Source: Parcubacteria group bacterium Gr01-1014_38 (GTDB lineage: Bacteria > Patescibacteriota > Andersenbacteria > UBA10190 > CAIZMI01). Taken from it: a stretch of DNA of 64,000 bases. Under the pieces are notes generated by a model. It ran no database searches. It saw nothing but the letters and a program-made list of their open reading frames with translations, and was not told the origin of the DNA. Location: assembly GCA_007376145.1 (NCBI GenBank), contig VMFP01000003.1, positions 28,741 through 92,740 on the forward strand. Reading direction: 5' to 3'. Positions 1-64,000 of this stretch are shown piece after piece (within the stretch, counting starts at the first letter, position 1; each line of letters starts with the position of its first letter). The position numbers and the translations under genes were made by a program.

Positions 1-114
1 AAAGGAGAAGCGAACGGGAGATCAAGCACATCGTTGAGAGAGAACTATCGAAAACGGGCTGGGTAAAGCCCATCGTCGAGGATCAATATTTTTTGCCGTC
101 GCCTGGCAAATACT

Positions 115-1095
115 ATGGGCAAAAAGGCTAAGTTTTGTTGCGCCATTTACATGGGAAAGTACGGAATCAACGTCTACAGCAACGATCCGGGGACCTTCGA
201 TATCCTTCGCACGGGAGCCTTCGTGCCCTTCATCCCAGGATACCGTTGTCTAAAACGCCGGGCACGATCTGACTACTCGATCGTCTACATTCGAGATACT
301 GTCTGCTCGGCCCAGGTCACCGGCGCCAAAAAACTGGAAATTCGCGCGCCACTCACGGACGTCGTGCGTGCCTCCACCATTCCTTTTCGGGCGCATTTCA
401 TGCTCGAGCCCCAACTGCAGAAAGACTCGATCTTTACCAGTCAAGGCGGCGGTGTCTCAAAAAACGGCAGGGCGGTTCTCCTGATGGGGAAACGGGGGGC
501 CGGCAAAACCTCCGTGACGCTGGAGCTCTGCAGGAAATACCATTGGCGGCTCGTGGGGAACGATTTGATCTTGGTCGGATTTCGGGAAAACGCTGGCTAT
601 CTTTTTGGCGGCGCCAAGGCTTTTACCCTGCGCTTTACCACGGTCAAGTACTACAACGCGGATTTACAAAAACTTTTCCCCAAGAATCACCCCAACGAGT
701 GGACCAACAAAATCACGCTGCTGGCCGAGGGTCTAGGCATTTCCGCGGAGAGAGGTCACCCGAAATTAACGAATGTTTTTTACCTCCACCTCCTCAACGA
801 CAAAGCGGCTCCGTTGTATCTTCGAAGAATCGGCAGTAAGAAAACCGCGCACATGGGAAGACTCTACCTCTATGAAGAACTCTCAAGCTACATACGCGGC
901 GTCTCCGCTCCTGTCGTCTACGGCCCGCAATTTTCTCTCGGCGATTACCTTCCGTCTTTAGACAAACCCGAATACCACCAAAACCGCGTAAAACTGATAG
1001 ATTGGATCATGGACGATGTGGGGTTCTACTTCATTTCCGGCTCCATGAGGGCGATCTGCGAGCATGTCAACGCTGCTCTCGGCCATCCAAAATGA
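115..1095 (+). CDS. HprK-related serine kinase-like P-loop protein
   Basis: Walker-A-like 'LLMGKRGAGKTSVTLEL...WRLVGNDL' resembles the HPr kinase/phosphorylase C-terminal nucleotide-binding core; 326 aa ORF with coding-like composition. Confidence 0.5.
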   Translation: MGKKAKFCCAIYMGKYGINVYSNDPGTFDILRTGAFVPFIPGYRCLKRRARSDYSIVYIRDTVCSAQVTGAKKLEIRAPLTDVVRASTIPFRAHFMLEPQLQKDSIFTSQGGGVSKNGRAVLLMGKRGAGKTSVTLELCRKYHWRLVGNDLILVGFRENAGYLFGGAKAFTLRFTTVKYYNADLQKLFPKNHPNEWTNKITLLAEGLGISAERGHPKLTNVFYLHLLNDKAAPLYLRRIGSKKTAHMGRLYLYEELSSYIRGVSAPVVYGPQFSLGDYLPSLDKPEYHQNRVKLIDWIMDDVGFYFISGSMRAICEHVNAALGHPK

Positions 1096-1291
1096 CCCGA
1101 AAGCAAATTTAGAAGTTTAGCAGGAGGTCGCGAGTTTCTTGGGCCTCAGGCGGCCTCGCTATACCCGCCTCGGCCTGAATTCCCCTCCACGAAACTCGCA
1201 AGAAGGAAGGATGCTACAAAACTGCTGCCGTCTTCTTACAGCGGGGTGCTTTCTTTCTCTCACACCAGTAAGCCCCGTAGGGAAGGAATAC

Positions 1292-1328
1292 AAAAAAGCC
1301 CTTGTCCGGCAAGTGCGCGGACCAGGGC
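1292..1328 (-). terminator. Rho-independent terminator downstream of cofE-like gene
   Basis: 11-bp stem (gcccttgtccg / cggaccagggc, one mismatch) with a 9-nt loop, followed on the minus strand by a T-run (plus-strand aaaaaa at 1292-1297). It sits immediately 3' of the minus-strand gene that ends at 1339. Confidence 0.55.
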
Positions 1329-1338
1329 TGGGGAGCTG

Positions 1339-2145
1339 TTATCCCTCCTCAAGGCGTTCGGCTCGCGCGAGCGCGTCCCGAGCGTCTTCAAGGTACTTAG
1401 TAACCGGATGCAGGAGGTCTCTGATTTGACTCGTCTCTGACGCCTGGTACTGGACACCCCGCACGATCACGACGGGACGACGCTCGTTCGTTTGCCCCAT
1501 GACGAGCGAGGCAGCAGCAGCGATCTCATCCACCTGCGCAATTTCGGGGGTGCGCTTTTTCCCATGGATATCTTCCGCGACCGCGGGACGATACACGGCG
1601 GCGATGCCGGAGATGCCGATCGTCATTCCCACCGACCCCTCCCGGTCTGCTCTGCCGAAGGTATCGTTGATCACCACGGCGACCTTCCGCCCCGCTTTCC
1701 GTTCTATTCCTTGCCGGATGCGCTCGGCACTGGCATCAGGGTCTTGGGGCAGAAGGCTCACCACTCTTCCTTTGGGACCAGCCACCGTATTGGAACTGTC
1801 CACCCCGGCACTGGTGCAGATAAACCCCAGGAGGTGTTCCGTCAGCAGGAAACCCGGCCGCGCGATCAACATCCGTTTCGTCTCCTGGAGAATCACTTCG
1901 AGATTTCTCGGGTCCATGTTGAGCTGCTCGGCGAGCGCGGCTGCCTCTTTCGAGGGCTCCACCTTCTGGACATCCACGAGCCGCCCTTCTGCCTTAGAGA
2001 CAATCTTGGAAGCAATGACGATCACGTCACCGTCCTGAAGGGGAACACCATCCTTCTCTGCGACCTCGCAGAGGATGCTGCCGATATCATCGCCTTGCTG
2101 AATCAATGGGATACCTTCAAGCGCATAGAGGCTGAGTGTCTTCAT
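1339..2145 (-). CDS. cofE: Coenzyme F420-0:L-glutamate ligase (CofE) family protein
   Basis: Strong similarity along the length to CofE (e.g. 'GDVIVIASKIVSKAEGR', 'CTSAGVDSSN', 'VAVVINDTFGRADREGSVGMTIGISG', 'VVIVRG'). Good RBS (GAGGAG) lies 8 nt upstream of the ATG at 2145. Confidence 0.75.
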   Translation of the reverse strand: MKTLSLYALEGIPLIQQGDDIGSILCEVAEKDGVPLQDGDVIVIASKIVSKAEGRLVDVQKVEPSKEAAALAEQLNMDPRNLEVILQETKRMLIARPGFLLTEHLLGFICTSAGVDSSNTVAGPKGRVVSLLPQDPDASAERIRQGIERKAGRKVAVVINDTFGRADREGSVGMTIGISGIAAVYRPAVAEDIHGKKRTPEIAQVDEIAAAASLVMGQTNERRPVVIVRGVQYQASETSQIRDLLHPVTKYLEDARDALARAERLEEG

Positions 2146-2633
2146 TTCTTCTTCTCCTCTTCTAGGTTAGGTGGAATGTAGTGTAACGGCAAAGAGGGCT
2201 TAACAGACTGCCCAAGCGCAAAGCAGAGCGCGTCTCTCGACCTGACGACCACCCGGACAAAAGAAGTCGCACGCCCCGGCAGCAGGTATCGTTATCGCCC
2301 TCTGGTACGGCCAGGCTCTTTACACCGACTAGTTGTCAAGTTCCAACCCCGCAGCAAGCAAGTCCTCGTTTTCGGACAATACCCGGACCGCGTGTGCGGA
2401 ACTGTAGGTCCGCCACGGACAGTTGTCAATGCCACGATCTCTCTCACCGCAAACTGGCCCTTCCCCAGTTTTTCATGCTGTCGAAAGAGCGATGACGACC
2501 CCGTGCAGGAGCCGGTGAATCCCCAGCGGTGGCCCGTGAGCAAGGCCTTGAAGAGCGAGCCAGAGGTACCCTGCCTCGTCCGGGTGGACGAGGACCGTCC
2601 GGAAGAGCGCGCCGTGGCGCGACTCAGCAGTCC

Positions 2634-2664
2634 CCCGCCAGGAATACTTTTTATCGGCAGACCT
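2634..2664. repeat. 31-bp perfect direct repeat, left copy (island boundary, att-like)
   Basis: cccgccaggaatactttttatcggcagacct is identical to 18276-18306. Confidence 0.85.
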
Positions 2665-2698
2665 GGGTGCCCCGAATGGCATTCGGGTTCCGCTTCAT

Positions 2699-2992
2699 TC
2701 ATCGACGACTATTCCCAGCCCCGGAATGGGTTTGTGTTTCCAGAGCTGCCGACCGTGCGCTGCTTAGCGTTCGCCCAAACGCTCGGATAACGGGGTCAAC
2801 CATCCCGTACCGCTGGATGCTCTCCGCGAGCTGGGCGGTCGCATCCTTGTTCCAGCGGCGGGGGTTGTATGGAGCGGGTTTCAGTAGATCGATAGGGACA
2901 TACTGAATCGCTAGGTCGTGTTTGATCATGTTGGTGTGGAGTGCTTTTGTGCGCATGTTGTGAGATGAAGTGAGATATAAAAAGCCGGACAA
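2699..2992 (-). pseudogene. ParB-like N-terminal domain fragment (truncated)
   Basis: 'YVPIDLLKPAPYNPRRWNKDATAQLAESIQRYGMVDPVI' matches the ParB/Srx N-terminal motif. The frame then degenerates after about 50 aa. It lies just inside the left island repeat. Confidence 0.4.
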
Positions 2993-3186
2993 GATCCCGA
3001 AAAACAGGGATGAAGACTCCCAGTTTTTCAGAAGATTGTCCGGCGTTTTTGATGCTTATAGCATCGCCTACGGGCGTTACCCCGCAGACAACTTCTGTCC
3101 CGACACGGTTTTAAAGAGCTGTCCAAAGTTTAGCGCACTTCGCCATGCCCGTCAAATGCGTGTTCGCGAAAAACGCGCGGTGTCTA

Positions 3187-3216
3187 TTGACAGTAGTTGC
3201 TTAGGTTGTTTAGGAT
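3187..3216 (+). promoter_or_regulatory. Sigma70-like promoter for the island defence operon
   Basis: -35 TTGACA (3187-3192), 18-nt spacer, -10 TAGGAT (3211-3216). RBS GAGG sits 4 nt before the ATG at 3225. Confidence 0.5.
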
Positions 3217-3224
3217 GAGGACTA

Positions 3225-3515
3225 ATGAACGACCTGAAACAAGTTGGTGATTTACCAGGAGCCCAACAGAAGGCGCTCTACACCATTCTCCGCCTGGATA
3301 AGCCTGCATTTCGGACGTCCGACGTCCGCAAGAAGATGGAAGGAACTGCCACGGGCAAGTCCGTCGGGGCGATTCTCAACGCTCTCTTCCGCAACGGCTA
3401 TCTCGAGAAGCTTCAAGGTGGTAGGGATAAACTCTGGAAGCTCTCTGAACAAGCTGAAACTGTCCGTGACGAGATCAGACGGAAAATTTCCGCCGTGAAG
3501 GTCTACTGGTCATGA
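3225..3515 (+). CDS. Small winged-helix-like putative regulator
   Basis: 96-aa ORF with helix-turn-helix-like content. Its stop overlaps the start of the downstream helicase (ATGA), indicating translational coupling. Confidence 0.4.
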   Translation: MNDLKQVGDLPGAQQKALYTILRLDKPAFRTSDVRKKMEGTATGKSVGAILNALFRNGYLEKLQGGRDKLWKLSEQAETVRDEIRRKISAVKVYWS

Positions 3516-6500
3516 ATACGGATCTCACATTCATCACGAACGAGAAAGGCCAGAGCCTGAAGGAGCGATTCGAGGTTCTCATCCGCGACACGAAATTCTT
3601 CGATGCCCTCGTGGGGTACTTCTACACGAGCGGCTTCCATGCTCTCTACAAGCCGCTGGAGAACACGCAGAAAATCCGCATTCTTATCGGGATCGGTACG
3701 AGCAAACAGACACTCGAACTCATCGAGCAATCTCGGCAGAAAACGTTCGAGCTCTCCCACGCCGAGACCAAGCAGGTGTTCTCCGATCTCGTCGCTGGCG
3801 AGATGAGCACCTCGGAGGACAACCGGCACGTCGAGGAAGGAGTACGGAAGTTCACCGAATGGCTTCGGAGCGGCAAGCTGGAAATCCGCGCGTATCCCGC
3901 GGCAGACATCCACGCGAAGGTCTACATCATGTCGTTCGCGGAGGGAGATCGTGATGCGGGGCGCGTTATTACTGGATCGAGCAACTTCACGCAGGCCGGC
4001 CTCGTGGAGAATCTCGAGTTCAATGTCGAACTGAAGAATCGCGCCGACTACGAGTTCGCCAAACAGAAGTTTGAGGAGCTCTGGAAGGACGCGGTGGACG
4101 TCAGGGAGAAGTATCTCGAAACCATCACGAGCCGCACTTGGCTGAACGACACAGTCACGCCCTACCAGCTCTATCTGAAGTTCCTCTACGAGTACTTCAA
4201 GGACGAGCTGCGCCCCGCGGAGGACATGCTCTTCCGGTACATCCCCTCTGAGTTCAAGCGGCTGGAGTACCAAGAGCAGGCCGTTCTGAACGCCAAGAAA
4301 ATCCTCGATGAGTACGGCGGTGCGTTCCTCTCCGACGTCGTCGGTCTCGGGAAGACCTACATGGCCGCCATGCTCGCGAGCCAGCTGGACGGGCGTACGC
4401 TGGTGATCGCGCCGCCGGTTCTCTTGGAGAAAGCGAACCCCGGTTCATGGCCGAGCGTCTTCCCTGATTTCCGCGTTGCTGCCGACTATGAATCTTTGGG
4501 AAAGCTCGATCACTTGCTCAAACGGGGCATCGAAAAATACCAGAACGTGTTTATCGACGAGGCGCATCGTTTTCGGACCGAGTCCAACGTCACGTATGAG
4601 AAGCTCGCGCGAATCTGCCGCGGCAAGCGCGTTGTTCTCGTGACGGCCACGCCGTACAACAACTCGCCCAAAGACGTCTTGAGTCAAATCAAGCTCTTCC
4701 AGACCGGCAAGCGGAGCACCATTCCGAATGTTCCCGACCTGGAATCGTTCTTTAGCCGCCTTGAAAAGCGAGTCCAGCACCTCGATCGCCAGCGGGATCG
4801 CGACGAGTATCTCCTGCGAACCAAGGAAAACGCGCGGGAAATCCGCGAGAAGGTACTGAAGTATCTGATGGTCCGCCGTACGCGGCGGGAGATTGAGCTG
4901 TACTTCGGCGAAGATCTGAAGCGACAGAATCTGCAATTTCCCACCGTAAGCGATCCGGAGCCCGTGTTCTACGAACTGAACGAAGATGAGGACGTAATTT
5001 TCTCCAAGACGATCGAGTTCGTCGCCAAGCAGTTCACGTATGCCCGCTATACGCCTCTCCTGTATTTCAAGGGAGACGTTCCGCAGGTCGATGAGCAGGG
5101 GCAGATCAACATGGGAAAGTTCATGAAGATCTTGCTCGTGAAGCGGCTCGAGAGCAGCTTCCACGCCTTCCGCAATACCGTCGACCGGTTCCTCCACTCC
5201 TACGAGCAGTTCCTCCGCGAACTGGAGCGCGGACACGTGTACGTCAGCAAAAAGTACATCCACAAGATCTTCGAGCTGATCGATGAGGGCGACGAAGAAG
5301 AGATCCAGCGACTCCTCGGTGAGGACAAGGCACAACGGTATACGGCGGCGGACTTTCGCCCACAGTTTAAGAAAGACCTCGAACACGACCTCGCGCTGCT
5401 CCGCGAGATCCGCGTCATGTGGCAACGGGTTACTCGCGACCCGAAGCTACTCACGCTTGTCGAGCTGCTCTCGACGCGTTCCTTATTGAAGAAGAGTAAG
5501 TTGATTCTCTTCACAGAGTCCAAGGAGACGGCCGAGTACATCGCCAAGCACCTCGAGCAGAAGTTCTCGGGCGAAATCCTCCTGTTCACCGGGGCGTCGA
5601 GCGCGCTCGTCCGGGAACGGGTTATTGAGAACTTCGACGCTCGCGCGCGCTTCCCGAAGGATGACTATCGTCTCCTCATCACGACGGAGGTGCTATCCGA
5701 GGGCGTGAACCTCCATCGCTCGAATGTCGTGCTCAATTACGACATTCCCTGGAACCCCACCCGTCTCATGCAGCGCGTCGGCCGTATCAATCGCGTCGAC
5801 ACGGCTTTTAACACCATCCACGCCTTCAATTTCTTCCCCACGCGACAGGCGGAGGATGCCATCAAGCTGCGGGCAGCGGCCGAGGCGAAGATCCACGCCT
5901 TCATTTCGCTCTTGGGAAGCGATGCGCGTCTCCTGACTGATGGCGAACCCATTGAATCTCACGAACTCTTCAGTCGCCTCGTCACGAAAGAGACGATTAC
6001 CGGAGAGCGTGAAGAGGAGGAGAGCGAGCTGAAGTATCTCCGCGTCATCCGCGACATCCGGGATCGAGAGCCCGACTTGTTCGATCAAATCAAACGGCTG
6101 CCGAAGAAAGCGCGGACGGCGCGGAAACATACAGAAGCGCAGCGCCGTCTGATTACATATTTCCGGAAAAGCAAGCTCCAGAAGTTCTTCGCAGTCGACG
6201 GAAGAGAATCCACGGAGCAGGACTTCCTCTCCGCAGCTCGGCTCCTTGAAGCTACGCCTCGCGAGACGCGAGAGTCTCTGGGACCGGATTTCTACGAATT
6301 ACTCGAGAAGAACAGACGCGCGTTTGAACTCGCAACCATTGAGGAAGGATTGCTCGAGTCCCAAGAGCGCAGCGGCCGAGATAGCGCGACCAATGTGCTC
6401 AAGATCCTCCGAGCGATCAAAGACCAGCGTCAGTTTACCGAGGAGCAAGAGGAGTACCTCAAGCTGGTCATGAAGAGGCTCGAACTGGGCGCAGTACCGA

Positions 6501-6694
6501 AGCAGACGACGAAAAAAGTCTTCCAGCAGCTCAGCCGTGAACTCAAGCACGGCATCAATCCGTTGAAACTCCTTGCGGTCGTACAACAGAGCGTCCCACG
6601 CGAATTCCTGGAAAGTCACCGCGCGGAAAGCGCGGCCGACGTGTCCGGCCCGCGCGAAGTCATTCTGTCCGAATACTTCACCACGACGCGATGA
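3512..6694 (+). CDS. PLD-family (HKD) nuclease / SNF2-family helicase fusion protein (restriction-like component)
   Basis: The N-terminus carries a single HKD motif ('HAKVYIM...GSSNFTQAGL'). It is followed by SNF2 motifs: GLGKT, 'FIDEAHRFR' (DEAH), helicase-C ('TEVLSEGVNL', 'QRVGRINR'). Confidence 0.85.
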   Translation: MNTDLTFITNEKGQSLKERFEVLIRDTKFFDALVGYFYTSGFHALYKPLENTQKIRILIGIGTSKQTLELIEQSRQKTFELSHAETKQVFSDLVAGEMSTSEDNRHVEEGVRKFTEWLRSGKLEIRAYPAADIHAKVYIMSFAEGDRDAGRVITGSSNFTQAGLVENLEFNVELKNRADYEFAKQKFEELWKDAVDVREKYLETITSRTWLNDTVTPYQLYLKFLYEYFKDELRPAEDMLFRYIPSEFKRLEYQEQAVLNAKKILDEYGGAFLSDVVGLGKTYMAAMLASQLDGRTLVIAPPVLLEKANPGSWPSVFPDFRVAADYESLGKLDHLLKRGIEKYQNVFIDEAHRFRTESNVTYEKLARICRGKRVVLVTATPYNNSPKDVLSQIKLFQTGKRSTIPNVPDLESFFSRLEKRVQHLDRQRDRDEYLLRTKENAREIREKVLKYLMVRRTRREIELYFGEDLKRQNLQFPTVSDPEPVFYELNEDEDVIFSKTIEFVAKQFTYARYTPLLYFKGDVPQVDEQGQINMGKFMKILLVKRLESSFHAFRNTVDRFLHSYEQFLRELERGHVYVSKKYIHKIFELIDEGDEEEIQRLLGEDKAQRYTAADFRPQFKKDLEHDLALLREIRVMWQRVTRDPKLLTLVELLSTRSLLKKSKLILFTESKETAEYIAKHLEQKFSGEILLFTGASSALVRERVIENFDARARFPKDDYRLLITTEVLSEGVNLHRSNVVLNYDIPWNPTRLMQRVGRINRVDTAFNTIHAFNFFPTRQAEDAIKLRAAAEAKIHAFISLLGSDARLLTDGEPIESHELFSRLVTKETITGEREEEESELKYLRVIRDIRDREPDLFDQIKRLPKKARTARKHTEAQRRLITYFRKSKLQKFFAVDGRESTEQDFLSAARLLEATPRETRESLGPDFYELLEKNRRAFELATIEEGLLESQERSGRDSATNVLKILRAIKDQRQFTEEQEEYLKLVMKRLELGAVPKQTTKKVFQQLSRELKHGINPLKLLAVVQQSVPREFLESHRAESAADVSGPREVILSEYFTTTR

Positions 6695-9600
6695 CGAGAG
6701 AACAAGCGAAGCAACTCGTTCAAGAAGCGCTCCAGAGGCCGTTCGACAAGGGGGGCTTTGTTCGTCTCGTGCGTAACCTCCTGAATCACTTGGAGGATGC
6801 CCCGTTTACCTACAGCGGCAACACGATGCGCCACGCGTATGCAAATGCCGTCAAGTCGCTCGAGCGCATTGGGAAGTACGAGGACCCAGAGGGGAGGAAA
6901 ATCGACGTGCTTGTCGTGAATCTCCGGCATGTCCACGCACTCGACCATGCCCGCACGATGCAACGGAACTTCATCGCGTGGTATCTCAATGGCAGTCGCG
7001 GAGACGTTTTCAAAGATGCAGCACTCGTCGCCTTCCATGCTGACGATGCGCCCGATTGGCGCTTCTCGCTCGTCCGCATGGACTATCGCCTCACGAAATC
7101 CGGCGAGAAAGTGAAGGCGGTCACGGAACTCACGCCAGCTCGGCGCTTTTCATTCTTGGTTGGGCAGCATGAAAAGACGCACACCGCGCAGAAGCAGCTC
7201 CTGCCAATCCTCGAGGATGACACACACGATCCGCTTCTTTCTAACCTCGAGCAGGCGTTCAGCATCGAGACAGTTACAAAGGAGTTCTTCGGGCGATACC
7301 GCGACCTCTTTCTTGAAACGAAGGAAGCGCTGGACAAAGTTGCCCGACGTGATAACGCCGTGCGAGAGGAGTTTTCCAATAAAGAAGTTGATACCACCGA
7401 CTTCGCCAAAAAACTTCTCGGGCAGATCGTCTTTCTCTACTTCCTCCAGAAGAAGGGGTGGTTCGGCGTGGCGCGGACGGGCAAGTGGGGTTCGGGGCCG
7501 AAGAATTTTCTTCGACAGCTTTTCGAGAAGAAGCATGGAGACTACAAGAACTTCTTCAATGATATTCTCGAACCCCTATTCTATGAGGCGCTCGCGAAGG
7601 AACGCGACAATGATTTTTACAGCCGCTTCAACTGCAAGATCCCATTTCTGAACGGTGGACTCTTCGATCCCATCTACAACTACGATTGGGTACACACGGA
7701 CATTCTTCTTCCCGATGAGTTGTTTTCAAATACTTTGCGGACAAAAGAAGGCGATATTGGGGCGGGCATTCTCGATGTCTTTGACCGCTATAACTTCACC
7801 GTCAAGGAAGACGAACCGCTGGAAAAGGACGTCGCCGTTGACCCGGAGATGCTCGGAAAGGTCTTCGAGAATCTCCTAGAAGTTAAAGACCGCAAGTCCA
7901 AAGGCACGTATTACACGCCGCGTGAGATTGTCCATTACATGTGCCAGGAAAGCCTGGTGAACTATTTGGCCGCAGAACTCGAGGGTATGGTGGGCCGAGA
8001 GGACATCGAGACGCTCATCAAGTATGGGGAGACAGCGGTTGAACACGACCGGCACGTTGAAGAAGGGGGAGAGACGCCGACGTACCAACACCGACTTCCC
8101 GAGGCGGTTCGCGCACGCGCGAAAGTGATCGACGACAAGCTCGCGGATATCCGCGTCTGTGATCCCGCGGTCGGCTCCGGAGCCTTTCCAGTCGGGATGA
8201 TGAACGAGGTTGTTCGGACACGCAACGCACTCACGAATTACGTTGAAGACAAAGATGATCGCTCAATGTACGAATTCAAGCGACACGCGATTCAGAGCTC
8301 TCTATATGGCGTGGACATCGATCCCGGCGCGGTCGAGATTGCCAAGCTCCGACTTTGGCTCTCGCTCGTCGTCGATGAAGAGGACATAAAAAAGATCAAG
8401 CCGCTACCCAACCTAGACTACAAAATGGTGCAAGGCGATTCGCTTTCGTCTGTTCAGAAGAATCTATTCAACCAACCGTTGTTTAATAAGCTTGAGGAGC
8501 TTAAACCCAAATTCTTTGAGGAGACCAATGCGCGCAAGAAGCAGGAGTATCGGCGGCAGATTGATGAACTTATTGATCAAATAACTAGAGGACACAAAGA
8601 TTTTGATTACGAAGTGTACTTCTCAGAAGTTTTCCACGAGAAGAAGGGGTTTGATGTTGCAATCGCAAATCCTCCATATCTCCAGATTCAGAAGATGGCA
8701 AAATCAGAAAAAGAGCGTTTCAGAAAGATCTTCAGAACTTTTTCAAAGACCGGAGACATTTACTGCTTGTTCTACGAACGGGCCATTCAGATATTAAAAC
8801 AAGACGGTACCTTGACCTTTATCACGTCGAATTCCTGGTTACGGGCAAGATACGGTGAGCTACTGAGAAAACTTTTGATTGAAAAGGCAAATCCTGTCCG
8901 GCTAATAAATTATGAGGATGCGCGGATGTTTGAACATGCTATCGTCGAAACCAACATCCTAATCGCTCAAAAATCCCAGTGGAATGGCCGTCTCCATGCC
9001 ACCACCGTCAAAAATAACAACTTAAATGCTTTGCCACTTGACGAGTATGTAAAGGGAAATACCTCCGTTATTAGTGACTTGGGAGTCGATAGCTGGAATA
9101 TCGCCGACAAAGCATCGTCTGGCCTAAAGAAGAAAATTGAAAGCCACTCAGTTTCGCTAAAAGACCTGAACGTTTCAGTTTATCGTGGTATTACAACGGG
9201 TTTCGTCGAGGCATTTGTTGTCGATGAGGAGATCAGGAGAAATTTAATCACTCAAGATGAAAAAAGCGCGGAAGTAATTAAGCCTGTCTTACGCGGGCAA
9301 GACGCAGGTAGATATTTCTATGCTTGGAAAGGACTTTGGCTAATAACGCTGCAATCAGGATGGACGAATAGAAATCGGGGCGGGAAAAGCCCGGAAAGTT
9401 TTTTTGCTGAAACCTATCCCGCAGTACACGAATATCTTAAAGGAGTAGGCTCCAAGATAAAAATTGGAGCGATTAAGGCGAAGGGAAAAGGATTATATGG
9501 TCGTGATGACCAAGGTGATTATTGGTGGGAACTCAGGGATTGTGATTTTTACTCCGAGTTTGAGAAAGAAAAAGTTATCTGGGGAGAGTTGTCTGATAAA

Positions 9601-9996
9601 CCGAAATTTACCTATGACGATCAGAAGTATTACGCACTTGATACCCTATTCGTAATGACGGGCGAATCTCTGAAATACTTGTTAGCAATTCTCAATTCGA
9701 AAATTTCCGAATGGTACTTCGCCCAAATCTCGACGAGTTCTGGCATGGGAACCACTAGATGGAAGAAGTACAAAATTGAACAGTTTCCAATAAAAAAGAT
9801 ATCTAAGGAGGAACAAAAGCCGATTGTACACCTAATCGATAAAATACTTTCCCTAACGATGGGCGAGGACTATTCGGCAAGCGATACGAAGCAAGCCAAA
9901 GTCCGCGAATACGAAAGACAAATCGACCAGCTCGTCTATAAACTCTACGGTCTTACACCAGAGGAGATTTCAATTGTTGAGCAAGGCAATGGCTAA
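6691..9996 (+). CDS. Eco57I/PglX-like gamma-class N6-adenine DNA methyltransferase with C-terminal specificity region
   Basis: Motif I 'DPAVGSGAFPV', motif IV 'ANPPY', and an N-terminal 'IVFLYFLQKKGWF' helix typical of type IIG/BREX PglX-like methyltransferases. No nuclease domain is present. The start overlaps the helicase stop (ATGA). Confidence 0.85.
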   Translation: MTREQAKQLVQEALQRPFDKGGFVRLVRNLLNHLEDAPFTYSGNTMRHAYANAVKSLERIGKYEDPEGRKIDVLVVNLRHVHALDHARTMQRNFIAWYLNGSRGDVFKDAALVAFHADDAPDWRFSLVRMDYRLTKSGEKVKAVTELTPARRFSFLVGQHEKTHTAQKQLLPILEDDTHDPLLSNLEQAFSIETVTKEFFGRYRDLFLETKEALDKVARRDNAVREEFSNKEVDTTDFAKKLLGQIVFLYFLQKKGWFGVARTGKWGSGPKNFLRQLFEKKHGDYKNFFNDILEPLFYEALAKERDNDFYSRFNCKIPFLNGGLFDPIYNYDWVHTDILLPDELFSNTLRTKEGDIGAGILDVFDRYNFTVKEDEPLEKDVAVDPEMLGKVFENLLEVKDRKSKGTYYTPREIVHYMCQESLVNYLAAELEGMVGREDIETLIKYGETAVEHDRHVEEGGETPTYQHRLPEAVRARAKVIDDKLADIRVCDPAVGSGAFPVGMMNEVVRTRNALTNYVEDKDDRSMYEFKRHAIQSSLYGVDIDPGAVEIAKLRLWLSLVVDEEDIKKIKPLPNLDYKMVQGDSLSSVQKNLFNQPLFNKLEELKPKFFEETNARKKQEYRRQIDELIDQITRGHKDFDYEVYFSEVFHEKKGFDVAIANPPYLQIQKMAKSEKERFRKIFRTFSKTGDIYCLFYERAIQILKQDGTLTFITSNSWLRARYGELLRKLLIEKANPVRLINYEDARMFEHAIVETNILIAQKSQWNGRLHATTVKNNNLNALPLDEYVKGNTSVISDLGVDSWNIADKASSGLKKKIESHSVSLKDLNVSVYRGITTGFVEAFVVDEEIRRNLITQDEKSAEVIKPVLRGQDAGRYFYAWKGLWLITLQSGWTNRNRGGKSPESFFAETYPAVHEYLKGVGSKIKIGAIKAKGKGLYGRDDQGDYWWELRDCDFYSEFEKEKVIWGELSDKPKFTYDDQKYYALDTLFVMTGESLKYLLAILNSKISEWYFAQISTSSGMGTTRWKKYKIEQFPIKKISKEEQKPIVHLIDKILSLTMGEDYSASDTKQAKVREYERQIDQLVYKLYGLTPEEISIVEQGNG

Positions 9997-11032
9997 GCGT
10001 CTTACTATTATTCTCGGTGCCGGTGCATCCTATAGCGTCAATCCGGATGGAAAGGCACTTGATACCCCTGGTTATCGACCACCTCTCGCGCATGAGATTT
10101 TTCGAGGTAGTCGAGAATTTAGAGTTATTTTGAATAAGTATCCACTCGCGGAACTCCTCGCAAGTGATATCGATCGCCGCATAAAACAGAACCGACAAGG
10201 AGTTGGGCTCGAACAAATCTTGCGTAGTTACGAGCAGGAAGTAACGGCGGGACGTGATTCACACATCGCCCGTCAGTTTTTGCAAATCCCTCTCTATCTT
10301 AATGAATTGTTCGGAGAGATAACGACTCACTTTACCAAACAGCCCGATGAGTACAACAACCTCGTGAATATAGCGCTCGGTCACCTCGATGAAGTTCTGT
10401 TTCTGACTCTGAATTACGACAATCTTTTTGAGATAGCGTTATCTCGAATCTCTAGCGTAGATTTTTCTGCAGAGCATCATTATACGCACGATGACAAATG
10501 GAAGCTCGTTAAACTTCACGGGTCGGTCAACTGGTATCGCCAGTTTTCGGGCTATCAGATTACAGAAGCAAGTGACAAGGAGTATTTTGCCCAACTGCAG
10601 CGCACTCCTCTTCCTCTTCAGCTTGACGATCGATTCATTTTAACGAGCCTACACGAGCATGCTCGGAAGTACATCGGGAACGCTCCTGTATATCCAGCAC
10701 TCACGGTACCCGTCGATGGAAAGTATCAACTGAATTCGCCGCCCGAGCATATTCAGTCCGCGACGGATTTTCTCTCAGGGTGCGAAAACTACCTCATTAT
10801 CGGCACGAGTGGTCGTGATCGCGATTTACTTGACCTGCTCCAGCAGCACGCACGGCAAGGGAAAGTTTTGGTTGTTGGGAGAGAGCAAGAAAATGCCGAG
10901 CGCACGAAGAGGAATTTTCAGGAAGTTGTCCCACAATTTCGATCTGATATGTCTGTGTATTCTCACCCGAGAGGATTCAGTGAATTTGTTGACAGCGGAG
11001 CACTGGACGAATTCTTACATAAGATCGCGTAA
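9986..11032 (+). CDS. SIR2-like (SIR2_2 family) NAD-dependent domain protein
   Basis: N-terminal 'TIILGAGASYS' Rossmann motif and 'KLHGSVNW' His motif typical of defence-associated SIR2 domains. The ATG at 9986 overlaps the 3' end of the methyltransferase. Confidence 0.7.
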   Translation, partial: AMAKRLTIILGAGASYSVNPDGKALDTPGYRPPLAHEIFRGSREFRVILNKYPLAELLASDIDRRIKQNRQGVGLEQILRSYEQEVTAGRDSHIARQFLQIPLYLNELFGEITTHFTKQPDEYNNLVNIALGHLDEVLFLTLNYDNLFEIALSRISSVDFSAEHHYTHDDKWKLVKLHGSVNWYRQFSGYQITEASDKEYFAQLQRTPLPLQLDDRFILTSLHEHARKYIGNAPVYPALTVPVDGKYQLNSPPEHIQSATDFLSGCENYLIIGTSGRDRDLLDLLQQHARQGKVLVVGREQENAERTKRNFQEVVPQFRSDMSVYSHPRGFSEFVDSGALDEFLHKIA

Positions 11033-11042
11033 ACATTCTGTC

Positions 11043-11372
11043 ATGTATCATCGTATATTTTGGGAACGGAAGGTCGAAGAAATACCTTGTCGTTGCTGTG
11101 GCTCGTTTAAAGCGACGCTCCGTTACAGTAAAGACGCTGAAAAGCTTTTTAAGGAAAAACTGTTTGAGCAATTTCGCGAGCACGCATACTGGAATCACTG
11201 GTATAACAAACACTACAACTGCGTGCGCTGCGGCCAATGGATTCCACCTGCTGAACGGGAACTAATCGTGGCCCATGGTTACCCCATCGATAATGTCCAT
11301 CCCGATTATTGCAAGGAGGAACAGCCCCATCTTCTTCGCATACACCGTCGCTGCCTAGATGAGTTATCGTAA
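11043..11372 (+). CDS. Small HNH-type endonuclease-like Zn-finger protein
   Basis: CxxC...CxxC pairs and 'AHGYPIDNVHPDYC' are consistent with the HNH fold. The start is taken at the internal ATG (MYHRI...) just after the SIR2 stop rather than the long overlapping upstream extension. Confidence 0.45.
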   Translation: MYHRIFWERKVEEIPCRCCGSFKATLRYSKDAEKLFKEKLFEQFREHAYWNHWYNKHYNCVRCGQWIPPAERELIVAHGYPIDNVHPDYCKEEQPHLLRIHRRCLDELS

Positions 11373-11377
11373 GTCGT

Positions 11378-11881
11378 ATGCCACAGTGCACTTCCTGCGG
11401 ATCGAGCGATTTCACACAGTACGGCCCTTACGCGGGCAGAATTGTTGCTGGAGGTGAAGTTCCTGATCTTAAGGATCAGATCATTGCGAGAAAATGTTCA
11501 GCCTGTGAATATCTTCAACTGGAAAAGCAGCTTACATCGGGCGTGAGAGTTGCCACAGCGCATATTGTAAAGGAAGGTCGTGCTGAGGACGTGCAACGGA
11601 TCATCGTCCGCTTCCTCTCCGACGAGCCGGATCAAAACGCTTTAATAAAGGAGTTCTACATCTGGCTTACCCAAGTATTCGTCGAGGATTTATTGAGACT
11701 TAAGGAGAGTGCAGAGGCACATGATTTTCTTCAAGCTGCAATTTTGGTTGCTGGATCGGAGTATAGAAAGGCGCATCAAGTGCCGAAGTATGGCGGAGTA
11801 GATTGCAGGGAGGAGTTTGGCGGCTGTCGGATCGTCTCCCGTCCGGAGACGTACAACTATCCTATCAAGCCGGATGTGTGA
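11378..11881 (+). CDS. Hypothetical protein with N-terminal zinc ribbon
   Basis: CTSCGS...CSACEY motif. Tightly spaced in the same plus-strand array. Confidence 0.4.
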   Translation: MPQCTSCGSSDFTQYGPYAGRIVAGGEVPDLKDQIIARKCSACEYLQLEKQLTSGVRVATAHIVKEGRAEDVQRIIVRFLSDEPDQNALIKEFYIWLTQVFVEDLLRLKESAEAHDFLQAAILVAGSEYRKAHQVPKYGGVDCREEFGGCRIVSRPETYNYPIKPDV

Positions 11882-11924
11882 ATTTTCCCACGATTTTTCT
11901 GCCTTATAACTGAACCAAAAGCAC

Positions 11925-13136
11925 ATGATAGCGCGCAGAGATACACCAAACTATAGAATATACGCTCTAGTCATTGGAGAGATACTTCGGCCAGGAAAAC
12001 TATTTGATTGCGAGATTAAAGAAATGAGTTTTGTAGAACAAGAAAAGAGAAGATTTTCCCCCATTGAGAGTGTTTTTTCTGGGAGGCACGGTGGAGATAG
12101 CAAAACTTACGCCACGCGCCTGCCTTACGTGGATCCGATGAGAATTAAGTCGGAACGTGTGGTTGTGTGCGATATTGATGAGGATGACGTAAAAGCTGCT
12201 CTAGGAGGCGCGATTAGACGAATTGAGAGGCTGTGCCGATTTTTGTCGGTCGCATATGTCGAAGATGCGAAGAAGAATTTTAGGAGAGAGCGCTTTGGAC
12301 TAACGCCATACCTCTATCAAGTAAACAAAGTCTACTCACTTGATACCGGCGGAAAGGAGCTAGATGCAGGCTTCAAGTTGGAAAGTGACTATGTTTATCT
12401 ACCGAATAGGCCTGAGCTCAACCAGTGGCGGCACAAAGAAACCGAGAAATTTCTGGAAGATATTTTTATTTTTCATGACGAGACATTAGAGCGAGCAATT
12501 AAGTATCTGTATCGATCCTCCATCGGACACTTTGTGGGAGATAGTCCTGAAAAAAGAGCTCTCGACCACATAAAATCAATCGAAATCATCTTGAATTCTC
12601 TATCAAGTAAAAGAAAGTTCGAGGGCAAGCTTAACGAGGCTGCTAACAAAATTGATCTCACCGAGAACGAGAAAGAAGCAATAAAGAAACTTTGGGAGAA
12701 TAGGTCGCGTTATGGTGACGTTGCCCATCCTTCTCCCTTCGATCAAGTTGAACGGTACCCAAACCAGTTCCCATTACCCAGTAATGTTCGATATCCGGGA
12801 GGAATCCATGACTCAATCGCGATCAATGTTTGTTTGAAGTACTTCTCCTACAGGAGAAGTTTATATGTCATAGACATAGAGAAGCCTTTTCGTGGTGAGG
12901 GCGTATCCAGCGACAGACAGGACGAAGAGGATATTATCGGTAATGTAAACCCCCAGTGGGAGAGCAACCACTTGTTTTTTAGGACTTCCGAAAAGGAAGA
13001 GAAAAAGCTTACGAAAAAAATACGACAGGCATTCGCTCGCGAATATGGAATTAGCGAAGGTCGTATTCTCAATGTTGTCGTTAAGCGGATTAGGAATAAG
13101 GAGAGCGTTATTGTAAGAGTGCAACCAACTGCGTGA
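11925..13136 (+). CDS. Hypothetical protein, possible HEPN-like (Rx5H) Abi-type effector
   Basis: 403-aa ORF. The 'RSRYGDVAHP' segment fits the Rx4-6H HEPN signature. No other recognisable domain. Confidence 0.4.
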   Translation: MIARRDTPNYRIYALVIGEILRPGKLFDCEIKEMSFVEQEKRRFSPIESVFSGRHGGDSKTYATRLPYVDPMRIKSERVVVCDIDEDDVKAALGGAIRRIERLCRFLSVAYVEDAKKNFRRERFGLTPYLYQVNKVYSLDTGGKELDAGFKLESDYVYLPNRPELNQWRHKETEKFLEDIFIFHDETLERAIKYLYRSSIGHFVGDSPEKRALDHIKSIEIILNSLSSKRKFEGKLNEAANKIDLTENEKEAIKKLWENRSRYGDVAHPSPFDQVERYPNQFPLPSNVRYPGGIHDSIAINVCLKYFSYRRSLYVIDIEKPFRGEGVSSDRQDEEDIIGNVNPQWESNHLFFRTSEKEEKKLTKKIRQAFAREYGISEGRILNVVVKRIRNKESVIVRVQPTA

Positions 13137-13166
13137 TAAAGCACCCTATTGGATTAGTGGAGCACC

Positions 13167-13643
13167 ATGGAAATCCTCGACGAGCAGCAAATCATTGAAA
13201 GGCGCCGGGAAACCGAGCAAGGCCTTGTGGATCTCCTCGAAGAAACGGGAAGCGATTTCGGTTTGGATGACATCAAGGAGATCATCTTCAACGAAGACGG
13301 ACAGGACGACCTCACCGACATCATTGCGATGTTCGATACCGGTCAGGGCGCGGCCGAACTTCAGGATGTTCTCGACCTCGTCACCGACGCCTGGAATTGC
13401 TTTCCACACAAATCTTTAGGCGGCCTCTCGCCGGCGGAGAAGGTGCTGGCATATCAGCAACGCAGCGACGGAGCGCCGGACCACCCGTCCGCGAATACCG
13501 TAGGAGGTGTTGGGGTATTCGTTTGTCGATGCGACGATCCCCACTGCGCGAAGTGCCTTCTCGTCAATTGCGAAGACAATCACTGCTCCGTCCACACGAA
13601 GGAACGAAAAGAGGCGTTCCGCAGAACATACCGCCAGCGATAG
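13167..13643 (+). CDS. Acidic hypothetical protein
   Basis: 158 aa with a strongly D/E-rich N-terminal half and a Cys/His-rich C-terminus. Last gene of the plus-strand array. Confidence 0.35.
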   Translation: MEILDEQQIIERRRETEQGLVDLLEETGSDFGLDDIKEIIFNEDGQDDLTDIIAMFDTGQGAAELQDVLDLVTDAWNCFPHKSLGGLSPAEKVLAYQQRSDGAPDHPSANTVGGVGVFVCRCDDPHCAKCLLVNCEDNHCSVHTKERKEAFRRTYRQR

Positions 13644-14120
13644 CTACGCGGTGGGCAGTAACCCGCCTTGCAAGAGAGGAAGTTTGATTAAATCACGGAG
13701 CTGATCGGGATTTTTGGCAAGATCAACCTCAACCCACGAGGCGAAGGCGTTATGTCGCTGAAGCACGGTCTTCTCCTCTTCAAACACATCGTCGTCAAAC
13801 CAGAGGAAATTTCGTGAGAAATCAATCGCTTCTGTTTTCAGCGTCGTCCAATTAGTAGGCTTCACTTGCCGTAACAGAGATAGAGTCTCAGAGGGTAGGT
13901 ATCGTGACAGAATACGGAGAGGCTGGGCCGTATCTCCTTTGCAATGCGTCGTGAGCCAATAGGTTTGATAGCGCTCGACGACGTACCGAATGAACGCATC
14001 AACATGCCGCGCTGGCTGCTTATCGTTTGCCAACAAGACTCCGTCGATGTCGAGATAAATGTCCATATGCTCATCATAGACCTTTCCGCCGCGTTCTCCG
14101 TAGTCTAGAGTATGATGCAA
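13644..14120 (-). CDS. HAD-superfamily hydrolase (nucleotidase/phosphatase-like)
   Basis: Motif I 'IYLDIDGVLL' (DxDG) and a late acidic motif 'FLWFDDD'. Confidence 0.55.
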   Translation of the reverse strand: MHHTLDYGERGGKVYDEHMDIYLDIDGVLLANDKQPARHVDAFIRYVVERYQTYWLTTHCKGDTAQPLRILSRYLPSETLSLLRQVKPTNWTTLKTEAIDFSRNFLWFDDDVFEEEKTVLQRHNAFASWVEVDLAKNPDQLRDLIKLPLLQGGLLPTA

Positions 14121-14140
14121 ATGATCAGCCGAATTCGCTT

Positions 14141-14632
14141 ATGACAGGATTCATTGTTGCGGCACTTATTGTTGTTGGCGGCATCGTCCTATATGCATTG
14201 CGACGCATGTTTCGCCACGGCGGGCGAATCACCAAGTATTTCGAAAATGCCGTGACCGTCTATATCTGGCTGGGTGAAGAAGATGCGCGGATTGCAGCCG
14301 TCACTGCCGCCAAGGTAGCGGCGAAAAGGCAGAGAAAACTCATGGCAGGGTATCTGAAACTACACGCAGAGCTATCCGAAATTTCGATTATTCCGGAGGC
14401 ACAGGAATCCATCCAAACCCTTCGAGAGCTCATAGATGACATTGAAGCCAAGGAGTGGAGTATACGGGACATCATGAAGGCAAAGGATAAACTCGAAGCA
14501 AGCAATCCTGAATATCTCAGGGCACTGAATAGAGCAGATAGTGGGATTTTTCCTCGAAAGTATCCGCGACTATTTGCGGCAAAGAGTATTCGCGAGACTG
14601 CTGCAATCGCCAAGAAAATGCAGAGCAGTTAA
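14141..14632 (+). CDS. Hypothetical single-pass membrane protein
   Basis: 'MTGFIVAALIVVGGIVLYAL' TM helix then a charged coiled-coil-like region. The start is chosen downstream of the overlap with the opposing HAD gene. Confidence 0.35.
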   Translation: MTGFIVAALIVVGGIVLYALRRMFRHGGRITKYFENAVTVYIWLGEEDARIAAVTAAKVAAKRQRKLMAGYLKLHAELSEISIIPEAQESIQTLRELIDDIEAKEWSIRDIMKAKDKLEASNPEYLRALNRADSGIFPRKYPRLFAAKSIRETAAIAKKMQSS

Positions 14633-14643
14633 GCGTTCATTCT

Positions 14644-15258
14644 GTGGCCACAGTAACTGAAAAATCGCTCGCGGAATTCAAACGAATCTACAAGAAGGAA
14701 TACGGCAAAGATATAGGCGACGCCGAGGCGCGCGACGCCGCGCAGCGCTTGCTGGACGTGTTCAAGCTTCTTCTTGATGTGGATAAGAAGGAGCGAGCAC
14801 GACAACTCAAGCTCAAGGAATCCCCAAAAGGATACCACCTCACCGACGGCACCTACAGCTGTTGTGTCTGCGGGAAGCAGGTCTCCGGTGAAGGAAGTTG
14901 GTACGACAAGCACGGCATTAAGTGCCTTCTCTGCCAGCGGGCGGTCGAGCAGCGAAAGATTCCGGTCAGCGTCTGCACGAACAAAGACAGCTGGTATGCC
15001 ACGTGGGAACTCGCGTACTACTACAAACTGAAATCACCGACGATCCGCAAGCTTGTTCGCAACGGCACCCTGAAAGCCCGCATCGTGCCGCACGAGAATG
15101 GAAGCCCATACTTTTCCGTCTTTCTGGTCAAGGACAACCTCGGTGTTCTTCAACCGAAACCGAAGCCGAAGATCGTTCACGTAGACGAGCGAACCATCAC
15201 CGTCGAGTCCCCGGGATTAACGCTGGGGATTACCAGCCAAAATCTACCCCATCCGTGA
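14644..15258 (+). CDS. Hypothetical Zn-finger protein
   Basis: 204-aa ORF (apparent GTG start) with CCVCGK...CLLCQ motifs. Confidence 0.4.
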   Translation: MATVTEKSLAEFKRIYKKEYGKDIGDAEARDAAQRLLDVFKLLLDVDKKERARQLKLKESPKGYHLTDGTYSCCVCGKQVSGEGSWYDKHGIKCLLCQRAVEQRKIPVSVCTNKDSWYATWELAYYYKLKSPTIRKLVRNGTLKARIVPHENGSPYFSVFLVKDNLGVLQPKPKPKIVHVDERTITVESPGLTLGITSQNLPHP

Positions 15259-15330
15259 TTAAGGCATCTTTACAGAAAGGCCACTCTCTACAATAATTCA
15301 TTGTTCTTGGCGGTACTAATTTTTAGAAAA

Positions 15331-15354
15331 CGCCTGCATGGTGACATGCAGGCG
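15331..15354 (-). terminator. Rho-independent terminator (perfect 10-bp stem)
   Basis: cgcctgcatg-gtga-catgcaggcg hairpin, with a T-run on the minus strand (plus-strand ttttagaaaa immediately 5'). It lies between convergent genes. Confidence 0.6.
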
Positions 15355-15369
15355 TGAAGTTACCTTGAT

Positions 15370-15939
15370 CTATACGGATCTATATGACTCAAAGAGCTTC
15401 GCGATGGATTCCATCACGCTGATCTCTGTCTCGACATCGCACAGATCATACTTTCCAGAGAAGCCGTCGATGACCTTCGAGACGTAGGCTATCAGCCTGT
15501 CTGACGAAAACAAGTCGATCCTGGCGACAAAGAGACTTTTCCTGTTTTCTTCTATCAGTTTCCGAACCGAGAGCGGCACCTTGTCAGATAACATCGGCGG
15601 ATGCAGGAGGATGATCGGCTTTGCGTGTAAGATCGCATAGGCCGTTTCAATGCTCGCGCTTTCACCGATATATCCGCGATGCCTTCCGTGCTTGTTATGC
15701 ACGATGTGAACAGGATTTGTTCTGATCGCCGCGAAGAAAGCCAACTCGACATCGTAGAACGACTGGTCGGCGGTAGGCATAAACGTAACCGGCGTGCCTT
15801 GGTATTCTCCGACGATCTTGTCGCTGAATGGGAACTGTACCTCGATCCCCGCTGCAACCAATCTTCTCTTCAGGTTGAAAATTCCCCTATCTCTCTTGGA
15901 GAATTTCCCGCTCATTTGTGTTTTCATCGTGTCCGGCAT
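15370..15939 (-). CDS. Nucleoside 2-deoxyribosyltransferase/DNPH1-like fold protein (paralog A)
   Basis: 'GYIGESASIETAYAILHAKPIILL' aligns with 'NYIGGNSFLEIGYAHIVGKKIFL' of the 17557-17979 protein. It carries the conserved Glu typical of N-glycosidic-bond enzymes of this fold. Confidence 0.45.
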   Translation of the reverse strand: MPDTMKTQMSGKFSKRDRGIFNLKRRLVAAGIEVQFPFSDKIVGEYQGTPVTFMPTADQSFYDVELAFFAAIRTNPVHIVHNKHGRHRGYIGESASIETAYAILHAKPIILLHPPMLSDKVPLSVRKLIEENRKSLFVARIDLFSSDRLIAYVSKVIDGFSGKYDLCDVETEISVMESIAKLFESYRSV

Positions 15940-16006
15940 TACACGACCTCCTTTCTGTTTGAGGCTAAGAAAAAGGCGGCGTGGAAACCCAGCCGCCCAA
16001 TGTTGC

Positions 16007-16663
16007 CTACAAAGCCGTGATTTCTAGCTCCTTAAAGAGATCGGCGGGAACGGCGAATGTCGTCTTCGCTTTGCTCCTCAAGTCGGAAGGCCTGCCGAGT
16101 ATTTCTTCGGCATGGTCAATCGACCCATACCAAAGAGACTTGAACTTCGCCTCTCGCATGCCCTGCATGTCCATATGAGCGACATGAAGCACGCCGGGAT
16201 CAGATTCTTTCATAACTTGTCGGTACTCCGGCTTCGGCTTGCACCGAAATGTAATTTCGGTAAAGAGCGCCTGACGGGTTTTGGGCAGAAAATCGAATCC
16301 TCCGAAGCCGAGCATCCAAGACACCTCTTCTCCGACTCGCACGCGGTATCCGAGGCAGATGCTGTCTTCGCATTCTTCCGCCGATCCCAGAAAGATGCTG
16401 TTGACCTTTTTGAAGGCAAGCAGGAGTTCCTTGAGATCGTCTCGCTTCAAGACTTTCGGAAAGATGATGCTTTTGGTGGAGATTTTCTCGTCGCTGATCG
16501 CTTCTTGGATGAGCGACTCCATTTGTTGCGGATCAACATCGGCAACAGAGAAGTACCACCCGAACTTTTCAGGATCGGAGGCGGCGTGAGCCGCAAAGAG
16601 ACACCCCGCATTTCCTTGCCGGTAGAACGCAAGCTGGTCCTCGACGATGCGTCTCTCAAGCAT
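16007..16663 (-). CDS. Hypothetical protein
   Basis: 218-aa ORF in the same minus-strand cluster. No confidently recognised domain. Confidence 0.4.
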   Translation of the reverse strand: MLERRIVEDQLAFYRQGNAGCLFAAHAASDPEKFGWYFSVADVDPQQMESLIQEAISDEKISTKSIIFPKVLKRDDLKELLLAFKKVNSIFLGSAEECEDSICLGYRVRVGEEVSWMLGFGGFDFLPKTRQALFTEITFRCKPKPEYRQVMKESDPGVLHVAHMDMQGMREAKFKSLWYGSIDHAEEILGRPSDLRSKAKTTFAVPADLFKELEITAL

Positions 16664-16797
16664 ATGAACCTCTCTTTCTGTGGGTTGTTTTTCCAGAGAA
16701 CAAACGGGCCTACATCATAAGCCTATTACCCATACTGTCAACATCTTGGGCGATGATACATAAACCCTCTGCCAAAGAGGGTTTATGAGTCGGCGGG

Positions 16798-17553
16798 CTA
16801 CGAAATTGCCAGAGTAAATATCTTTTTATATTTTCTCAAATATTGACTCCGGTCTTTCCTGCGATATTGAAGAACAAATCTTGGATGTTCCAGAGCATGT
16901 ATCTTTTCGAAAAATCCGTATTCTTCGTTTATGCCCTGAAACACTTTGAGATTCGTTCCCGTGCCCAGCACAATGGCCAGCCTTCTGTTTGCGCCGAAAT
17001 CAATTTGTTTTTTTACGGTCTCTACGAGAAACGGCCGTATTCGAGAAAGAAAACCCGCGTCATCATAGTAATTGTAATTCCTGTTGTCTCGGACAAAACC
17101 AACAGGACAAACCGCAGTCAAGAAAAACGACCCATAAAACGCTTGTACTCCGCCGAGTTTGTTGATGACTTCATAGACAAACCCAGAAGTAAGCTCGCGC
17201 TTTTTCTCAAGCGAGTTGGGAATGCGGCAATACTCCTGTAAGGCTACTGGATCTGTAAAGGGAACCCCCGTGGTTCCGGATCCGAATCTGCCCGGATTGA
17301 TGCCAAAGGCGAAGATACGGTTCTGCGTATCCGAATAAAACTTGTCATAAAACTCCTTTGCGTATCCTCGTGTCTGCGGATGTGCATACGGATAGATGAT
17401 TTCCATTCCAGGCAATAAGAGTTTGCGAGGGAAAACAAGAGTATTGTAAAAATCCAGCACTCGCTCGCCGAATGTCTGTTTCTTGGCCGATTTTTTCATC
17501 TGTAACCTTTCCTTTCTTTCGATTGTTAAAGAGCGCTCTCGGGTTACCATCAT
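16798..17553 (-). CDS. Uracil-DNA-glycosylase superfamily protein (MUG/TDG-like GINPG motif)
   Basis: 'GINPGRFGSGTTGVPFTDP' matches the family-2 (MUG/TDG) motif A, and a later 'EHPRF' is a possible motif B. The true start may be the internal MKKSAKK (17499). Confidence 0.5.
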   Translation of the reverse strand: MMVTRERSLTIERKERLQMKKSAKKQTFGERVLDFYNTLVFPRKLLLPGMEIIYPYAHPQTRGYAKEFYDKFYSDTQNRIFAFGINPGRFGSGTTGVPFTDPVALQEYCRIPNSLEKKRELTSGFVYEVINKLGGVQAFYGSFFLTAVCPVGFVRDNRNYNYYDDAGFLSRIRPFLVETVKKQIDFGANRRLAIVLGTGTNLKVFQGINEEYGFFEKIHALEHPRFVLQYRRKDRSQYLRKYKKIFTLAIS

Positions 17554-17556
17554 ATA

Positions 17557-17979
17557 TTAGCGTATTAAATTCAAGTCGCCATTAATAATCATTGGCCGCA
17601 CTGCTTCAATCTCCTGTTGAATCAATTCAATATCGGGAATTTCGTTCATCAAGAAAATTTTCTTGCCCACAATGTGGGCATACCCAATTTCCAGAAAGGA
17701 ATTGCCTCCGATGTAATTTTCTACGCCCTTCTTTTCGTAGTTCAACACTAAAATTGCATCAGAATGCGCTATAAGCTGGCAATGTTTGCGGATAAGATCG
17801 TTCGCCATCTTTCTTTGAGCGCCTTCCGATCCGCCCATGTTGTTTTTATCAACGCGGCCGTTGGCGTACTCTTCAGTTCCTTCCGGGATAAACACTGTAT
17901 GACCACGCTTTTCGATTTCTTGTCTGGCAATAATCATTTCCTTGGCAAAGGCCATACTGCCACAAAGAGTTATTTTCAT
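17557..17979 (-). CDS. Nucleoside 2-deoxyribosyltransferase/DNPH1-like protein (paralog B)
   Basis: 'MKITLCGSMAF...' Rossmann-like start and 'NYIGGNSFLEIGYA' catalytic-Glu region typical of the NDT/Rcl family. Confidence 0.55.
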   Translation of the reverse strand: MKITLCGSMAFAKEMIIARQEIEKRGHTVFIPEGTEEYANGRVDKNNMGGSEGAQRKMANDLIRKHCQLIAHSDAILVLNYEKKGVENYIGGNSFLEIGYAHIVGKKIFLMNEIPDIELIQQEIEAVRPMIINGDLNLIR

Positions 17980-18112
17980 ACTTACTTGGCTTCACACATC
18001 AATAAAGGGACATTTCTTTTCTCGTCCGTGATGAGTTCACATTCCACAAGGCGCAGGGATTGATTGCTATTTCCCATGCAGGAAGCGTGTCATAACACAG
18101 CGATCTCGTCCA

Positions 18113-18162
18113 AAATGAGACACGGAGGCTTCCTCCTTTATACTGTCTCATTTGTCTCATTT
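18113..18162. repeat. Inverted/tandem repeat element near island right end
   Basis: aaatgagaca (18113-18122) is inverted relative to tgtctcattt (18144-18153). tgtctcatt is then directly repeated (18153-18161). Confidence 0.5.
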
Positions 18163-18275
18163 CCCTCTCAAACCCCCGAAAGTTGCGCCCCGACCCACTC
18201 CCCTCCCCGTATCTAGAAAAGCGTCCGAAAAATCCCTAAACTCCCTCGAGGGGTCCGGGTTCCAGACCCATATGT

Positions 18276-18306
18276 CCCGCCAGGAATACTTTTTATCGGC
18301 AGACCT
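18276..18306. repeat. 31-bp perfect direct repeat, right copy (island boundary, att-like)
   Basis: Identical to 2634-2664. It is fused to the 14-bp head (gacccatatgtccc, 18265-18278) of the 57-bp repeat family. Confidence 0.85.
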
Positions 18307-18335
18307 ACATGGTTAGATAGTTTTAAAATGATTTT

Positions 18336-19292
18336 ATGCTTACCCACACCGATATTCATTATCTAGTTGGTTTACTTACTAGAGTGGAGGAAGCTGACGA
18401 TGTCATCGTTGAGTTAGGCGATATGGTGTACGACTCAGCGGCCAATGAAGAGAGGGACGTAGATATTACTGTTACATATACTGATAAGAACGGTGAAAAA
18501 ACTGCCTACAAAGGTGTTGAAGTTAAGGATCATAGTAGACCGCTTGATGTCCAAAAGGTTGAAGAGCTTTGCCAGAAGCTTGCAGACATGCCAGACATTA
18601 CACATAAAGCAATTGTTTCGGCGAGCGGCTATAGAGACGGTGCGATAAAAAAGGCTCAAGCACATGGAGTAGAGTTGTTGGAAATAGCTGATTGGCTAAA
18701 TCCGTACGAGGGATTCAACGTGAAGTTTACTGATAATGCTCTCACTCTAATTGAGCCCGAGTGGGTAGATGGTCCTCATGTGCGTATTAATGTCGCAAAG
18801 AAAGATATTGATGATCTATCGGGCGAATATCAAAACAATCCACGAGTATGCAATAAATTGGGTGATACGTATCCTCATGCAGTGGATCTCAATACCTTGA
18901 GCCGGTATGCTCACAGCACCGTATCGAATAAGATTCAGTGGCAGACTGATCCAATTCGCGTGAGGCACGGTGAAAGTATTCCTATACACACCGCTGTGCT
19001 TTTTTCAGAAGCACCATATATTAAACTTCGCAACAAACTGGTTTTAGTAGAAAATTGTACGGTTACCGGCGAAATTTACTGCATAGTTCACGACAAGCCC
19101 GCGTTCAGGGTATTGCGACAATATGGCAGCGAAAAACCAATCTCAGGCTGTATAATGGTTGAGCTAAAGAACCATAATCTTACGGGTATATCCGTGAGTA
19201 ATTCGAATAACAAAATTACTGCCCTCAACATTCCGTACGCCGATCGTGTAAAGAAGACGATACGTAAACATCGAATCGGAAGACGGGACTGA
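18336..19292 (+). CDS. Hypothetical protein, possible PD-(D/E)xK nuclease fold
   Basis: 'RDVDITVTY...YKGVEVKD' is a D...(E/D)xK-like pattern. AT-rich cassette flanked by related repeats. Confidence 0.35.
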   Translation: MLTHTDIHYLVGLLTRVEEADDVIVELGDMVYDSAANEERDVDITVTYTDKNGEKTAYKGVEVKDHSRPLDVQKVEELCQKLADMPDITHKAIVSASGYRDGAIKKAQAHGVELLEIADWLNPYEGFNVKFTDNALTLIEPEWVDGPHVRINVAKKDIDDLSGEYQNNPRVCNKLGDTYPHAVDLNTLSRYAHSTVSNKIQWQTDPIRVRHGESIPIHTAVLFSEAPYIKLRNKLVLVENCTVTGEIYCIVHDKPAFRVLRQYGSEKPISGCIMVELKNHNLTGISVSNSNNKITALNIPYADRVKKTIRKHRIGRRD

Positions 19293-19314
19293 ACACGCCC
19301 CATCATTCGCCTCC

Positions 19315-19371
19315 GACCCATATGTCCCAAGTTCACTCCCGAATTGACCTTTAATAAATCCCTCAATACAC
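19315..19371. repeat. 57-bp cassette-flanking repeat (copy B)
   Basis: gacccatatgtcccaagttcactcccgaattgacctttaataaatccctcaatacac is about 81% identical (46/57) to 19973-20029. Confidence 0.7.
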
Positions 19372-19396
19372 AAAAAACCATGGTTAAACAAGAAGT

Positions 19397-19957
19397 ATGA
19401 GGGATGAAATCATTGAGAAACTAAATAAGCGTCTAGCCGAGGGTATTAACCGTGAATCCGATGTTGTCTATTTATTCGTTGAGATCCGGAAGTTATTTGA
19501 ACATGACGACTTGCCTCAGTATCCACAACTCAGGTTTTATGGAGATTGGGTAGTGCACACCAAGCTATCGAGAATACGTCGAGACGGCGCTTTGGCTGAA
19601 TATTTAGGAAGGATCAATGATGCAGTTGATATTAAGCGGCAGGGGGGTGAAGAACAGAATGTGACTACTCAAATTACTAACGCAATGTCTCTTGATCGTC
19701 TAAGAGAAGAAATGGTGACTTTCTTTCAAGAAAGAAGTTTGGACAGTCGCTTACTAGAAGTAGGCCAGTGGAGAAATTTTATAAAATGGCTCATCAGTAT
19801 TCTGATAGATACACCACTTGTGGCGTCTAACCACCCTGATTTCAACCTTATCAAGGAATTTTCGTTCGGCCCAAGCAAAGATGAAACTTCTGTTGCCAGC
19901 TACAAGATCGTGTGTGCAGATGGGACTACTGTTACCGGCCAAGTTTTTGTTAATTGA
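19397..19957 (+). CDS. Hypothetical protein
   Basis: 186-aa ORF, AT-rich, between repeat copies B and C. Confidence 0.35.
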   Translation: MRDEIIEKLNKRLAEGINRESDVVYLFVEIRKLFEHDDLPQYPQLRFYGDWVVHTKLSRIRRDGALAEYLGRINDAVDIKRQGGEEQNVTTQITNAMSLDRLREEMVTFFQERSLDSRLLEVGQWRNFIKWLISILIDTPLVASNHPDFNLIKEFSFGPSKDETSVASYKIVCADGTTVTGQVFVN

Positions 19958-19972
19958 TAATGCCACGTTTGC

Positions 19973-20029
19973 GACCCACATGCCTCAAAGTCACTTCCGA
20001 ATTGGCCCCTAATAAATCCCTTAACACAC
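19973..20029. repeat. 57-bp cassette-flanking repeat (copy C)
   Basis: gacccacatgcctcaaagtcacttccgaattggcccctaataaatcccttaacacac. It is followed at about 20052-20083 by a degenerate copy of the 31-bp att-like sequence (cccgccaccagtatgaaatatcgggacagtcc). Confidence 0.65.
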
Positions 20030-20236
20030 TGAACTATGTGGGTACTGAACCCGGGTGGCCCGCCACCAGTATGAAATATCGGGACAGTCCGAAACTCCAT
20101 CCCTTGATCTTAAAGCTCCCAGAGCAGTATAGTATCCTCACGGTAGGTTTGACTTTCTTGGTTCCCTTATGCGAATATCAGCGTGTAGGTTTGGAGAAAA
20201 GAGCGAACTTACACCCTTATTCGTAGAGAGAATGCT

Positions 20237-20557
20237 ATGTCAAAGAAGTTATATGTTGGCGGTCTTTCCTACGACACCACAGAGGCGTCGTTACAGGCAG
20301 CCTTTGCTCAGGCAGGAAGCGTTGCCTCAGCAACGGTCATTATGGACAGGATGAGCGGTAGTTCCAAAGGGTTCGGCTTCGTAGAGATGTCGACCGAGGA
20401 AGAAGCTCAAAAGGCTATTGAGATGCTCAATGGGAAAGAACTTGATGGCCGGACGATTACCGTTAATGAAGCTCGTCCGCAGACGGACAGGCCTCGACGC
20501 GATAGCTTTTCTCGCGATAACCGTGGCTTTCGCGGCGGCGGGAGAGGACGCTGGTAA
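20237..20557 (+). CDS. RRM-type glycine-rich RNA-binding protein
   Basis: RNP-1 'KGFGFVEM' and RNP-2 'LYVGGL' motifs, with a C-terminal RGG-rich tail. Confidence 0.85.
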   Translation: MSKKLYVGGLSYDTTEASLQAAFAQAGSVASATVIMDRMSGSSKGFGFVEMSTEEEAQKAIEMLNGKELDGRTITVNEARPQTDRPRRDSFSRDNRGFRGGGRGRW

Positions 20558-20563
20558 AGGTAA

Positions 20564-22063
20564 CTACACCCCGCATCCAGCATCACCCTGTGTCTGTGGG
20601 ACTAAGCCGCGGCTCGCGACTTCCTTCGCGACGGTTTCTGACCATCCACTGATTGTGGAGTAGTCCTTGCCGAGTACGATCTTCGGGTCTACGTCCTCCC
20701 AGTAGATGCTCTTCACCGCCTTGAAGTACAACGCGGTCTGGATGTAGTTGTGCGGGAACCAGAAGGCGTTGAAGGCGAGGGCTTCGCGGTACAGCTCGTC
20801 TTCCGTGAGCCCTTGGGAAGCACCGAGTTGCAGGAGGCCGAGGAGCGCAGAGCCGTGGTTGCAGTCTTGGAAGAACGTCGAGTTGTTGCAGCACGGACGA
20901 TAGGAGTTCTGGGCAATCCTTGTGACCAGTGCTTCCTGCTCGGGCGTGAGGGGCACAATCGAGAACTTGTTGAAGTATGTCCCACCGTTTTCCTCTTTCC
21001 CGAGATTCCATCCACCCGTGGAAGCAAAGTTGAAGAGTTTGTCTCCGGCAATGGGACTGTCTCTGTTTGTGGGCATGAAGTTGGCGAGGCCGAGCGGCCA
21101 GAGGAGGTTGACGTGATAGTTCGCGTTCTCGCGGGTGAGGAGAATCGGTTTTTCTGACGGTTCATCGAGAACTGTTTTCAGCTCCTGTGGGAGCCCACCG
21201 CGGTCCTTGTACAACGCCTCGAACTTCGCACCGTCAATGACGCCGTGCTCAACAAGTCGCAGAACACTGTCACCGAGACGAATCTTGCTCGGGAACCCCT
21301 GCTCGGGAAGAACCTTCTTCACCACTTCCTCGAAGAGGGGGTTGCTCGTTGCAGCGGCTGCTCTCGCGTCTTGCAGTTGATTGTCGTTGGGGTTGAGAAT
21401 CCTCCGGGTGAAGAGACGTGCGACCGCCGGGTCGTCTTTCAGCATGTTCCAGCCGAGAACCAGAAGGCTGACCATTGCCGCGAGGAGCAGAAGCAACCAC
21501 CGACGGTCAGTCTCTTTGAAGGAGGCGTCGCGCGGGACGGGGCAGGCCTCCGTGCCGCAGGCGAACCGTCGGAGTTCTCGCGTCGTCAGCCATATGGGCA
21601 GTGCCAGGAGAGCGAAAGAGAGTACTTTCAGTTCGAGGCCTTGCAGCGGGAACGCTGCGAGGCCCGCGGTGATCCCGATGGCCGACAGGATGACAGACCC
21701 GCAGACCGGGCACGCGGACGCCGCCACGCCAACAAGAGACCCGATGCCTGTGCCGCCCTGCCACGTGAGCTTCGGTGGCCCGTACTTTCGCCAGCGGTAC
21801 GTAAAGAGTGCGGCATTCGCGCCAAAGAGCACAATCGTCCCTGCCGTCAGAAGCACGTACGGCCAGAAGTACAACGGCACTCCTGCCGTGTTCTGGATAA
21901 TGCTCGCGATGCTGGAGTTGAGACGCAGACTCCAGTAGAAGACGAAGGCGAGCGCGAGCGACGCGACGACGCCGATCGAGCCATAGAACAGGCGGGTGAG
22001 CGCTTTGATGTCCTGCGCGTTCAGCGCACGCGGTGTGCTCTCTGTGGTCGCTATGATGTCCAT
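20564..22063 (-). CDS. Polytopic membrane protein with CPxCG motif and C-terminal Cys-containing domain
   Basis: Multiple predicted TM helices, 'ASACPVCGS' and 'ACGTEACP' motifs, and a large extracytoplasmic C-terminal domain. No family assigned. Confidence 0.45.
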   Translation of the reverse strand: MDIIATTESTPRALNAQDIKALTRLFYGSIGVVASLALAFVFYWSLRLNSSIASIIQNTAGVPLYFWPYVLLTAGTIVLFGANAALFTYRWRKYGPPKLTWQGGTGIGSLVGVAASACPVCGSVILSAIGITAGLAAFPLQGLELKVLSFALLALPIWLTTRELRRFACGTEACPVPRDASFKETDRRWLLLLLAAMVSLLVLGWNMLKDDPAVARLFTRRILNPNDNQLQDARAAAATSNPLFEEVVKKVLPEQGFPSKIRLGDSVLRLVEHGVIDGAKFEALYKDRGGLPQELKTVLDEPSEKPILLTRENANYHVNLLWPLGLANFMPTNRDSPIAGDKLFNFASTGGWNLGKEENGGTYFNKFSIVPLTPEQEALVTRIAQNSYRPCCNNSTFFQDCNHGSALLGLLQLGASQGLTEDELYREALAFNAFWFPHNYIQTALYFKAVKSIYWEDVDPKIVLGKDYSTISGWSETVAKEVASRGLVPQTQGDAGCGV

Positions 22064-22081
22064 GGTCTTGGTCTCCCTCCA

Positions 22082-22678
22082 CTAGGAATGATGATGCTCA
22101 CTATCCCCGCCGCACCCGTCGGAAAAGTTCCAAACCTCCGTCACTTGCTCGCCCGTGAAGCCGTACTTCTGAATCAGGAGTTTTCCGAGTCCGCCGTACA
22201 CGTACCACCGCCAACATTTGCAGCAGCACGGGCCCTTCTCGCTGGAGTGCTCCATGGCATAGTCGTACGCTTGCTGCTGCTCGGACGTGAGCTGCGCGTC
22301 GTACATCGCCATGAGCTTCTTCGCGAGGCCCGCTTCAATGTTGTACGGGTCGGAAGGAATCTCGGTGATGTGGGCGTACTTCTTCAGTCCTTCAACTTGT
22401 TCGCTGTACCGATGGAGGCTCATCGGGCTGCAGCAGGAGCCGCGGAGATGCTCCATGTCGGGTATCGAAGCAATGGAATCTTTAAACGACGCCGAGCATG
22501 AGGAGTTCCCGTTCTTACTCAAGTACTCAAACTGCGCAGCACGTGCCTCGTTCACGGGACCAGATGGTGCCTGGCGTGAAGAAGGAGAAAAGTTGAAGAA
22601 CCGTTTTGGGGACGCAAAGACGAAGTAACCGAGCACAAGTATTGCTATGACTGTTGGGAGAAGAAATCGTTTGTTCAT
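22082..22678 (-). CDS. Secreted Cys-rich hypothetical protein
   Basis: N-terminal signal/TM 'LLPTVIAILVLGYFVFA', and Cys clusters (CCSP, CCCKCW). It is 19 nt downstream of the preceding membrane gene, so probably co-transcribed. Confidence 0.4.
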   Translation of the reverse strand: MNKRFLLPTVIAILVLGYFVFASPKRFFNFSPSSRQAPSGPVNEARAAQFEYLSKNGNSSCSASFKDSIASIPDMEHLRGSCCSPMSLHRYSEQVEGLKKYAHITEIPSDPYNIEAGLAKKLMAMYDAQLTSEQQQAYDYAMEHSSEKGPCCCKCWRWYVYGGLGKLLIQKYGFTGEQVTEVWNFSDGCGGDSEHHHS

Positions 22679-22767
22679 GGATGGAGAAGGTTTTTGGGAT
22701 AAGCAAGAACTCCCCGGTCGCTTACGGCGCTGTCATGGACAGCGCGACCGAGAACGACGAACGGTGC

Positions 22768-23172
22768 TTATCCGCAGATTTTCGGATGCAGGATGCCCTG
22801 GGAGAAGGCGCGTTTCAGTGGTTCCAGTGGGGCGAACGCGAGAGCGAGAAGCCGGTATGCCTGGTACCGCGCCCGGATGATCCAGGCGTGTACGCGCAGG
22901 TCCCTCAGCCGGAAGAGAGCGACGCCGGGCGCCGAGAAAACGAACGACAGCGCGAGCGTTCCTCGATGCGGGACTGCAGTGAATAACTTCTGCCAAAGTG
23001 CGGTATGTTCGGTGGGGCTCATTCCACAGAGGCTCGCGGTCATCATGAGCGGGCAACCACTCATCTCTCCATTCATACTCAGCGCGTGCCACATGCCGAA
23101 AGCCCCCACGAGGAGGATCAGCAAGATGGCGAGCAGCGCACCCACGCGCATACCTTGAGAGAATGGCACCAT
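22768..23172 (-). CDS. Hypothetical membrane protein
   Basis: TM-like 'GALLAILLILLVGAFGMW'. The start is chosen at the internal Met (MVPFSQGM). Confidence 0.3.
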   Translation of the reverse strand: MVPFSQGMRVGALLAILLILLVGAFGMWHALSMNGEMSGCPLMMTASLCGMSPTEHTALWQKLFTAVPHRGTLALSFVFSAPGVALFRLRDLRVHAWIIRARYQAYRLLALAFAPLEPLKRAFSQGILHPKICG

Positions 23173-23186
23173 ACGGAGACCGGTAA

Positions 23187-23387
23187 TCATTTCTTCGTCA
23201 CATACTTCCACAGAGCGGCAATCCCGAGCACAAGCGCCACCACCACGAGCGCATACAGTACCCACCCCCAGAACATCATCCCCGAGCCGTACGCACCGCT
23301 CATCATGCTGAATCCATCATCATACGCATGGTACTCCTGTTTCCACTTCCAGACCCGTAGGTCCCGCCGCATTGATTCTCTGATCAA
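23187..23387 (-). CDS. Small membrane protein
   Basis: 66 aa with the 'MMFWGWVLYALVVVALVLGIAALW' helix. Confidence 0.3.
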   Translation of the reverse strand: MIRESMRRDLRVWKWKQEYHAYDDGFSMMSGAYGSGMMFWGWVLYALVVVALVLGIAALWKYVTKK

Positions 23388-23447
23388 ACAATGACGGCAA
23401 GTCGAGTCCCGTCGTTCCCTCTCTCCGTCATGCGGTAAGCTGCAGAC

Positions 23448-24827
23448 GTGGATATTCCTGAACCAATCCGTATGTTGGCTGAACGGGTCCGTGCTGCTGG
23501 TGGGCGCGCCTTACTCATCGGGGGAGCGGTTCGCGATCGGCTGCTTCAGCGGACGCCGGTGGATTTTGACGTGGAGATCTACGGACTTCCCCCCGAGACC
23601 GTTTTCGCGCTTGCCCAAGACGTCGGTGCCATCCGTGATGTGGGTCGAGCTTTTGGTGTGCTCGAGGCCCGCTTGCCGGGATGCACCATGCATATTTCTT
23701 TGCCGCGGCGCGAATCAAAGATTGCTCCGGGGCACCGCGGCTTTGCCATCGGCGTTGATCCCGCGATGGCTCCGGAAGACGCAGCCCGCCGGCGAGACTT
23801 CACGATGAACGCCATCGCCGAGGATCCGCTCACCGGGGAGATCCTCGACCCATTCCGTGGTCGCGCGGATCTCGAACAGCGACTCCTCCGGGTGGTTGAT
23901 CCGGAGCGGTTCAGAGAAGATCCCCTCCGCGTCCTCCGCGCCGCCGTCTTCGCGGCACAGTTCGAGCTCACCGTGGACCCGGAGACAGCGAAGGTGATCC
24001 GCCAGACTCTTCCCGAACTCCAGCGGCTTCATCGAGAGCGCATTGGAGAAGAATGGTGGAAGCTCCTCCTCCGGCCGCTGAAACCATCGCAGGGTCTGCG
24101 ACTCTTGATGGCGTGGGGTGCCCTCACGGTCCTCCACCCGGAATTCTCGAAGCTTCCCGAAACGTCGCAGAACCCCAAGTGGCATCCAGAGGACGATGTC
24201 TGGACGCACACCTGTCTGGCGGTGGATGAGGCGGCACAGCTGACGAGGGGACAGGGAGCAGAAAGCAGGGAACCGGGGGAGCTCGTCGAAGAGGATCGTT
24301 GGCAGGTGCTGCTCGCGACGCTCTGCCACGATCTGGGGAAGGCCGAAGCAACCGTCTGGCGGAACGGCGCTTGGCGAAGCCCAGGGCATGCTGCTGCCGG
24401 TGTCAGTTTCACGCGGACGTTCCTCCATTCGATTGCAGCGAGCCGGAAGACCACAGAAGTCGTCGTTCGGCTCGTCCGCGAGCACCTCCAACCGCTCCAC
24501 TTCTTCAATCAACAGCAGCGGGGAACTCCCGTGAGTGACGGAGCCATCCGGAAGCTCGCTCACCGCGTCCATCCCGCGAGCGTGTTTCTCCTGACGTTCG
24601 TCGCCGATGCGGATCATCGCGGGCGCGGTGCGTTCCCCGGCGGACGTCCCCCGGCCGCGGAGGCCGGTGAATATCTCCGGGTACGCGCCGCGTCTCTCGG
24701 CGTTCTTCACGGTCTACCGGCGCCTGTCCTGCGCGGGTCGGATCTCGTGAGTCTTGGTCTGCAGCCCGGCCCATCGTTTGCGGACATTCTCCGTGCGGCG
24801 GAACAAAAACGCGAGTTGTCCACATGA
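23448..24827 (+). CDS. cca: CCA-adding tRNA nucleotidyltransferase with HD domain
   Basis: 'LLIGGAVRDRLL' head-domain motif, 'RRDFTMNA', and the HD motif 'LCHDLGK'. Confidence 0.85.
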   Translation: MDIPEPIRMLAERVRAAGGRALLIGGAVRDRLLQRTPVDFDVEIYGLPPETVFALAQDVGAIRDVGRAFGVLEARLPGCTMHISLPRRESKIAPGHRGFAIGVDPAMAPEDAARRRDFTMNAIAEDPLTGEILDPFRGRADLEQRLLRVVDPERFREDPLRVLRAAVFAAQFELTVDPETAKVIRQTLPELQRLHRERIGEEWWKLLLRPLKPSQGLRLLMAWGALTVLHPEFSKLPETSQNPKWHPEDDVWTHTCLAVDEAAQLTRGQGAESREPGELVEEDRWQVLLATLCHDLGKAEATVWRNGAWRSPGHAAAGVSFTRTFLHSIAASRKTTEVVVRLVREHLQPLHFFNQQQRGTPVSDGAIRKLAHRVHPASVFLLTFVADADHRGRGAFPGGRPPAAEAGEYLRVRAASLGVLHGLPAPVLRGSDLVSLGLQPGPSFADILRAAEQKRELST

Positions 24828-26047
24828 TGCTGCCGGAGGGAAAGGGGTCGAAGTTTCCAGGGTCAGTTCCCCGGCCGTTCTTCGTGCTTGCTGCGCTCAT
24901 AGCGGGAGGGAGTGCGTTTGTCTTTCTTCTCCTTCTCGCCGCGTTCCTTCGGCACACGGCGGTCCCAGACGAGAGTCTGGCCCAACAATTAGCGGCGAAG
25001 ACGGTAGCGCCGAAGCAGGTGCTGGGGGTGGATACGGATGGAGACAAGCAACCGGATCGCACCGATCTCGATGACGATAACGACGGGTACGCGGATATCC
25101 ACGATCCGCTTCCGACGAGCGTGCGGAACCTCGATAATGACGAGCTCCCGGATGCAAAAGATACCGATGATGACAACGACGGGATCCCAGATAAAACGGA
25201 TCGGTATCCCCTCGACCAAAACAATAATGGGGAGTCTGACACTTTGGAACGCCGTCGGCTCGGTCGGCGCTTTGATGGGGATCGTGACGGGAAACCGGAC
25301 ATTGCCGAGTGGGTTGGTGTCGCGCGCGCCGAGGCCCGAAAGCTTGGCGTGGTTGCTTCCGACTCTTGGAGTAATTTTGCGGATATTCCGAAAGAGGTCC
25401 TGCGACATCTCCCGGAGGGGTGGTATGCCGGCGTGTGCGCGGATCGGGACAACGATGGTATCCCGGATGGTCAGGATAAGGTGGTTTCCGGCGGCGGATC
25501 CTATGAGTCGTACACGCACGGGGGAAAGTGGGAGAAGCAGTACGTTGATCTCGCGGCGAAGAAAGACGCCATAACAGCCGGGTTCATCGATCGGCAGGTC
25601 GTGCGCGATGCCGGGCTGCCCTGTATGCCGGAGGTTGATCCCGGCTGCGCGTTTAGTGAACAGATTCGGCGGACGTACGAGGAAGAGCTCCGCCGACGGT
25701 TCGGGAGCGGGAAATACGAAATTCCTCGGTATGAGACTCCGAAGGATTGGCCGCCGCCGGGCTATGTCCCAGGGAGCGGGCTGGCATCGTCGGGAGGATC
25801 CGATCCCTACGCCAGTTTCTACGGATCTATCCCCGAACACGAGAAGCAGTACTACCCGACGCACCAGTACAGCACTTCGGGAGGGTCGTATCCGTCATCC
25901 GGTCAGTACTCTTCTGGCGGCACTTCAGAAGGATACACACCGCCGTCAGGAGGGTATTACTCGGCTCCTCCTCCGGACTCGGGCGTCCACTACTACTCGG
26001 AACCGCCTCCGCCTCCTCCTCCACTGCCACCTCCGCCGCCTCCATAG
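24824..26047 (+). CDS. Membrane-anchored protein with thrombospondin-type-3-like Ca-binding repeats and poly-Pro tail
   Basis: N-terminal TM, repeated 'DTDGDKQPD / DDDNDGYAD / DTDDDNDGIPD / DRDNDGIPDGQD' motifs, and a PPPPPPPLPPPPPP C-terminus. The start overlaps the cca stop (ATGA). Confidence 0.5.
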   Translation: MMLPEGKGSKFPGSVPRPFFVLAALIAGGSAFVFLLLLAAFLRHTAVPDESLAQQLAAKTVAPKQVLGVDTDGDKQPDRTDLDDDNDGYADIHDPLPTSVRNLDNDELPDAKDTDDDNDGIPDKTDRYPLDQNNNGESDTLERRRLGRRFDGDRDGKPDIAEWVGVARAEARKLGVVASDSWSNFADIPKEVLRHLPEGWYAGVCADRDNDGIPDGQDKVVSGGGSYESYTHGGKWEKQYVDLAAKKDAITAGFIDRQVVRDAGLPCMPEVDPGCAFSEQIRRTYEEELRRRFGSGKYEIPRYETPKDWPPPGYVPGSGLASSGGSDPYASFYGSIPEHEKQYYPTHQYSTSGGSYPSSGQYSSGGTSEGYTPPSGGYYSAPPPDSGVHYYSEPPPPPPPLPPPPPP

Positions 26048-26140
26048 TGAGTCTTCCCCGGTCTCCATGGCCGGGGTTTTCTGATCCAGCTTGTACTCTT
26101 GGTTCTGAAGAGTATCTGCGTGCGCGCTTCCGCAGGTGCC

Positions 26141-26169
26141 TTGAAGCGGGAGCGACCGGGCGCTATGCT
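26141..26169 (+). promoter_or_regulatory. Sigma70-like promoter upstream of dnaG
   Basis: -35 TTGAAG, 17-nt spacer, -10 TATGCT. It is 15 nt before the dnaG start. Confidence 0.35.
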
Positions 26170-26183
26170 CAGCGCTATCTGCA

Positions 26184-28067
26184 ATGGAGCGTGCACCGAC
26201 GGACCGCATCAAGGAACGCATTGACATCGTCGCGCTCATCGGGGAAAGCCTGCCGCTGAAGCGCGCCGGGTCCAATTTCAAAGCGCGGTGTCCCTTCCAC
26301 GAGGAGGACACGCCGAGTTTCATGGTGAGCCCGACGCGCCAGATGTTCCATTGCTTCGGCTGCGGGGAATCCGGCGATGTTTTCAGCTGGCTGATGAAGC
26401 GGGAAGGGATGACGTTCCCCGAAGCCCTCCGGGTTCTCGCACAGAAAGCAGGCGTCCCGCTAACCTTTGAGCGGCCGGAACACCGTGAGGAGAAGGAGCG
26501 GCTCCGCGAAACGCTCGATCTCGCCGTGACCTTTTATCAGCGTATTCTGCTCAACACGGCCGACGGCCGTGCGGCTCGCGCCTATCTTGAAGAGCGCGGG
26601 CTGACCCCGGCAACCATCCAGGACTGGCGGCTGGGATACTGTCCACCGTCGGCCACACCCATTACCCTCAAAGCCGGGGAGCGTGGTATCGCGGAGCAGG
26701 ATTTGCTTCGCGCCGGTATCCTTCACCAGGGGCAGTCCCGCCTGCCTGGCGGGCAGTCGCGGACCTTCGAGTTTTTTCACGGGCGGATTCTCTTCCCGCT
26801 CACCGATGCGCATGGATCGGTGGTCGGCCTGGCGGGGCGTGTGTTCGAGAGCGGTGATGCGTCCGCCTTCGCCAAGGCTACGGCGGACAGGCCGAAATAC
26901 ATCAACTCACCGGAAACCGCTCTCTACACTAAAAGTCGCATCCTCTACGGTCTCGACCGTGCCAAGGACGCCGTTCGAAAAGAGAATCTCGCGGTCCTCG
27001 TTGAAGGGTACACCGATGTCATCCTCTCGCACCAGGTTGGTATCACGAACGTTGTCGCGACATCCGGCACGGCTCTCACGGAGAATCACTTGCAGCTCCT
27101 CCGCCGTTTCACCGACCGCCTCGCACTCGCCTTCGATGCCGATGCGGGAGGTGATGCAGCCACGCGTAGGGCGGTCGATCTCGCTCTTGCTGCCGGATTC
27201 CTTATTTCGGTTGTGGTGCTGCCAAATGACCGGGATCCGGCAGATCTCGCCGCAGAGAATCCCCACGGATGGCGGGAAGCCGTGCGGCAGCGCGAGGACA
27301 TGTTTTCGTTTTTCCTCCAACGGGCGCAAAAGACCTACGGGACAAATTCTCCCGAGGGGAAGAAAGCTGTTGCCGCCGATCTGTTGCCCTTGATCGCCCG
27401 TGTGAATGACCAGGTCGTTGCCGGAGAGTACGCCCAGCAACTTGCCTCGGTCCTCCGCATTGACCCCCGGTTCATCTACGAGGATTTGAAGCGCTTCTCT
27501 GCTCCATCCGGACGTCCAAGCGTTCCGGCAGCTGCCGCTTCTCTCCGTTCCGCCCTGGATCCCCACGTGGAGCGAGAAGAGCGATTCCTTGTGCTCCTCC
27601 TCGCCGATCCCGAGCTCATCCCCAAGGCAGCCGAAATCCTCCCCGACGCCGCTCTGGAGACGCCTCACGCCCGGACCTTGTACACGGCCTTGAAGGGGTG
27701 GTATACTCCTAAGCGTGCTCAACATGGAGGTCCGAAGGACGCTCCGAGTGCCCGAGCTCACCGTGGCGATGAACACACGCCCCCTGGCCCACTTGCTCGA
27801 CTCCGAGACATCCTCCCCGACGACCTCCGGCGTTCGCTCGATATTCTCGCGTTTACGGTGGAGGTGGAGCGCGAGCGCGAGGAATGGGATCCCCCGCGGG
27901 AAGCTCTCATCTTGGTTCGAGAACTCCTCCTGGCCAGCCTCCGGCGCAACCTCCGGCTGCGGACTGAACAGCTCCGTGCTGCTCCCGCCGCAGAGCGGGG
28001 GACACTCCTGCGCGAGATTGCCGCGGTCACGGCAGACCTCGCCAGGGCCGAACGCGTTGAGTGGTAG
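26184..28067 (+). CDS. dnaG: DNA primase
   Basis: Zn-binding 'CPFHEEDTPSF...CFGCG', TOPRIM 'VEGYTDV', and the 'FDADAGG' motif. Confidence 0.9.
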   Translation: MERAPTDRIKERIDIVALIGESLPLKRAGSNFKARCPFHEEDTPSFMVSPTRQMFHCFGCGESGDVFSWLMKREGMTFPEALRVLAQKAGVPLTFERPEHREEKERLRETLDLAVTFYQRILLNTADGRAARAYLEERGLTPATIQDWRLGYCPPSATPITLKAGERGIAEQDLLRAGILHQGQSRLPGGQSRTFEFFHGRILFPLTDAHGSVVGLAGRVFESGDASAFAKATADRPKYINSPETALYTKSRILYGLDRAKDAVRKENLAVLVEGYTDVILSHQVGITNVVATSGTALTENHLQLLRRFTDRLALAFDADAGGDAATRRAVDLALAAGFLISVVVLPNDRDPADLAAENPHGWREAVRQREDMFSFFLQRAQKTYGTNSPEGKKAVAADLLPLIARVNDQVVAGEYAQQLASVLRIDPRFIYEDLKRFSAPSGRPSVPAAAASLRSALDPHVEREERFLVLLLADPELIPKAAEILPDAALETPHARTLYTALKGWYTPKRAQHGGPKDAPSARAHRGDEHTPPGPLARLRDILPDDLRRSLDILAFTVEVEREREEWDPPREALILVRELLLASLRRNLRLRTEQLRAAPAAERGTLLREIAAVTADLARAERVEW

Positions 28068-28076
28068 TTCGTAACA

Positions 28077-29285
28077 TTGAGATTTCCCGTGGCGACGAAG
28101 AAACGCGTCCACATCGCGAAAAAAACTTCTCCCCGACGGGCGCCGAAGAAGCTCCGCACCCCTGAGGAAATTCTTGCCTCTGCCCCCATTCGTGACCTTC
28201 TTCAGAAGGGTCAATACGCGGGATTCGTGACCGAAGACGAAATTCTGCGGGCGATTCCTGACGTGGAGGAGGACCTGATGGCGCTCGAAACCGTCTACGA
28301 TGCGCTGGCGAAGCGCGGCGTTCGCGTGGAGGAACCAGCGATGTCTCTCATCGAGTATGAACCACCGCAGAGTCCCGAGCGCGAGAAAAAAGTAGAGCGC
28401 CCGACCAAGGCGAAGGGTAAAGGCAGCTGGGCAGAGAACATCATTGATATCAGCAACATTTCGAATGATTCCGTCCAGATGTACCTCCGCGAGATTGGGA
28501 AGGTCCCGCTCTTAAAATCAGAAGAAGAAGTCGAGCTCGCGAAGCGTATTGAGCAGGGTGACCAAGAGGCCCGGAAGCGCCTGGCCGAAGCGAATCTCCG
28601 GCTCGTCGTAAGCATCGCGAAAAGGTACACCGGGCGGAAAAATCTCTCCCTCCTCGATCTTATTCAGGAAGGGAACCTCGGGCTCTTTCGTGCCGTAGAA
28701 AAGTTCGACTACCGCAAAGGCTACAAGTTCTCCACGTATGGCACGTGGTGGATTCGCCAGGCCATCACCCGCGCGCTCGCCGATCAATCTCGGACCATCC
28801 GCATCCCGGTCCACATGGTCGAAACGATCAACAAGTTCACGCAGGTCCAGCGTCGGCTCCTGCAGGACCTCGGTCGTGATCCGCTCCCTGAAGAAATTGC
28901 GATGGAAATGGGGCTACCGACCGAAAAGGTCCAGCACATCATGAAGATTTCTCAAGAGACCGTCTCCATTGACCAGACCGTCGGCGACGAAGACGAAGAC
29001 AGCACCCTCGGCGACTTCATTGAGGACGAAGAAGCGACACCGCCAGACGAGGCTGCCTCGCGCCAACTTCTTGCTGAGCATGTGCGCGATGTCTTAAAAG
29101 ACCTCTCCCCCCGCGAGCAGAAAATTCTCGAAATGCGCTTCGGGTTAAAAGACAGCATTCACCACACTCTCGAGGAAGTCGGGAAGGAATTTGACGTAAC
29201 CCGCGAGCGCATCCGGCAAATCGAAGCGAAAGCCCTCGAAAAAATCCGGAATCACCAAGCCCTCCGGAAGCTCAAAGATTACTAA
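28077..29285 (+). CDS. rpoD: RNA polymerase sigma-70 factor
   Basis: Regions 1.2-4 are present: 'YLREIG', '[10 protein letters not shown]', '[13 protein letters not shown]', '[20 protein letters not shown]'. It sits immediately downstream of dnaG. The exact start is uncertain (TTG at 28077 or GTG at 28089). Confidence 0.9.
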
Positions 29286-29295
29286 TCCCGCGCGC

Positions 29296-30447
29296 ATGGC
29301 CGCCGAGACCAGAGTGATCCCCTTCCTGCCACTGGTGCTACTCGGCGGTGTCCTTACGCTCCTGGGCGGCGGATGCGTGCGAACTTCGGTGCCCACTCCG
29401 CCCGCCGAGGCGCCGGTCGCGGGGAGCGCGCCGGTAGCCGTGCGCGAGGATGCCCCGTCGTCTCCTCGCGTGCCGTCGGCAGTGAAGGACATCACCCTGG
29501 GGGCGCTTCCGAACGCCGCGCCAGCCTTCGGGGCGTCTCTCTCGGTTCCCGCGTCCTGGGAAGCGGAAGTGGTCCCCGAGATCGAAGCGATCAACCTGTA
29601 CGATCCCGCTGCTCCCGGCGGGAGTCCGCGAGAACAATCGCAAATCTTCATTCGGCACTTCCGCGGGGACGATTTTCTCACGCTCGCCACGGTGACGATT
29701 CACGCGCGAACGCCGGGGACGGTTGCCGGGCGCACCTCAGTGGCGTATGTCATCGAAAAGAAGCCCGGAGTGCCGGCATTCCCGCACCAGCCGGCATGGC
29801 GGAACGCGCGGCACCGGGTGACGGACATTCGCCTGCGGGACGCGCGCCCCTCGGAATTTCTCGTGTTTGGTAAGAACCCTGCTCTGCCAGATGCCGTCTT
29901 TGACGACATCCTCTCCTCGCTCCGGCTTGTGCCGGAGAAGACCTCCGCCCTCGTGCTCCCCACGAGGGACTTTTTTGCTGCGGTGACCAAAAAGCCCTTC
30001 GGCATCTTCGTCACGCCGGAGACCTCGCCGGTCCAGCCCGAACGCTTTCGGGGGTACCACACGGCGGCGGACGCGGAGCTTCCGGCGAACACGCCCGTTG
30101 TTGCCATCGCGGACGGGACCGTCACGCGCAGCGGGATTGTTTCCGGGTATGGCGGCCTGGTCGCGGTTCTCCACGAGGTGGATGCCGAACGGCTCGTCGG
30201 CATCTATGGGCATCTCGACCCCGGAACGCTCCCGCCGCGCGGGACGCGGGTTCGCGCCGGCCAACGGGTCGGTGTTCTCGGGGAAGGATTCACGCGCGAG
30301 ACCGATGGCGAGCGTCCGCATCTCCACTTCGGGCTGTACCGCGGGCCTGATGCGAATGTTGCCGGGTACGTCTCGCGGGAAGAACGTCTTTCGGCGTGGC
30401 ACGACCCCGTTGCGTTCTTGCGAGAGCAGGGAGCCGTCGAACCGTAA
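29296..30447 (+). CDS. M23-family metallopeptidase lipoprotein
   Basis: Lipoprotein-like 'LTLLGGGC' signal. The C-terminus carries 'HTAAD' (HxxxD) and 'HLHFGLY' (HxH) M23 motifs. Confidence 0.7.
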   Translation: MAAETRVIPFLPLVLLGGVLTLLGGGCVRTSVPTPPAEAPVAGSAPVAVREDAPSSPRVPSAVKDITLGALPNAAPAFGASLSVPASWEAEVVPEIEAINLYDPAAPGGSPREQSQIFIRHFRGDDFLTLATVTIHARTPGTVAGRTSVAYVIEKKPGVPAFPHQPAWRNARHRVTDIRLRDARPSEFLVFGKNPALPDAVFDDILSSLRLVPEKTSALVLPTRDFFAAVTKKPFGIFVTPETSPVQPERFRGYHTAADAELPANTPVVAIADGTVTRSGIVSGYGGLVAVLHEVDAERLVGIYGHLDPGTLPPRGTRVRAGQRVGVLGEGFTRETDGERPHLHFGLYRGPDANVAGYVSREERLSAWHDPVAFLREQGAVEP

Positions 30448-30474
30448 CGGTTCCGACAGCATTCGTCGTCGCCG

Positions 30475-30503
30475 TTGTCAGGGTAGAGCAATGGCGGTAT
30501 TCT
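30475..30503 (+). promoter_or_regulatory. Sigma70-like promoter upstream of tRNA-Asn
   Basis: -35 TTGTCA (30475-30480), 17-nt spacer, -10 TATTCT (30498-30503). Confidence 0.4.
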
Positions 30504-30558
30504 GTTTGCGCTGCGGCGAGCGCCCTCCGGGGCGAACTGGACGGTCGCCGCGGCTGAT

Positions 30559-30633
30559 TCCCCGGTAGCTCAACGGCAGAGCGGCGCCCTGTTAAGGCGA
30601 AGGTTGCAGGTTCGAGCCCTGCCCGGGGAGCCA
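30559..30633 (+). tRNA. tRNA-Asn (anticodon GTT)
   Basis: Cloverleaf folded by hand: 7-bp acceptor (TCCCCGG/CCGGGGA), D-arm GCTC/GAGC, anticodon loop CTGTTAA, T-arm GCAGG-TTCGAGC-CCTGC, discriminator G, and an encoded CCA. Confidence 0.8.
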
Positions 30634-30828
30634 GTCCGAACGCTCATGCGCCCTGACGATGGCATCGAAGGGATTTTTGAGCGTGAAATGGAGCTTTTTG
30701 CTCCGTAAAGTGAGGCATATTCATCCTGTGTAATCCTCCGGCGGAAACCTGCGGATGCCACCGTTCGACCCCGAGCTCACGGTCGAGGGGCGGGCGTCAG
30801 TCCGTGGGGCTCCTTTAGTCACGGCGCG

Positions 30829-30857
30829 TTGTCAATACACGGCGTGCCATGTACGGT
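30829..30857 (+). promoter_or_regulatory. Candidate promoter for ATP-grasp gene
   Basis: -35 TTGTCA, 17-nt spacer, weak -10 TACGGT. RBS GGAG is 4 nt before the ATG at 30875. Confidence 0.3.
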
Positions 30858-30874
30858 ACTCACAGGTTGGAGCA

Positions 30875-32155
30875 ATGAAGAAAAAATTTCTCTTCGTCGG
30901 ATGGGAAAGTCTCAGCGGTAACCTCGCCTGGCAGCTGACAAAAGAAGGTCACGACGTCAAAATGTATTTCAAGAGTCCGGAGGACCGCGACGTCTACGAT
31001 GGCTTCGTCGAAAAAGTGGACGACTGGAAACAGCACGCAGACTGGGCGGACGTCATGGTGTTTGACGACGTCGGATTCGGCTCGCACACGGACAGCCTTC
31101 GAAAAGCAGGAAAACTCGTGGTCGGTGGAAGCACGTACGCCGACAAGCTGGAGGAGGACCGCGAATTCGGCCAAGCCGAGATGAAGCGGGTGGGCATGCT
31201 CACCCTCCCGCACTGGGACTTCGACAGCTTCGACGCCGCGATTGAATTTCTCCGCGCGAATCCGGGACGGTACGTCTGGAAACCGTCGGGAAACACGGCA
31301 TCGGATGCGAAGGGCCTCCTCTTCCTCGGCGCAGAAGAAGACGGAAAGGATATCATTGAAGTGCTCGAGCACAACAAGGGCGCTTGGGGGAAGAAGATCA
31401 AGCGCTTCCAGCTTCAGAAATATGCGGCCGGCGTCGAGGTGGCCGTGGGGGCCTTCTTCAACGGCGATGATTTCATCTATCCGATCAACGTGAACTTTGA
31501 ACACAAAAAACTCTTCCCCGGAGACATCGGTCCATATACGGGAGAAATGGGCACGCTCATGTACTGGTGTCCGCCGAACACCATATTCAACCTCACGCTG
31601 GCAAAAATGAAGGAGGATCTAAAGAAGAGCGGGTACGTCGGCTACGTGGACGTGAACTGCATCGCCAACGCGCGCGGCGTGTACCCGCTGGAATTCACCT
31701 GCCGCTTCGGGTATCCCACGATTGAAGTACAAATCGAGGGTGTCCAAAGCCCCTGGGGAGAGTTCCTCGTCGCGCTCGCGAACAAGCAGTCGTACGAGCT
31801 CAAGGTGAAGAAAGGATTTCAAATTGGTGTGGTCGTTGCGGTCCCGCCGTTTCCGTATGACGACAAAACGGAATTCGAGATCTACCGCGATCTCTCCATC
31901 CTGTTCCGAAAGCAAACCCTTGAAGGGGTCCACCTCGGGGACGTGAAATTGGTTGATGGAGACTGGCGGATCGCGGGCGAAAGCGGGTATGCGCTTGTCG
32001 TCACGGGGTCGGCCGTCACCGTGCAGGAGGCACGCCAGCAGGTGCAGAACCGTTTGAACAACATCTTGCTCCAGAATATGTTCTACCGGACGGATATCGG
32101 CGAGCGGTGGAACCAGGACAGCGACAAGCTGCAGATGTGGGGATACCTCTACTAA
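30875..32155 (+). CDS. PurD-family ATP-grasp protein (phosphoribosylamine--glycine ligase-like)
   Basis: 'FPGDIGPYTGEMGT' and 'LEFTCRFGYPT' match PurD signatures 'DGDTGPNTGGMGA' and 'LEFNCRFGDPE'. The N-terminus is divergent. The start is taken at ATG 30875 (with RBS) rather than the upstream in-frame extension. Confidence 0.6.
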   Translation: MKKKFLFVGWESLSGNLAWQLTKEGHDVKMYFKSPEDRDVYDGFVEKVDDWKQHADWADVMVFDDVGFGSHTDSLRKAGKLVVGGSTYADKLEEDREFGQAEMKRVGMLTLPHWDFDSFDAAIEFLRANPGRYVWKPSGNTASDAKGLLFLGAEEDGKDIIEVLEHNKGAWGKKIKRFQLQKYAAGVEVAVGAFFNGDDFIYPINVNFEHKKLFPGDIGPYTGEMGTLMYWCPPNTIFNLTLAKMKEDLKKSGYVGYVDVNCIANARGVYPLEFTCRFGYPTIEVQIEGVQSPWGEFLVALANKQSYELKVKKGFQIGVVVAVPPFPYDDKTEFEIYRDLSILFRKQTLEGVHLGDVKLVDGDWRIAGESGYALVVTGSAVTVQEARQQVQNRLNNILLQNMFYRTDIGERWNQDSDKLQMWGYLY

Positions 32156-32458
32156 AGTCTGGAAGTGAGGAACCCCGAGCGGGAGCTGGCACCCCCAGCG
32201 CGTGGATTAACCTGCGCTGGGGCCCCCGCCGCTCTTCTTCCATGCATCTCCTTCCTGGCGTCAGTACAGCCACCGCCGGATCCACACGGCGCTCCGGATG
32301 CCACCCGCGCGATTCGCCGAGCGCTATCACGCCTCACGGCTCTTGACGGAGACGTCCGAAGAAAGGGGTACTTGACCATCCGTTGTTCTATGCAGTGGGT
32401 ACGCTGACATCAGAGAATTGAAGGGATCGCGATCCTTGCGACCGCCGTCTATTTCTAC

Positions 32459-32753
32459 ATGGCAGCGGAGTATCGCCTGTTGTGGTTCATTCTTCTGCTG
32501 TTCACTATTGATGTGTCCATGCTTGGGTATTTGGTGAACAAGAAAGTCGGCGCTCACGTCTATAACATTGGGCATAGCTTACTGTTCCCGCTTTTCCTGC
32601 TGCTGGGGGGATTTACCAGTCACGGAGATCTGGAGTACAGCCTTTGCCTGGATCTGGATTGCTCACATCGGGATGGACAGAATGCTTGGGTACGGTCTGA
32701 AGTACGAGACCGGGTTTACGGATACGCACCTTGGCCGGATTGGAAAGAGATGA
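32459..32753 (+). pseudogene. DUF4260-family membrane protein, frameshifted
   Basis: Frame 1 (32459-) encodes the N-terminal part ('LLFTIDVSMLGYLVNKKVGAHVYNIGH'). A different frame (to 32753) encodes the conserved C-terminal 'IWIAHIGMDRMLGYGLKYETGFTDTHLG'. The frameshift lies near 32620. Confidence 0.45.
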
Positions 32754-32891
32754 CTCTCTTGACAAGGGATTCTTTCTGGTCTATGATCGAGTTCATTCAT
32801 TTCATTTCCGCGCAAAGGACGCGGCAGAACGGACTCGACCTTGCGGCATAGGAACGCGTGACCGAACGTAAGGACTGGGGTCACAGCACCT

Positions 32892-34193
32892 ATGGCACAT
32901 GCGCATCCGTCGGGGGACACACAATTTTCCGAGTTAGGACTCGCCCCAGCATTGCTGGCCGTGATCGATCGACTGGAGTTTACCGTGCCGACGCCCATCC
33001 AAACGAAAGCCATCCCGATCGCCGTGACGGGAAAAGACATCATCGGGATTGCGCAAACCGGCACGGGGAAAACTCTCGCGTTTGTACTCCCGCTGCTCCA
33101 GCAAGCGTCCCGAACGAAAAAGCGGGGACTCGTCATCCTGCCGACCCGCGAACTTGCGCTGCAGGTCGATGAGACATTCCGGAAGGTCGGCCACTCGTTT
33201 GGCCTTCGGACCGCACTCGTGATCGGCGGAGACTCCATGTCACGGCAGCGTGAAGCGCTGGCTCGAAACCCCCACGTCATTATTGGCACGCCGGGGCGGA
33301 TGATTGATCACCTTCAACAGGGCACGTTGCGTCTGCACGGTGTCGGCATGCTCGTGCTCGATGAAGCGGACCGCATGCTCGATATGGGATTTGCACCGCA
33401 GATTACGCGGATTCTCCAGCATGTGCCGAAAGAACGGCAGACCATGCTGTTCTCGGCCACGATGCCGCCGGCCATTGTGACGATCGCGGCGCGGCACATG
33501 AAGATGCCGGTGCGGGTAGAAGTGGCGCGATCGGGAACGGTTGCGGAACGCGTGGAGCAGGAATTTTTTGTCGTGCCGAAACAACAGAAGAATCGGCTGC
33601 TCGACAAGCTGCTGAGCGAATATGCCGGTGCGGTGCTCGTCTTTTCCCGCACGAAACACGGAGCGAAGAAAATCGCTCGCGCGGTGCGCTCCATGGGGCA
33701 CAGCGTGGCGGAACTTCATTCGAATTTGTCGTTGCCGAAGCGCAGAAAATCTCTGGAAGGATTTAAGGGCGGCACGTATCGCGTCCTCGTGGCAACGGAT
33801 ATCGCGGCTCGCGGCATTGATGTCACGGATATTGAGCTCGTGGTGAACTACGATGTGCCAGAGGATCCGGAATGGTATGTGCACCGCGTCGGACGCACCG
33901 GTCGGGCTGGCAAGATTGGACATGCGGTTTCGTTTGTTACTCCCGACCAGCGCGGGAAACTCCGGGACATCGAGCGCTTGATTCGCGTGTCCTTGAGTGT
34001 TTCTCCGCTGCCCGAACTTCCCCCCGAGCGCGTCAGCATGCCGCAGTCGTCTCCGTTCGAACATTCGAGGTCCCAAGTTTCGCATCAGCACCCGCGTCCC
34101 CGTTCCCATGACCGTCGCCGACACCCGCCGCGTTTTCGCAGCGGCGGACATGACCATTCACGCCGTCAGAAGCACATCCACCAGGACGGATAA
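32892..34193 (+). CDS. DEAD-box ATP-dependent RNA helicase
   Basis: Q-motif 'FTVPTPIQ', 'AQTGTGKT', 'VLDEADRML', 'SAT', 'HRVGRTGRAG', and a basic C-terminal tail. Confidence 0.9.
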   Translation: MAHAHPSGDTQFSELGLAPALLAVIDRLEFTVPTPIQTKAIPIAVTGKDIIGIAQTGTGKTLAFVLPLLQQASRTKKRGLVILPTRELALQVDETFRKVGHSFGLRTALVIGGDSMSRQREALARNPHVIIGTPGRMIDHLQQGTLRLHGVGMLVLDEADRMLDMGFAPQITRILQHVPKERQTMLFSATMPPAIVTIAARHMKMPVRVEVARSGTVAERVEQEFFVVPKQQKNRLLDKLLSEYAGAVLVFSRTKHGAKKIARAVRSMGHSVAELHSNLSLPKRRKSLEGFKGGTYRVLVATDIAARGIDVTDIELVVNYDVPEDPEWYVHRVGRTGRAGKIGHAVSFVTPDQRGKLRDIERLIRVSLSVSPLPELPPERVSMPQSSPFEHSRSQVSHQHPRPRSHDRRRHPPRFRSGGHDHSRRQKHIHQDG

Positions 34194-34360
34194 TTTGCGT
34201 TCCTCTTCAGCTTCGCCTTCTTGTCTCGATGTTGATTCGAAACTTGGAGTGGCGAGCCGCCTTTTGGGAGCTCGCCGGTATGGGAACGCTTCCGCATTTC
34301 GGCTTGCGGGGAATGAGGAGAGGGCGCACAGTAAGGACGAATTCTTCATGACAAAAGCAT

Positions 34361-34756
34361 ATGAGTAAAACCATTCGGCAAATCGTCACATTCAGAGCGA
34401 CGCCCCATGCGGTCTATGACGCGCTCATGAACGCGAAAACGCACGCGAAGTTCACCGGCGGTCCGGCGAAGATCAGCCGCAAGGTGGGCGGAGCGTTTTC
34501 GGTGTTCGGCGGCTCCATTCACGGACGCAATCTCAAGCTCGTGAAGGATACAACCATCATCCAAGCGTGGCGCGTGAAGGAGTGGCCGAAGAACGTGTCG
34601 TCCCGTGCGACGTTTTCCCTTCGGAAAATGAAGAACGGAACCCGTCTGATCTTCACGCACGCTGGCGTTCCCGCGAATGCGTTGGCATCGATCCGGAAGG
34701 GCTGGAACACGTACTATTGGAAGCCGATGAAGAAGTTGCTCGGGCAGAAGGGATAG
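34361..34756 (+). CDS. SRPBCC/AHSA1-like small protein
   Basis: 131 aa. The pattern is consistent with the Activator-of-Hsp90-ATPase/polyketide-cyclase-like fold. Low-specificity call. Confidence 0.5.
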   Translation: MSKTIRQIVTFRATPHAVYDALMNAKTHAKFTGGPAKISRKVGGAFSVFGGSIHGRNLKLVKDTTIIQAWRVKEWPKNVSSRATFSLRKMKNGTRLIFTHAGVPANALASIRKGWNTYYWKPMKKLLGQKG

Positions 34757-34811
34757 TTGAGTCTCTTCCCGGAAGCCGTAGGGGCAGTCGAGGTTGCGGC
34801 GGGCGTCTATC

Positions 34812-35372
34812 TCATTCGTCCGAATTTTTGATCTCCCCTTTAAATTCTTTCATCAGCTTTTCGATTTTCGGATCAATGACGAGCTGGCAGTAGCGGTGCT
34901 CGGGATTCTTCTCGTAGAAGTTCTGGTGGTACTCCTCGGCGGGGAAGAAGTTCGTGAAAGGCACGATCTCGGTCACGATTGGCTTCTCAGAGAGGCCGGA
35001 TTTCTTGAGGCGCTCTTTTGCAGTGAGCGCGATGCGTTTCTGCTGTTCGGTGTGCGTGAAGATGGCAGAACGGTACTGTGGGCCAACATCCGGTCCCTGC
35101 CGATCCCGTTGCGTGGGATCGTGTGTCTTCCAGAACACCGCGAGGAGCTTTTCGTACGAGATGACGCTTGGATCAAACGTGATCTGAATTGCTTCCGCGT
35201 GACCCGTCGTGCCGGAGGAGACGTCTTCGTACGAAGGATCCGTCGTGCGCCCGCCCGCGTACCCTGATTTCACGGAGCGCACACCCTTCAAGCGTTCGAA
35301 GACCGCTTCGGTGCACCAGAAGCATCCGCCCGCGAACGTAGCGGTTTCAACGCTGGCGGATGGTACAGGCAT
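34812..35372 (-). CDS. msrA: Peptide methionine (S)-sulfoxide reductase
   Basis: 'ATFAGGCFWCTEAVF' active-site motif and 'GYAGG...PSYEDV'. The start is taken at MPVPSAS rather than the long upstream extension. Confidence 0.85.
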   Translation of the reverse strand: MPVPSASVETATFAGGCFWCTEAVFERLKGVRSVKSGYAGGRTTDPSYEDVSSGTTGHAEAIQITFDPSVISYEKLLAVFWKTHDPTQRDRQGPDVGPQYRSAIFTHTEQQKRIALTAKERLKKSGLSEKPIVTEIVPFTNFFPAEEYHQNFYEKNPEHRYCQLVIDPKIEKLMKEFKGEIKNSDE

Positions 35373-35466
35373 ATCGGGTCGGAAACTTCTCTTTACTCTA
35401 TTGTATCGTGTCCCTGGCACGGGTGGCCTCTGGTTCTCGGTCGGGACCTGGTATGCTCTGAAGGCC

Positions 35467-35877
35467 ATGGATGACCTCCGGGAAAAACCCGAGGAATACT
35501 GGAAGGAGAAGCTCACCCCCGAGCAGCATCACGTGGTCCGCGAAAAAGGAACCGAGCCGCCGTTCAGCGGCGCCTACCTCCACAACAAAGAGCGGGGCCT
35601 GTATACCTGCGTCGCCTGCGGGCAGGAGCTCTTTTCTTCCGCGGACAAATTCGACTCCGGGAGTGGCTGGCCGAGCTTCACGCAGCCGGCGGACAAGGTT
35701 TCGGTGGAACTCCGCGACGATCGATCGTTGGGCGAACGGCGGACCGAGGTTGTCTGCAGTCGGTGCGGTGGGCATCTCGGCCACGTGTTCGACGACGGGC
35801 CGGCGCCCACCGGCAAGCGGTACTGCGTCAATTCGCTCGCCTTGGGATTTCAGGAGAAGCCCGAGGAACGTTCCTGA
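35467..35877 (+). CDS. msrB: Peptide methionine (R)-sulfoxide reductase
   Basis: Zn-site CxxC pairs ('CVACGQ', 'CSRCGGHLGHVF') and 'RYCVNS'. It is divergent from msrA. The start is taken at MDDLREK. Confidence 0.85.
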   Translation: MDDLREKPEEYWKEKLTPEQHHVVREKGTEPPFSGAYLHNKERGLYTCVACGQELFSSADKFDSGSGWPSFTQPADKVSVELRDDRSLGERRTEVVCSRCGGHLGHVFDDGPAPTGKRYCVNSLALGFQEKPEERS

Positions 35878-35881
35878 TTGC

Positions 35882-37384
35882 TCATCGTGATGGCGGAGGT
35901 GCGAGAAGAGCAGTACCGCTCCAGATGCCGTGGTCTTCCATCGTCAGCATGATGCCCTGGAAAGCCTTGAGCAATCGGTCGAATGCGCTCGACCTCTCGT
36001 CCGCCTGCGCGGTTCGTGGTTGGAGGAAGGCCCAAGGACGTTGTTGCGCTGGTGCGGCGAGACGGTTGAAGGCTTGTTGAGACCCGAGTGTCGGAGCGCG
36101 ACTGTGCATCGCGTCGATCAGCGTGAACATGGCTTCGCGGGATGAGGCGAGGAGGAGAAGATCTCCGACCAGGGCATAGTCCACGGTCTGCGCTGGCGAT
36201 CCGAAGTTGAGGTATCGGACTTTCACGTCCTGGTAGACCGTCTCCGTGAACGGCGTCTCGGGGAACGGCCTCCCGGAGACGTACGGGGCGAACGTGTTCG
36301 CAATCGGCTCGAGCCGTCTCAAGAGCTCCGCGATTCCCTCGGCGGAGAAGAGGGAGAGAACTGCAACGCCGTCGCTGCCCCGAGGTCCGGCAGAGGGGAG
36401 CGTCGCAAACACGACCGTCTCACTGATGCGTTCGCGGAGTCCCTTCACGATGTCCCGTCGTTCGCGGAGTGCGGTGACGAGGGGACGGAGCGAGTCGGGC
36501 ACGTTGTCGCGGTCAACGATGTCCGACACAAAGGAGCCGGGGAGTGGCAGGACGAACATGGCGGATGCGGGGAGGTTCCTCGCGATATCGAACGCTCGAG
36601 GCGGCACGGAGCGTTGCCCGCGGGAATCGCCGTCAAGAGCGATGTGGACATCCGCGGTCGTTGGATCCGTTTCCTTCGGCGTCAGCGCGAGCAGCGCGGG
36701 CCCGATATGCGCCAGACTCTGGAAGAAGAGCGGTTGCAGGAGGGGAGCGGTGTCGAATCGCAGTCCGATTACCACCGGCGCGTTCCCGGCGTCCAGCCGG
36801 AGAGCGCGTGAGCGAATCTTGGGGTCCTTGCCCCACGGACGATCGAATCGCCGGGGAAGCGCCGCCAGCACGTCGTGCGGGGCAATGAGTGTGCCACCCC
36901 GCACGCGCCGTACGCCGAGCGTCGGCGCGGCAGAGAGGTCGACGCGAGAGCGGCCGCGCAGGAGCACGACGGGGCGGGGTGTTGGTGATGCGTCGGTGCG
37001 CACGAGAAGCGCGGTAACGTCGGAAGCGCCGGAAACCATCTCGGGACGGAGGCCATCGATGACACCGAGTACCGCCGAGAGCACCGGACCAGTTCCGGGC
37101 GCTTTGGGGCGGACACTGACGAAGGCGACTGCGTCCGAGGGGATGCTGTCGATCAGCGATCCTCCGCTGCGGAGGAGAACGAACGCTGCGCCACCGCCGA
37201 TGAGGAGTACGACCCCTGCCACGAGAAGGAAAAGACGGCGCGAGCGTCGAAGAAGGCGAGCGGGAACCCTCGGGGGTTTTACCGGTGGTGGAAGCTCGGG
37301 GAATACCCGACGATTCGGCACGTTCGCACCGATCGTGGCTTCCATGGGTGGAGAAGTCAGAAGTTCAGCCACAGCACCGTCCAA
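35882..37384 (-). CDS. Membrane-anchored hypothetical protein
   Basis: 500-aa ORF with an N-terminal TM ('LFLLVAGVVLLIGGGAAFVLL'). No family assigned. Confidence 0.4.
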   Translation of the reverse strand: MDGAVAELLTSPPMEATIGANVPNRRVFPELPPPVKPPRVPARLLRRSRRLFLLVAGVVLLIGGGAAFVLLRSGGSLIDSIPSDAVAFVSVRPKAPGTGPVLSAVLGVIDGLRPEMVSGASDVTALLVRTDASPTPRPVVLLRGRSRVDLSAAPTLGVRRVRGGTLIAPHDVLAALPRRFDRPWGKDPKIRSRALRLDAGNAPVVIGLRFDTAPLLQPLFFQSLAHIGPALLALTPKETDPTTADVHIALDGDSRGQRSVPPRAFDIARNLPASAMFVLPLPGSFVSDIVDRDNVPDSLRPLVTALRERRDIVKGLRERISETVVFATLPSAGPRGSDGVAVLSLFSAEGIAELLRRLEPIANTFAPYVSGRPFPETPFTETVYQDVKVRYLNFGSPAQTVDYALVGDLLLLASSREAMFTLIDAMHSRAPTLGSQQAFNRLAAPAQQRPWAFLQPRTAQADERSSAFDRLLKAFQGIMLTMEDHGIWSGTALLAPPPSR

Positions 37385-37433
37385 GTATAGCGTGTGTGAA
37401 GCAGGCGGTGTGGGAAGAGTTCATCCGATTTGG

Positions 37434-37461
37434 AAGCTTCAGTCACCGACCATGGTATGAT
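37434..37461 (+). promoter_or_regulatory. Extended -10 promoter upstream of pilB
   Basis: AAGCTT...TGGTATGAT. TGn plus -10 TATGAT at 37456-37461. The same TGGTAT(A/G)(C/A)T motif recurs at 47042 and 51098. Confidence 0.4.
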
Positions 37462-37500
37462 GGATTCTGCTCGCCTTAGCCGCTATTCGAACACAAATCC

Positions 37501-39207
37501 GTGCTGCCAGAAAACGTCCTCAACGAGATTCTCGTGACACCCGGATATGTCACCGCAGCGGATTTCGGACACGCTGCCGATTATGCGCGGAAGTATCGTC
37601 TTCCCATCGAAGAGGTCATTGTGAGTCTCGGCATTCTGGAGGAAGCAGCCCTCGGCCAGATCATCGCTGACTACTACCAAGTTCCGTATGTAAATCTGCG
37701 AGGCCGGCAGATGGACAAGACGATCGTCCGCCTTGTTCCCGAAGCGCTCGCCCGCAAGCAGCAGCTCATTTTGTACGACCGTGACGCGGAGCGAGGCTAT
37801 GTGGCCATCCTCAACCCGGCGGACCGAGAGACCGTCAACATTCTCGAGAAGCATTTGGGGTTTCCCATCAAGCCGACGTACGCCTCGCCCAGCGCCATTG
37901 CGGAGGCACTCCGGGTATACCAGAAGGGCCTCCACGAGGAGTTCGAGCTCCTTATCCGCGGGCATGTGTCTGAAGCAGCGGGTCGGAAGCAGGCAGGACG
38001 CACCGGTCTCCTCGCGGCGGAAGAGGTGTCCATTGTCCGCATCGTCGAGACGATCATCAAGTACGCGTACCAGAGTCGCGCGTCTGACATTCATATGGAG
38101 CCAACCGAGCGTGAGGTTGCGGTCCGCTTCCGCATCGATGGCGTTCTCGGTGATGTGGTGGCGATCCCGAAGGACATTTACGAACTCGTCGTGATGCGGG
38201 TCAAAGTGCTCGCCCAGCTCCGGACGGACGAGCACTTGGCAGCGCAGGACGGGAAATTTCGCTTCGATGTCGTCGAGGAGGATCTCGACATCCGGGTGAG
38301 CATTGTTCCGGTGGTCCATGGCGAGAAGATCGTCCTCCGCCTCCTCTCGCAGAAGCTCCGGCGGTTCACCCTCGAAGACCTCGGGATGCAGAAAGACGAC
38401 CTCCAGAAGGTCCGCGTGGGGTTCCTGCGGCCGCACGGGATGATTTTCTCCACGGGACCGACCGGGTGCGGGAAGACGACGACCCTCTACGTGATTTTGA
38501 AGATTCTCAACACGCGCGAAGTCAACATTGCGACCATCGAGGATCCGGTGGAGTACTACATCGAAGGGGTCAACCACATCCAGGTCAATCCGAGAACGAA
38601 CCTGACCTTTGCCACGGGGCTCCGGAGTATCGTCCGTCAGGACCCGGATATTATCATGGTCGGGGAGGTCCGCGATCAGGAAACGGCGAGCATTTCGATC
38701 AACGCCGCGCTCACCGGGCACCTGGTCTTGAGCACCCTCCACACCAACGACGCGCCGACGACGCTCCCCCGCCTCCTCGATATGGGAGTGGAGCCCTTCC
38801 TCCTCGCGAGTTCCGTCAACGTCGTGATCGGCCAGCGCCTCGTGCGCAGGATCTGCCGCGACTGCCTGGTGAGTCGGGAGCTCTCCGATCAGGAACGCGA
38901 CGTTCTTCTCCGGCAGCTCCACGCCACCTCTGCCGTGCGTGCCGAGGTGGAAAGTCGCCCACGGGTCTACGGGGGGCAAGGGTGCGCGCGCTGTAATGGC
39001 CTCGGCTACCTCGGCCGCATCGGCATCTTCGAGGTCATCGCTATTGATGATGAGATTCGTCCGCTCATCATGCGGAAGGCGAGCGCCGCAGAACTTCGAG
39101 AGCGGGCCATCGCTCGCGGGATGACCACGATGCTCGAGGACGGAGTTCGGAAAGTGTTCCAGGGAGTGACCACCCTGGAAGAGCTTCTCCTCGCTGTCCA
39201 GGAGTAA
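37501..39207 (+). CDS. pilB: Type IV pilus assembly ATPase PilB (GspE family)
   Basis: N-terminal T2SSE_N-like domain, Walker A 'GPTGCGKTTT', Asp/His boxes, and the tetracysteine 'CRDC...CARCNG'. GTG start. Confidence 0.9.
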   Translation: MLPENVLNEILVTPGYVTAADFGHAADYARKYRLPIEEVIVSLGILEEAALGQIIADYYQVPYVNLRGRQMDKTIVRLVPEALARKQQLILYDRDAERGYVAILNPADRETVNILEKHLGFPIKPTYASPSAIAEALRVYQKGLHEEFELLIRGHVSEAAGRKQAGRTGLLAAEEVSIVRIVETIIKYAYQSRASDIHMEPTEREVAVRFRIDGVLGDVVAIPKDIYELVVMRVKVLAQLRTDEHLAAQDGKFRFDVVEEDLDIRVSIVPVVHGEKIVLRLLSQKLRRFTLEDLGMQKDDLQKVRVGFLRPHGMIFSTGPTGCGKTTTLYVILKILNTREVNIATIEDPVEYYIEGVNHIQVNPRTNLTFATGLRSIVRQDPDIIMVGEVRDQETASISINAALTGHLVLSTLHTNDAPTTLPRLLDMGVEPFLLASSVNVVIGQRLVRRICRDCLVSRELSDQERDVLLRQLHATSAVRAEVESRPRVYGGQGCARCNGLGYLGRIGIFEVIAIDDEIRPLIMRKASAAELRERAIARGMTTMLEDGVRKVFQGVTTLEELLLAVQE

Positions 39208-39220
39208 CGAGAGACCTCGT

Positions 39221-40435
39221 ATGGAGTTTTCCTACACGGCGACGACGGACTCCGGGGAGACGCGGACGGGCACGGTGGAAGCCGGCTCGGCTCGCGAGGT
39301 CGTGAGCGCGCTGAAGACGCAGGGACTCATTGTTCTCTCCATCCGTCCCGAGCGCGAGAGAACGCCCTGGCAGAAGCGGTTCGGGGGATGGTTCGTCCGT
39401 GCCTCGGCGACCGAGCGCGTCCTCCTCGCACGGCATCTCGCGCTCATCCTCCGCGCCGGGCTCCCGATTGACCGAGCCTTCGAAATCCTCCAATCCCAGG
39501 GGCGTAACAAGGGGCTCCGGAGAGTTCTCCACGAAATTCTCATCCGCATTCAGAAGGGGGATTCGCTCGCGGCGGCCCTGGCGCGCTACCCGACGGTCTT
39601 TCCGCCGATCTTCGTGGCCATCGTCCAGTGGGGAGAAATCGGCGGAACGCTCGTCGAGAGTCTCGAGCATCTCGCCGGTCAGCTGGAGAAGGACCACGAC
39701 CTCCGGGTGAAAGTGCGCGGGGCGCTCTTTTATCCGGCGATTGTCATCGGGGCCACCATCGTTCTCGGCGTCATCATGGCGGTGTTCATTCTTCCCCGTC
39801 TGGTCATTCTTTTCGAGTCGTTCCGCGTGGACCTCCCCCTGTCCACTCGAATCTTTCTCGCCGTCGCCCGGTTCTTCCTCCGGCGCGGGGTTCTCCTCAT
39901 CCCCCTCCTCATCGCGCTCCTCGTGGGAGCCTTCGTGGCATTCCGCTCGAAGGCGCTCCGGCCGTTCACGTCTCGGCTCATTCTCCGGATGCCCGTGTTC
40001 GGGTCCCTCATGAAGCAAGTCAACCTCGCCCGGTTCGACCGCATTCTTGGTTCGCTCCTCCGCTCCGGCATCCCCGTCGTTGATGCGCTCGGAATCACGG
40101 CAGAATCCGTGGGGAATTACCAGTACCGGCGGGCTCTCCAGGCAGTTCAGAGCGCCGTCCGAGAGGGCGTTCCCATCGGCCGCGAGATTGAGAAGTACGC
40201 GATCTTCCCAACAATTCAGACGCAGATGGTCACGGTGGGAGAGGCGACCGGCCGCTTAGCGGATGTCCTTCTGTTCCTGGCGGAGTTCACCGAACGCGAC
40301 GTTGATGCGCGGACCAAGACGCTTGCCACCGCCGTGGAACCGCTCCTGCTCATCGTGATCGGGGTGGTCGTTGGTGGGGTGGCCATCGCCATCATCACGC
40401 CCATCTATCAACTCACGGCTTCGTTCTCCAAGTGA
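39221..40435 (+). CDS. pilC: Type IV pilus inner-membrane platform protein PilC (GspF family)
   Basis: Two GspF-type repeats with TM segments. Typical 404-aa size. Confidence 0.85.
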   Translation: MEFSYTATTDSGETRTGTVEAGSAREVVSALKTQGLIVLSIRPERERTPWQKRFGGWFVRASATERVLLARHLALILRAGLPIDRAFEILQSQGRNKGLRRVLHEILIRIQKGDSLAAALARYPTVFPPIFVAIVQWGEIGGTLVESLEHLAGQLEKDHDLRVKVRGALFYPAIVIGATIVLGVIMAVFILPRLVILFESFRVDLPLSTRIFLAVARFFLRRGVLLIPLLIALLVGAFVAFRSKALRPFTSRLILRMPVFGSLMKQVNLARFDRILGSLLRSGIPVVDALGITAESVGNYQYRRALQAVQSAVREGVPIGREIEKYAIFPTIQTQMVTVGEATGRLADVLLFLAEFTERDVDARTKTLATAVEPLLLIVIGVVVGGVAIAIITPIYQLTASFSK

Positions 40436-40959
40436 CCGGGACGTCCAGGATTCCGAAGTTCGTGCCGGTGGGTCGTCGCGCCTCCGGAGGCTTCACCCTC
40501 ATCGAGATGGTCGTCACGCTTGCGATTCTCGTGGCGATGCTCGCGCTCGCCTCGCCTTTCCTCCTCTCGTTCCATACCCGCGGGCTCCTGGACGATGCGG
40601 CAGAGCAGATTTCGCAGGACCTGCGACGGGCGCAATCGTTGGCGATTGCCGGCGAGGGTTCGGATGGGGTGAGCGGGAGAAAGCACGGTGTCTATATCAA
40701 GGACACCAACCTCCCGGGGAACTGGGAGGGCTGGGTTCTGTTCACGGGGGTGTTGTACACGGATGGAGCGGCATCGAACGAAGTGCACGTGCTCCCCACC
40801 ACCGTCGATTTGGTGTCGGCTACCCTGGCGGGGGGCGGTTCAACCATCGTGTTCGCTGAGCGCACAGGACGGACGGCCGATACCGGATCCATCGTCCTCC
40901 GATCGGGCAGCGAGCAGGTCACCCTGACGGTGAACTCCGCCGGTCGGGTCTCACGCTAA
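40432..40959 (+). CDS. Prepilin-type N-terminal methylation-domain pseudopilin
   Basis: 'GGFTLIEMVVTLAIL' class-III signal. Confidence 0.6.
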   Translation: MTGTSRIPKFVPVGRRASGGFTLIEMVVTLAILVAMLALASPFLLSFHTRGLLDDAAEQISQDLRRAQSLAIAGEGSDGVSGRKHGVYIKDTNLPGNWEGWVLFTGVLYTDGAASNEVHVLPTTVDLVSATLAGGGSTIVFAERTGRTADTGSIVLRSGSEQVTLTVNSAGRVSR

Positions 40960-40963
40960 GGCG

Positions 40964-43882
40964 ATGCGGACGTCCCCGTCCGGTCAGATTCTCCTCGAAG
41001 CTCTTCTTGGCCTCGGCGTCGTGACGGTACTCGGCGGGTTTGTGACCGTCGCGCTCCTCGAGACGCTCTTGACGGACCGGAGCGGAAAGGAGCGGACGCA
41101 GGCGGCGAGTCTCGCTGCGGAGGGTGTCGAGGCCGCCCGGGCGATCCGCGATCGCGGCTGGCATCTCCTCGCGGACGGCCCGCACGGCATTGCGCGCACG
41201 GCCAGCCCGAATTCCTACGCGTTTCAGGGCGCGCAAGACACGACGGGGATCTACACCCGCGCCGTCACGGTTTCGCCGGTCTACCGCGCGACCACCGGGG
41301 GCATTACGGACGACCGCGCCACAAGCTCTCTCGATCCGGACACGAAGAACGTCCGGTCGAGCGTGCGGTGGAATCGCGGCGGGGGGTTCGTCCTGGACGT
41401 GACGCTCACGACGCTCCTCACGAACAAGCCCGCGCGCACCTGGCTGGAAACGCTCGAGAGCGAATTCCTCCAAGACACTCGGTGGAACACGCAGGTGCAT
41501 CCCGCGCCTCCCCCGCCCTCTGGAAACGGTTCGGTCCGGCTCCAGTCGTTCGGCGGTGCCGGTTTCGGCGGAGCCCCGGTTCTCGAAGGGGAGTACGACT
41601 TCAACGCGAACGGACCGACGGATGGGCGGGACGTCGCGGTCGTGGACGGTCACGCCTTCGTGGCCACCGGATCGAATGCGGGCGGTGCGGCGCTCTACAT
41701 TCTCGACGTCTCGCTTCCCCGAACGCCGAGGCTGGTGGGGAGCGCCGATCCCGGCGGGCGGCTGCTCTCCGTGGCCGTCGCCGGGGAATACGCGTACCTG
41801 GGGACCGATCGGAATCTGGGGGAACTGCGCGTGATTGATATTCGGAACCTCTCCGCTCCCGTGGCGGGAGCGGAAATTAATGTCCCCGGGAATGCGAGCG
41901 GCGCCAGCCTCGCCGTGGATGGCCGCTTCCTGTACCTCGGGACCAGCCGCGGGGACTTCAGCGTCTTTGGCCTCGATACCCCATCCACGCCAGTGCGCCT
42001 GGCGACGCTCTCGCTCCCAGGAACCCCCAGTATTCGGGGAATCGCCACCCGCGGCTCACTCGTCTACCTCGCCACCAGCGCCAACGACGCCGAGGTTCAG
42101 GTACTCGATGTTTCCGCCGTCGGGACTGGGGGGCCGCCACGGGTCGTCGGAACCCTGGATTACCCGGGCAGCGAGGACGCGACGAGCATCGTGGTCTCTG
42201 GCCGAGCAGCGTACGTGACGAATGAGCACCTCGAGCCGTTTCCGGATCATGGAGAACTGTTCATCCTTGACCTGGCGGACCCGCGGAGTCCCACCGTGTC
42301 CGGGACGCTTCTCGTTGATGGCCAAGCGCTTGATGTCGCGGTCCTCGGGTCGTTCGCGTACCTTGCGACCTCGGCGCCCACTGCCGAGTTTCAGCGCGTC
42401 ACGGTGACGAACCCCGCTGCGCCGGTTCTGTCCGGGACGGTCAATCTGGCCGGACCGGCTCGCGCGATCGCCGTTTCCGGACCGTTTCTGCACCTCACGA
42501 CGGACGGCAATACGCAGGAGTACGCGGCGATCGGGAATAACCCGATCAGTCCCGTGGCCCTGGCCGCGAAAGGCACGGTGGATCTTCCCGGATCGGCGGA
42601 CGCCCGGGCGATCGTCCTTCACCACACCACGGCGTTTGTGGGAACGCTCGAAAACCCCGCGGGACCAGAGTTCTGGGCCGCGGATGTCCGGAACGCGTCC
42701 TCGCCCGTCACCATCGGAAGTTTCGAGGTTGGCGCCTCGGTGCGTGCTCTCGCCGTAGACGGCTCGTACGCGTACCTCGCGACCACGAAGGACGACGCCG
42801 AGCTGATCGTCCTGAACGTCTCGAATCAGGCGCTTCCGACCCTTGTTGGAAGTTTCGATCTCCCGGGGCCGCAGGACGGGCGCGGTGTTTCGGTGTACGG
42901 CACCCGCGTCGTCCTCGTGCGGGATGCCGTCCCCAATCAGCCGTGGCTTTCGGTGCTGGACGCGCTCTCGCCGCTTCCGCCCGGTCCCGTGCGCGGGTCG
43001 CTTGCCAGCGCTCTCGGCAGCTTTCTCGGCGGCCGCGGCGTCAGCCTCGGCGGAGCGCACGCCTACGTTCCGGTCCAGAACACGAACGATCCCGATGGGG
43101 AGCTCCAGCGGGTGTCGCTCGTGACCGTGACCGCTCCCCTGACGACCGGCGCCTACAATGCGGCGGGGGCAGGCGAGGGCCGGTCCGTCTTCGCCCAAGG
43201 ACGCTTCTTCTCCCTCGTCACCGACGAGCGCGCCGGCGGGAGCCCGGAGTTCTTCATGGTCACTGCCGGAAGTCCCTCCGAACCCCTCACGCTCGAGACG
43301 CCCACCAGCGCTCTTGACCTTCAGGGAGCCGGTGAGACCCTCCAAGTGTTCGGTCCGGTCGCGTACGTGGGAACGCGCGCGCCCACCAGAGAATTCCAAG
43401 TCCTCGATCTTCAGAATCGGAGTTCGCCGTCGCGGCGGTTGAGCTGGACGGCGGCCGGGGGAGTCTACGGCGTCGCCGTCGCGGACGACTTTCTCTACCT
43501 GGCGACCGGGAATGACGCCGGAGAGTTCGTGATTCTCGAAGGGAAGGACAGCGGGTTCGCCGGCGAAGGCACGATCGAATCCATTCCCTTCGATGCGGGA
43601 TCAGACGCGACGGTGTTCCTCCGCCTCGCGTGGCAGGCGATCGCCAACGGCGGTGTGGTAAAATTCCAGATACGAACCGGGATGACCCAAAGCCAACTCT
43701 TGGCGGCGCCCTACGTCGGTCCGGATGGCACGGCCGCGACGTACTACCAGAGCTCTCCTGCGGCGTTGACGAACCCCGTTGGGCAGCCGCTGGTGGCACG
43801 GTGGTTCCAGTGGAAGGGAACCTTGAACGGGGATGGGTCGGCGAGCCCCGAGCTCCAGGAAGTGGCGGTCGGCTTCCGGTAG
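40964..43882 (+). CDS. Giant pilin-like protein with LVIVD-type beta-propeller repeats (paralog 1)
   Basis: Prepilin-like N-terminus 'SGQILLEALLGLGVV' (G|Q...E+5). More than ten repeats of the pattern 'L(V/Y)xLDVSxPxxPxxVGxxxLPGxAxxxAVxGxYAY(L/V)AT'. Confidence 0.6.
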   Translation: MRTSPSGQILLEALLGLGVVTVLGGFVTVALLETLLTDRSGKERTQAASLAAEGVEAARAIRDRGWHLLADGPHGIARTASPNSYAFQGAQDTTGIYTRAVTVSPVYRATTGGITDDRATSSLDPDTKNVRSSVRWNRGGGFVLDVTLTTLLTNKPARTWLETLESEFLQDTRWNTQVHPAPPPPSGNGSVRLQSFGGAGFGGAPVLEGEYDFNANGPTDGRDVAVVDGHAFVATGSNAGGAALYILDVSLPRTPRLVGSADPGGRLLSVAVAGEYAYLGTDRNLGELRVIDIRNLSAPVAGAEINVPGNASGASLAVDGRFLYLGTSRGDFSVFGLDTPSTPVRLATLSLPGTPSIRGIATRGSLVYLATSANDAEVQVLDVSAVGTGGPPRVVGTLDYPGSEDATSIVVSGRAAYVTNEHLEPFPDHGELFILDLADPRSPTVSGTLLVDGQALDVAVLGSFAYLATSAPTAEFQRVTVTNPAAPVLSGTVNLAGPARAIAVSGPFLHLTTDGNTQEYAAIGNNPISPVALAAKGTVDLPGSADARAIVLHHTTAFVGTLENPAGPEFWAADVRNASSPVTIGSFEVGASVRALAVDGSYAYLATTKDDAELIVLNVSNQALPTLVGSFDLPGPQDGRGVSVYGTRVVLVRDAVPNQPWLSVLDALSPLPPGPVRGSLASALGSFLGGRGVSLGGAHAYVPVQNTNDPDGELQRVSLVTVTAPLTTGAYNAAGAGEGRSVFAQGRFFSLVTDERAGGSPEFFMVTAGSPSEPLTLETPTSALDLQGAGETLQVFGPVAYVGTRAPTREFQVLDLQNRSSPSRRLSWTAAGGVYGVAVADDFLYLATGNDAGEFVILEGKDSGFAGEGTIESIPFDAGSDATVFLRLAWQAIANGGVVKFQIRTGMTQSQLLAAPYVGPDGTAATYYQSSPAALTNPVGQPLVARWFQWKGTLNGDGSASPELQEVAVGFR

Positions 43883-43892
43883 GGTGGTGAGT

Positions 43893-46800
43893 ATGCGGAC
43901 GAGGCGCTTTCGCGCGCAGGGCCAGGCGCTCCTCGAAGTGCTCGTGAGCCTCGCGGTGGTCTCCATTCTCGGGTTCGCGGTGATCTCGGTCGTGCTCGAT
44001 TCTCTCGCTGCCGGCCGGATCGGTACCGAGCGGGCTGGCGCCCTCGCGTCCGCGGCGGAAGGAATGGAGGCGGCGCGCCAGATCCGTTTCCGCACGTGGC
44101 GGGCGCTCTCCACCGGCTTCCATGGCGTGACCACCGAGACCGCCGGGGACGAAACGCGGTACGCCTTCAGCGGCGCGAATGATACGCGGGGGATGTTCAC
44201 CCGAACGGTGACGGTCGATCAGGCACAGCGTGACGCTCCCGGGAATCTCGTCGACTCCGGAGGAACGACTGATCCCGATACGCGCCGCGTGGCTTCCACC
44301 GTGTCCTGGGGGACGGGGATCACCGCTCGTTCCGTGAACCTGATCAGCTATCTGACCCACTGGAACCGCCGCTCCTGGGTTGAGACGCTCAAGAGCGAAT
44401 TCAATCAAGGGGTCCTCACGGATACGGAAGCGCTCGACGCGCCTCCACCGCCGACCGGGAATGGTTCAGTTCGCCTGCGCCGGATCGTCTCCGGTTCCTC
44501 GTCCTTGAATGTCAAGGGGGCCTACAACTTTAACGCGACGGGCCCGTCCGACGGGCGCGACGTCGCCGTGTCGGGAGGGTACGCCTACCTCGTGACCGCC
44601 CTTGGAGTGGGGATCTCTCGCCTCTACGTGATTGACGTCTCGACCGCCAGCACGCCGGTCTGGAAGAACCCTGACGGTGGCGGGCTCAATACGGGGGCAA
44701 AGAACTACGCCGTTGCGGTCTCGGGGAATTACGCCTACGTGGCGACCGATGACAACAACGGCGAACTGAAAGTCATCAACGTGGCGAATCCCAGTTCCCC
44801 CGCGCTCCTTCCTCTCTGTGCGGATTGCAATCTCCCCGGGAACGCGGACGCGTTGAGCGTGGCGGTGGACGGTTCTCGCCTCTACGTGGGCACGGCCGCG
44901 AACACCACCCAGTTCTACGTCTTCGATGTGAGCCAGCCAGCCACGCCTGTGCGCCGCGGCAGCCTCTCGGTCCACGCACCCGCGCCGGATGTTCGCGGGA
45001 TCTCGCCTGCCGGCAATTACGTCTACCTCGCCACCACCGCGGATGCGGCGGAGGTGGTCGTCGTGAATGTCACGATCCCCAGCAGTCCCTCCGTCGCCGG
45101 CACGGAAAACCTCGACGGAGCGAGCGATGCGACGAGCCTCGTCGTCACCGCCAACCGCGCGTACGTGACCCGCCTCGGGGACGTGCAGTTTGTCGTCTTA
45201 AACCTGTCCAACCCCATTGATCCGAGTCCCCTCGGCTCCGTCTCGCTCGGCGCGCCGGCGACGGACCTCGCCGTGTCCGGCACGTACGCCTACGTCTCGA
45301 CCGAAGGGTCCGAGCGAGAGTTCATCCGCGTCAATGTGTCGGACCCGGGCATCCCGGCCCTTGACGGCCTCGTCAACCTCCGCGACAACTCGCCCGCGCG
45401 CGGGGTTGCGTTCACCGGTTCCTGCGCCTACGTGGCCACCAATGGGAACGATCAAGAACTCGCCATTATCTGCGGCGTCGGGGCCACCGATCCCCTCACC
45501 GTCCTCTCGTGGTTCGACACGCCCGTGGGCTCCACCAATGCACCCTCGGTGGCGCTTCAGGGGACCGTTGCCTACCTTGGGACCGGGGACGCATTCTACG
45601 CCTTCGATGTGAGCCAGCCAGCCACGCCCGCGCTTCTCGGGAGATTGAGTCTGCCGGGTCTGCCGGCAGCTGGCGTGCACGATATCGCGGTGAGCGGGTC
45701 CTACGCCTACCTCGCGACGTCGAGTCTCACCGAGTCGCTCGTCATCGTTGACGTCTCGAATCCCGCGAGTCTTGTTCGCAGAGGGTCGTACAACGCGGGG
45801 AAAGGCGGGCTCTCCGTCGCCGTCTATGGACCCGATCTCGTCTTCCTCGGGACGGACGCGGAGGGGGGGGGAGGGTTGTTCGTCGTCTTGAACGTCTCGA
45901 ACCCCGCGACGCCGTCCTTCGTGGGGCAGGCGACGATCAACGCGTCCATCACGGATATCGCGGCGGCGGAGAGCAACGCGGCGTACGTCACGCTCAATCG
46001 GGATCTGCCCCCCTGCGGTCCTCCTCCGGTCGGTGCCGCGCCGGGAGGGTTTCGATCCTTCGTCCGGCGATGGGTCTTCCCCGTGGCCTACGCCGTTCCG
46101 TGCTTGGGTCGGGCGCCGTCATCTTCTGCGCTCGCAAGACTCGGAGAGTTCTTCCGCCGCATCTTCGCGGTGCGCACCGCGTATGCGTTCCACGACACGG
46201 CGGAGATTCAGCGGGTCGACGTCTTGAATCCCGCGAGCCCGGCCTTCGGCGCCTTGTTCAACGAAGCCGGAAATGATAACGGCAGCGGCGTCGTCGTTTC
46301 CGGACCCTCCATTTACCTTGTCACGATGGATAAATTTGGGGAGGTACCGGAGTTCTATATTCTGAACTACGTCGCGGGCCCTCCCGACGCGCTCCAGCTC
46401 GAGAATGCCGGGAGCGCCCTCGACATCGGCACGCAGGTGCGAGGATTGGCCCAGCACGATGATCTTGCCTACCTCGCGGTGGACGTAGAAGGGCCCGGGG
46501 GGTTCCAGGTCGTGGATGTCACGAACCACGCCTCGCCCGTTCTGCGCAACACCCTCGATCTCGGAAATGTGGGGTCGCATTCCGTCGCGGTGTCCGGCAC
46601 GTACGGCTACCTGGCCGCGCACGATCCGCGGGAATTCATCATCGTAAAGAACATTGACTCCATCGGCTACGTCGCCCAAGGCACGTTCGCCTCGATTCCC
46701 TTCGACGCGGAGACGATCCGCGGGTGGGAGCGGATCGGGTGGACCGCCGATCTGAACGGAGGCACCGTCAGGTTCCAGGTGCGCTGGGCGGACCCAGTTC

Positions 46801-47018
46801 CAATGATCACCCCGACGTGCGACCTTGCCCTGGGCGCCGCGACGTACGTGGGGCCGAACGGAGATTCGAACGCTTTGTACACCGTCACCGACACGATCAT
46901 TACGGGTTCCGCAGGCCAGCAGCCCTTCGCGCGCTGCTTCCAGTGGCGCGGCACCCTCAACGGCACGAACAATAACTCCCCGGAAGTCCAGGACGTCACG
47001 ATCACCTTCACGCCGTAA
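43893..47018 (+). CDS. Giant pilin-like protein with LVIVD-type repeats (paralog 2)
   Basis: 'AQGQALLEVLVSLAVV' prepilin-like N-terminus. It is colinear with paralog 1, including the conserved C-terminal 'IPFDA...(V/T)(K/R)FQ(I/V)R...QW(K/R)GTLNG' module. The start is taken at ATG 43893. Confidence 0.6.
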   Translation: MRTRRFRAQGQALLEVLVSLAVVSILGFAVISVVLDSLAAGRIGTERAGALASAAEGMEAARQIRFRTWRALSTGFHGVTTETAGDETRYAFSGANDTRGMFTRTVTVDQAQRDAPGNLVDSGGTTDPDTRRVASTVSWGTGITARSVNLISYLTHWNRRSWVETLKSEFNQGVLTDTEALDAPPPPTGNGSVRLRRIVSGSSSLNVKGAYNFNATGPSDGRDVAVSGGYAYLVTALGVGISRLYVIDVSTASTPVWKNPDGGGLNTGAKNYAVAVSGNYAYVATDDNNGELKVINVANPSSPALLPLCADCNLPGNADALSVAVDGSRLYVGTAANTTQFYVFDVSQPATPVRRGSLSVHAPAPDVRGISPAGNYVYLATTADAAEVVVVNVTIPSSPSVAGTENLDGASDATSLVVTANRAYVTRLGDVQFVVLNLSNPIDPSPLGSVSLGAPATDLAVSGTYAYVSTEGSEREFIRVNVSDPGIPALDGLVNLRDNSPARGVAFTGSCAYVATNGNDQELAIICGVGATDPLTVLSWFDTPVGSTNAPSVALQGTVAYLGTGDAFYAFDVSQPATPALLGRLSLPGLPAAGVHDIAVSGSYAYLATSSLTESLVIVDVSNPASLVRRGSYNAGKGGLSVAVYGPDLVFLGTDAEGGGGLFVVLNVSNPATPSFVGQATINASITDIAAAESNAAYVTLNRDLPPCGPPPVGAAPGGFRSFVRRWVFPVAYAVPCLGRAPSSSALARLGEFFRRIFAVRTAYAFHDTAEIQRVDVLNPASPAFGALFNEAGNDNGSGVVVSGPSIYLVTMDKFGEVPEFYILNYVAGPPDALQLENAGSALDIGTQVRGLAQHDDLAYLAVDVEGPGGFQVVDVTNHASPVLRNTLDLGNVGSHSVAVSGTYGYLAAHDPREFIIVKNIDSIGYVAQGTFASIPFDAETIRGWERIGWTADLNGGTVRFQVRWADPVPMITPTCDLALGAATYVGPNGDSNALYTVTDTIITGSAGQQPFARCFQWRGTLNGTNNNSPEVQDVTITFTP

Positions 47019-47036
47019 GGCGGTGGTGAAGGACCA

Positions 47037-47050
47037 AGCTTGGTATACTG
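47037..47050 (+). promoter_or_regulatory. Extended -10 promoter (AAGCTTGGTATACT)
   Basis: TGGTATACT at 47042-47050, 25 nt upstream of ORF 47075. The 9-mer is identical to 51098-51106. Confidence 0.4.
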
Positions 47051-47074
47051 GATGAACACCCCCCTCTTTGAAGA

Positions 47075-47431
47075 ATGACTACCCTCGATGTCGTCAATCA
47101 GCTGCTCACGGTCGTCCTCGCCCTGGCGGTGTGTCTGCTCACGTTCGGAGTTCTCGCGGTCGGAAGTCGTCTCTCCGGCCGCACCTCGCCGCGTTCCCTG
47201 CTTCGTCGGGCCGTGGTCGTCACGCTCCAGGATCCCCGCGTCGTGTTTGCAAGGCATGCGGCGCGGAACACCAAAACGCAGGAGATCCTCGTTCCGTTTT
47301 CGCGCTACCTGGGAGCGGCACGGCTGCTCTTGTTCGGCTTCAGCGTCACCGTGCTCCTCTTGGCGGTGAAACTCGCGCTCGTCTTCCTTCGCCTCGGGAT
47401 CGCGTTTCCCTACCGGATCTCCGGAGGGTGA
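47075..47431 (+). CDS. Possible small membrane protein
   Basis: 118 aa with two hydrophobic segments. It is supported only by the upstream promoter-like motif and its position in the operon. Several overlapping alternative frames exist. Confidence 0.25.
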   Translation: MTTLDVVNQLLTVVLALAVCLLTFGVLAVGSRLSGRTSPRSLLRRAVVVTLQDPRVVFARHAARNTKTQEILVPFSRYLGAARLLLFGFSVTVLLLAVKLALVFLRLGIAFPYRISGG

Positions 47432-47441
47432 TCCTTCCAAA

Positions 47442-47954
47442 ATGCCCCGCCGCGCTTCTGGTTTCACGCTCCTCGAACTCCTCGTGTACATCGGGATTGT
47501 GGCGGTCGTCATCACCGCGGTGACGGCCCTGACCATTGACCTCCTCCGCGGTCGGGCAAAGGCCACCTCGCTCGAAGTCGTGAACCAGAACGCCCGCCTG
47601 GTCCTCGAGCGGATGACCACGGCGATCCGGGAGGCGAACCTCGTCAACGGGCCGCCGGCTTCCATCTTCGGGAGTTCTCCGGGACGTCTCTCTCTCGCGA
47701 TGCCAGAGGTAGGGCGGAACCCGACCGTGTTCGACGTCTTTGCCAATGAGCTTCGGATTACCGAGGGGAGCGGCGGCGTGGCCACGCCGCTCACCTCGCC
47801 CGATGTCGAAGTGGCGTCACTCACCTTCACGCATTTAAACCAGGCCACCTCGGAGGGAATCCAGATCAACCTGACCGTGCGCCGAAAGAATGTCTCCGGA
47901 GCCCCGGAGTTTACCGTGGTGCAGACCTATGTGGCGGGAACCATTGTCCGGTAA
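47442..47954 (+). CDS. Prepilin-type pseudopilin
   Basis: 'SGFTLLELLVYIGIVAVV'. Confidence 0.65.
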   Translation: MPRRASGFTLLELLVYIGIVAVVITAVTALTIDLLRGRAKATSLEVVNQNARLVLERMTTAIREANLVNGPPASIFGSSPGRLSLAMPEVGRNPTVFDVFANELRITEGSGGVATPLTSPDVEVASLTFTHLNQATSEGIQINLTVRRKNVSGAPEFTVVQTYVAGTIVR

Positions 47955-47955
47955 C

Positions 47956-48405
47956 ATGCCGTCGGAGAGGGCGCGTCGCGAGGAAGGGGCGGTCGCGCTT
48001 ATCACGGTTCTCGTGCTCATGGCCGTGGCCCTCGCGATCGTCACCGGTATGAACCTCCTCGCGATCTCCGAGTCTTCCACGACCTCCCTGCAGGTGCAGA
48101 GCAATCGAACGTTCCACGGTGCGGACGCCTGCGTGGAGGAGGCCCTGTATCGCCTTACCAAGAATACGGCCTTCACCGGAGGGCAGGTTCGGGCCGGCGG
48201 CGTCTTCTGCGACGTGGGGGTGGTTGACCTCGGTTTAGGCCAGCGGCAGGTTACGGCGTGCGCGACGGACGGGACCACGGGGTGCACGGTGCAGGGACGG
48301 CTGAAGCGGCGGATAGAGGCGGTGGCGCAGATCACCACCATCACGATTTCCGGCCGGCCGATTCAGACGATTTCCTTGACCTCGTGGAAGGAATTGACGC
48401 AGTAG
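47956..48405 (+). CDS. PilX-like minor pilin
   Basis: 'EEGAVALITVLVLMAVALAIVTG' PilX_N-like hydrophobic N-terminus. The start is taken at ATG 47956. Confidence 0.5.
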   Translation: MPSERARREEGAVALITVLVLMAVALAIVTGMNLLAISESSTTSLQVQSNRTFHGADACVEEALYRLTKNTAFTGGQVRAGGVFCDVGVVDLGLGQRQVTACATDGTTGCTVQGRLKRRIEAVAQITTITISGRPIQTISLTSWKELTQ

Positions 48406-48412
48406 GGAGTCC

Positions 48413-50170
48413 ATGAGGTTGTTCCAGAGAGCGAAGCCTCCTAAGCCACCGTCTTCGATCGTCCGCGCGGCCCGACGCCTGGCGTCGGTTCTTCCCGAAC
48501 CTTCCGTGCGGGTGCGGCTGACGCCGGTATCCCGCGCCTTCGGTTTGGACATCTCGGACACCTCTCTCGAGGGCATGGAGCTCGAATTTCGGCGAGGGAG
48601 TTTGAAGCTCCGCGCGTATAACCGCGTGCTCCTCGATGCCGGCGTCGTCGTTGACGGAGAGATTCTCCAGGCACAAAGCCTCCGGAGCGCGCTTCTTTCG
48701 TTGCTGAAAGGAGCGCGTCCGAGCTCGTTTTCCGGAAAGGCCGTGGTGACCCTCCCGGAATCGAAGGTGTACCTGCACACCTTCGAGTTTCCCACCCGCC
48801 TCCGCGAGCGACAGATCCGCGAGGCGATCCCCTTTGAAGTCCAAGGGGTCCTCCCCGTGGATCTTGCGGACATGGAGACGGATCTTCTCTTCCACCACTC
48901 TCGCGACCGGCTGTCGCAGCACGTGCTCTTCGCGGCGGTGCCGAGGAAGCTCGTGGAGTCGTACCTCTCGCTGCTGACCGCTGCCGGCATCGAGGCGGTC
49001 GCGTTTGACATTGAGTCGTACACGCTCGCCCGTTCCCTGATCGGGTTGCGCTCCGATCCGGTGCTGCTTGCTGACCTCGGCGCACAACGAACGACGCTGG
49101 CGGTCGTGGAGCGGGGAGGGGTTCACGGAGCGGTGAGCATCCCGGTTGGCGGGACGACCATTACCGAGGCCATCAAGCGCGCGGCCGGCGTCTCGCCGGA
49201 GGAAGCAGGCATCATCAAGGGCACCACGGGACTCACGGCGGAAACCCCCGCCGCCGTGCGCTCGGCGATCGAAGAATCCCTCCGTCCGCTCTTCCACGAG
49301 ATGAATCAGGTGCTTCGCTCGCACGAGGGTCATACGGGAAGGAAAGCGGAAGGCACCGTCCTCGCTGGCGGGAGCGCTCTCCTTCCCGGTCTCGACGCTG
49401 CTGTCGCCGACGCCACCGGGCGGACGGCGAGCGTCGGTGACCCCTTCGCGACTCCCGCCGTCCAGTTTCCGGCGCAATTGTCCGAAGCGGATATCGAGTG
49501 GCTGCAGCGCGGCCGACTCTTTTTTGCCGCGAGCGTCGGTCTCGCGATTCGCGGAGCTCGCCGCAACTCTCCCGAACACGGAGTGAATCTTCTCCCCCAC
49601 GCGTTTCGCCAGCGCTACGTGCGCTGGCGCGAGAATCTCGCCTTGACGGCGCTGTCCCTTCTCACCGTGGCCGTGTGCACGTCCCTCTTTGTCGTCCTTG
49701 GGCTTGAGCTTCTCGGCGCACGATTTGCGGCACGGAGCATCCGGGCGGAGGCCGAGCCCGTCCGCGCGGCCCTCCAGAGCACGCGCTTTTCCTCGGCGGT
49801 TGCCGAGGCGAAGGCCGTGAACCAGGAAGTCGAGGCCGTGAAGTCCTTTTCGGCGCATCGCGTGGATCCGCTCCACCACCTCGAACGCATCCGTTCGGCC
49901 ATTCCCCTCGGCATCCGCCTGATTGGCGTGCAGGCGGAGATTCCGCCCGGCTCCTTGGCGAACCTGACCGTCAAGCTCCAGGGAGTGGCAGATACGCGAG
50001 AGCAATTCTTGGATTTTGAGAAGAGCATGCGCGCGCTCCCAGGGATTCTCGGGGTCGATTCCCCGCTCACGAATCTTGACAAGCCGACGGCCGTTCCCTT
50101 CGTCCTGAACCTGACGCTGGCAACGTCGCCGCCGTCTCCGACGCCTTCCCCTGTTCTTCCCTCGCCGTGA
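48413..50170 (+). CDS. PilM-PilN fusion (type IV pilus assembly)
   Basis: N-terminal actin-like PilM region ('LADLGAQRTTLAVVERG', 'VLAGGSALLPGL'). The C-terminal PilN-like portion has a TM segment ('LALTALSLLTVAVCTSLFVV'). Confidence 0.7.
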   Translation: MRLFQRAKPPKPPSSIVRAARRLASVLPEPSVRVRLTPVSRAFGLDISDTSLEGMELEFRRGSLKLRAYNRVLLDAGVVVDGEILQAQSLRSALLSLLKGARPSSFSGKAVVTLPESKVYLHTFEFPTRLRERQIREAIPFEVQGVLPVDLADMETDLLFHHSRDRLSQHVLFAAVPRKLVESYLSLLTAAGIEAVAFDIESYTLARSLIGLRSDPVLLADLGAQRTTLAVVERGGVHGAVSIPVGGTTITEAIKRAAGVSPEEAGIIKGTTGLTAETPAAVRSAIEESLRPLFHEMNQVLRSHEGHTGRKAEGTVLAGGSALLPGLDAAVADATGRTASVGDPFATPAVQFPAQLSEADIEWLQRGRLFFAASVGLAIRGARRNSPEHGVNLLPHAFRQRYVRWRENLALTALSLLTVAVCTSLFVVLGLELLGARFAARSIRAEAEPVRAALQSTRFSSAVAEAKAVNQEVEAVKSFSAHRVDPLHHLERIRSAIPLGIRLIGVQAEIPPGSLANLTVKLQGVADTREQFLDFEKSMRALPGILGVDSPLTNLDKPTAVPFVLNLTLATSPPSPTPSPVLPSP

Positions 50171-50772
50171 ACGACCTCGTTCGACGCAACACCTTCGTCC
50201 GCTTCGCCGCTCTCTACGCGGTCTTCTCCCTCGTCATCCTCGTGGTCTCCGGGAGTCTCCTTCACCGGGTCGGAAGGAGCGTTCGCGAGGATCGAGGATT
50301 GCTCGCCCGTCGCGAGGAACTCTCTCGGGATTTCGAGAAGCTGCTGAAGGATTTGCACGAAACGGAGCGCGCGCGGCGGGCCCTCCTGCTCATCCGCCCG
50401 CATCCGGAAGAACTCGTCTCGTTCATCCGAGGCTTGGAGCGGGCCGCTGCCCGGGCCTTCATTGACCAGAACATCACCGCCTTTCCTGGAATCATTCCGG
50501 TTGGCCAGGGCGCCTATCCCTCCCCCATCGTGCGGTACCGGGCCTCCCTGAACGGGCCGTGGGAGAAGTTCGAAGCGTATCTCCGCGAGCTTCAACAGCT
50601 TCCCCACCTCATCCGGATCGAGGCGATCCACATGGGGACGACGCCCGACGGGAGTCTTCTCAAGCAGGGCCAGATTGAGGCGCTCTTTGCGGTTGCGGTG
50701 CTGGATCCCGCCGCGCCTCGTCCAGGCTCGCCGGGAGCCGCGGACGTTCCGGTTTCTTCTCCGTCTCCTTGA
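50167..50772 (+). CDS. PilO-like pilus assembly protein
   Basis: N-terminal TM plus a coiled-coil periplasmic domain. It overlaps the PilMN stop. Confidence 0.4.
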   Translation: MNDLVRRNTFVRFAALYAVFSLVILVVSGSLLHRVGRSVREDRGLLARREELSRDFEKLLKDLHETERARRALLLIRPHPEELVSFIRGLERAAARAFIDQNITAFPGIIPVGQGAYPSPIVRYRASLNGPWEKFEAYLRELQQLPHLIRIEAIHMGTTPDGSLLKQGQIEALFAVAVLDPAAPRPGSPGAADVPVSSPSP

Positions 50773-50778
50773 AATGTC

Positions 50779-51039
50779 ATGAACTGGGTTATCTCGAAAC
50801 GTTTTTGGTGGATACTCGGGTCCACGGCGTACCTCGTGGTTCTTTTGAGCGTCTTCGTGCGCGTCCTTTCCTTCGTTCGGGAGGAGCGCGCCTTGCGCGA
50901 ATCACCCATCGAGCAAGCAAACCTCGTGATCCAGCTCCAGCAAGACGATCTTCGGAACATTTCCACGTGGATCTTGCGGTCGCCGCCTCCGCCGCCGTCT
51001 CTGACTCCTTCCCCCTCCACCCCGCAGCCAACGCCCTAA
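50779..51039 (+). CDS. Small membrane protein with Pro-rich tail
   Basis: 86 aa, one TM, and a C-terminal PPPPPS...PSTPQPTP tail. Confidence 0.3.
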   Translation: MNWVISKRFWWILGSTAYLVVLLSVFVRVLSFVREERALRESPIEQANLVIQLQQDDLRNISTWILRSPPPPPSLTPSPSTPQPTP

Positions 51040-51086
51040 AGAACCGACGCTTCTTGACTCTTTACTCTTTGACGCGCACCCGAGGG

Positions 51087-51106
51087 AAGCTTGGAGATGG
51101 TATACT
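51087..51106 (+). promoter_or_regulatory. Extended -10 promoter of major pilin gene
   Basis: AAGCTTGGAGATGGTATACT. TGGTATACT at 51098-51106, 61 nt upstream of the pilin ATG. Confidence 0.45.
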
Positions 51107-51166
51107 CATCTGCAGAGGTTGTGGATAACTCTTTATTCGTAAAGGACATCTAACCAAAACACCGCC

Positions 51167-51763
51167 ATGAAATCTCGCTACGCAGGATTTACTCTCATCG
51201 AACTCCTCATCGTCATCGCCATCATCGGGATTCTCGCCGCGGTGGTGATCATCGCGGTAAACCCCGGTCGGCAGCTTGCCCAGGCGAACGACGCCCGTCG
51301 TTCCAGCGAGGTCAACGCCCTCCTGAACGCGATCGGGCAGTATGGCGCAGACAACACGGGGCAAATACCTAGACAAAATACCGCACCTGGTTCCGCCTTC
51401 CCGATTGATACCATCGTCACGTGCGGGACTCCGGCATTGCCCTGCGTTCAGGTGGTGATGACAGACGCGAATGCTACCTGTGAGGTCATCGCGGGTACTC
51501 AGTGCCTCGGCTCGCCGACCGCGACGGCACGGGTGAACCTTCCCACAACGGGCTTCTGTGCCGATTTAAGCGATCCAGATAATCCCTCTCCGGCTGGAGA
51601 CGATGACCTCGTTCCCTTGTACCTCACCGGGATTCCTATCGATCCGCAAGCACCCGCAATCGACGAGTCAGATTACTACGTGAACCATGACCCCGGCACG
51701 CGCCGGATCACGGTGGGAGCGTGCAACCCCCAGATTCAAGCGTCGATCGAAGTCACGCGCTAG
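51167..51763 (+). CDS. Type IV major pilin
   Basis: 'AGFTLIELLIVIAIIGILAAVV' canonical prepilin peptidase site with Glu+5. Cys pairs in the C-terminal domain. Confidence 0.85.
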   Translation: MKSRYAGFTLIELLIVIAIIGILAAVVIIAVNPGRQLAQANDARRSSEVNALLNAIGQYGADNTGQIPRQNTAPGSAFPIDTIVTCGTPALPCVQVVMTDANATCEVIAGTQCLGSPTATARVNLPTTGFCADLSDPDNPSPAGDDDLVPLYLTGIPIDPQAPAIDESDYYVNHDPGTRRITVGACNPQIQASIEVTR

Positions 51764-51785
51764 GGATACACCAATCTTCCAAGAC

Positions 51786-51816
51786 CGGGAGCCGGAAATG
51801 CGGCTCCCGCGTTTTG
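51786..51816 (+). terminator. Rho-independent terminator after pilin gene
   Basis: Stem cgggagccg / cggctcccg (51786-51794 / 51801-51809) with loop gaaatg, followed by cgttttgtgg. Confidence 0.6.
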
Positions 51817-51835
51817 TGGGTGCAAGCGCGGGCGG

Positions 51836-53173
51836 CTAGTACGCCCCGCGGCCGGTGAGAATGCGCGGGACCGTCTTTAAGAGAATCGCGAGGTCGAGCG
51901 CGAAGGAGGCATTGTGCACGTAGTAGACGTCGTACTCCAGGTGCTTCTGGAGCGGGAGGTCTTTGCGCCCGAGGACTTGCCAGAGTCCCGTGAGTCCGGG
52001 GCGGACGCGAAAGCGCATCCGCTGCCACGGCGTGCACTGGTTGGCGATGTAGAGCATCGCCGGACGGGGACCGACCAGGCTCATCTCGCCCTGGAGGACG
52101 TTCCAGAACTGGGGAAGCTCATCGAGGCTCCAGCGCCGGAGGAACCGCCCGACGGCGGTGACGCGCTCATCCGTCGGGTCTTCCGGAGCGTCCGCGGCCG
52201 GAGGATCCGCCCGCATCGTGCGGAACTTCAGCATGCGGAACCGGCGCTCGCGGAGGCCCACGCGGGGATGCGCGAAGAACGCGGGTCGCCCGGACTCTCC
52301 CCAGATCGCCAGGACGATGATCCCGACCAGCGGGAGCACCAGCGGGGCCAGGGCAAGCGACACGATGAGATCCATCGCCCGTTTTCCCCCGTTCGTCCAG
52401 AGGCCCTGCTCTGGCGCGTGGAGATCCAAAGTCGCCATCCCCGTTCCGAGCGAGAGGAGACCTTGGTCCCCCTTCAGGAGCGGGAAGTACTCGGAGAGCG
52501 TGCTGAAGCGAAGATTGGGGACATCCGCGAGGAGAGCAATCAGGCTCAAGATCGTCTCGCGCGGTAGGCTCCGGTCGAGGAGCACGACGTGAGACACTCC
52601 TTTGTCGCGAAGCATGGTGGCAATGGACTGCGCGAGTTCCGGCGCGGAGCCGCGCGGATCAATGGCCAGATGCAGGTGCTCTCCGTCCGTGACATTCGTC
52701 GCGAGCGGTTCGCTCGCGACGTTCGGCGCGCTGGCGCCAACGACGAGCACGCGAGCAGAGGATCCAAGCTTCCGGCGGCCCTCCCAGACGTGCACGAGCG
52801 ATCGTCCCACGACTGTCCCCATGAGAGTGAACGCTCCAAGGAGGAGCAGGAGTGCGCGCGAGGGACCATGCTGGGTGAGGTACGATCCCGCCATGAGGAG
52901 GGTGAGCCAGACCGCCACGGCGCGGACGATCTTCGTCAACGCCGCGAGGTTGGCGGCGGGGACCGCGCGGGCGTAGAGCCCGTGCTGCCAGACCACGGCC
53001 ACGAACGAGACGAGCGCGATCGGGAGAAGGGGAAGGTAAAACTCCAGGGGCTGGATGGGAAAGCGGAGCGCCTGGAATGGTTCCCACTGCCGGACCGCGT
53101 AGGCGCCCGCAAAGGCGGCGAGGACCGCCAGACCGTCCACGGCGCCGCGGAGGAGAGGATTCACCTTCGCCAT
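51836..53173 (-). CDS. Undecaprenyl-phosphate sugar phosphotransferase (bacterial sugar transferase family)
   Basis: Multi-TM N-terminus plus C-terminal 'KFRTM...SLVGPRP...PGLTGLWQV' motifs. Confidence 0.85.
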   Translation of the reverse strand: MAKVNPLLRGAVDGLAVLAAFAGAYAVRQWEPFQALRFPIQPLEFYLPLLPIALVSFVAVVWQHGLYARAVPAANLAALTKIVRAVAVWLTLLMAGSYLTQHGPSRALLLLLGAFTLMGTVVGRSLVHVWEGRRKLGSSARVLVVGASAPNVASEPLATNVTDGEHLHLAIDPRGSAPELAQSIATMLRDKGVSHVVLLDRSLPRETILSLIALLADVPNLRFSTLSEYFPLLKGDQGLLSLGTGMATLDLHAPEQGLWTNGGKRAMDLIVSLALAPLVLPLVGIIVLAIWGESGRPAFFAHPRVGLRERRFRMLKFRTMRADPPAADAPEDPTDERVTAVGRFLRRWSLDELPQFWNVLQGEMSLVGPRPAMLYIANQCTPWQRMRFRVRPGLTGLWQVLGRKDLPLQKHLEYDVYYVHNASFALDLAILLKTVPRILTGRGAY

Positions 53174-54366
53174 CAGCGGGAAGCGCCCACGGAGTGCGTC
53201 ACGCGGATCAGCAGAGGCTCGAAGGCAGCATCCAGCGCCCGCAGGCTGTAGTGGCGTTCAACGGTTTCCCGTCCCGCAGCGCCGAGCCTCGCGCGGAGCG
53301 AGGGATCTTTCAGCGCCAGCGTGACGGCCGCGGCAAACGCGTCCGGCGAAGAGGCGAGGAGGAGGTTCTCGCCATGCTGCGTCTGGAGTCCCTCCGCGCC
53401 GACCGGCGTGGAAACAACCGCTTTCCCCATTGCCCAGGCTTGGAGAATTTTGTTCCGCGTTCCGCTGCCCGCCAGGAGCGGAACGACGACGACCGCAGAA
53501 CGAGCAATCTCCGGGCGGAGGTCAGGCACGAATCCCTTGATGATCACCGACGGTTCTGTGCGTAAAGAGCGAACGGCGCGCGTCGGGCGAAGACCGCAGA
53601 TGATCAATGTGACGTCGGGAATCCGGGCGCGAATGCGCGGGAGGACGTTTCGGACGAAGAAACGAACGGCCGAGATATTCGGGACCTTGTCCAAGAGCCC
53701 GCTGAAGAGGAGCTGGGATGGCTCTTCGCGTTCTGGCCGGGGGAAGAATGCGTCCGTATCCACGACATTCGGGATCACGTGACACCGGACGTCTGGGGGG
53801 AGTGTGGTGCGGAGCATCTCTTGGTCACTCGGCGATGCCACCACCCAGTGTCGGAACCGCTGCGCGGCGTTCCGCTCGGCGTGTTGGTATGCCCACGCCT
53901 CGCGCCGGAACGCCGGTCGAAGGACCTTGGGGCTGTACGGCGCGGCGCGTCGGTATGACCGTGCCATCGCATCGGTCACGTCGAGGAGCGAGGGGGTGGG
54001 GACCGGCGCAGGGACGAACTGCGCTGACCGGAGACGTTTGACGTAGAGGAGGTCGGGCCGAAACCTCGCGATTTCTTCCGCGACGGCCGCACGCATAGCG
54101 CGCGAAGCGCAGTAGGCGAGTTCCAGCGGTTGTCGGCGAGCAAGGGCCAGGAGACAGGAGCGCAACGACGCGGAAAACGGATGCGGAACAATCCGAGCGG
54201 ACACCGGCAGGTGGGAAAGTGCCCCCAGTGTTCGGCCTGGATCATGGCTGGGGTCGAGCGCGACTAGGCGCACCTCATGTTTCTTGGCGAGCGCCGACAG
54301 CAGGTTCAGCGCTCGGGTGCGGTGGAGCGGGGAAGGAACGGACGGCGACAGAAAGAGGATTTTCAT
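53173..54366 (-). CDS. Glycosyltransferase family 4
   Basis: GT-B fold pattern with a C-terminal GT4 domain. Confidence 0.7.
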   Translation of the reverse strand: MKILFLSPSVPSPLHRTRALNLLSALAKKHEVRLVALDPSHDPGRTLGALSHLPVSARIVPHPFSASLRSCLLALARRQPLELAYCASRAMRAAVAEEIARFRPDLLYVKRLRSAQFVPAPVPTPSLLDVTDAMARSYRRAAPYSPKVLRPAFRREAWAYQHAERNAAQRFRHWVVASPSDQEMLRTTLPPDVRCHVIPNVVDTDAFFPRPEREEPSQLLFSGLLDKVPNISAVRFFVRNVLPRIRARIPDVTLIICGLRPTRAVRSLRTEPSVIIKGFVPDLRPEIARSAVVVVPLLAGSGTRNKILQAWAMGKAVVSTPVGAEGLQTQHGENLLLASSPDAFAAAVTLALKDPSLRARLGAAGRETVERHYSLRALDAAFEPLLIRVTHSVGASR

Positions 54367-54372
54367 GGGGTC

Positions 54373-55179
54373 TTACCGAAAACGCCGCTCGAGAGCGAGG
54401 AGGAAGCGAAACACGCGGTCGTCCGCCTTGGTCCCATGGGTGCGGAAATAGCGTTGGAGCCCGGAGCGCATGAGCTTCGCCTTCTGTGGTGCGCGATCCG
54501 GGCGACGCCCGTGATCGGCGTGGATGGCGGTGCGCACCGGAAGGTACTGTATCGTCCACCCCTTCTTCCGCGCTCGGACGCACCACTCGAGATCTTCGGT
54601 GTACAGGAAGTACGACTCGTCGAGCGGACCGACGTTATCGAACGCCTCACGGCGCATCAGGAGACATGATCCGGTGAGCCACGCGGGCTGCCGTGCGCCG
54701 ACGTAGAACCAGGGATGGCGATAGGTGTGGGAGGGAAGGAGCAGCCGCGCGCCCGGAATCCGATCGAGGAGCACGCGGACGGGATGAGGGAAAGGCCCCA
54801 TGCTGGGCTGCAGCGAACCGTCGGGATTCTCGATCCTCCCACCCGCTGCGGCGCAGCGAGGGGCATGCTGCAGATGCGAGAGCAGCGCCCCGATCCCTTC
54901 CGGAACGATCACTGCGTCTTGGTTGAGGAGGAGGCAGAAGGGCGCACGCGTCGCGCGGATCGCTTGATTACACGCTGCTGCAAACCCGACGTTCTGGTCA
55001 TTGCAGATGAGGCGGGCTGCAGGACTCACCTCGCGAACGAGGTCGGGAGTTCGATCTGTCGAGGCATTGTCAACCACCGTCACGCTCACCGACGTCAGGA
55101 GCCGTACCGACCGGAGACAAGCCCCGATCACCTCCTGACCGTTCCATGCAAGGATGATCACGTCCAGCGGGATCGACAT
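54373..55179 (-). CDS. Glycosyltransferase family 2
   Basis: 'VIILAWNGQE...VVDNASTD' and the 'DAV' DxD region. Confidence 0.8.
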   Translation of the reverse strand: MSIPLDVIILAWNGQEVIGACLRSVRLLTSVSVTVVDNASTDRTPDLVREVSPAARLICNDQNVGFAAACNQAIRATRAPFCLLLNQDAVIVPEGIGALLSHLQHAPRCAAAGGRIENPDGSLQPSMGPFPHPVRVLLDRIPGARLLLPSHTYRHPWFYVGARQPAWLTGSCLLMRREAFDNVGPLDESYFLYTEDLEWCVRARKKGWTIQYLPVRTAIHADHGRRPDRAPQKAKLMRSGLQRYFRTHGTKADDRVFRFLLALERRFR

Positions 55180-55217
55180 CGGTCGTTGAAGTTCACTTCA
55201 GCATACCATCGAGCCTC

Positions 55218-57386
55218 GTGCGCTTCTGCGTGCAGATCCAAGCCGAGAGACCAACTCCATTTGCGGTCCTTCTTGGGACATCCTACGATCTCCTGGGCCG
55301 TATGCGGTTCTGGCTTTGGCAGTTCGAGCATCGCAAGCGCGTTGAGCTCGTCCGTCTTGGTCTTGTCACCATTCTCGACGAAGGTCTCCGCCCTTTCATC
55401 ACAAAGGCGGTTCGTTACGTTCTTCGGTCATGGGGGCGGAGAACTGCGGTTCCCAAGACTCCTGACGATCTTCCCCATGTGCTCTTCTGGGTGCGTCGGC
55501 ACCGGATCCCCGTATCGATTGTTATTCCGAATTATGGCCAACCGGATCTTCTCCAGAGGTGCGTTGCGAGTCTTCAGCATGCCGGGGCAGAAGAACTTAT
55601 CGTCGTGGATGATGGAAGTCCACCGCACGTACAAGAAATCATCAAGAAGCTTCCCTGCCGTACTATCTGCCTGCCGACGAATCGGGGGTTTTCCAATGCA
55701 GTGATCGCTGGCGTCGCTGCCGCTCGGAAGATCAATGACATTGTGATTCTCAACAGCGATGCCGAGGCACATCCGCATTGGCTCGATCATCTCAAATTCT
55801 GTGCCTACCGCGATGCCCGCATCGGCATTGTTGGTCCGAAACTCGTGTATCCCAATGGGAGCATTCAATCCGCGGGGTCGTTTCGAAATGTCGAGGCCCG
55901 TGAGTGGTTTGATCATTACTTCCGGTACCGGGAGGCTTCCTATCCTCCCGCAAACGTCGAGCAGGATGTGATGGCGGTGACAGGCGCTGCCATGTACATC
56001 AAGCGATCGGTCATTCGTACGATCGGTGGATTCGATCCAGAGTTTCCGATGGCTTTTGAGGATGTCGACTACTGTCTCCGCGCCCGACAACAGGGGTTCC
56101 GGGTTCTGTACTGCCCTCACGCCGTCCTTACCCACTTCGAGGGTGCATCACGGGGAAGAGTCCAGGGGCCCCGTGAGCTGTCCTCGAAGAGCTATTTCTG
56201 GAAGAAGTGGGGTCCGACGCTCAACGTGCGTCCGGTGCTGTCCGATTCCGGTTCGCTGAGAATCATCTATGTTCTTCAGAAGACGAACATCGCCGGAGGG
56301 CATCGTGATGTCTTTGAGCACTTAAATCGGTTACAGGAACGCGGTCACGATGTGTCCTTGTACGCCCTTGAGGGAAAGCCCGCCTGGTTCGACTTGAACG
56401 CGCCGGTCGTTTCCTTCTTCACCTATGGCCAGCTCACGCGGGCACTCGCCGCGATTCCCGCGATCAAAGTTGCAACGTGGTGGCAAACGGCATTCCCAGT
56501 CTGGTCTGCTTCCCTTTTTACTGGCATTCCTGTCTACTTTGTCCAAGACGTCGAGGCGTCATATTACGACGAAACGCAACCCACGGAACGCGCACGGGTA
56601 CTCGCAAGCTACCGGAAGGAATTCCATTACCTAACGATTTCCCGTTGGATTCAAGCCACTCTGTGGGACATCGGTATTACGTCGGCGCTCGCTCCGCCCT
56701 GGTATAATACTGATCTCTTTGGCCCTGATCCACTCGTGCAGAGAGAGCACGATGTTCTCCTCGCGATTGGGCGAAGTCACCCACTGAAGAATTTCCTAAT
56801 GACTGTTCGCGCGTGGAAAGCAATGACGCCATCCCCGCGCCTGTGGCTCTTTGGTGTCGAACCCTCGGTCGCAGAGGGACTTGGAGCAACATATTTCCTC
56901 CAGCCACCTGACCGAGATGTCGCTCGTCTCTATCGCCGCGCGACCGTGTTTGTGCAAACCTCTCGTCACGAAGGCTTCGGATTACCGATATTGGAAGCAA
57001 TGGCGTGCGGCTGCCCCGTCGTCTGCACCAGTGCGGATGGCAACGTGGACTTCTGCCGAGATGGCTATAACTGCCTCATCGTTCCCCAAGACGACGCTGC
57101 GGCTCTCGTGCGCATGCTTGAGGTGCTCCTTCGTGACAAGCGCTTGCAAGAAAAGCTCCGGCAGGGCGGGTACGAGACCGTATCACGGTACAGGAACGAT
57201 CACCTTGTCGATCGTCTCGAGACCTTCTATCTCCAGTTGGCCGAAACGTACGCGCCGTATGGTCATCTATCCAGCCGGATCTCGGTTGGCGCATCACAGC
57301 GAGCACCGGCCTCGCTTCTGTCTGAGGATCGCATGGGCGAAGCGCTTGAGGTCTCGAAGCGGTTTCGTGAGTCTCCAGCTCGCTGA
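55218..57386 (+). CDS. Bifunctional glycosyltransferase (N-terminal GT2, C-terminal GT4)
   Basis: 'VSIVIPNYGQ...VVDDGS' GT2 region, then 'SRHEGFGLPILEAMACGCPVV' GT4 region. The alternative start ATG 55302 is plausible. The 3' end overlaps the convergent methyltransferase gene by 93 nt. Confidence 0.7.
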   Translation: MRFCVQIQAERPTPFAVLLGTSYDLLGRMRFWLWQFEHRKRVELVRLGLVTILDEGLRPFITKAVRYVLRSWGRRTAVPKTPDDLPHVLFWVRRHRIPVSIVIPNYGQPDLLQRCVASLQHAGAEELIVVDDGSPPHVQEIIKKLPCRTICLPTNRGFSNAVIAGVAAARKINDIVILNSDAEAHPHWLDHLKFCAYRDARIGIVGPKLVYPNGSIQSAGSFRNVEAREWFDHYFRYREASYPPANVEQDVMAVTGAAMYIKRSVIRTIGGFDPEFPMAFEDVDYCLRARQQGFRVLYCPHAVLTHFEGASRGRVQGPRELSSKSYFWKKWGPTLNVRPVLSDSGSLRIIYVLQKTNIAGGHRDVFEHLNRLQERGHDVSLYALEGKPAWFDLNAPVVSFFTYGQLTRALAAIPAIKVATWWQTAFPVWSASLFTGIPVYFVQDVEASYYDETQPTERARVLASYRKEFHYLTISRWIQATLWDIGITSALAPPWYNTDLFGPDPLVQREHDVLLAIGRSHPLKNFLMTVRAWKAMTPSPRLWLFGVEPSVAEGLGATYFLQPPDRDVARLYRRATVFVQTSRHEGFGLPILEAMACGCPVVCTSADGNVDFCRDGYNCLIVPQDDAAALVRMLEVLLRDKRLQEKLRQGGYETVSRYRNDHLVDRLETFYLQLAETYAPYGHLSSRISVGASQRAPASLLSEDRMGEALEVSKRFRESPAR

Positions 57387-58226
57387 GGAGTGGAGCATTG
57401 CCAATTGATCGGTCTGCAACTGAATGAGCCGGTCTTTTTCCCGGAGCAGTGCCTCACGTCGGTCCCTTTCAGCGCGTTCTCCGAAGAGTTCAATCCAACT
57501 GTGGAGCCAGGGAGGGCGAAACAGCATGATCCAAATATCGTCGGGAGGCTCAATGATGCTGTCGGAGGCTGCCACGATGCTATAGAGGCAATCAGCCAGG
57601 CTAGCCGGCATGTGGCAGAAGACGGCAGGAGAGCCAAACCTCCCGTGGTGCTTATTGACATGCTCGGGGTCTCCGATGAGGGAGGCGAAACTGCTGAACT
57701 GCGATCTCGTCCAGGTGTACCGAAACACAGACCGCACGATTGTTTCAAGCTCCGCCGGGGTGAATTCGCGCGTGTGGAACGGGTTCTCTCCTGGATACGT
57801 TTCTCGATTTGGGGTTGAGAGAAGGAGCATTCCTTCTTGATCCAACACGCGTTTGATTTCGCGGAGGAACCGTTGCACGTCCTTCAGGTGTTCAATCGTT
57901 TCGAAGGAGACGACGAGATCCACCGATCGATCGGCGAGGGGAAGATCAAGGGCATCGGCAGCAAGGAAGCGAATGTTCTCTGCACCATGCCGTTCCCGGG
58001 CGTACGCGATGGTTTTCTCATCCCGGTCGATGCTGTACACTGCGCGTGCGCCGGCGTCCGCGAGCATCTGAGAGCCGTACCCGCTCCCACACGCCACGTC
58101 GAGGACTCTCTTTCCTCGTGCGAATGCACAACTAAACATGTACCGGAGCAGATGCTCAACGAGAATCGGATCACCCTGCTGGAGTTCTGGAATGACGCGT
58201 TCCCCCGTATACACCGGTTGCGTCAT
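57294..58226 (-). CDS. Class I SAM-dependent methyltransferase with C-terminal coiled coil (WbdD-like terminator candidate)
   Basis: 'VLDVACGSGYGS' motif I, 'DLVVSFETIEHL', and a C-terminal coiled coil. Confidence 0.7.
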   Translation of the reverse strand: MTQPVYTGERVIPELQQGDPILVEHLLRYMFSCAFARGKRVLDVACGSGYGSQMLADAGARAVYSIDRDEKTIAYARERHGAENIRFLAADALDLPLADRSVDLVVSFETIEHLKDVQRFLREIKRVLDQEGMLLLSTPNRETYPGENPFHTREFTPAELETIVRSVFRYTWTRSQFSSFASLIGDPEHVNKHHGRFGSPAVFCHMPASLADCLYSIVAASDSIIEPPDDIWIMLFRPPWLHSWIELFGERAERDRREALLREKDRLIQLQTDQLAMLHSSASWRLTKPLRDLKRFAHAILRQKRGRCSL

Positions 58227-59491
58227 GTCGCGGTCGCCTTCGCGTTTTTTTGGATGGGGAAGCTCAGGGCTTCTGAACCCTGGGGCGAGGCGCGGAAGAT
58301 GCGAATGTCGTGCTGAAAGTGGGCCATACCGCCTGTATCGAAGGGTCGGTCGACAAAAAACGCGCCGACGTGTTCTCGCCAGTCGTGAAACGAGCGCAGA
58401 TTCCGATGGGCAATCGCCGGTGAAATGGTGTACCGTCCGACCTCCAGTTCATTCGGAAGTCGGAATTCAACCGTCACGAGTTCCCCTGCGGTGTACCTAT
58501 CCGTGTCTACCCGTTGCCAATGCGTGTTCGTCACAAAGATGTTCCGCACGTGTGCATCATGGATAATCAGACCAAACACGGGTTGCTCACACGTTTCTTC
58601 GAACACCACGTCAAGGCAGATTGAAATCACTTCATTCGCGTGAAAGACCGTGGTCTCTTGCCCTCCATCATTCACGAAGCGAACCCTCATAATTTTTGCC
58701 TTTCCGTCCCCAAAGCGTCGTTCTTTGGTCGGAACGTCTGTCTGGCGTCGCTCCCACTGGAGCTCTCGGTAGCGTGCGATCACTTCTTCCGGGATGCCCT
58801 GAGCGACAATCGATCCTTGGTGTAGCAGAATGATACGATCAGCGAATTCACGGATACTCCCAAGATCGTGGCTCACGAGGACCACCGTCTTTCTCTCTTC
58901 TTTGAATCGCGCAAATACCCGAAAGCAGCGTTCCTGAAATTCGGCGTCGCCAACAGCGAGGACTTCGTCTAAAAGGAGAATGTCCGCCGGAACATGGATT
59001 GCTACCGAGAAGGCCAGGCGCACCTGCATACCAGACGACAACGTTTTGAGTTTGGCCTCCATGAATTGCTCGAGTCCGGCGAATGCAGCGATATCGGTAT
59101 ACCGGTGTCGGATCTCGATGAGGGACAGTCCCAGCACCGTCCCGTACAAGAAGACGTTTTCCCGGGCGGTCAATTCAGGGTGAAATCCGACGCCGAGTTC
59201 GAGGAATGGCGAGACCGTACCCTGGACCATCACGGTACCGGTCGTCGGCGGATAGATTCGAGTAAGGATTTTAAGAAGAGTGCTTTTCCCTGATCCGTTC
59301 GGTCCGATAATGCCGAGGAACTCCCCTGGGCGCACGGAGAAATTGACGTCTCTCAGCGCGTCGAGACGCTCGTGCGGGGATGGGGGTCTTTCCCGTGTCC
59401 ACAAAGCATCATGGAGAGATCTCGAGCGGGCATGCGGGAAAGGGAAGCTCTTGGTCAGGTTGCGGACGTGGATGATCGGTGTTCCCATCAT
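58223..59491 (-). CDS. Polysaccharide ABC transporter ATP-binding protein (Wzt-like with C-terminal glycan-binding domain)
   Basis: Walker A 'GPNGSGKST', signature 'LSSGMQ', Walker B 'LLLDE', and a roughly 170-aa C-terminal extension. Confidence 0.85.
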   Translation of the reverse strand: MMGTPIIHVRNLTKSFPFPHARSRSLHDALWTRERPPSPHERLDALRDVNFSVRPGEFLGIIGPNGSGKSTLLKILTRIYPPTTGTVMVQGTVSPFLELGVGFHPELTARENVFLYGTVLGLSLIEIRHRYTDIAAFAGLEQFMEAKLKTLSSGMQVRLAFSVAIHVPADILLLDEVLAVGDAEFQERCFRVFARFKEERKTVVLVSHDLGSIREFADRIILLHQGSIVAQGIPEEVIARYRELQWERRQTDVPTKERRFGDGKAKIMRVRFVNDGGQETTVFHANEVISICLDVVFEETCEQPVFGLIIHDAHVRNIFVTNTHWQRVDTDRYTAGELVTVEFRLPNELEVGRYTISPAIAHRNLRSFHDWREHVGAFFVDRPFDTGGMAHFQHDIRIFRASPQGSEALSFPIQKNAKATAT

Positions 59492-60294
59492 AGATACTCA
59501 GAGACTGTAGGCGCGGTGCGCTGGAATATGTAGATGCTTGCGGCAAAGATCATCCCAATCATTCCTGCTGCCGTAAGAAGAGGGAGGAGAGACATATCCG
59601 ACGGTTGGAGGATTCCAGACCTCGCACTTTGGATAAGCAGAGCCATCGGGTTGAAGGAGAGTACGTGTCGTAGTCGTTCTGGTGTCATATTCGGCGGGTA
59701 AATGATCGGTGTCACAAAAAACCCAAGCGTGAGAAGAACTTCCCACAGCTGCTTGAGGTCTCGATACCGAACAAAGAGCGGCGCGAGGAAGAGGGAGATC
59801 GCCAAAATGAGCATCGCCGTCAAGACGCAGGATCCGAGAAAGAGAAGGAGGCCGCTGAGCCTGAGTATGATTGGTTGAGCGGCAACAAATGGAATAATCA
59901 CGAGTAGGTTGAGGAGAAACGTGAGCGTTACCTGGAGTGTCGAAGCAGCTGCGATCGTCCACAGGGATACCGGTACCTTCGTGAGAATGTGTCCCTTGGC
60001 GAACAGGGATTGCATGCCTGTACTCGTGCCTTCTGCAAAGTAGTTCCAGAAGAGGATCCCGATAAGGAGTTCCGCAGCGTACATCGGCACTCCTCGGCCA
60101 AAGGGGATAGAGAAGACAGTGTAGAGAGTGGCGAAGATGAGAAGTGGCTTGAGCACGGCCCAGAGATAGCCGAGCCGGGACCCGCTATACCGGACCTTCC
60201 AATCCGTCTTCGCGAGCGTCCAGATCAGCTCCCATGTCCGGGTAAGGTTCTGTCTCATCATAGTAAGGGTGGGAGATCTGGAATGCGCGCCCAC
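59488..60294 (-). CDS. ABC-2 type polysaccharide exporter permease (Wzm-like)
   Basis: Six TM segments. Overlaps the ATPase gene. Confidence 0.8.
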   Translation of the reverse strand: MGAHSRSPTLTMMRQNLTRTWELIWTLAKTDWKVRYSGSRLGYLWAVLKPLLIFATLYTVFSIPFGRGVPMYAAELLIGILFWNYFAEGTSTGMQSLFAKGHILTKVPVSLWTIAAASTLQVTLTFLLNLLVIIPFVAAQPIILRLSGLLLFLGSCVLTAMLILAISLFLAPLFVRYRDLKQLWEVLLTLGFFVTPIIYPPNMTPERLRHVLSFNPMALLIQSARSGILQPSDMSLLPLLTAAGMIGMIFAASIYIFQRTAPTVSEYL

Positions 60295-62186
60295 TGCTCT
60301 CGGAAGAATGCGGCGCGGGCGGTGTTCCCGCGTTTCTCGAGTACCGCGAGAAGCTCCCGGTAGAGCCGCGGGAGCTGCTGCACCGTGGGCGTCCAGCGAA
60401 GGAAGTAGAGCTGACTCCCGAGATCGTCATTGAGGGGAAAGCGCTGCTCCGCGCTTTCCAGAAGGAGGCGTTCTGCGCCTGCGAGGTCTCCCTGCTTCCG
60501 GAGGATCTTCGCGAGTCGGATGGCGGGGTGGGGAGTGCGAAAGGGGGTCATCCGGATTGCCCGCTCGTACCGGGTTCTCGCCGTTGCGGGGTCTTTCTGC
60601 CACTCGCTGAGTTCGCCGAGGGCGATCCACGCATCGCTTCGCCACGGAGCCAGGGTGGTCGCCTCCCGCAGCGCCTCCTCCGCCGTTCGAAAATCCTTCT
60701 GGAGGAACGCGGTCTGCGCACGCAAGCGATGTCCGGCTTCGGACCACGGATTGAGGAGCACGAGTCTGTCCGCAACCCGCGCAGTTCTTTCCAGATTGTT
60801 TTGGGCAAGTGCGGCGGTGAACTGCCGATTGCCATACGCTTCTGCGCCCAGCCACGCAGCAGCGGTGAGGAGAATTGCCGCGAAACTACCAGCGATGCGT
60901 CGGCTGATTACCCACGTCGGTTGCCGAACTCCCTGTGCGGCGAGCGCCGGTGACGCGAAGAGGAGTGCAACCAGGGTTGCGAACAGTGCCTGGAGTCCAA
61001 GAAAACTCCAGTCCACATCAATGAGGAAGCGCAGCAGACCGGCGATGAGGCTGACTCCCATCGCTGCGGTCAGAAGCACATCCGTATTTCCGGGGCTGGT
61101 CCCAAGATCCCGGCGCACCCGCAGCGCGCGCCACGCGCGCTGGAGAATGGCGGCGAAGAACAGAAAGAAGGTCATTCCGCCCACGGTACCGAGCTCGGCA
61201 AACATCTCCAACACTTCGTTGTGCGCGTGCGCGGCGTAGCGCCAGGGAGCCCGCTGAAAGTGGAGAAATGCGTCTGCAAAGGTCCCGGCACCTGTGCCGA
61301 CAACCGGACGCTCTTCCAGCGCGCGGCGGGCCACGTACACCGCGTCCACCCGGAGGTTACCACTGCTCGTTCGCTCGGAGCCGAATTCCGAGGCGAGGGA
61401 AGCTCCACGCTCGAGGAATGCTGCCGCCAGCCCGGGAAACTGGAGCGCCACAATCAGGAGCACCCCTCCGCCCCCAAGGACGAGCAGCGCAGACTGGCGG
61501 ATGCGGGGGCGAAGGACGTACAGCGAGAGGAGAAGAGCAGCGATCCCGATCAGCCAACTCCCCCGAGAGAAGGTGAGCGCGAGGAGAACGATCACGCCGA
61601 GAACGAACATGCCTCCCAAGAATTTCCTCGCCGGTGTCTTCGCGACCACCATCGTGCCCCACAACAGGGGGAGACTGACCGCGAGAAATCCGCCCATCTG
61701 GTTGTACCAGAAGAATGGTCCCCGCAATTGGTGATCGGCGCGCGGCGGGCCCTCCAGGAAATATTGAATGGCACTCCCCAGCGCAATGAGCACGAGGAGG
61801 ACCATGAGGCTCTGCACTCCCCACCGCCAGCGCTGCGGGTCCTGAAAGAGCGTGGTGAGTGTGAGGATGAGGACCAAGAGACTGAACATCCGCACCAGTT
61901 CTTTGAGGCTCGCGTCTGGGTTGACCGTCGTTCCCAGACTGATGAGCGCAGCAATGAACGTGACTCCCAGGGTCCAGATGATCACCTTGGGCGCACGCAC
62001 CGTTTCCTGTGGAGCAAGGGTCAGGTGGAGAAGCAGCAAACCGCCGCTCCATAGCGTCACGAACAGCGTTGCCCAGTCCTCGAAGACCGTGTTGCCGCGC
62101 ACGAGAAGAACGAGGAGACCCGCCCACCAGACCCCCAGCGTGACCCGTTCGCGGGACGAAAGGGTCGGGAAGAGGCGAAGGATCAT
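60258..62186 (-). CDS. O-antigen ligase/polymerase-like membrane protein with C-terminal TPR repeats
   Basis: More than ten TM helices, the Wzy_C-type loop region, and C-terminal TPR-like repeats. The start is taken at the internal Met (MILRLFP, 62186) rather than the GC-rich upstream extension to 62426. Confidence 0.6.
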   Translation of the reverse strand: MILRLFPTLSSRERVTLGVWWAGLLVLLVRGNTVFEDWATLFVTLWSGGLLLLHLTLAPQETVRAPKVIIWTLGVTFIAALISLGTTVNPDASLKELVRMFSLLVLILTLTTLFQDPQRWRWGVQSLMVLLVLIALGSAIQYFLEGPPRADHQLRGPFFWYNQMGGFLAVSLPLLWGTMVVAKTPARKFLGGMFVLGVIVLLALTFSRGSWLIGIAALLLSLYVLRPRIRQSALLVLGGGGVLLIVALQFPGLAAAFLERGASLASEFGSERTSSGNLRVDAVYVARRALEERPVVGTGAGTFADAFLHFQRAPWRYAAHAHNEVLEMFAELGTVGGMTFFLFFAAILQRAWRALRVRRDLGTSPGNTDVLLTAAMGVSLIAGLLRFLIDVDWSFLGLQALFATLVALLFASPALAAQGVRQPTWVISRRIAGSFAAILLTAAAWLGAEAYGNRQFTAALAQNNLERTARVADRLVLLNPWSEAGHRLRAQTAFLQKDFRTAEEALREATTLAPWRSDAWIALGELSEWQKDPATARTRYERAIRMTPFRTPHPAIRLAKILRKQGDLAGAERLLLESAEQRFPLNDDLGSQLYFLRWTPTVQQLPRLYRELLAVLEKRGNTARAAFFREQWARIPDLPPLL

Positions 62187-62327
62187 CGAGCGGAAGCGTA
62201 CCACGGTGTCGATCTTGAAGGACCGTGGTGTGACGAAGACCGTGTGCCCCCGGTCGCTCGATCCGACTGATTGACTCCGCGCTCTGTTCGGTGATACAGT
62301 GAAAAATATCCACACCTGAACATACAT

Positions 62328-64000
62328 ATGGACAAGCGGCATCTTCCTCGGATCCTCCGGAGGGCGGGGGTGGGGATCTTCCTCGTGAGCGTCGGGCTGC
62401 TGGCGGGGGAGACGGCACGGGCACAACCTTCCCCACCGCCAACCTTGAACTTCGCCGTTAGACTCCCGCCGGACTTTGAGTACTCCTTCGGCGCCTTCTC
62501 CGTGAGACCGGGCGTTCCAGCCGGTCAGATAGAACTGCTGGTCTCCGGACCGACCCTGGCCGCCAGACGGGCGGAGGGGGAGACGGTGGGCAGGGTACGA
62601 CTTAACCTCGCCTCACGTTCGATAAGTCAGCTAGGCCCACTTTTCAATCCCGGTGGGGTCATTTGGAACGACCGGCATTTGATATGGGGTTTAGCCCACA
62701 TAGGCGGCAGGATCTTGCAGTCCCGTCGCGAGTACTATAACGTTTCCGGGGAGAACCACCCCTGGTTGGCCCACTCCGGGGACCTTGACGGCTTCACTTC
62801 CCCGGTAGGCCCGTTCCAGGAGCTTGCCTTTCCGAATAATTACACCGCCGCACACCTTATCCCGATACCGGCTTCCTTCGGTTCCGCGTACCTTGGCGGG
62901 GACAACGTCGGCTTCGGCGCCTCCGGCGTCTCTGGGGCCACGTCCACGGGAGGTCCAGCCTTATTCTCCACGGTGGTACCGTCCGCCGACTTCGCCGGTC
63001 ATCCCATCCTCTACTATCCCCACGACCGCCCGGAGACCTGGATAGCCGGGCTTCCAGATAGGTTCACTGGGGAACCGTCCGCGTGGAATAACTCCAGTTA
63101 CGTCAGCGGCGGGACGTTCACGGCCGGCGACGACGCCCTGTTCGGCGGGGTGCAGGGCTATCGCCCCAGGCCGGCACCTGGGTCGAGTAACGCCTCCATG
63201 AGGGTGGAGGCGAGGTTAGTTCGGTACGGGGCCGCGGCCCTTGGGCAACACGCCGTCGCCGTGAGGGCCGGGACCGCCAACCCCTGGGACCTACAGCCGA
63301 CGCAGGTCATAGACCTGACGCCAGTGCATTACTACTCCGACGCCCACGAGGAAATGATTTGGCACTACACGCACGTGAAGGTATTCCCGGGTTCCGTCCC
63401 GCCGAGGTTCTATACGGAGGCCGAGGCCGAGGCCGTTTGGATCTCCATTGCGAATACGGTGCCTTACGCTTACACCGACGCGGACGGGACGACCTGGAGA
63501 GCGAGGGACCTGGGCTTTCTACTCCCCGTCTGGGATCGAGTCAATAACCTCCTGCTGGTGATGGCCCAGAACGGATACCTGGAGGCCGACGGTTGGCAGA
63601 ACAGGCCGATACTCTACGTCCTCACATACACCACCCCTTCCGGCAGGCCCGTCATCACCCGGCATCCCGCCAACCAGACCGTTATCGTAGGGCAGGCGGC
63701 TACCTTCTCGGTCCAGGCCTCGGGCGACGCGCCCTTGTCCTACCAATGGCAAAGAAACGGCGTCAATATCGCCGGAGCCATTGCTTCCAACTATACTACC
63801 CCGGCCACTACGCTGGCCGATAACGGAGCTCAATTCCGCTCTGTGGTGACGAACGCGGCCGGAAGCGCCACCAGCAACGCGGCCACCTTGACCGTGACTC
63901 CCCCTCCTCCCGCCCCCTCCTCCCGGTCTCCCCACCCTCTCCTTCCGCAGTCCCCCCTCCGGTCACACCGTGAATCGGGGCATCACCTTCCCCGTCCAGC
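62328..64000 (+). CDS. Secreted protein with C-terminal Ig-like domain (3'-truncated by window edge)
   Basis: Hand-translated open frame from ATG 62328 to the window end. It is not in the ORF track because it lacks a stop in the window. Signal peptide 'GIFLVSVGLLAGETARA'. Ig-like repeat 'PVITRHPANQTVIVGQAATFSVQASGDAPLSYQWQRNGVNIAGA...DNGAQFRSVVTNAAGSATSNAATLTVT'. Confidence 0.6.
   Translation, partial: MDKRHLPRILRRAGVGIFLVSVGLLAGETARAQPSPPPTLNFAVRLPPDFEYSFGAFSVRPGVPAGQIELLVSGPTLAARRAEGETVGRVRLNLASRSISQLGPLFNPGGVIWNDRHLIWGLAHIGGRILQSRREYYNVSGENHPWLAHSGDLDGFTSPVGPFQELAFPNNYTAAHLIPIPASFGSAYLGGDNVGFGASGVSGATSTGGPALFSTVVPSADFAGHPILYYPHDRPETWIAGLPDRFTGEPSAWNNSSYVSGGTFTAGDDALFGGVQGYRPRPAPGSSNASMRVEARLVRYGAAALGQHAVAVRAGTANPWDLQPTQVIDLTPVHYYSDAHEEMIWHYTHVKVFPGSVPPRFYTEAEAEAVWISIANTVPYAYTDADGTTWRARDLGFLLPVWDRVNNLLLVMAQNGYLEADGWQNRPILYVLTYTTPSGRPVITRHPANQTVIVGQAATFSVQASGDAPLSYQWQRNGVNIAGAIASNYTTPATTLADNGAQFRSVVTNAAGSATSNAATLTVTPPPPAPSSRSPHPLLPQSPLRSHRESGHHLPRP

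Follow-up and report, generated by a model that had tools for sequence, protein, structure and literature searches.

Composition of the locus

The locus studied here raises the question of what the repeats are that separate small genes between 18.2 and 20.1 kb of a 64-kb stretch of DNA from a Parcubacteria MAG (the whole stretch is referred to as the window). A sequence-only reading had described tandem cassette-like modules at a reused junction, and this was borne out by our analysis. Three joints, named c0, c1 and c2, delimit two small cassettes that carry a putative Mrr-type nuclease and a 186-aa protein, and the same joint sequences flank a 15.6-kb defence island to the left. In our best reading, which we hold with a little more confidence than doubt, the repeats are the joints in a row of small mobile gene cassettes that bring no mobilising enzyme of their own, a layout recurring right after tRNA-Ser genes in many CPR bacteria. 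The following features were found in the window:

2634..2675, + strand: left-most junction block, consisting of CCCGCCA, the 19-nt spacer GGAATACTTTTTATCGGCA and the H motif GACCTGGGTGCC; its first 31 nt equal 18276-18306
2665..18112, + strand: low-GC cargo block of 15.6 kb, a defence island (HKD+Snf2 helicase, type IIG restriction-modification enzyme, SIR2 protein, UDG and others)
18115..18160, + strand: inverted 8-mer ATGAGACA (18115-18122) and two tandem copies of TGTCTCAT (18144-18151 and 18153-18160), upstream of unit c0
18191..18282, + strand: unit c0, of a diverged "C type", with the head CGACCCAC and the tail GGGTTCCAGACCCATATGTCCCGCCA (T-arm-like 5-7-5, then 7 nt, G, CCA)
18276..18310, + strand: second junction block (the right 31-bp repeat of the sequence-only reading) with the H motif GACCTACATGG; left end of the ORF1 cassette
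18336..19292, + strand: ORF1 (G01um101438_345), 318 aa, predicted Mrr-type PD-(D/E)xK nuclease from a Pfam match
19314..~19389, + strand: unit c1 (copy 1), head and 5' part of the "A type"; T-arm-like tail, CCGCCA and spacer missing or degenerate
19397..19957, + strand: ORF2 (G01um101438_346), 186 aa, no known family or fold
19972..20065, + strand: unit c2 (copy 2), complete 94-nt "A type", with the head CGACCCACATGCC, an inverted head (20036-20043), a hairpin-like 5-7-5 segment (20038-20054) and then GTGGCCC-G-CCA
20059..20090, + strand: third, degenerate copy of the left end, CCCGCCA-N11-TATCGG-GACAGTCC, keeping the register of the two exact copies
23347..23368, + strand: tail remnant of a C-type unit, matching 18260-18281 at 20/22 positions

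As noted before, each segment between the repeats holds one ORF (18336-19292 and 19397-19957). ORF1 reached 25.9 bits against the Pfam family Mrr_cat (PF04471, curated cut-off 21) and contains the motif residues D41/D43...E62-V-K64. These results support its earlier tentative assignment to the PD-(D/E)xK nucleases, as a predicted member of the Mrr type. While the HMM search proposed for both ORFs was thus productive for ORF1, ORF2 matched neither a Pfam family nor a PADLOC model; its AlphaFold model was good, and no fold match was found in the PDB. Since the tail of c1 has been lost, ORF1 and ORF2 are probably locked together now. The tail-less state of copy 1, like the link to tRNA-Ser described below, had no place in the earlier account.

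The 15.6-kb cargo block contained neither a recombinase nor an internal unit. The remnant at 23347-23368 may mark an older junction, in which case the array could formerly have extended to that position.

The repeats form one conserved junction unit

The 57-bp repeat and the 31-bp att-like sequence had been treated as two families. According to our comparison they are adjacent parts of a single junction. The two 57-bp repeats correspond to the front portion of a 94-nt unit whose sequence is conserved. This unit is composed of a head motif H (CGACCYRNATGCC), about 54 nt, an inverted H, a hairpin-like 5-7-5 segment, 7 nt and G-CCA. Every complete unit terminates in CCGCCA, as tRNA-Ser genes do. 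Directly 3' of each complete unit and in exact register follows the conserved left end of the next cassette, CCGCCA-N11-TATCGG-N2-3-GACC, which corresponds to the 31-bp sequence; it comprises a 19-nt spacer with TATCGG and then another H.

The alignment of repeat copies that had been suggested comprised 17 complete units from 13 contigs and required no indel at all, with a mean column identity of 77%. The left ends were in register in 15/15 cases (CCGCCA-N11-TATYGR-N1-3-GAC). Complementarity between H and inverted H was kept: 82% of cells were paired, two compensatory pairs were present and the covariation score was reached by 0/500 shuffles.

The individual repeats were confirmed with small shifts. 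The direct repeat spans 19314-19371 and 19972-20029 with 47/58 identical positions, as compared with the 46/57 reported for 19315-19371. The 14-nt head GACCCATATGTCCC is exact at 18265, where it is fused to the right 31-mer as described, and at 19315, and has three mismatches at 19973. Exact copies of the 31-mer CCCGCCAGGAATACTTTTTATCGGCAGACCT lie at 2634-2664 and 18276-18306, and the inverted motif was retrieved as CCGGGTTCCAG at 18255 and CTGAACCCGGG at 20045. The degenerate att-like copy exists as well; its position is 20059-20090, slightly to the right of the proposed 20052-20083, and taken alone it exceeds chance only modestly (its score was reached in 59/2000 shuffles). The string CCGCCA-N11-TATCGG occurs three times in the window, always on the + strand, against an expectation of 0.01.

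Further copies of the unit were recovered with a 17-unit profile, built from copy 2 and 16 units of other contigs. It detected copy 1 with E=2e-5 (19307-19383) and a third copy at 18212-18262 with E=0.013; copy 2 scored 76 bits. Only three units are present in the 64 kb, all inside one array. In an assembly check an independent Logan contig of the same run, SRR8863434, was 100% identical to 18837-24802, and the repeats are not an assembly artefact. The end of a Logan contig in the 31-mer reflects a break of the k=31 graph and not biology.

Next to the units of other loci the same layout of repeated 8-mers was seen with a different 8-mer (TGTAACAT). The 8-mers adjoining the units look like candidate protein-binding (arm-type) sites.

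Related loci and the association with tRNA-Ser genes

The architecture of unit and left end was present in 15 other contigs, the labelled ones belonging to Saccharibacteria and Andersenbacteria MAGs. In L002, L005, L007, L009, L013 and L014 the array starts at the CCA end of a tRNA-Ser gene. One Saccharibacteria MAG carries a single-gene cassette with a unit after each of three tRNA-Ser isoacceptors, and several arrays contain genuine tRNA-Ser 3' fragments. No tRNA-Ser was found at the left edge of the array in the window, nor elsewhere within the window. On balance, the 18.2-20.1 kb region appears to be the distal section of an array of gene cassettes, of the kind that recurs directly downstream of tRNA-Ser genes in CPR bacteria.

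The left end from CCGCCA to GACC (29 nt) is identical in the window and in L007, a Saccharibacteria MAG locus where it lies directly 3' of a tRNA-Ser gene. The perfect 31-bp repeat therefore represents a conserved end of the element and is no proof of a single duplication event. The units and real tRNA-Ser 3' ends have only CCGCCA in common, and a tRNA-Ser profile misses the units; classical att identity with the tRNA is thus minimal.

The cassette content across related contigs, proposed earlier as a check, varies. Homologues of ORF2 follow a different nuclease in L002 and L004 and a different gene in L001, in which the order of ORF1 and ORF2 is swapped. L009 and L010 have a common flank right after the GCCA of the unit and carry different cassettes, and the NUDIX cassettes of L011 and L013 have different neighbours. 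The cargo across the arrays included HEAT repeats, a hydrolase, a methyltransferase, NUDIX and ThsB-TIR. Window positions 18113-18311 are 84% identical to 4134-4332 of L004, where the neighbouring genes are unrelated. L002 and L004 have genes and the 5' leader in common and differ in unit type. Homologous exchange could also occur, or could account for part of the pattern.

Search for an enzyme, a mobile form and earlier descriptions

That an integrase is not visible, as stated earlier, was confirmed. In regex and phmmer searches, neither the 64-kb window nor the unit-bearing loci (loci of up to 8-14 kb) yielded an integrase, a serine recombinase or an HUH transposase; the phmmer queries were XerC, IS608 TnpA and the serine recombinase of L018. 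Serine recombinases were found only beside distant ORF homologues that lack units. In none of the 15 loci was a replication module or an integrase found. Neither a circular or attP form nor an empty site was recovered; scans of viral contigs and BLAST against phages and plasmids gave chance matches only, and the CofE relatives compared for an empty site lose synteny at CofE and lack units in that region. Full-text searches of the searchable literature found no description of the architecture.

Alternative explanations

We lean towards a series of site-specific insertions, in which cassettes without an enzyme of their own entered a junction of the tRNA-Ser type and the enzyme was provided in trans; the layout is integron-like without being an integron. 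The dissimilar ends would also suit non-autonomous HUH single-strand transposons similar to IS200/IS605 PATEs, REP/RAYT or IS91/Helitron, which would insert in one orientation 3' of CCGCCA without terminal inverted repeats (TIR) or target duplication, while an HUH enzyme in trans would recognise a subterminal hairpin at a distance of 11 nt from the right end. Left and right ends of the cassettes do differ, TIR are absent, the target is not duplicated beyond CCGCCA, and the orientation is strict. Moreover, the distance between the hairpin-like 5-7-5 segment and the right terminus is constant at 11 nt and that between the left junction and H at 19 nt, the cassettes encode no recombinase in cis, and at two junctions (window 2635 and L011o 8250) CCGCCA occurs without preceding tRNA-like or unit sequence. 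However, the hairpin is weak (5 bp, with G-T pairs) and folding as DNA or RNA was no better than that of shuffles, so a stable subterminal hairpin is lacking; no HUH transposase or other Y1/HUH homologue was found in the window or the locus sequences searched. A 6-nt target alone leaves the strong tRNA-Ser bias unexplained, and the genuine tRNA 3' fragments in the arrays suit the activity of an integrase better. We consider such transposons an unlikely explanation. A similarly low chance is given to a process without any dedicated enzyme, in which tRNA-Ser plus left end, and the 94-nt unit, would serve as homology anchors and homologous recombination would exchange cassettes for others from free DNA, in the manner of a "flexible genomic island" of naturally competent streamlined cells. 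This would agree with the failure to find a recombinase in the window or loci, with the unit type not being strictly co-inherited with the genes (L002 vs L004) and with the cassette of L009, which is flanked on both sides by more than 70 nt of duplicated tRNA flank at about 93% identity. It explains neither the exact register of the junction in 15/15 cases nor indel-free 94-nt units in at least three CPR lineages with unrelated flanks, and it accounts for replacement but not for array growth that multiplies units.

An integrase-less integron array (CALIN) with the repeats as attC sites, towards which the sequence-only reading had pointed, is already effectively refuted and retains a negligible probability. 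The cassettes are co-oriented, mostly with a single ORF and a repeat after each, vary in order and content and have no visible integrase, and GTTRRRY-like strings (GTTAGAT, GTTAAAC) precede both ORFs. But the attC-like folding that had been suggested as a check is absent: the repeats are no imperfect palindromes, the folds of copy 1 (-1.5/-4.6 kcal/mol) have z = +1.3/+0.1, the DNA folds of three inter-ORF regions on both strands gave z from -1.3 to +1.3, the RNA folds of eight units gave z from -0.2 to +1.2, and RNAalifold retained only the invariant tail hairpin. In addition, the unit has a fixed length of 94 nt whereas attC length varies, the R''/L''-L'/R' box symmetry is missing, and docking is at a tRNA gene end and not at an attI beside intI. 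A role of the units as RNA or as coding sequence is very unlikely, though less so than the CALIN; the candidates were a tRNA-like element at the 3' end of cassette transcripts, a REP/terminator and a gene for a 22-codon peptide (MPQN..RKSP..NNPGY*). The tail does have exact tRNA geometry (5-7-5 hairpin, 7 nt, G, CCA), the units lie on the strand of tRNA and cargo, and in 8/17 units a 22-codon frame is open and ends in the hairpin loop. Against this, folding of the units is insignificant, pairing of the acceptor type is unsupported, the tRNA-Ser profile passes over the units, Rfam is blank for them even at E<=10, and no terminator is predicted at any unit.

Several more specific candidates were rejected. 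The peptide reading was discarded because of in-frame stops in 9/17 units and the highest variability at codon position 1. Rfam at gathering thresholds and at E<=10 returned only tRNAs and one 5S rRNA in the window and 11 loci. ARAGORN and the tRNA-Ser profile were negative for a tmRNA or tRNA at 18006-18282 and in the units. A promoter or terminator role was rejected because the counts were at background level. A dispersed repeat of the REP/MITE type was dismissed, with just three copies in 64 kb, all in a single array, and no Rfam match; the question raised earlier about a known ncRNA or REP family is answered accordingly.

Comparison with known systems

According to two reports, Islander-type tyrosine-integrase islands and the tycheposon-seeded islands of Prochlorococcus insert at tRNA 3' ends, push older elements outward and leave att-type repeats between modules as well as degenerate remnants (PMC4383910; bioRxiv 10.1101/2020.12.28.424599). 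The related arrays resemble such tandem tRNA islands in holding genuine tRNA-Ser 3' fragments. They differ in that the separators are a 94-nt unit conserved across several CPR lineages and not partial copies of the neighbouring tRNA, and in that many of the modules consist of one gene of 0.5-1 kb; the array in the window is without the tRNA itself, and no integrase gene was found beside an att site.

With integrons and CALINs the arrays have in common co-oriented, largely promoter-less one-gene cassettes with a recombination-site-like repeat after each, one docking site at the array head, an order shuffled between genomes and an enzyme outside the cassettes. The attC hairpin, IntI and attI are missing, the unit length is fixed, docking takes place at the tRNA-Ser CCA, and a conserved left end exists besides the right-end unit. 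IMEX at dif, pdif modules, CIMEs and integrative satellites borrow their recombinase in trans. Against this general background, cargo-only modules between recombination sites and tandem stacking at one chromosomal site would be shared features; the junction has no dif-like 11-6-11 symmetry, and the target is a tRNA end. IS200/IS605 PATEs, REP/RAYT and IS91/ISCR/Helitron elements have asymmetric ends without TIR or target duplication, insert 3' of a short fixed sequence, carry a subterminal hairpin near the 3' end and are mobilised in trans. Seen against this equally general background, the cassettes are similar in their asymmetric ends, the lack of TIR and target duplication and the oriented insertion 3' of a short fixed target, but their hairpin is marginal, no HUH gene was found, the cargo consists of ordinary genes and there is the tie to tRNA-Ser.

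Proposed mechanism and significance

Under serial insertion, the array would grow by repeated, oriented and site-specific insertion at the junction of CCGCCA, spacer and H, and each inserted cassette would bring along a new reusable junction. None of the cassettes or loci was found to code for a recombinase, so an enzyme working in trans is required. A tyrosine integrase, supplied by the host or by a cognate element, would be the likeliest candidate, and its action in trans would resemble that on cis-mobilisable elements and satellites.

More tentatively, and with appreciable doubt, the arrays may represent an undescribed CPR cassette system analogous to integrons. Its docking site would be the CCA end of tRNA-Ser, and the recombination site on every cassette would be the non-palindromic 94-nt unit together with the left end of about 40 nt. 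A trans-acting enzyme other than IntI, possibly not even a tyrosine recombinase, would move single-gene cassettes between CPR lineages, inserting, stacking and shuffling them.

In the tiny genomes of CPR bacteria (Patescibacteria) few mobile elements have been recognised, although much horizontal transfer is seen (PMC12455944). If the proposed explanation is true, enzyme-less cassettes anchored at tRNA-Ser would be a concrete route by which these bacteria acquire and shuffle defence and accessory genes. The tail of the unit and the left end would then provide sequence tags with which cassette cargo could be mined from metagenomes, in the way that attC is used for integrons. Furthermore, the architecture would point to a missing recombinase or transposase that is directly searchable.

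Repeats and modules of the array

The two copies of the direct repeat (19314-19371 and 19972-20029) were identical at 47 of 58 positions. Exact copies of the 14-nt head GACCCATATGTCCC were present at 18265 and 19315, and exact copies of the 31-mer CCCGCCAGGAATACTTTTTATCGGCAGACCT at 2634-2664 and 18276-18306. Two further elements were found:

20059-20090: third, degenerate copy of the 31-mer
18255 and 20045: inverted CCGGGTTC(C)AG motif

The modules carry ORF1 (18336-19292) and ORF2 (19397-19957), which are genes _345 and _346 of the MAG 'Parcubacteria group bacterium Gr01-1014_38'. Thus, the repeats, head, 31-mer, degenerate copy, inverted motif and both ORFs listed in the sequence-only reading are all present. 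ORF1, proposed there as a possible PD-(D/E)xK nuclease, matched Pfam Mrr_cat above threshold with a motif reading D41/D43...E62-V-K64. The low-GC block of the window extends from ~8.2 to 20.2 kb. The joints are not the result of mis-assembly, as a separate Logan assembly made from the same run showed 100% identity across 18837-24802.

The 94-nt unit

The repeats and the 31-mer were also present in four contigs with homologues of the two ORFs (L001-L004). With the conserved end of copy 2 (GGGTACTGAACCYGGGTGGCCC) as query, a scan of public genomes and metagenomes identified 11 further loci: a single Saccharibacteria MAG contributed three, an Andersenbacteria and an unclassified MAG one each, and unlabelled metagenome contigs six. 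The related contigs are mostly short metagenome fragments, and the evidence on the array is comparative and computational throughout.

The repeats are part of a 94-nt junction unit, of which 17 complete copies aligned without a single indel across 106 columns, the invariance of the tail being partly by construction since it served as the search key. From 5' to 3' the unit consists of:

Part 1: head H (CGACCYRNATGCC)
Part 2: ~54 nt
Part 3: inverted H
Part 4: 5-7-5 hairpin-like segment, CTGGG TACTGAA CCTGG
Part 5: GTGGCCC, then G, then CCA

The units fall into three visible subtypes, A, B and the diverged C. The unit profile finds three copies in the window:

18212-18262: c0, profile E=0.013; full unit by eye at 18191-18282
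19307-19383: c1, profile E=2e-5; head and middle only, without tail, CCGCCA and spacer
19967-20065: c2, profile 76 bits; complete

The 14-nt head common to 18265 and 19315 is explained by a likeness, read directly from the sequences, between H and the stretch of the unit tail that runs from the hairpin loop to CCGCCA (B-type GACCTGGATGCC against AACCTGGGTGGCC). Complementarity between H and inverted H was kept, with pairing in 82% of cells and two compensatory pairs; none of 500 shuffles reached the covariation score. This pairing is the sole structural signal in the units and is equally compatible with a stem and with two protein-binding sites in inverted orientation. Neither the eight units folded as RNA nor the inter-ORF regions on both strands folded better than shuffles; the repeats are not attC sites. 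The Rfam search of the repeats matched no family, so that the known ncRNA named in the sequence-only reading as its counter-case was not found. Two other candidates were rejected: tRNA copies were not detectable in the units, with tRNA-like acceptor pairing unsupported, and a peptide gene was discarded as well. An inverted 8-mer with two tandem copies (TGTCTCAT in the window and L004, TGTAACAT in L001 and L008) precedes c0 and several B-type units, a layout that might be likened to arm-type sites.

The left end and its junction

The register after CCGCCA was constant in all 15 junctions (11 contigs), the order being 11 nt, TATCGG, 1-3 nt, GACC, an H-like sequence and ~30 nt resembling the 5' part of the unit. 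CCGCCA-N11-TATCGG was observed three times in the window versus 0.01 expected. The element upstream of CCGCCA varied:

L002, L005, L007, L013: complete tRNA-Ser gene
L009, L014: true tRNA-Ser 3' fragment
L004, L006, L011, L012, L002, window 18276: unit tail
Window 2634, L011 (oriented) 8250: unrelated sequence

The 29 nt from CCGCCA to GACC were identical in the window and L007 (Saccharibacteria MAG), where they lie directly 3' of tRNA-Ser(CGA). The constant register, the varied upstream element and this identity identify the 31-mer as a conserved cassette left end fused to a CCGCCA junction. That the window holds two perfect copies of it does not, by itself, record a single integration event.

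tRNA-Ser genes and cassette turnover

In one Saccharibacteria MAG, three tRNA-Ser isoacceptor genes (TGA, CGA and GCT) each precede a single ORF (of 125, 262 and 140 aa) with a unit behind it; L013 and L014 begin likewise. Two or three units per contig were found in L001, L006, L011, L012 and L013. The cassette content varies among related loci, where invariance would have spoken against the sequence-only reading. For instance, L009 and L010 have a common chromosomal flank starting right after the GCCA of the unit and differ in cassettes and unit types. The neighbours of the NUDIX cassettes differ between L011 and L013. Window 18113-18311 (8-mer repeats, c0, left end) shares 84% identity with L004 4134-4332, with unrelated neighbouring genes. 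The cargo includes HEAT repeats, alpha/beta hydrolase, methyltransferase, NUDIX and ThsB-TIR. In summary, a conserved, oriented and precisely registered junction recurs at tRNA-Ser ends and between cassettes of varying content.

The ORF2 family (186 aa) is located directly 3' of an effector-like gene in the window, L001, L002 and L004, this gene being Mrr-like in L002/L004 (290/278 aa), while its product in L001 is a zinc-ribbon protein of 245 aa. In the window ORF2 comes after c1; in L001 the order of ORF1 and ORF2 is reversed relative to the window. The confident AlphaFold model of ORF2 (pLDDT 86), a helical bundle with a small beta domain, had no PDB fold match. Possibly, ORF2 serves two-gene defence modules as a partner that has so far been overlooked. 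Since its relatives always follow an effector gene, ORF1 and ORF2 may work together, and they are probably fused into one immobile module in the window because c1 has lost tail, CCGCCA and spacer.

Two observations concern the surroundings of tRNA-Ser genes. A conserved element of ~170 nt (L009, oriented, ~1975-2125, with a degenerate second copy at ~2760-2900; also L007, L011 and L014) starts with GTGGGATTCGAAGG and ends with GGAATCCCNCCCTCTCCGCCA; the terminator-like hairpin inside it shows compensatory changes. The element resembles a tRNA-Ser T-loop interrupted by ~140 nt, gave no match in Rfam and does not occur in the window. L002 1-1320, directly upstream of the tRNA-Ser heading the cassette array, holds the 3' part of a 5S rRNA gene (1-88) and then an ORF of 381 aa that weakly matches HTH_3 and LAGLIDADG_3.

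Neighbouring regions of the window

A 15.6-kb low-GC defence island (2665-18112) is bounded by the junction sequences that also delimit the small cassettes and contains two deoxyribosyltransferase-like genes as well as:

2699-2992 (-): truncated ParB_N fragment
3512-6694: HKD+Snf2 helicase
6691-9996: type IIG restriction-modification enzyme
9974-11032: SIR2-like protein
16798-17553: UDG

In the relatives L144-L146 a B12-binding radical-SAM gene lies immediately upstream of the CofE-like gene. No homologue was found anywhere in the window. In its place, 490 nt of GC-rich non-coding sequence (2146-2633) extend up to the first junction block, so that synteny is broken at the array edge.

On the other side, the intergenic TTCCAGACCCGTAGGTCCCGCC (23347-23368), just 5' of the CCA-adding enzyme gene (23448-24827), matches the c0 tail (18260-18281) at 20 of 22 positions. 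The RRM gene and three minus-strand genes at 20.1-23.3 kb may thus represent a module that this array acquired earlier. The RRM-type RNA-binding protein gene (20237-20557) has a long near-perfect hairpin (20169-20228) in its 5' leader, which may be regulatory; the Rfam miRNA match of this hairpin was spurious. Further downstream, at least 12 diverged 45-nt coding repeats at multiples of ~138-141 nt in a very large gene region (41600-46650) indicate a repeat-domain surface protein.

Putative mechanism and alternatives

Cassettes would insert site-specifically at the CCGCCA/spacer/H junction, and each would carry in a new junction, letting the array grow, with an enzyme acting in trans. The 31-nt identity block spans CCGCCA through the first bases of H. 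L002 and L004 have 5' leader and genes in common with different unit types, which points to H as the place of crossover, or else to homologous exchange at a later stage. As the sequence-only reading had remarked for an integrase, no tyrosine, serine or HUH enzyme was found in the 64-kb window or any unit-bearing locus (at most 8-14 kb each) by regex or by phmmer with XerC, IS608 TnpA and a serine recombinase from L018. Pfam and PADLOC assigned the island genes only to defence and nucleotide-metabolism families. Large serine recombinases adjoin distant ORF1 and ORF2 homologues at loci without units. The unit search of phage, plasmid and viral contigs gave no carrier, and relatives at 72-75% CofE identity provided no usable empty site.

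The most plausible rival is a trans-mobilised HUH-type single-strand element, with which the asymmetric ends, the missing duplication, the fixed subterminal hairpin and the two junctions without any tRNA context agree; however, no HUH gene was found in the window or the unit-bearing loci. Pure homologous exchange with tRNA and unit as anchors ranks behind it, followed by an RNA-level role for the unit. An integron is the least plausible, given the lack of attC structure and IntI and the docking at a tRNA end, by which the array also differs from CALIN arrays. Tandem islands at tRNA genes, among them those seeded by tycheposons, are the other known system closest to the array. In contrast to these, a conserved non-tRNA unit separates the modules here, a module often consists of just one gene, and no integrase was found. 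No description of this architecture was found in the full-text literature searched. A distinct cassette system with its own enzyme is conceivable, though rather unlikely, and we file the array as a tRNA-anchored accretion of integrative cassettes.

Follow-up and report, generated by a model that had tools for sequence, protein, structure and literature searches.

Two ~100-kDa pilin-like proteins with predicted LVIVD beta-propellers encoded side by side in a Patescibacteria type IV pilus operon

To our knowledge, every cultivated member of the Patescibacteria lives attached to other microbes, and we know of a host-recognising factor for one oral Saccharibacterium only. Type IV pili are the best-supported attachment device of these bacteria. 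In modular pilins, adhesion is the task of a grafted module; in PilB and PilC of Streptococcus sanguinis, a bulky graft, vWA and lectin, respectively, is joined to an N-terminal pilin module (Raynaud et al. 2021, PMC8179133). Dataset S1 of the same survey lists architectures that combine IPR012902 (N_methyl) with IPR013211 (LVIVD), and an 860-aa Ca. Falkowbacteria protein with 12 LVIVD copies and no assigned function is termed the most extreme case. In Saccharibacteria (TM7x), the minor pilin PilX2 has a C-terminal seven-bladed beta-propeller and was proposed to be a tip adhesin; its deletion roughly halved host binding and did not abolish the filament (PMC11623550). PilY1/PilC of diderm type IVa pili are also large (~1000-1200 aa), propeller-bearing, encoded by genes linked to minor pilins, and located at the pilus tip (PMC8179133), but PilY1, a protein with a Sec signal and a propeller of family IPR008707, docks on the complex of minor pilins and is not itself a pilin. 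LVIVD repeats themselves (PF08309) were described as a 42-aa repeat of predicted extracellular, cell-surface proteins (Adindla et al. 2004, PMC2447325). With N_methyl plus LVIVD pilins catalogued in 2021 (PMC8179133) and a propeller-bearing minor pilin described (PMC11623550), the architecture considered here is not new; in its N_methyl plus LVIVD form it has been catalogued and is not known to have been studied.

The window, by which we mean the whole 64-kb stretch of DNA from an ultrasmall, uncultivated Parcubacteria bacterium that was analysed, encodes two neighbouring proteins of this kind in a type IV pilus operon, A (40964-43882, 972 aa) and B (43893-47018, 1041 aa), both on the forward strand, as are all features below. 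Open reading frames, Pfam, and a repeat HMM define both, and an AlphaFold2 (AF2) model is available for A. The longest frame for B runs from 43833 to 47018 (1061 aa); we prefer the ATG at 43893, which has a Shine-Dalgarno-like GGTGGTGAG 4 nt upstream and yields an exact match to the deposited protein. The coordinates and sizes given in a preliminary description of this locus therefore stand. A and B are paralogues, 37% identical across their full length (E 9e-164), and each is an ~100-kDa pilin-like protein predicted to carry two seven-bladed beta-propellers. Their size, called unusual in that description, is so by comparison with ordinary pilins but not within their own Patescibacteria family, which also has members of ~620 and ~1266 aa. 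At the DNA level, a repeat search over both genes recovered the LVIVD core alone, mostly spaced at close to multiples of ~138-141 nt. Long, nearly identical tracts are absent, so that neither recent gene conversion nor a template/variable repeat pair is indicated. Region-wise identity was roughly even (34-67%) when A was compared with its orthologue P0004, B with P0002, and A with B, and no hypervariable region indicating a binding site was found in these comparisons.

Residues 1-155 of A (40964-41428) form a predicted pilin module, delineated by AF2 and the family alignment, that comprises the leader MRTSPSG, an alpha1 helix (residues 8-64), and a beta-sheet head (residues 72-153); the corresponding module of B spans 43893-44363. 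The N-termini read MRTSPSG|QILLE in A and MRTRRFRAQG|QALLE in B, so that the prepilin-like start with Gln at +1 and Glu at +5 that had been reported is confirmed, followed in both by more than 20 hydrophobic residues. The leaders are short (6-9 residues), basic, and Gly-ended, and the hydrophobic stretch comes after, not before, the presumed cleavage site. The motif is present in 46 family members; of these, 45 have Gly at -1 and one has Ala, and position +1 varies (Gln in 21, Phe in 7, Ser in 6, Ala in 5, Glu in 4) while Glu+5 is conserved; Glu+5 of A (E12) is invariant in family alignment A2. In type IV pilins, this glutamate is associated with subunit docking during assembly.

Profile evidence for this module is divided. 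Pfam N_methyl (PF07963) does not score A and gives B 16.1 bits, under the 21.2 cut-off, and neither protein was reported in a search with TIGR02532 (NCBIfam), but N_methyl does match homologues, with 27 of the 31 aligned family N-termini scoring at E ≤ 0.1 and the best at 1.9e-7. The miss probably reflects divergence of the A and B N-termini (Gln at +1, Leu-rich) and not absence of the motif. Because A escapes the N_methyl model, InterPro-based surveys would miss it, and signature-based surveys undercount modular pilins. AF2 predicts a single 57-residue helix that runs into a small beta-sheet head (a "lollipop"), with pLDDT >93 for residues 10-150 of the N-terminal model and the same N-terminal secondary structure in the full-length model of A. 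In the PDB, the only matches to the family N-terminal profile are weak ones (from E 0.002) to alpha1N of solved type IV pilins and GspG, and Foldseek gives the N-terminal model no significant match there (best E 0.19); most solved pilins lack alpha1N, and a long helix with a small sheet is poorly handled by that program. Taken together, the basic leader, Gly at -1, Glu+5, and a helix that continues past the hydrophobic stretch are features of a class III signal rather than of an ordinary Sec signal, as had been suggested.

Behind the pilin module, a conserved linker (W.ET...F..G ... G.V.L) occupies residues 156-205 of A (41429-41578; 44364-44507 in B). It was recognized in the family alignment, is modelled by AF2 with low confidence, and has HMM matches confined to pilin-type family members. 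The 14 LVIVD blades that follow (residues 206-866, 41579-43561 in A; 44508-46676 in B) are far over the Pfam LVIVD (PF08309) cut-off of 20.2 bits, with 94.1 bits (E 3e-27) for A and 138.8 bits (E 3e-41) for B. Beta_propel (PF09826) scores A at 30.9 bits, over its threshold of 22.4, and B slightly under it at 19.2. More than ten repeats of about 45 aa had been noted; the repeat HMM made in this analysis resolves 14 units per protein, each 42-52 aa long. In the AF2 model of A, the 14 blades have four strands each, and Foldseek matches A to tandem-propeller proteins at about E 1e-16. We read these blades as two predicted seven-bladed beta-propellers with a boundary near residue 541 (window position 42586). 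The full-length model has a pTM of only 0.54 and does not fix the arrangement of domains. Propeller 2 of B holds an insertion of ~70 aa that is rich in Pro, Gly, and Arg.

The last ~110 residues form a beta module (residues 867-972, 43562-43879 in A; 46677-47015 in B) with the motifs FD.G..., FQ.R, GPDGT, and W.QWK. It is supported by AF2 and family conservation, and the earlier observation that it is shared by A and B can be extended to the whole family. Among LVIVD proteins, the linker and this module occur only with a pilin-type N-terminus, whereas classical LVIVD proteins, which share the 42-aa repeat family with A and B, have Sec signals and other anchors (T9SS, FlgD_ig, PKD). The domain to which the C-terminal module belongs is itself very widespread, with ~9000 protein clusters, and has no match in Pfam, NCBIfam, or PDB sequences. 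Among the best 120 relatives in the database, 46 or more have the whole architecture, and the six with an organism name all belong to Patescibacteria, Parcubacteria, or Woykebacteria. Scored by the repeat HMM, family members cluster at 7, 14, and 21 repeats, which suggests one, two, or three seven-bladed propellers. Homologue searches with the C-terminal and N-terminal alignments, limited by a word-index prefilter, gave 5 and 3 hits, respectively, and yielded one member, P0276, that has no propeller.

A and B are thus modular pilins in the sense of Raynaud et al. 2021, with a predicted pilin module (residues 1-155 of A), propellers, and a C-terminal module. Like PilB and PilC of S. sanguinis, they are encoded among monoderm-type pilus genes and predicted to be tip-exposed, but their predicted cargo is ~800 aa (two LVIVD propellers and a C-terminal domain) rather than ~300 aa, and they have Gln at +1. 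PilX2, compared here by its description, is likewise a minor pilin of Patescibacteria type IV pili with a propeller and a non-canonical signal peptide; it has one RCC1-type propeller, whereas A and B have two of LVIVD type and a C-terminal module, and Pfam finds no RCC1 repeats in A or B. In A and B, unlike PilY1, pilin and propeller array are fused in one protein, and Pfam gives no PilY1/Neisseria_PilC (IPR008707) match at E ≤ 1; they would be functional analogues only of PilY1/PilC.

The surrounding genes are those of a pilus assembly system. Upstream lie a PilB-type assembly ATPase (37501-39207; T2SSE E 1.6e-121, MshEN E 1.6e-14), the platform protein PilC (39221-40435; T2SSF E 7.9e-55), and a GspH/FimU-like minor pilin with a canonical GG|FTLIE (40432-40959; Pfam GspH and N_methyl, weak NCBIfam ComGD and GspH). 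Downstream are a conserved small hydrophobic protein of 118 aa, probably a membrane protein (47075-47431; 56% identity to its positional counterpart in contig L001), a 170-aa minor pilin with a canonical G|FTLLE (47442-47954; N_methyl E 3.6e-7), and a GspK/PilX-like minor pilin without Glu+5 (G|AVALIT...; 47890-48405; its sequence and a weak NCBIfam GspK match, E 7e-4) that is conserved in L001. These are followed by PilM fused to a C-terminal extension that has a hydrophobic stretch (48413-50170; PilM_2 E 1.3e-32, residues 44-381 of 585) and is PilN-like by position, a GspM/PilO-like protein (50167-50772; NCBIfam GspM E 6.5e-6, under cut-off), and a putative major pilin of 198 aa with G|FTLIE (51167-51763; N_methyl E 3.4e-9, GspG-like in NCBIfam). 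The placement of A and B between PilC/pseudopilin and minor-pilin genes is therefore as first described. The large open reading frames of the window include no prepilin peptidase, PilT, or secretin; the lack of a secretin is expected for a single-membrane cell envelope. The gene order resembles that of the GspI/GspJ/GspK and FimU-PilV-PilW-PilX sets, with the GspH-like gene first, A and B next in the PilV/GspI-like place, and the GspK-like gene without Glu+5 last, although the core minor pilins are propeller-free proteins of 100-350 aa. Gene order is the sole basis for assigning A and B to I or J, and PilV and GspI matches for B are weak (E 0.03-0.05), far under the family cut-offs.

Our preferred reading, to which we give a probability of about 0.65, sees A and B as modular minor pilins of a Patescibacteria (CPR) type IV pilus, displayed at the tip as adhesins. 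Architecture, gene context, and analogy lead us to infer incorporation into the pilus as a tip adhesin, which had been the original suggestion. In the mechanism that we propose, a prepilin peptidase encoded outside the 64-kb window would cleave after Gly-1, and the hydrophobic alpha1 helix would anchor A and B in the membrane. They would join the GspH-like, 170-aa, and GspK-like minor pilins in an assembly-priming complex that ends at the pilus tip. GspI/GspJ and PilV/PilW sit just below the capping subunit, and the same position is expected for A and B, as they retain Glu+5, which the GspK-like subunit has lost. The propeller array, at ~85 kDa, would be too bulky to fit within the filament and so would project from the tip, where the propellers could bind a surface ligand on a substrate or on a cell of the host or a partner. 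Having two paralogues may mean two binding specificities. By analogy, each would be a pilin fused to what PilY1 gives in trans in diderm bacteria.

The most serious alternative, which we nonetheless consider unlikely, is that A and B are membrane-anchored surface receptors that are never polymerised into the filament, with the pilin-like N-terminus serving only as signal and anchor. In that case, they would stay at the cell surface or pilus base, whether or not they are processed by a prepilin peptidase. There are parallels in the sugar-binding proteins of Sulfolobus that have class III signals and in short pseudopili. Their great size next to the 198-aa major pilin, the non-canonical +1 residue, and the sub-threshold N_methyl score are consistent with such a role, and PilX2 of TM7x, too, is not called a PilD substrate by SignalP (PMC11623550). 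Against it, Glu+5 is invariant family-wide while +1 drifts, and the pilin head, beyond the helix alone, is kept and well predicted; modular pilins of up to 50 kDa are, moreover, demonstrably pilus subunits (PMC8179133). Gene order also argues for a pilus role, as the place within the block of minor-pilin genes is strictly kept in four further contigs (L001-L004), and L001 retains the A/B pair itself.

Less probable again is a mainly structural role of A and B in priming or capping, as a PilY1-like plug needed to start assembly or counter retraction, with propellers that are scaffold and not adhesin. Their co-location with a full core set of minor pilins fits this idea, as do the propeller matches, which are to scaffold-type tandem WD40-like proteins (Foldseek), and PilY1 with minor pilins primes assembly in Myxococcus, according to the work that PMC11623550 cites. 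On the other hand, orthologous positions hold 1, 2, or 3 propellers, and one family member, P0276, has none; both observations argue that the propellers are exchangeable cargo and not an essential assembly part, and in TM7x the filament still forms without PilX2 (PMC11623550). We regard as very improbable the proposal that A and B are ordinary Sec-secreted LVIVD surface proteins or enzymes (SBP56/methanethiol-oxidase-like) that lie in the pilus operon by chance: most LVIVD proteins of other phyla do have Sec signals, and faint SBP56 (E 0.19) and MtoX (E 0.11) matches exist, but we reject the enzyme identities on scores of 10.9 bits versus 34 and 10.9 versus 650, respectively, and the Sec signal because the hydrophobic segment comes after Gly and carries Glu+5, the 57-residue helix carries on without an end at an AXA site, and family N-termini match N_methyl, with synteny conserved as well.

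Pilins with grafted adhesion modules, propellers included, are already established, and the value of this locus, as one of putative tip-adhesin minor pilins, is accordingly incremental. It does flag, in the C-terminal module, a very common extracellular domain that is described in no library. A broader and more tentative possibility, which we hold to be doubtful, is that the family constitutes Patescibacteria-wide host-recognition tip adhesins. If so, the pilin module, linker, and C-terminal module would be one scaffold into which one to three seven-bladed LVIVD propellers are inserted as exchangeable cassettes, the duplication that gave A and B would equip one pilus with two host or ligand specificities, and the C-terminal module would be a new, very common extracellular binding domain. 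The propeller count (1, 2, or 3) is a simple trait that can be compared across genomes and host associations, and in the Parcubacteria, a much larger group that is uncultivated, members of the A/B family are concrete candidates for the part of the pilus that binds the host.

Positions 40964–47018 hold two long open reading frames on the + strand whose products, A and B, are, by repeat count and predicted structure, two-propeller members of a family of LVIVD-propeller proteins with a pilin-type N terminus. Gene A (40964–43882) encodes 972 amino acids. The reading frame of gene B opens at 43833, and we took the better start, an ATG at 43893, because it lies 11 nt past the stop codon of A, has GGTGGTGAG 4 nt upstream, and yields a product of 1041 amino acids (43893–47018) that is 100% identical to the deposited [quoted passage not shown] This identity places the window in a publicly available metagenome-assembled genome from the Candidate Phyla Radiation (Patescibacteria). 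Full-length alignment of A with B gives 37% identity (E 9e-164), and no recent gene-conversion tracts between the two were seen at the DNA level.

The preliminary description of this region credited each protein with more than ten LVIVD/β-propeller repeats, and this is borne out. Pfam LVIVD (PF08309, cut-off 20.2 bits) scores 94.1 bits in A and 138.8 bits in B, and an HMM trained on the blade repeats of A, then refined iteratively on the family, counts 14 units in each protein. The AlphaFold2 model of A (mean pLDDT 80.9) has 14 successive four-stranded blades at residues 206–866, and Foldseek matches are to tandem-propeller proteins that have two or three propellers of seven blades, among them Utp proteins, DDB1, and COPI β′ (about E 1e-16). 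Within the family, members of ~615–645 aa have 7 units in 15 of 17 cases (the remaining two have 6 and 8), those of ~935–1045 aa have 12–14, with 14 the commonest, and all five of 1266–1271 aa have 21; four members do not fit these size classes, one because it is truncated (707 aa, 11 units) and three because they contain additional insertions. This clustering at 7, 14, and 21 suggests one, two, or three seven-bladed propellers per family member. Propeller 2 of B also holds an insertion of ~70 residues rich in Pro, Gly, and Arg (…PPCGPPPVGAAPGG…; B residues ~690–760, window 45960–46170) that is absent from A; in P0002, an orthologue of B, this site is occupied by a different Pro-rich insertion. 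Two further relatives carry additional residues elsewhere, ~320 within the pilin head of P0010 (1262 aa) and ~200 at the linker–propeller junction of P0060 (844 aa), suggesting that the scaffold accommodates further cargo.

The N termini of A (MRTSPSG|QILLEALLGLGVVTVLGGFVTVALL) and B (MRTRRFRAQG|QALLEVLVSLAVVSILGFAVISVVL) share a short basic leader closed by Gly; Gln occupies +1 and Glu +5, and a hydrophobic stretch follows. The prepilin-like segment described earlier, with its Gln+1 and Glu+5, is thus seen in both sequences, although Pfam N_methyl has no match in A and scores 16.1 bits in B, below its threshold of 21.2, and the curated model alone does not place either protein among N_methyl members. 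A divergent class III signal in A and B is supported by the pattern of their relatives, by N_methyl matches of family N termini, and by profile matches in the PDB. The motif G|xxxxE with at least 12 hydrophobic residues occurs in 46 of the 120 top-ranking relatives of B; Gly−1 and Glu+5 are conserved across this set, and +1 varies (Gln in 21, Phe in 7, Ser in 6, Ala in 5, Glu in 4). Five further family members have mis-called starts or an N terminus missed by the motif pattern. Taken singly, 27 of 31 aligned N-terminal regions match N_methyl at E ≤ 0.1 (best 1.9e-7). Against the whole PDB, the N-terminal profile matches mainly the α1N segments of solved type IV pilins and GspG, weakly (E 0.002 upward) and with a few unrelated weak matches interspersed. 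AlphaFold2 predicts an unbroken helix at residues 8–64 and then an antiparallel sheet at 72–153 (pLDDT >93 with the domain modeled alone); this predicted helix and sheet of A together resemble a pilin lollipop.

A conserved linker, W.(E/Q)T...(D/E)F..G......G.V.L, joins the pilin head to the first propeller, and the last blade is followed by a C-terminal module of ~110 aa (43562–43879 in A, 46677–47015 in B) with the motifs FD.G, FQ.R, GPDGT, and W.Q(Y/W)(K/R). These shared motifs and the HMM matches in pilin-type relatives uphold the earlier claim that the module is conserved. Among the best 120 LVIVD relatives, linker and C-terminal HMM matches are restricted to pilin-type proteins and absent from LVIVD proteins of other phyla that carry Sec signals. 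In one relative, P0276 (336 aa; 724–1734 of contig L005), pilin module, linker, and C-terminal module are joined directly without a propeller, which suggests that the propellers were inserted into an older scaffold. Two genes downstream of P0276 is a bAvd gene (L005 2826–3095), followed by a gene of 331 aa that the end of the contig truncates; bAvd serves diversity-generating retroelements as an accessory gene.

Scanning 1.84 billion cluster representatives in full with HMMER, we found 8869 proteins that match the C-terminal module at E ≤ 0.001, of which 3799 reach E ≤ 1e-10. The module often occurs in 2–14 tandem copies, and the proteins that carry it reach 6474 aa; of four proteins inspected, three have a Sec-type N terminus. 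Searches of Pfam, NCBIfam, and PDB sequences gave no match to the module. Thus, with thousands of matches and none in those libraries, the module is, judging from sequence, a very common extracellular domain currently undescribed in Pfam, NCBIfam, and PDB sequences.

Gene identities in the operon, from Pfam and NCBIfam scans, agree with the placement first given to the pair, between pilC/pseudopilin and the minor pilins. Upstream are the PilB ATPase (37501–39207), PilC (39221–40435), and a GspH-like pseudopilin with a canonical GG|FTLIE signal (40432–40959). Downstream of B, ahead of the next minor pilin, is a small hydrophobic protein of 118 aa, probably membrane (47075–47431), with 56% identity to the gene in the equivalent position of L001, the closest contig from another genome. 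It is followed by a canonical minor pilin of 170 aa (G|FTLLE; 47442–47954), a GspK/PilX-like pilin without Glu+5 (47890–48405), PilM with a C-terminal extension bearing a hydrophobic stretch (48413–50170; Pfam PilM_2 over residues 44–381), a GspM/PilO-like protein (50167–50772), and a probable major pilin (G|FTLIE; 51167–51763). The PilM extension, ~200 aa, is PilN-like by position only, and the fusion is also present in L001 (575-aa gene). The large ORFs of the window yielded no match to a secretin, PilT, or a prepilin peptidase; given a single-membrane envelope, a window without a secretin is expected.

Four other contigs (L001–L004) share the order PilB, PilC, small pseudopilin (143–175 aa), LVIVD pilin, and more minor pilins, with PilM and a terminal major-type pilin downstream in three of the four. 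L001 encodes orthologues of both A (61% identity) and B (47% identity), indicating that the duplication is older than the split of the genomes and that both copies have been maintained; the other three contigs have a single LVIVD pilin copy. All six pilin-type members bearing an organism name are assigned to Parcubacteria, Patescibacteria, or Woykebacteria.

Elsewhere in the window, GC content is 44–51% at ~8000–20000, compared with 55–67% in the remainder. The wider stretch around this low-GC part (~3500–20000), with a SNF2/PLD helicase (3512–6694), an Eco57I/MmeI-type restriction-methylase (6691–9996), a SIR2_2 protein (9974–11032), a Mrr-like nuclease (18336–19292), and numerous ORFs without a Pfam match, looks like an acquired defense island.

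We propose, with a probability of roughly 65%, that A and B are modular minor pilins that display a ligand-binding propeller array at the pilus tip. Architecture, class III-like N terminus, family, and a conserved place in the minor-pilin block are established or predicted here, and from these we infer the remaining steps. A prepilin peptidase encoded elsewhere would cleave A and B after Gly−1, and α1 would retain them in the membrane. That they act there as anchored receptors and are not polymerized is unlikely. Together with the GspH-like, 170-aa, and GspK-like minor pilins, A and B would instead form a priming complex that becomes the pilus tip; that they are mainly structural priming factors seems more doubtful still. 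A Sec signal ends at a cleavage site past its hydrophobic core, and since the hydrophobic segment of A runs on as helix 8–64 in the AlphaFold2 model, an ordinary LVIVD protein or enzyme secreted by Sec is very improbable. In established models of type IV filaments, Glu+5 docks onto the N terminus of the neighboring subunit, and the capping subunit (GspK/PilX) is without Glu+5. Because the GspK-like protein here is without Glu+5 and A and B keep it invariantly, A and B, as tip-displayed minor pilins, should be seated under the GspK-like cap, consistent with a PilV/GspI-like gene position. The propeller array, at ~85 kDa, would be too big for the filament body and thus should jut out of the tip, where it may bind ligand.

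A and B fall within the definitions of both modular pilins (PMC8179133) and LVIVD propeller proteins. They would follow the logic of modular pilins and PilY1, the putative adhesin being fused to the pilin in A and B. Pfam finds neither PilY1-family nor RCC1 domains in A or B, which thus belong neither to the PilY1 family nor to the RCC1-type PilX2 group. Among systems studied experimentally, PilX2 of the Saccharibacterium TM7x comes closest: this minor pilin bears an RCC1 propeller of seven blades and has a non-canonical signal peptide, and when it is deleted, host binding drops from ~10.6% to 4.6% of host cells while the filament remains (PMC11623550). The combination of pilin and LVIVD (IPR013211) is already known: an InterPro survey by Raynaud et al. 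2021 of N_methyl (IPR012902) proteins that carry additional domains reported several IPR012902-IPR013211(xN) architectures, the most extreme being a Ca. Falkowbacteria protein "of unknown function" that has 860 residues and contains IPR013211 in 12 copies (PMC8179133). To this we add that repeat counts cluster at 7, 14, and 21, that linker, C-terminal module, and synteny are conserved, that A and B form a paralogous pair, and that signature-based surveys miss members like A. A pilus specialist is unlikely to be surprised by A and B; they are useful as a candidate host-recognition device of uncultivated Parcubacteria.
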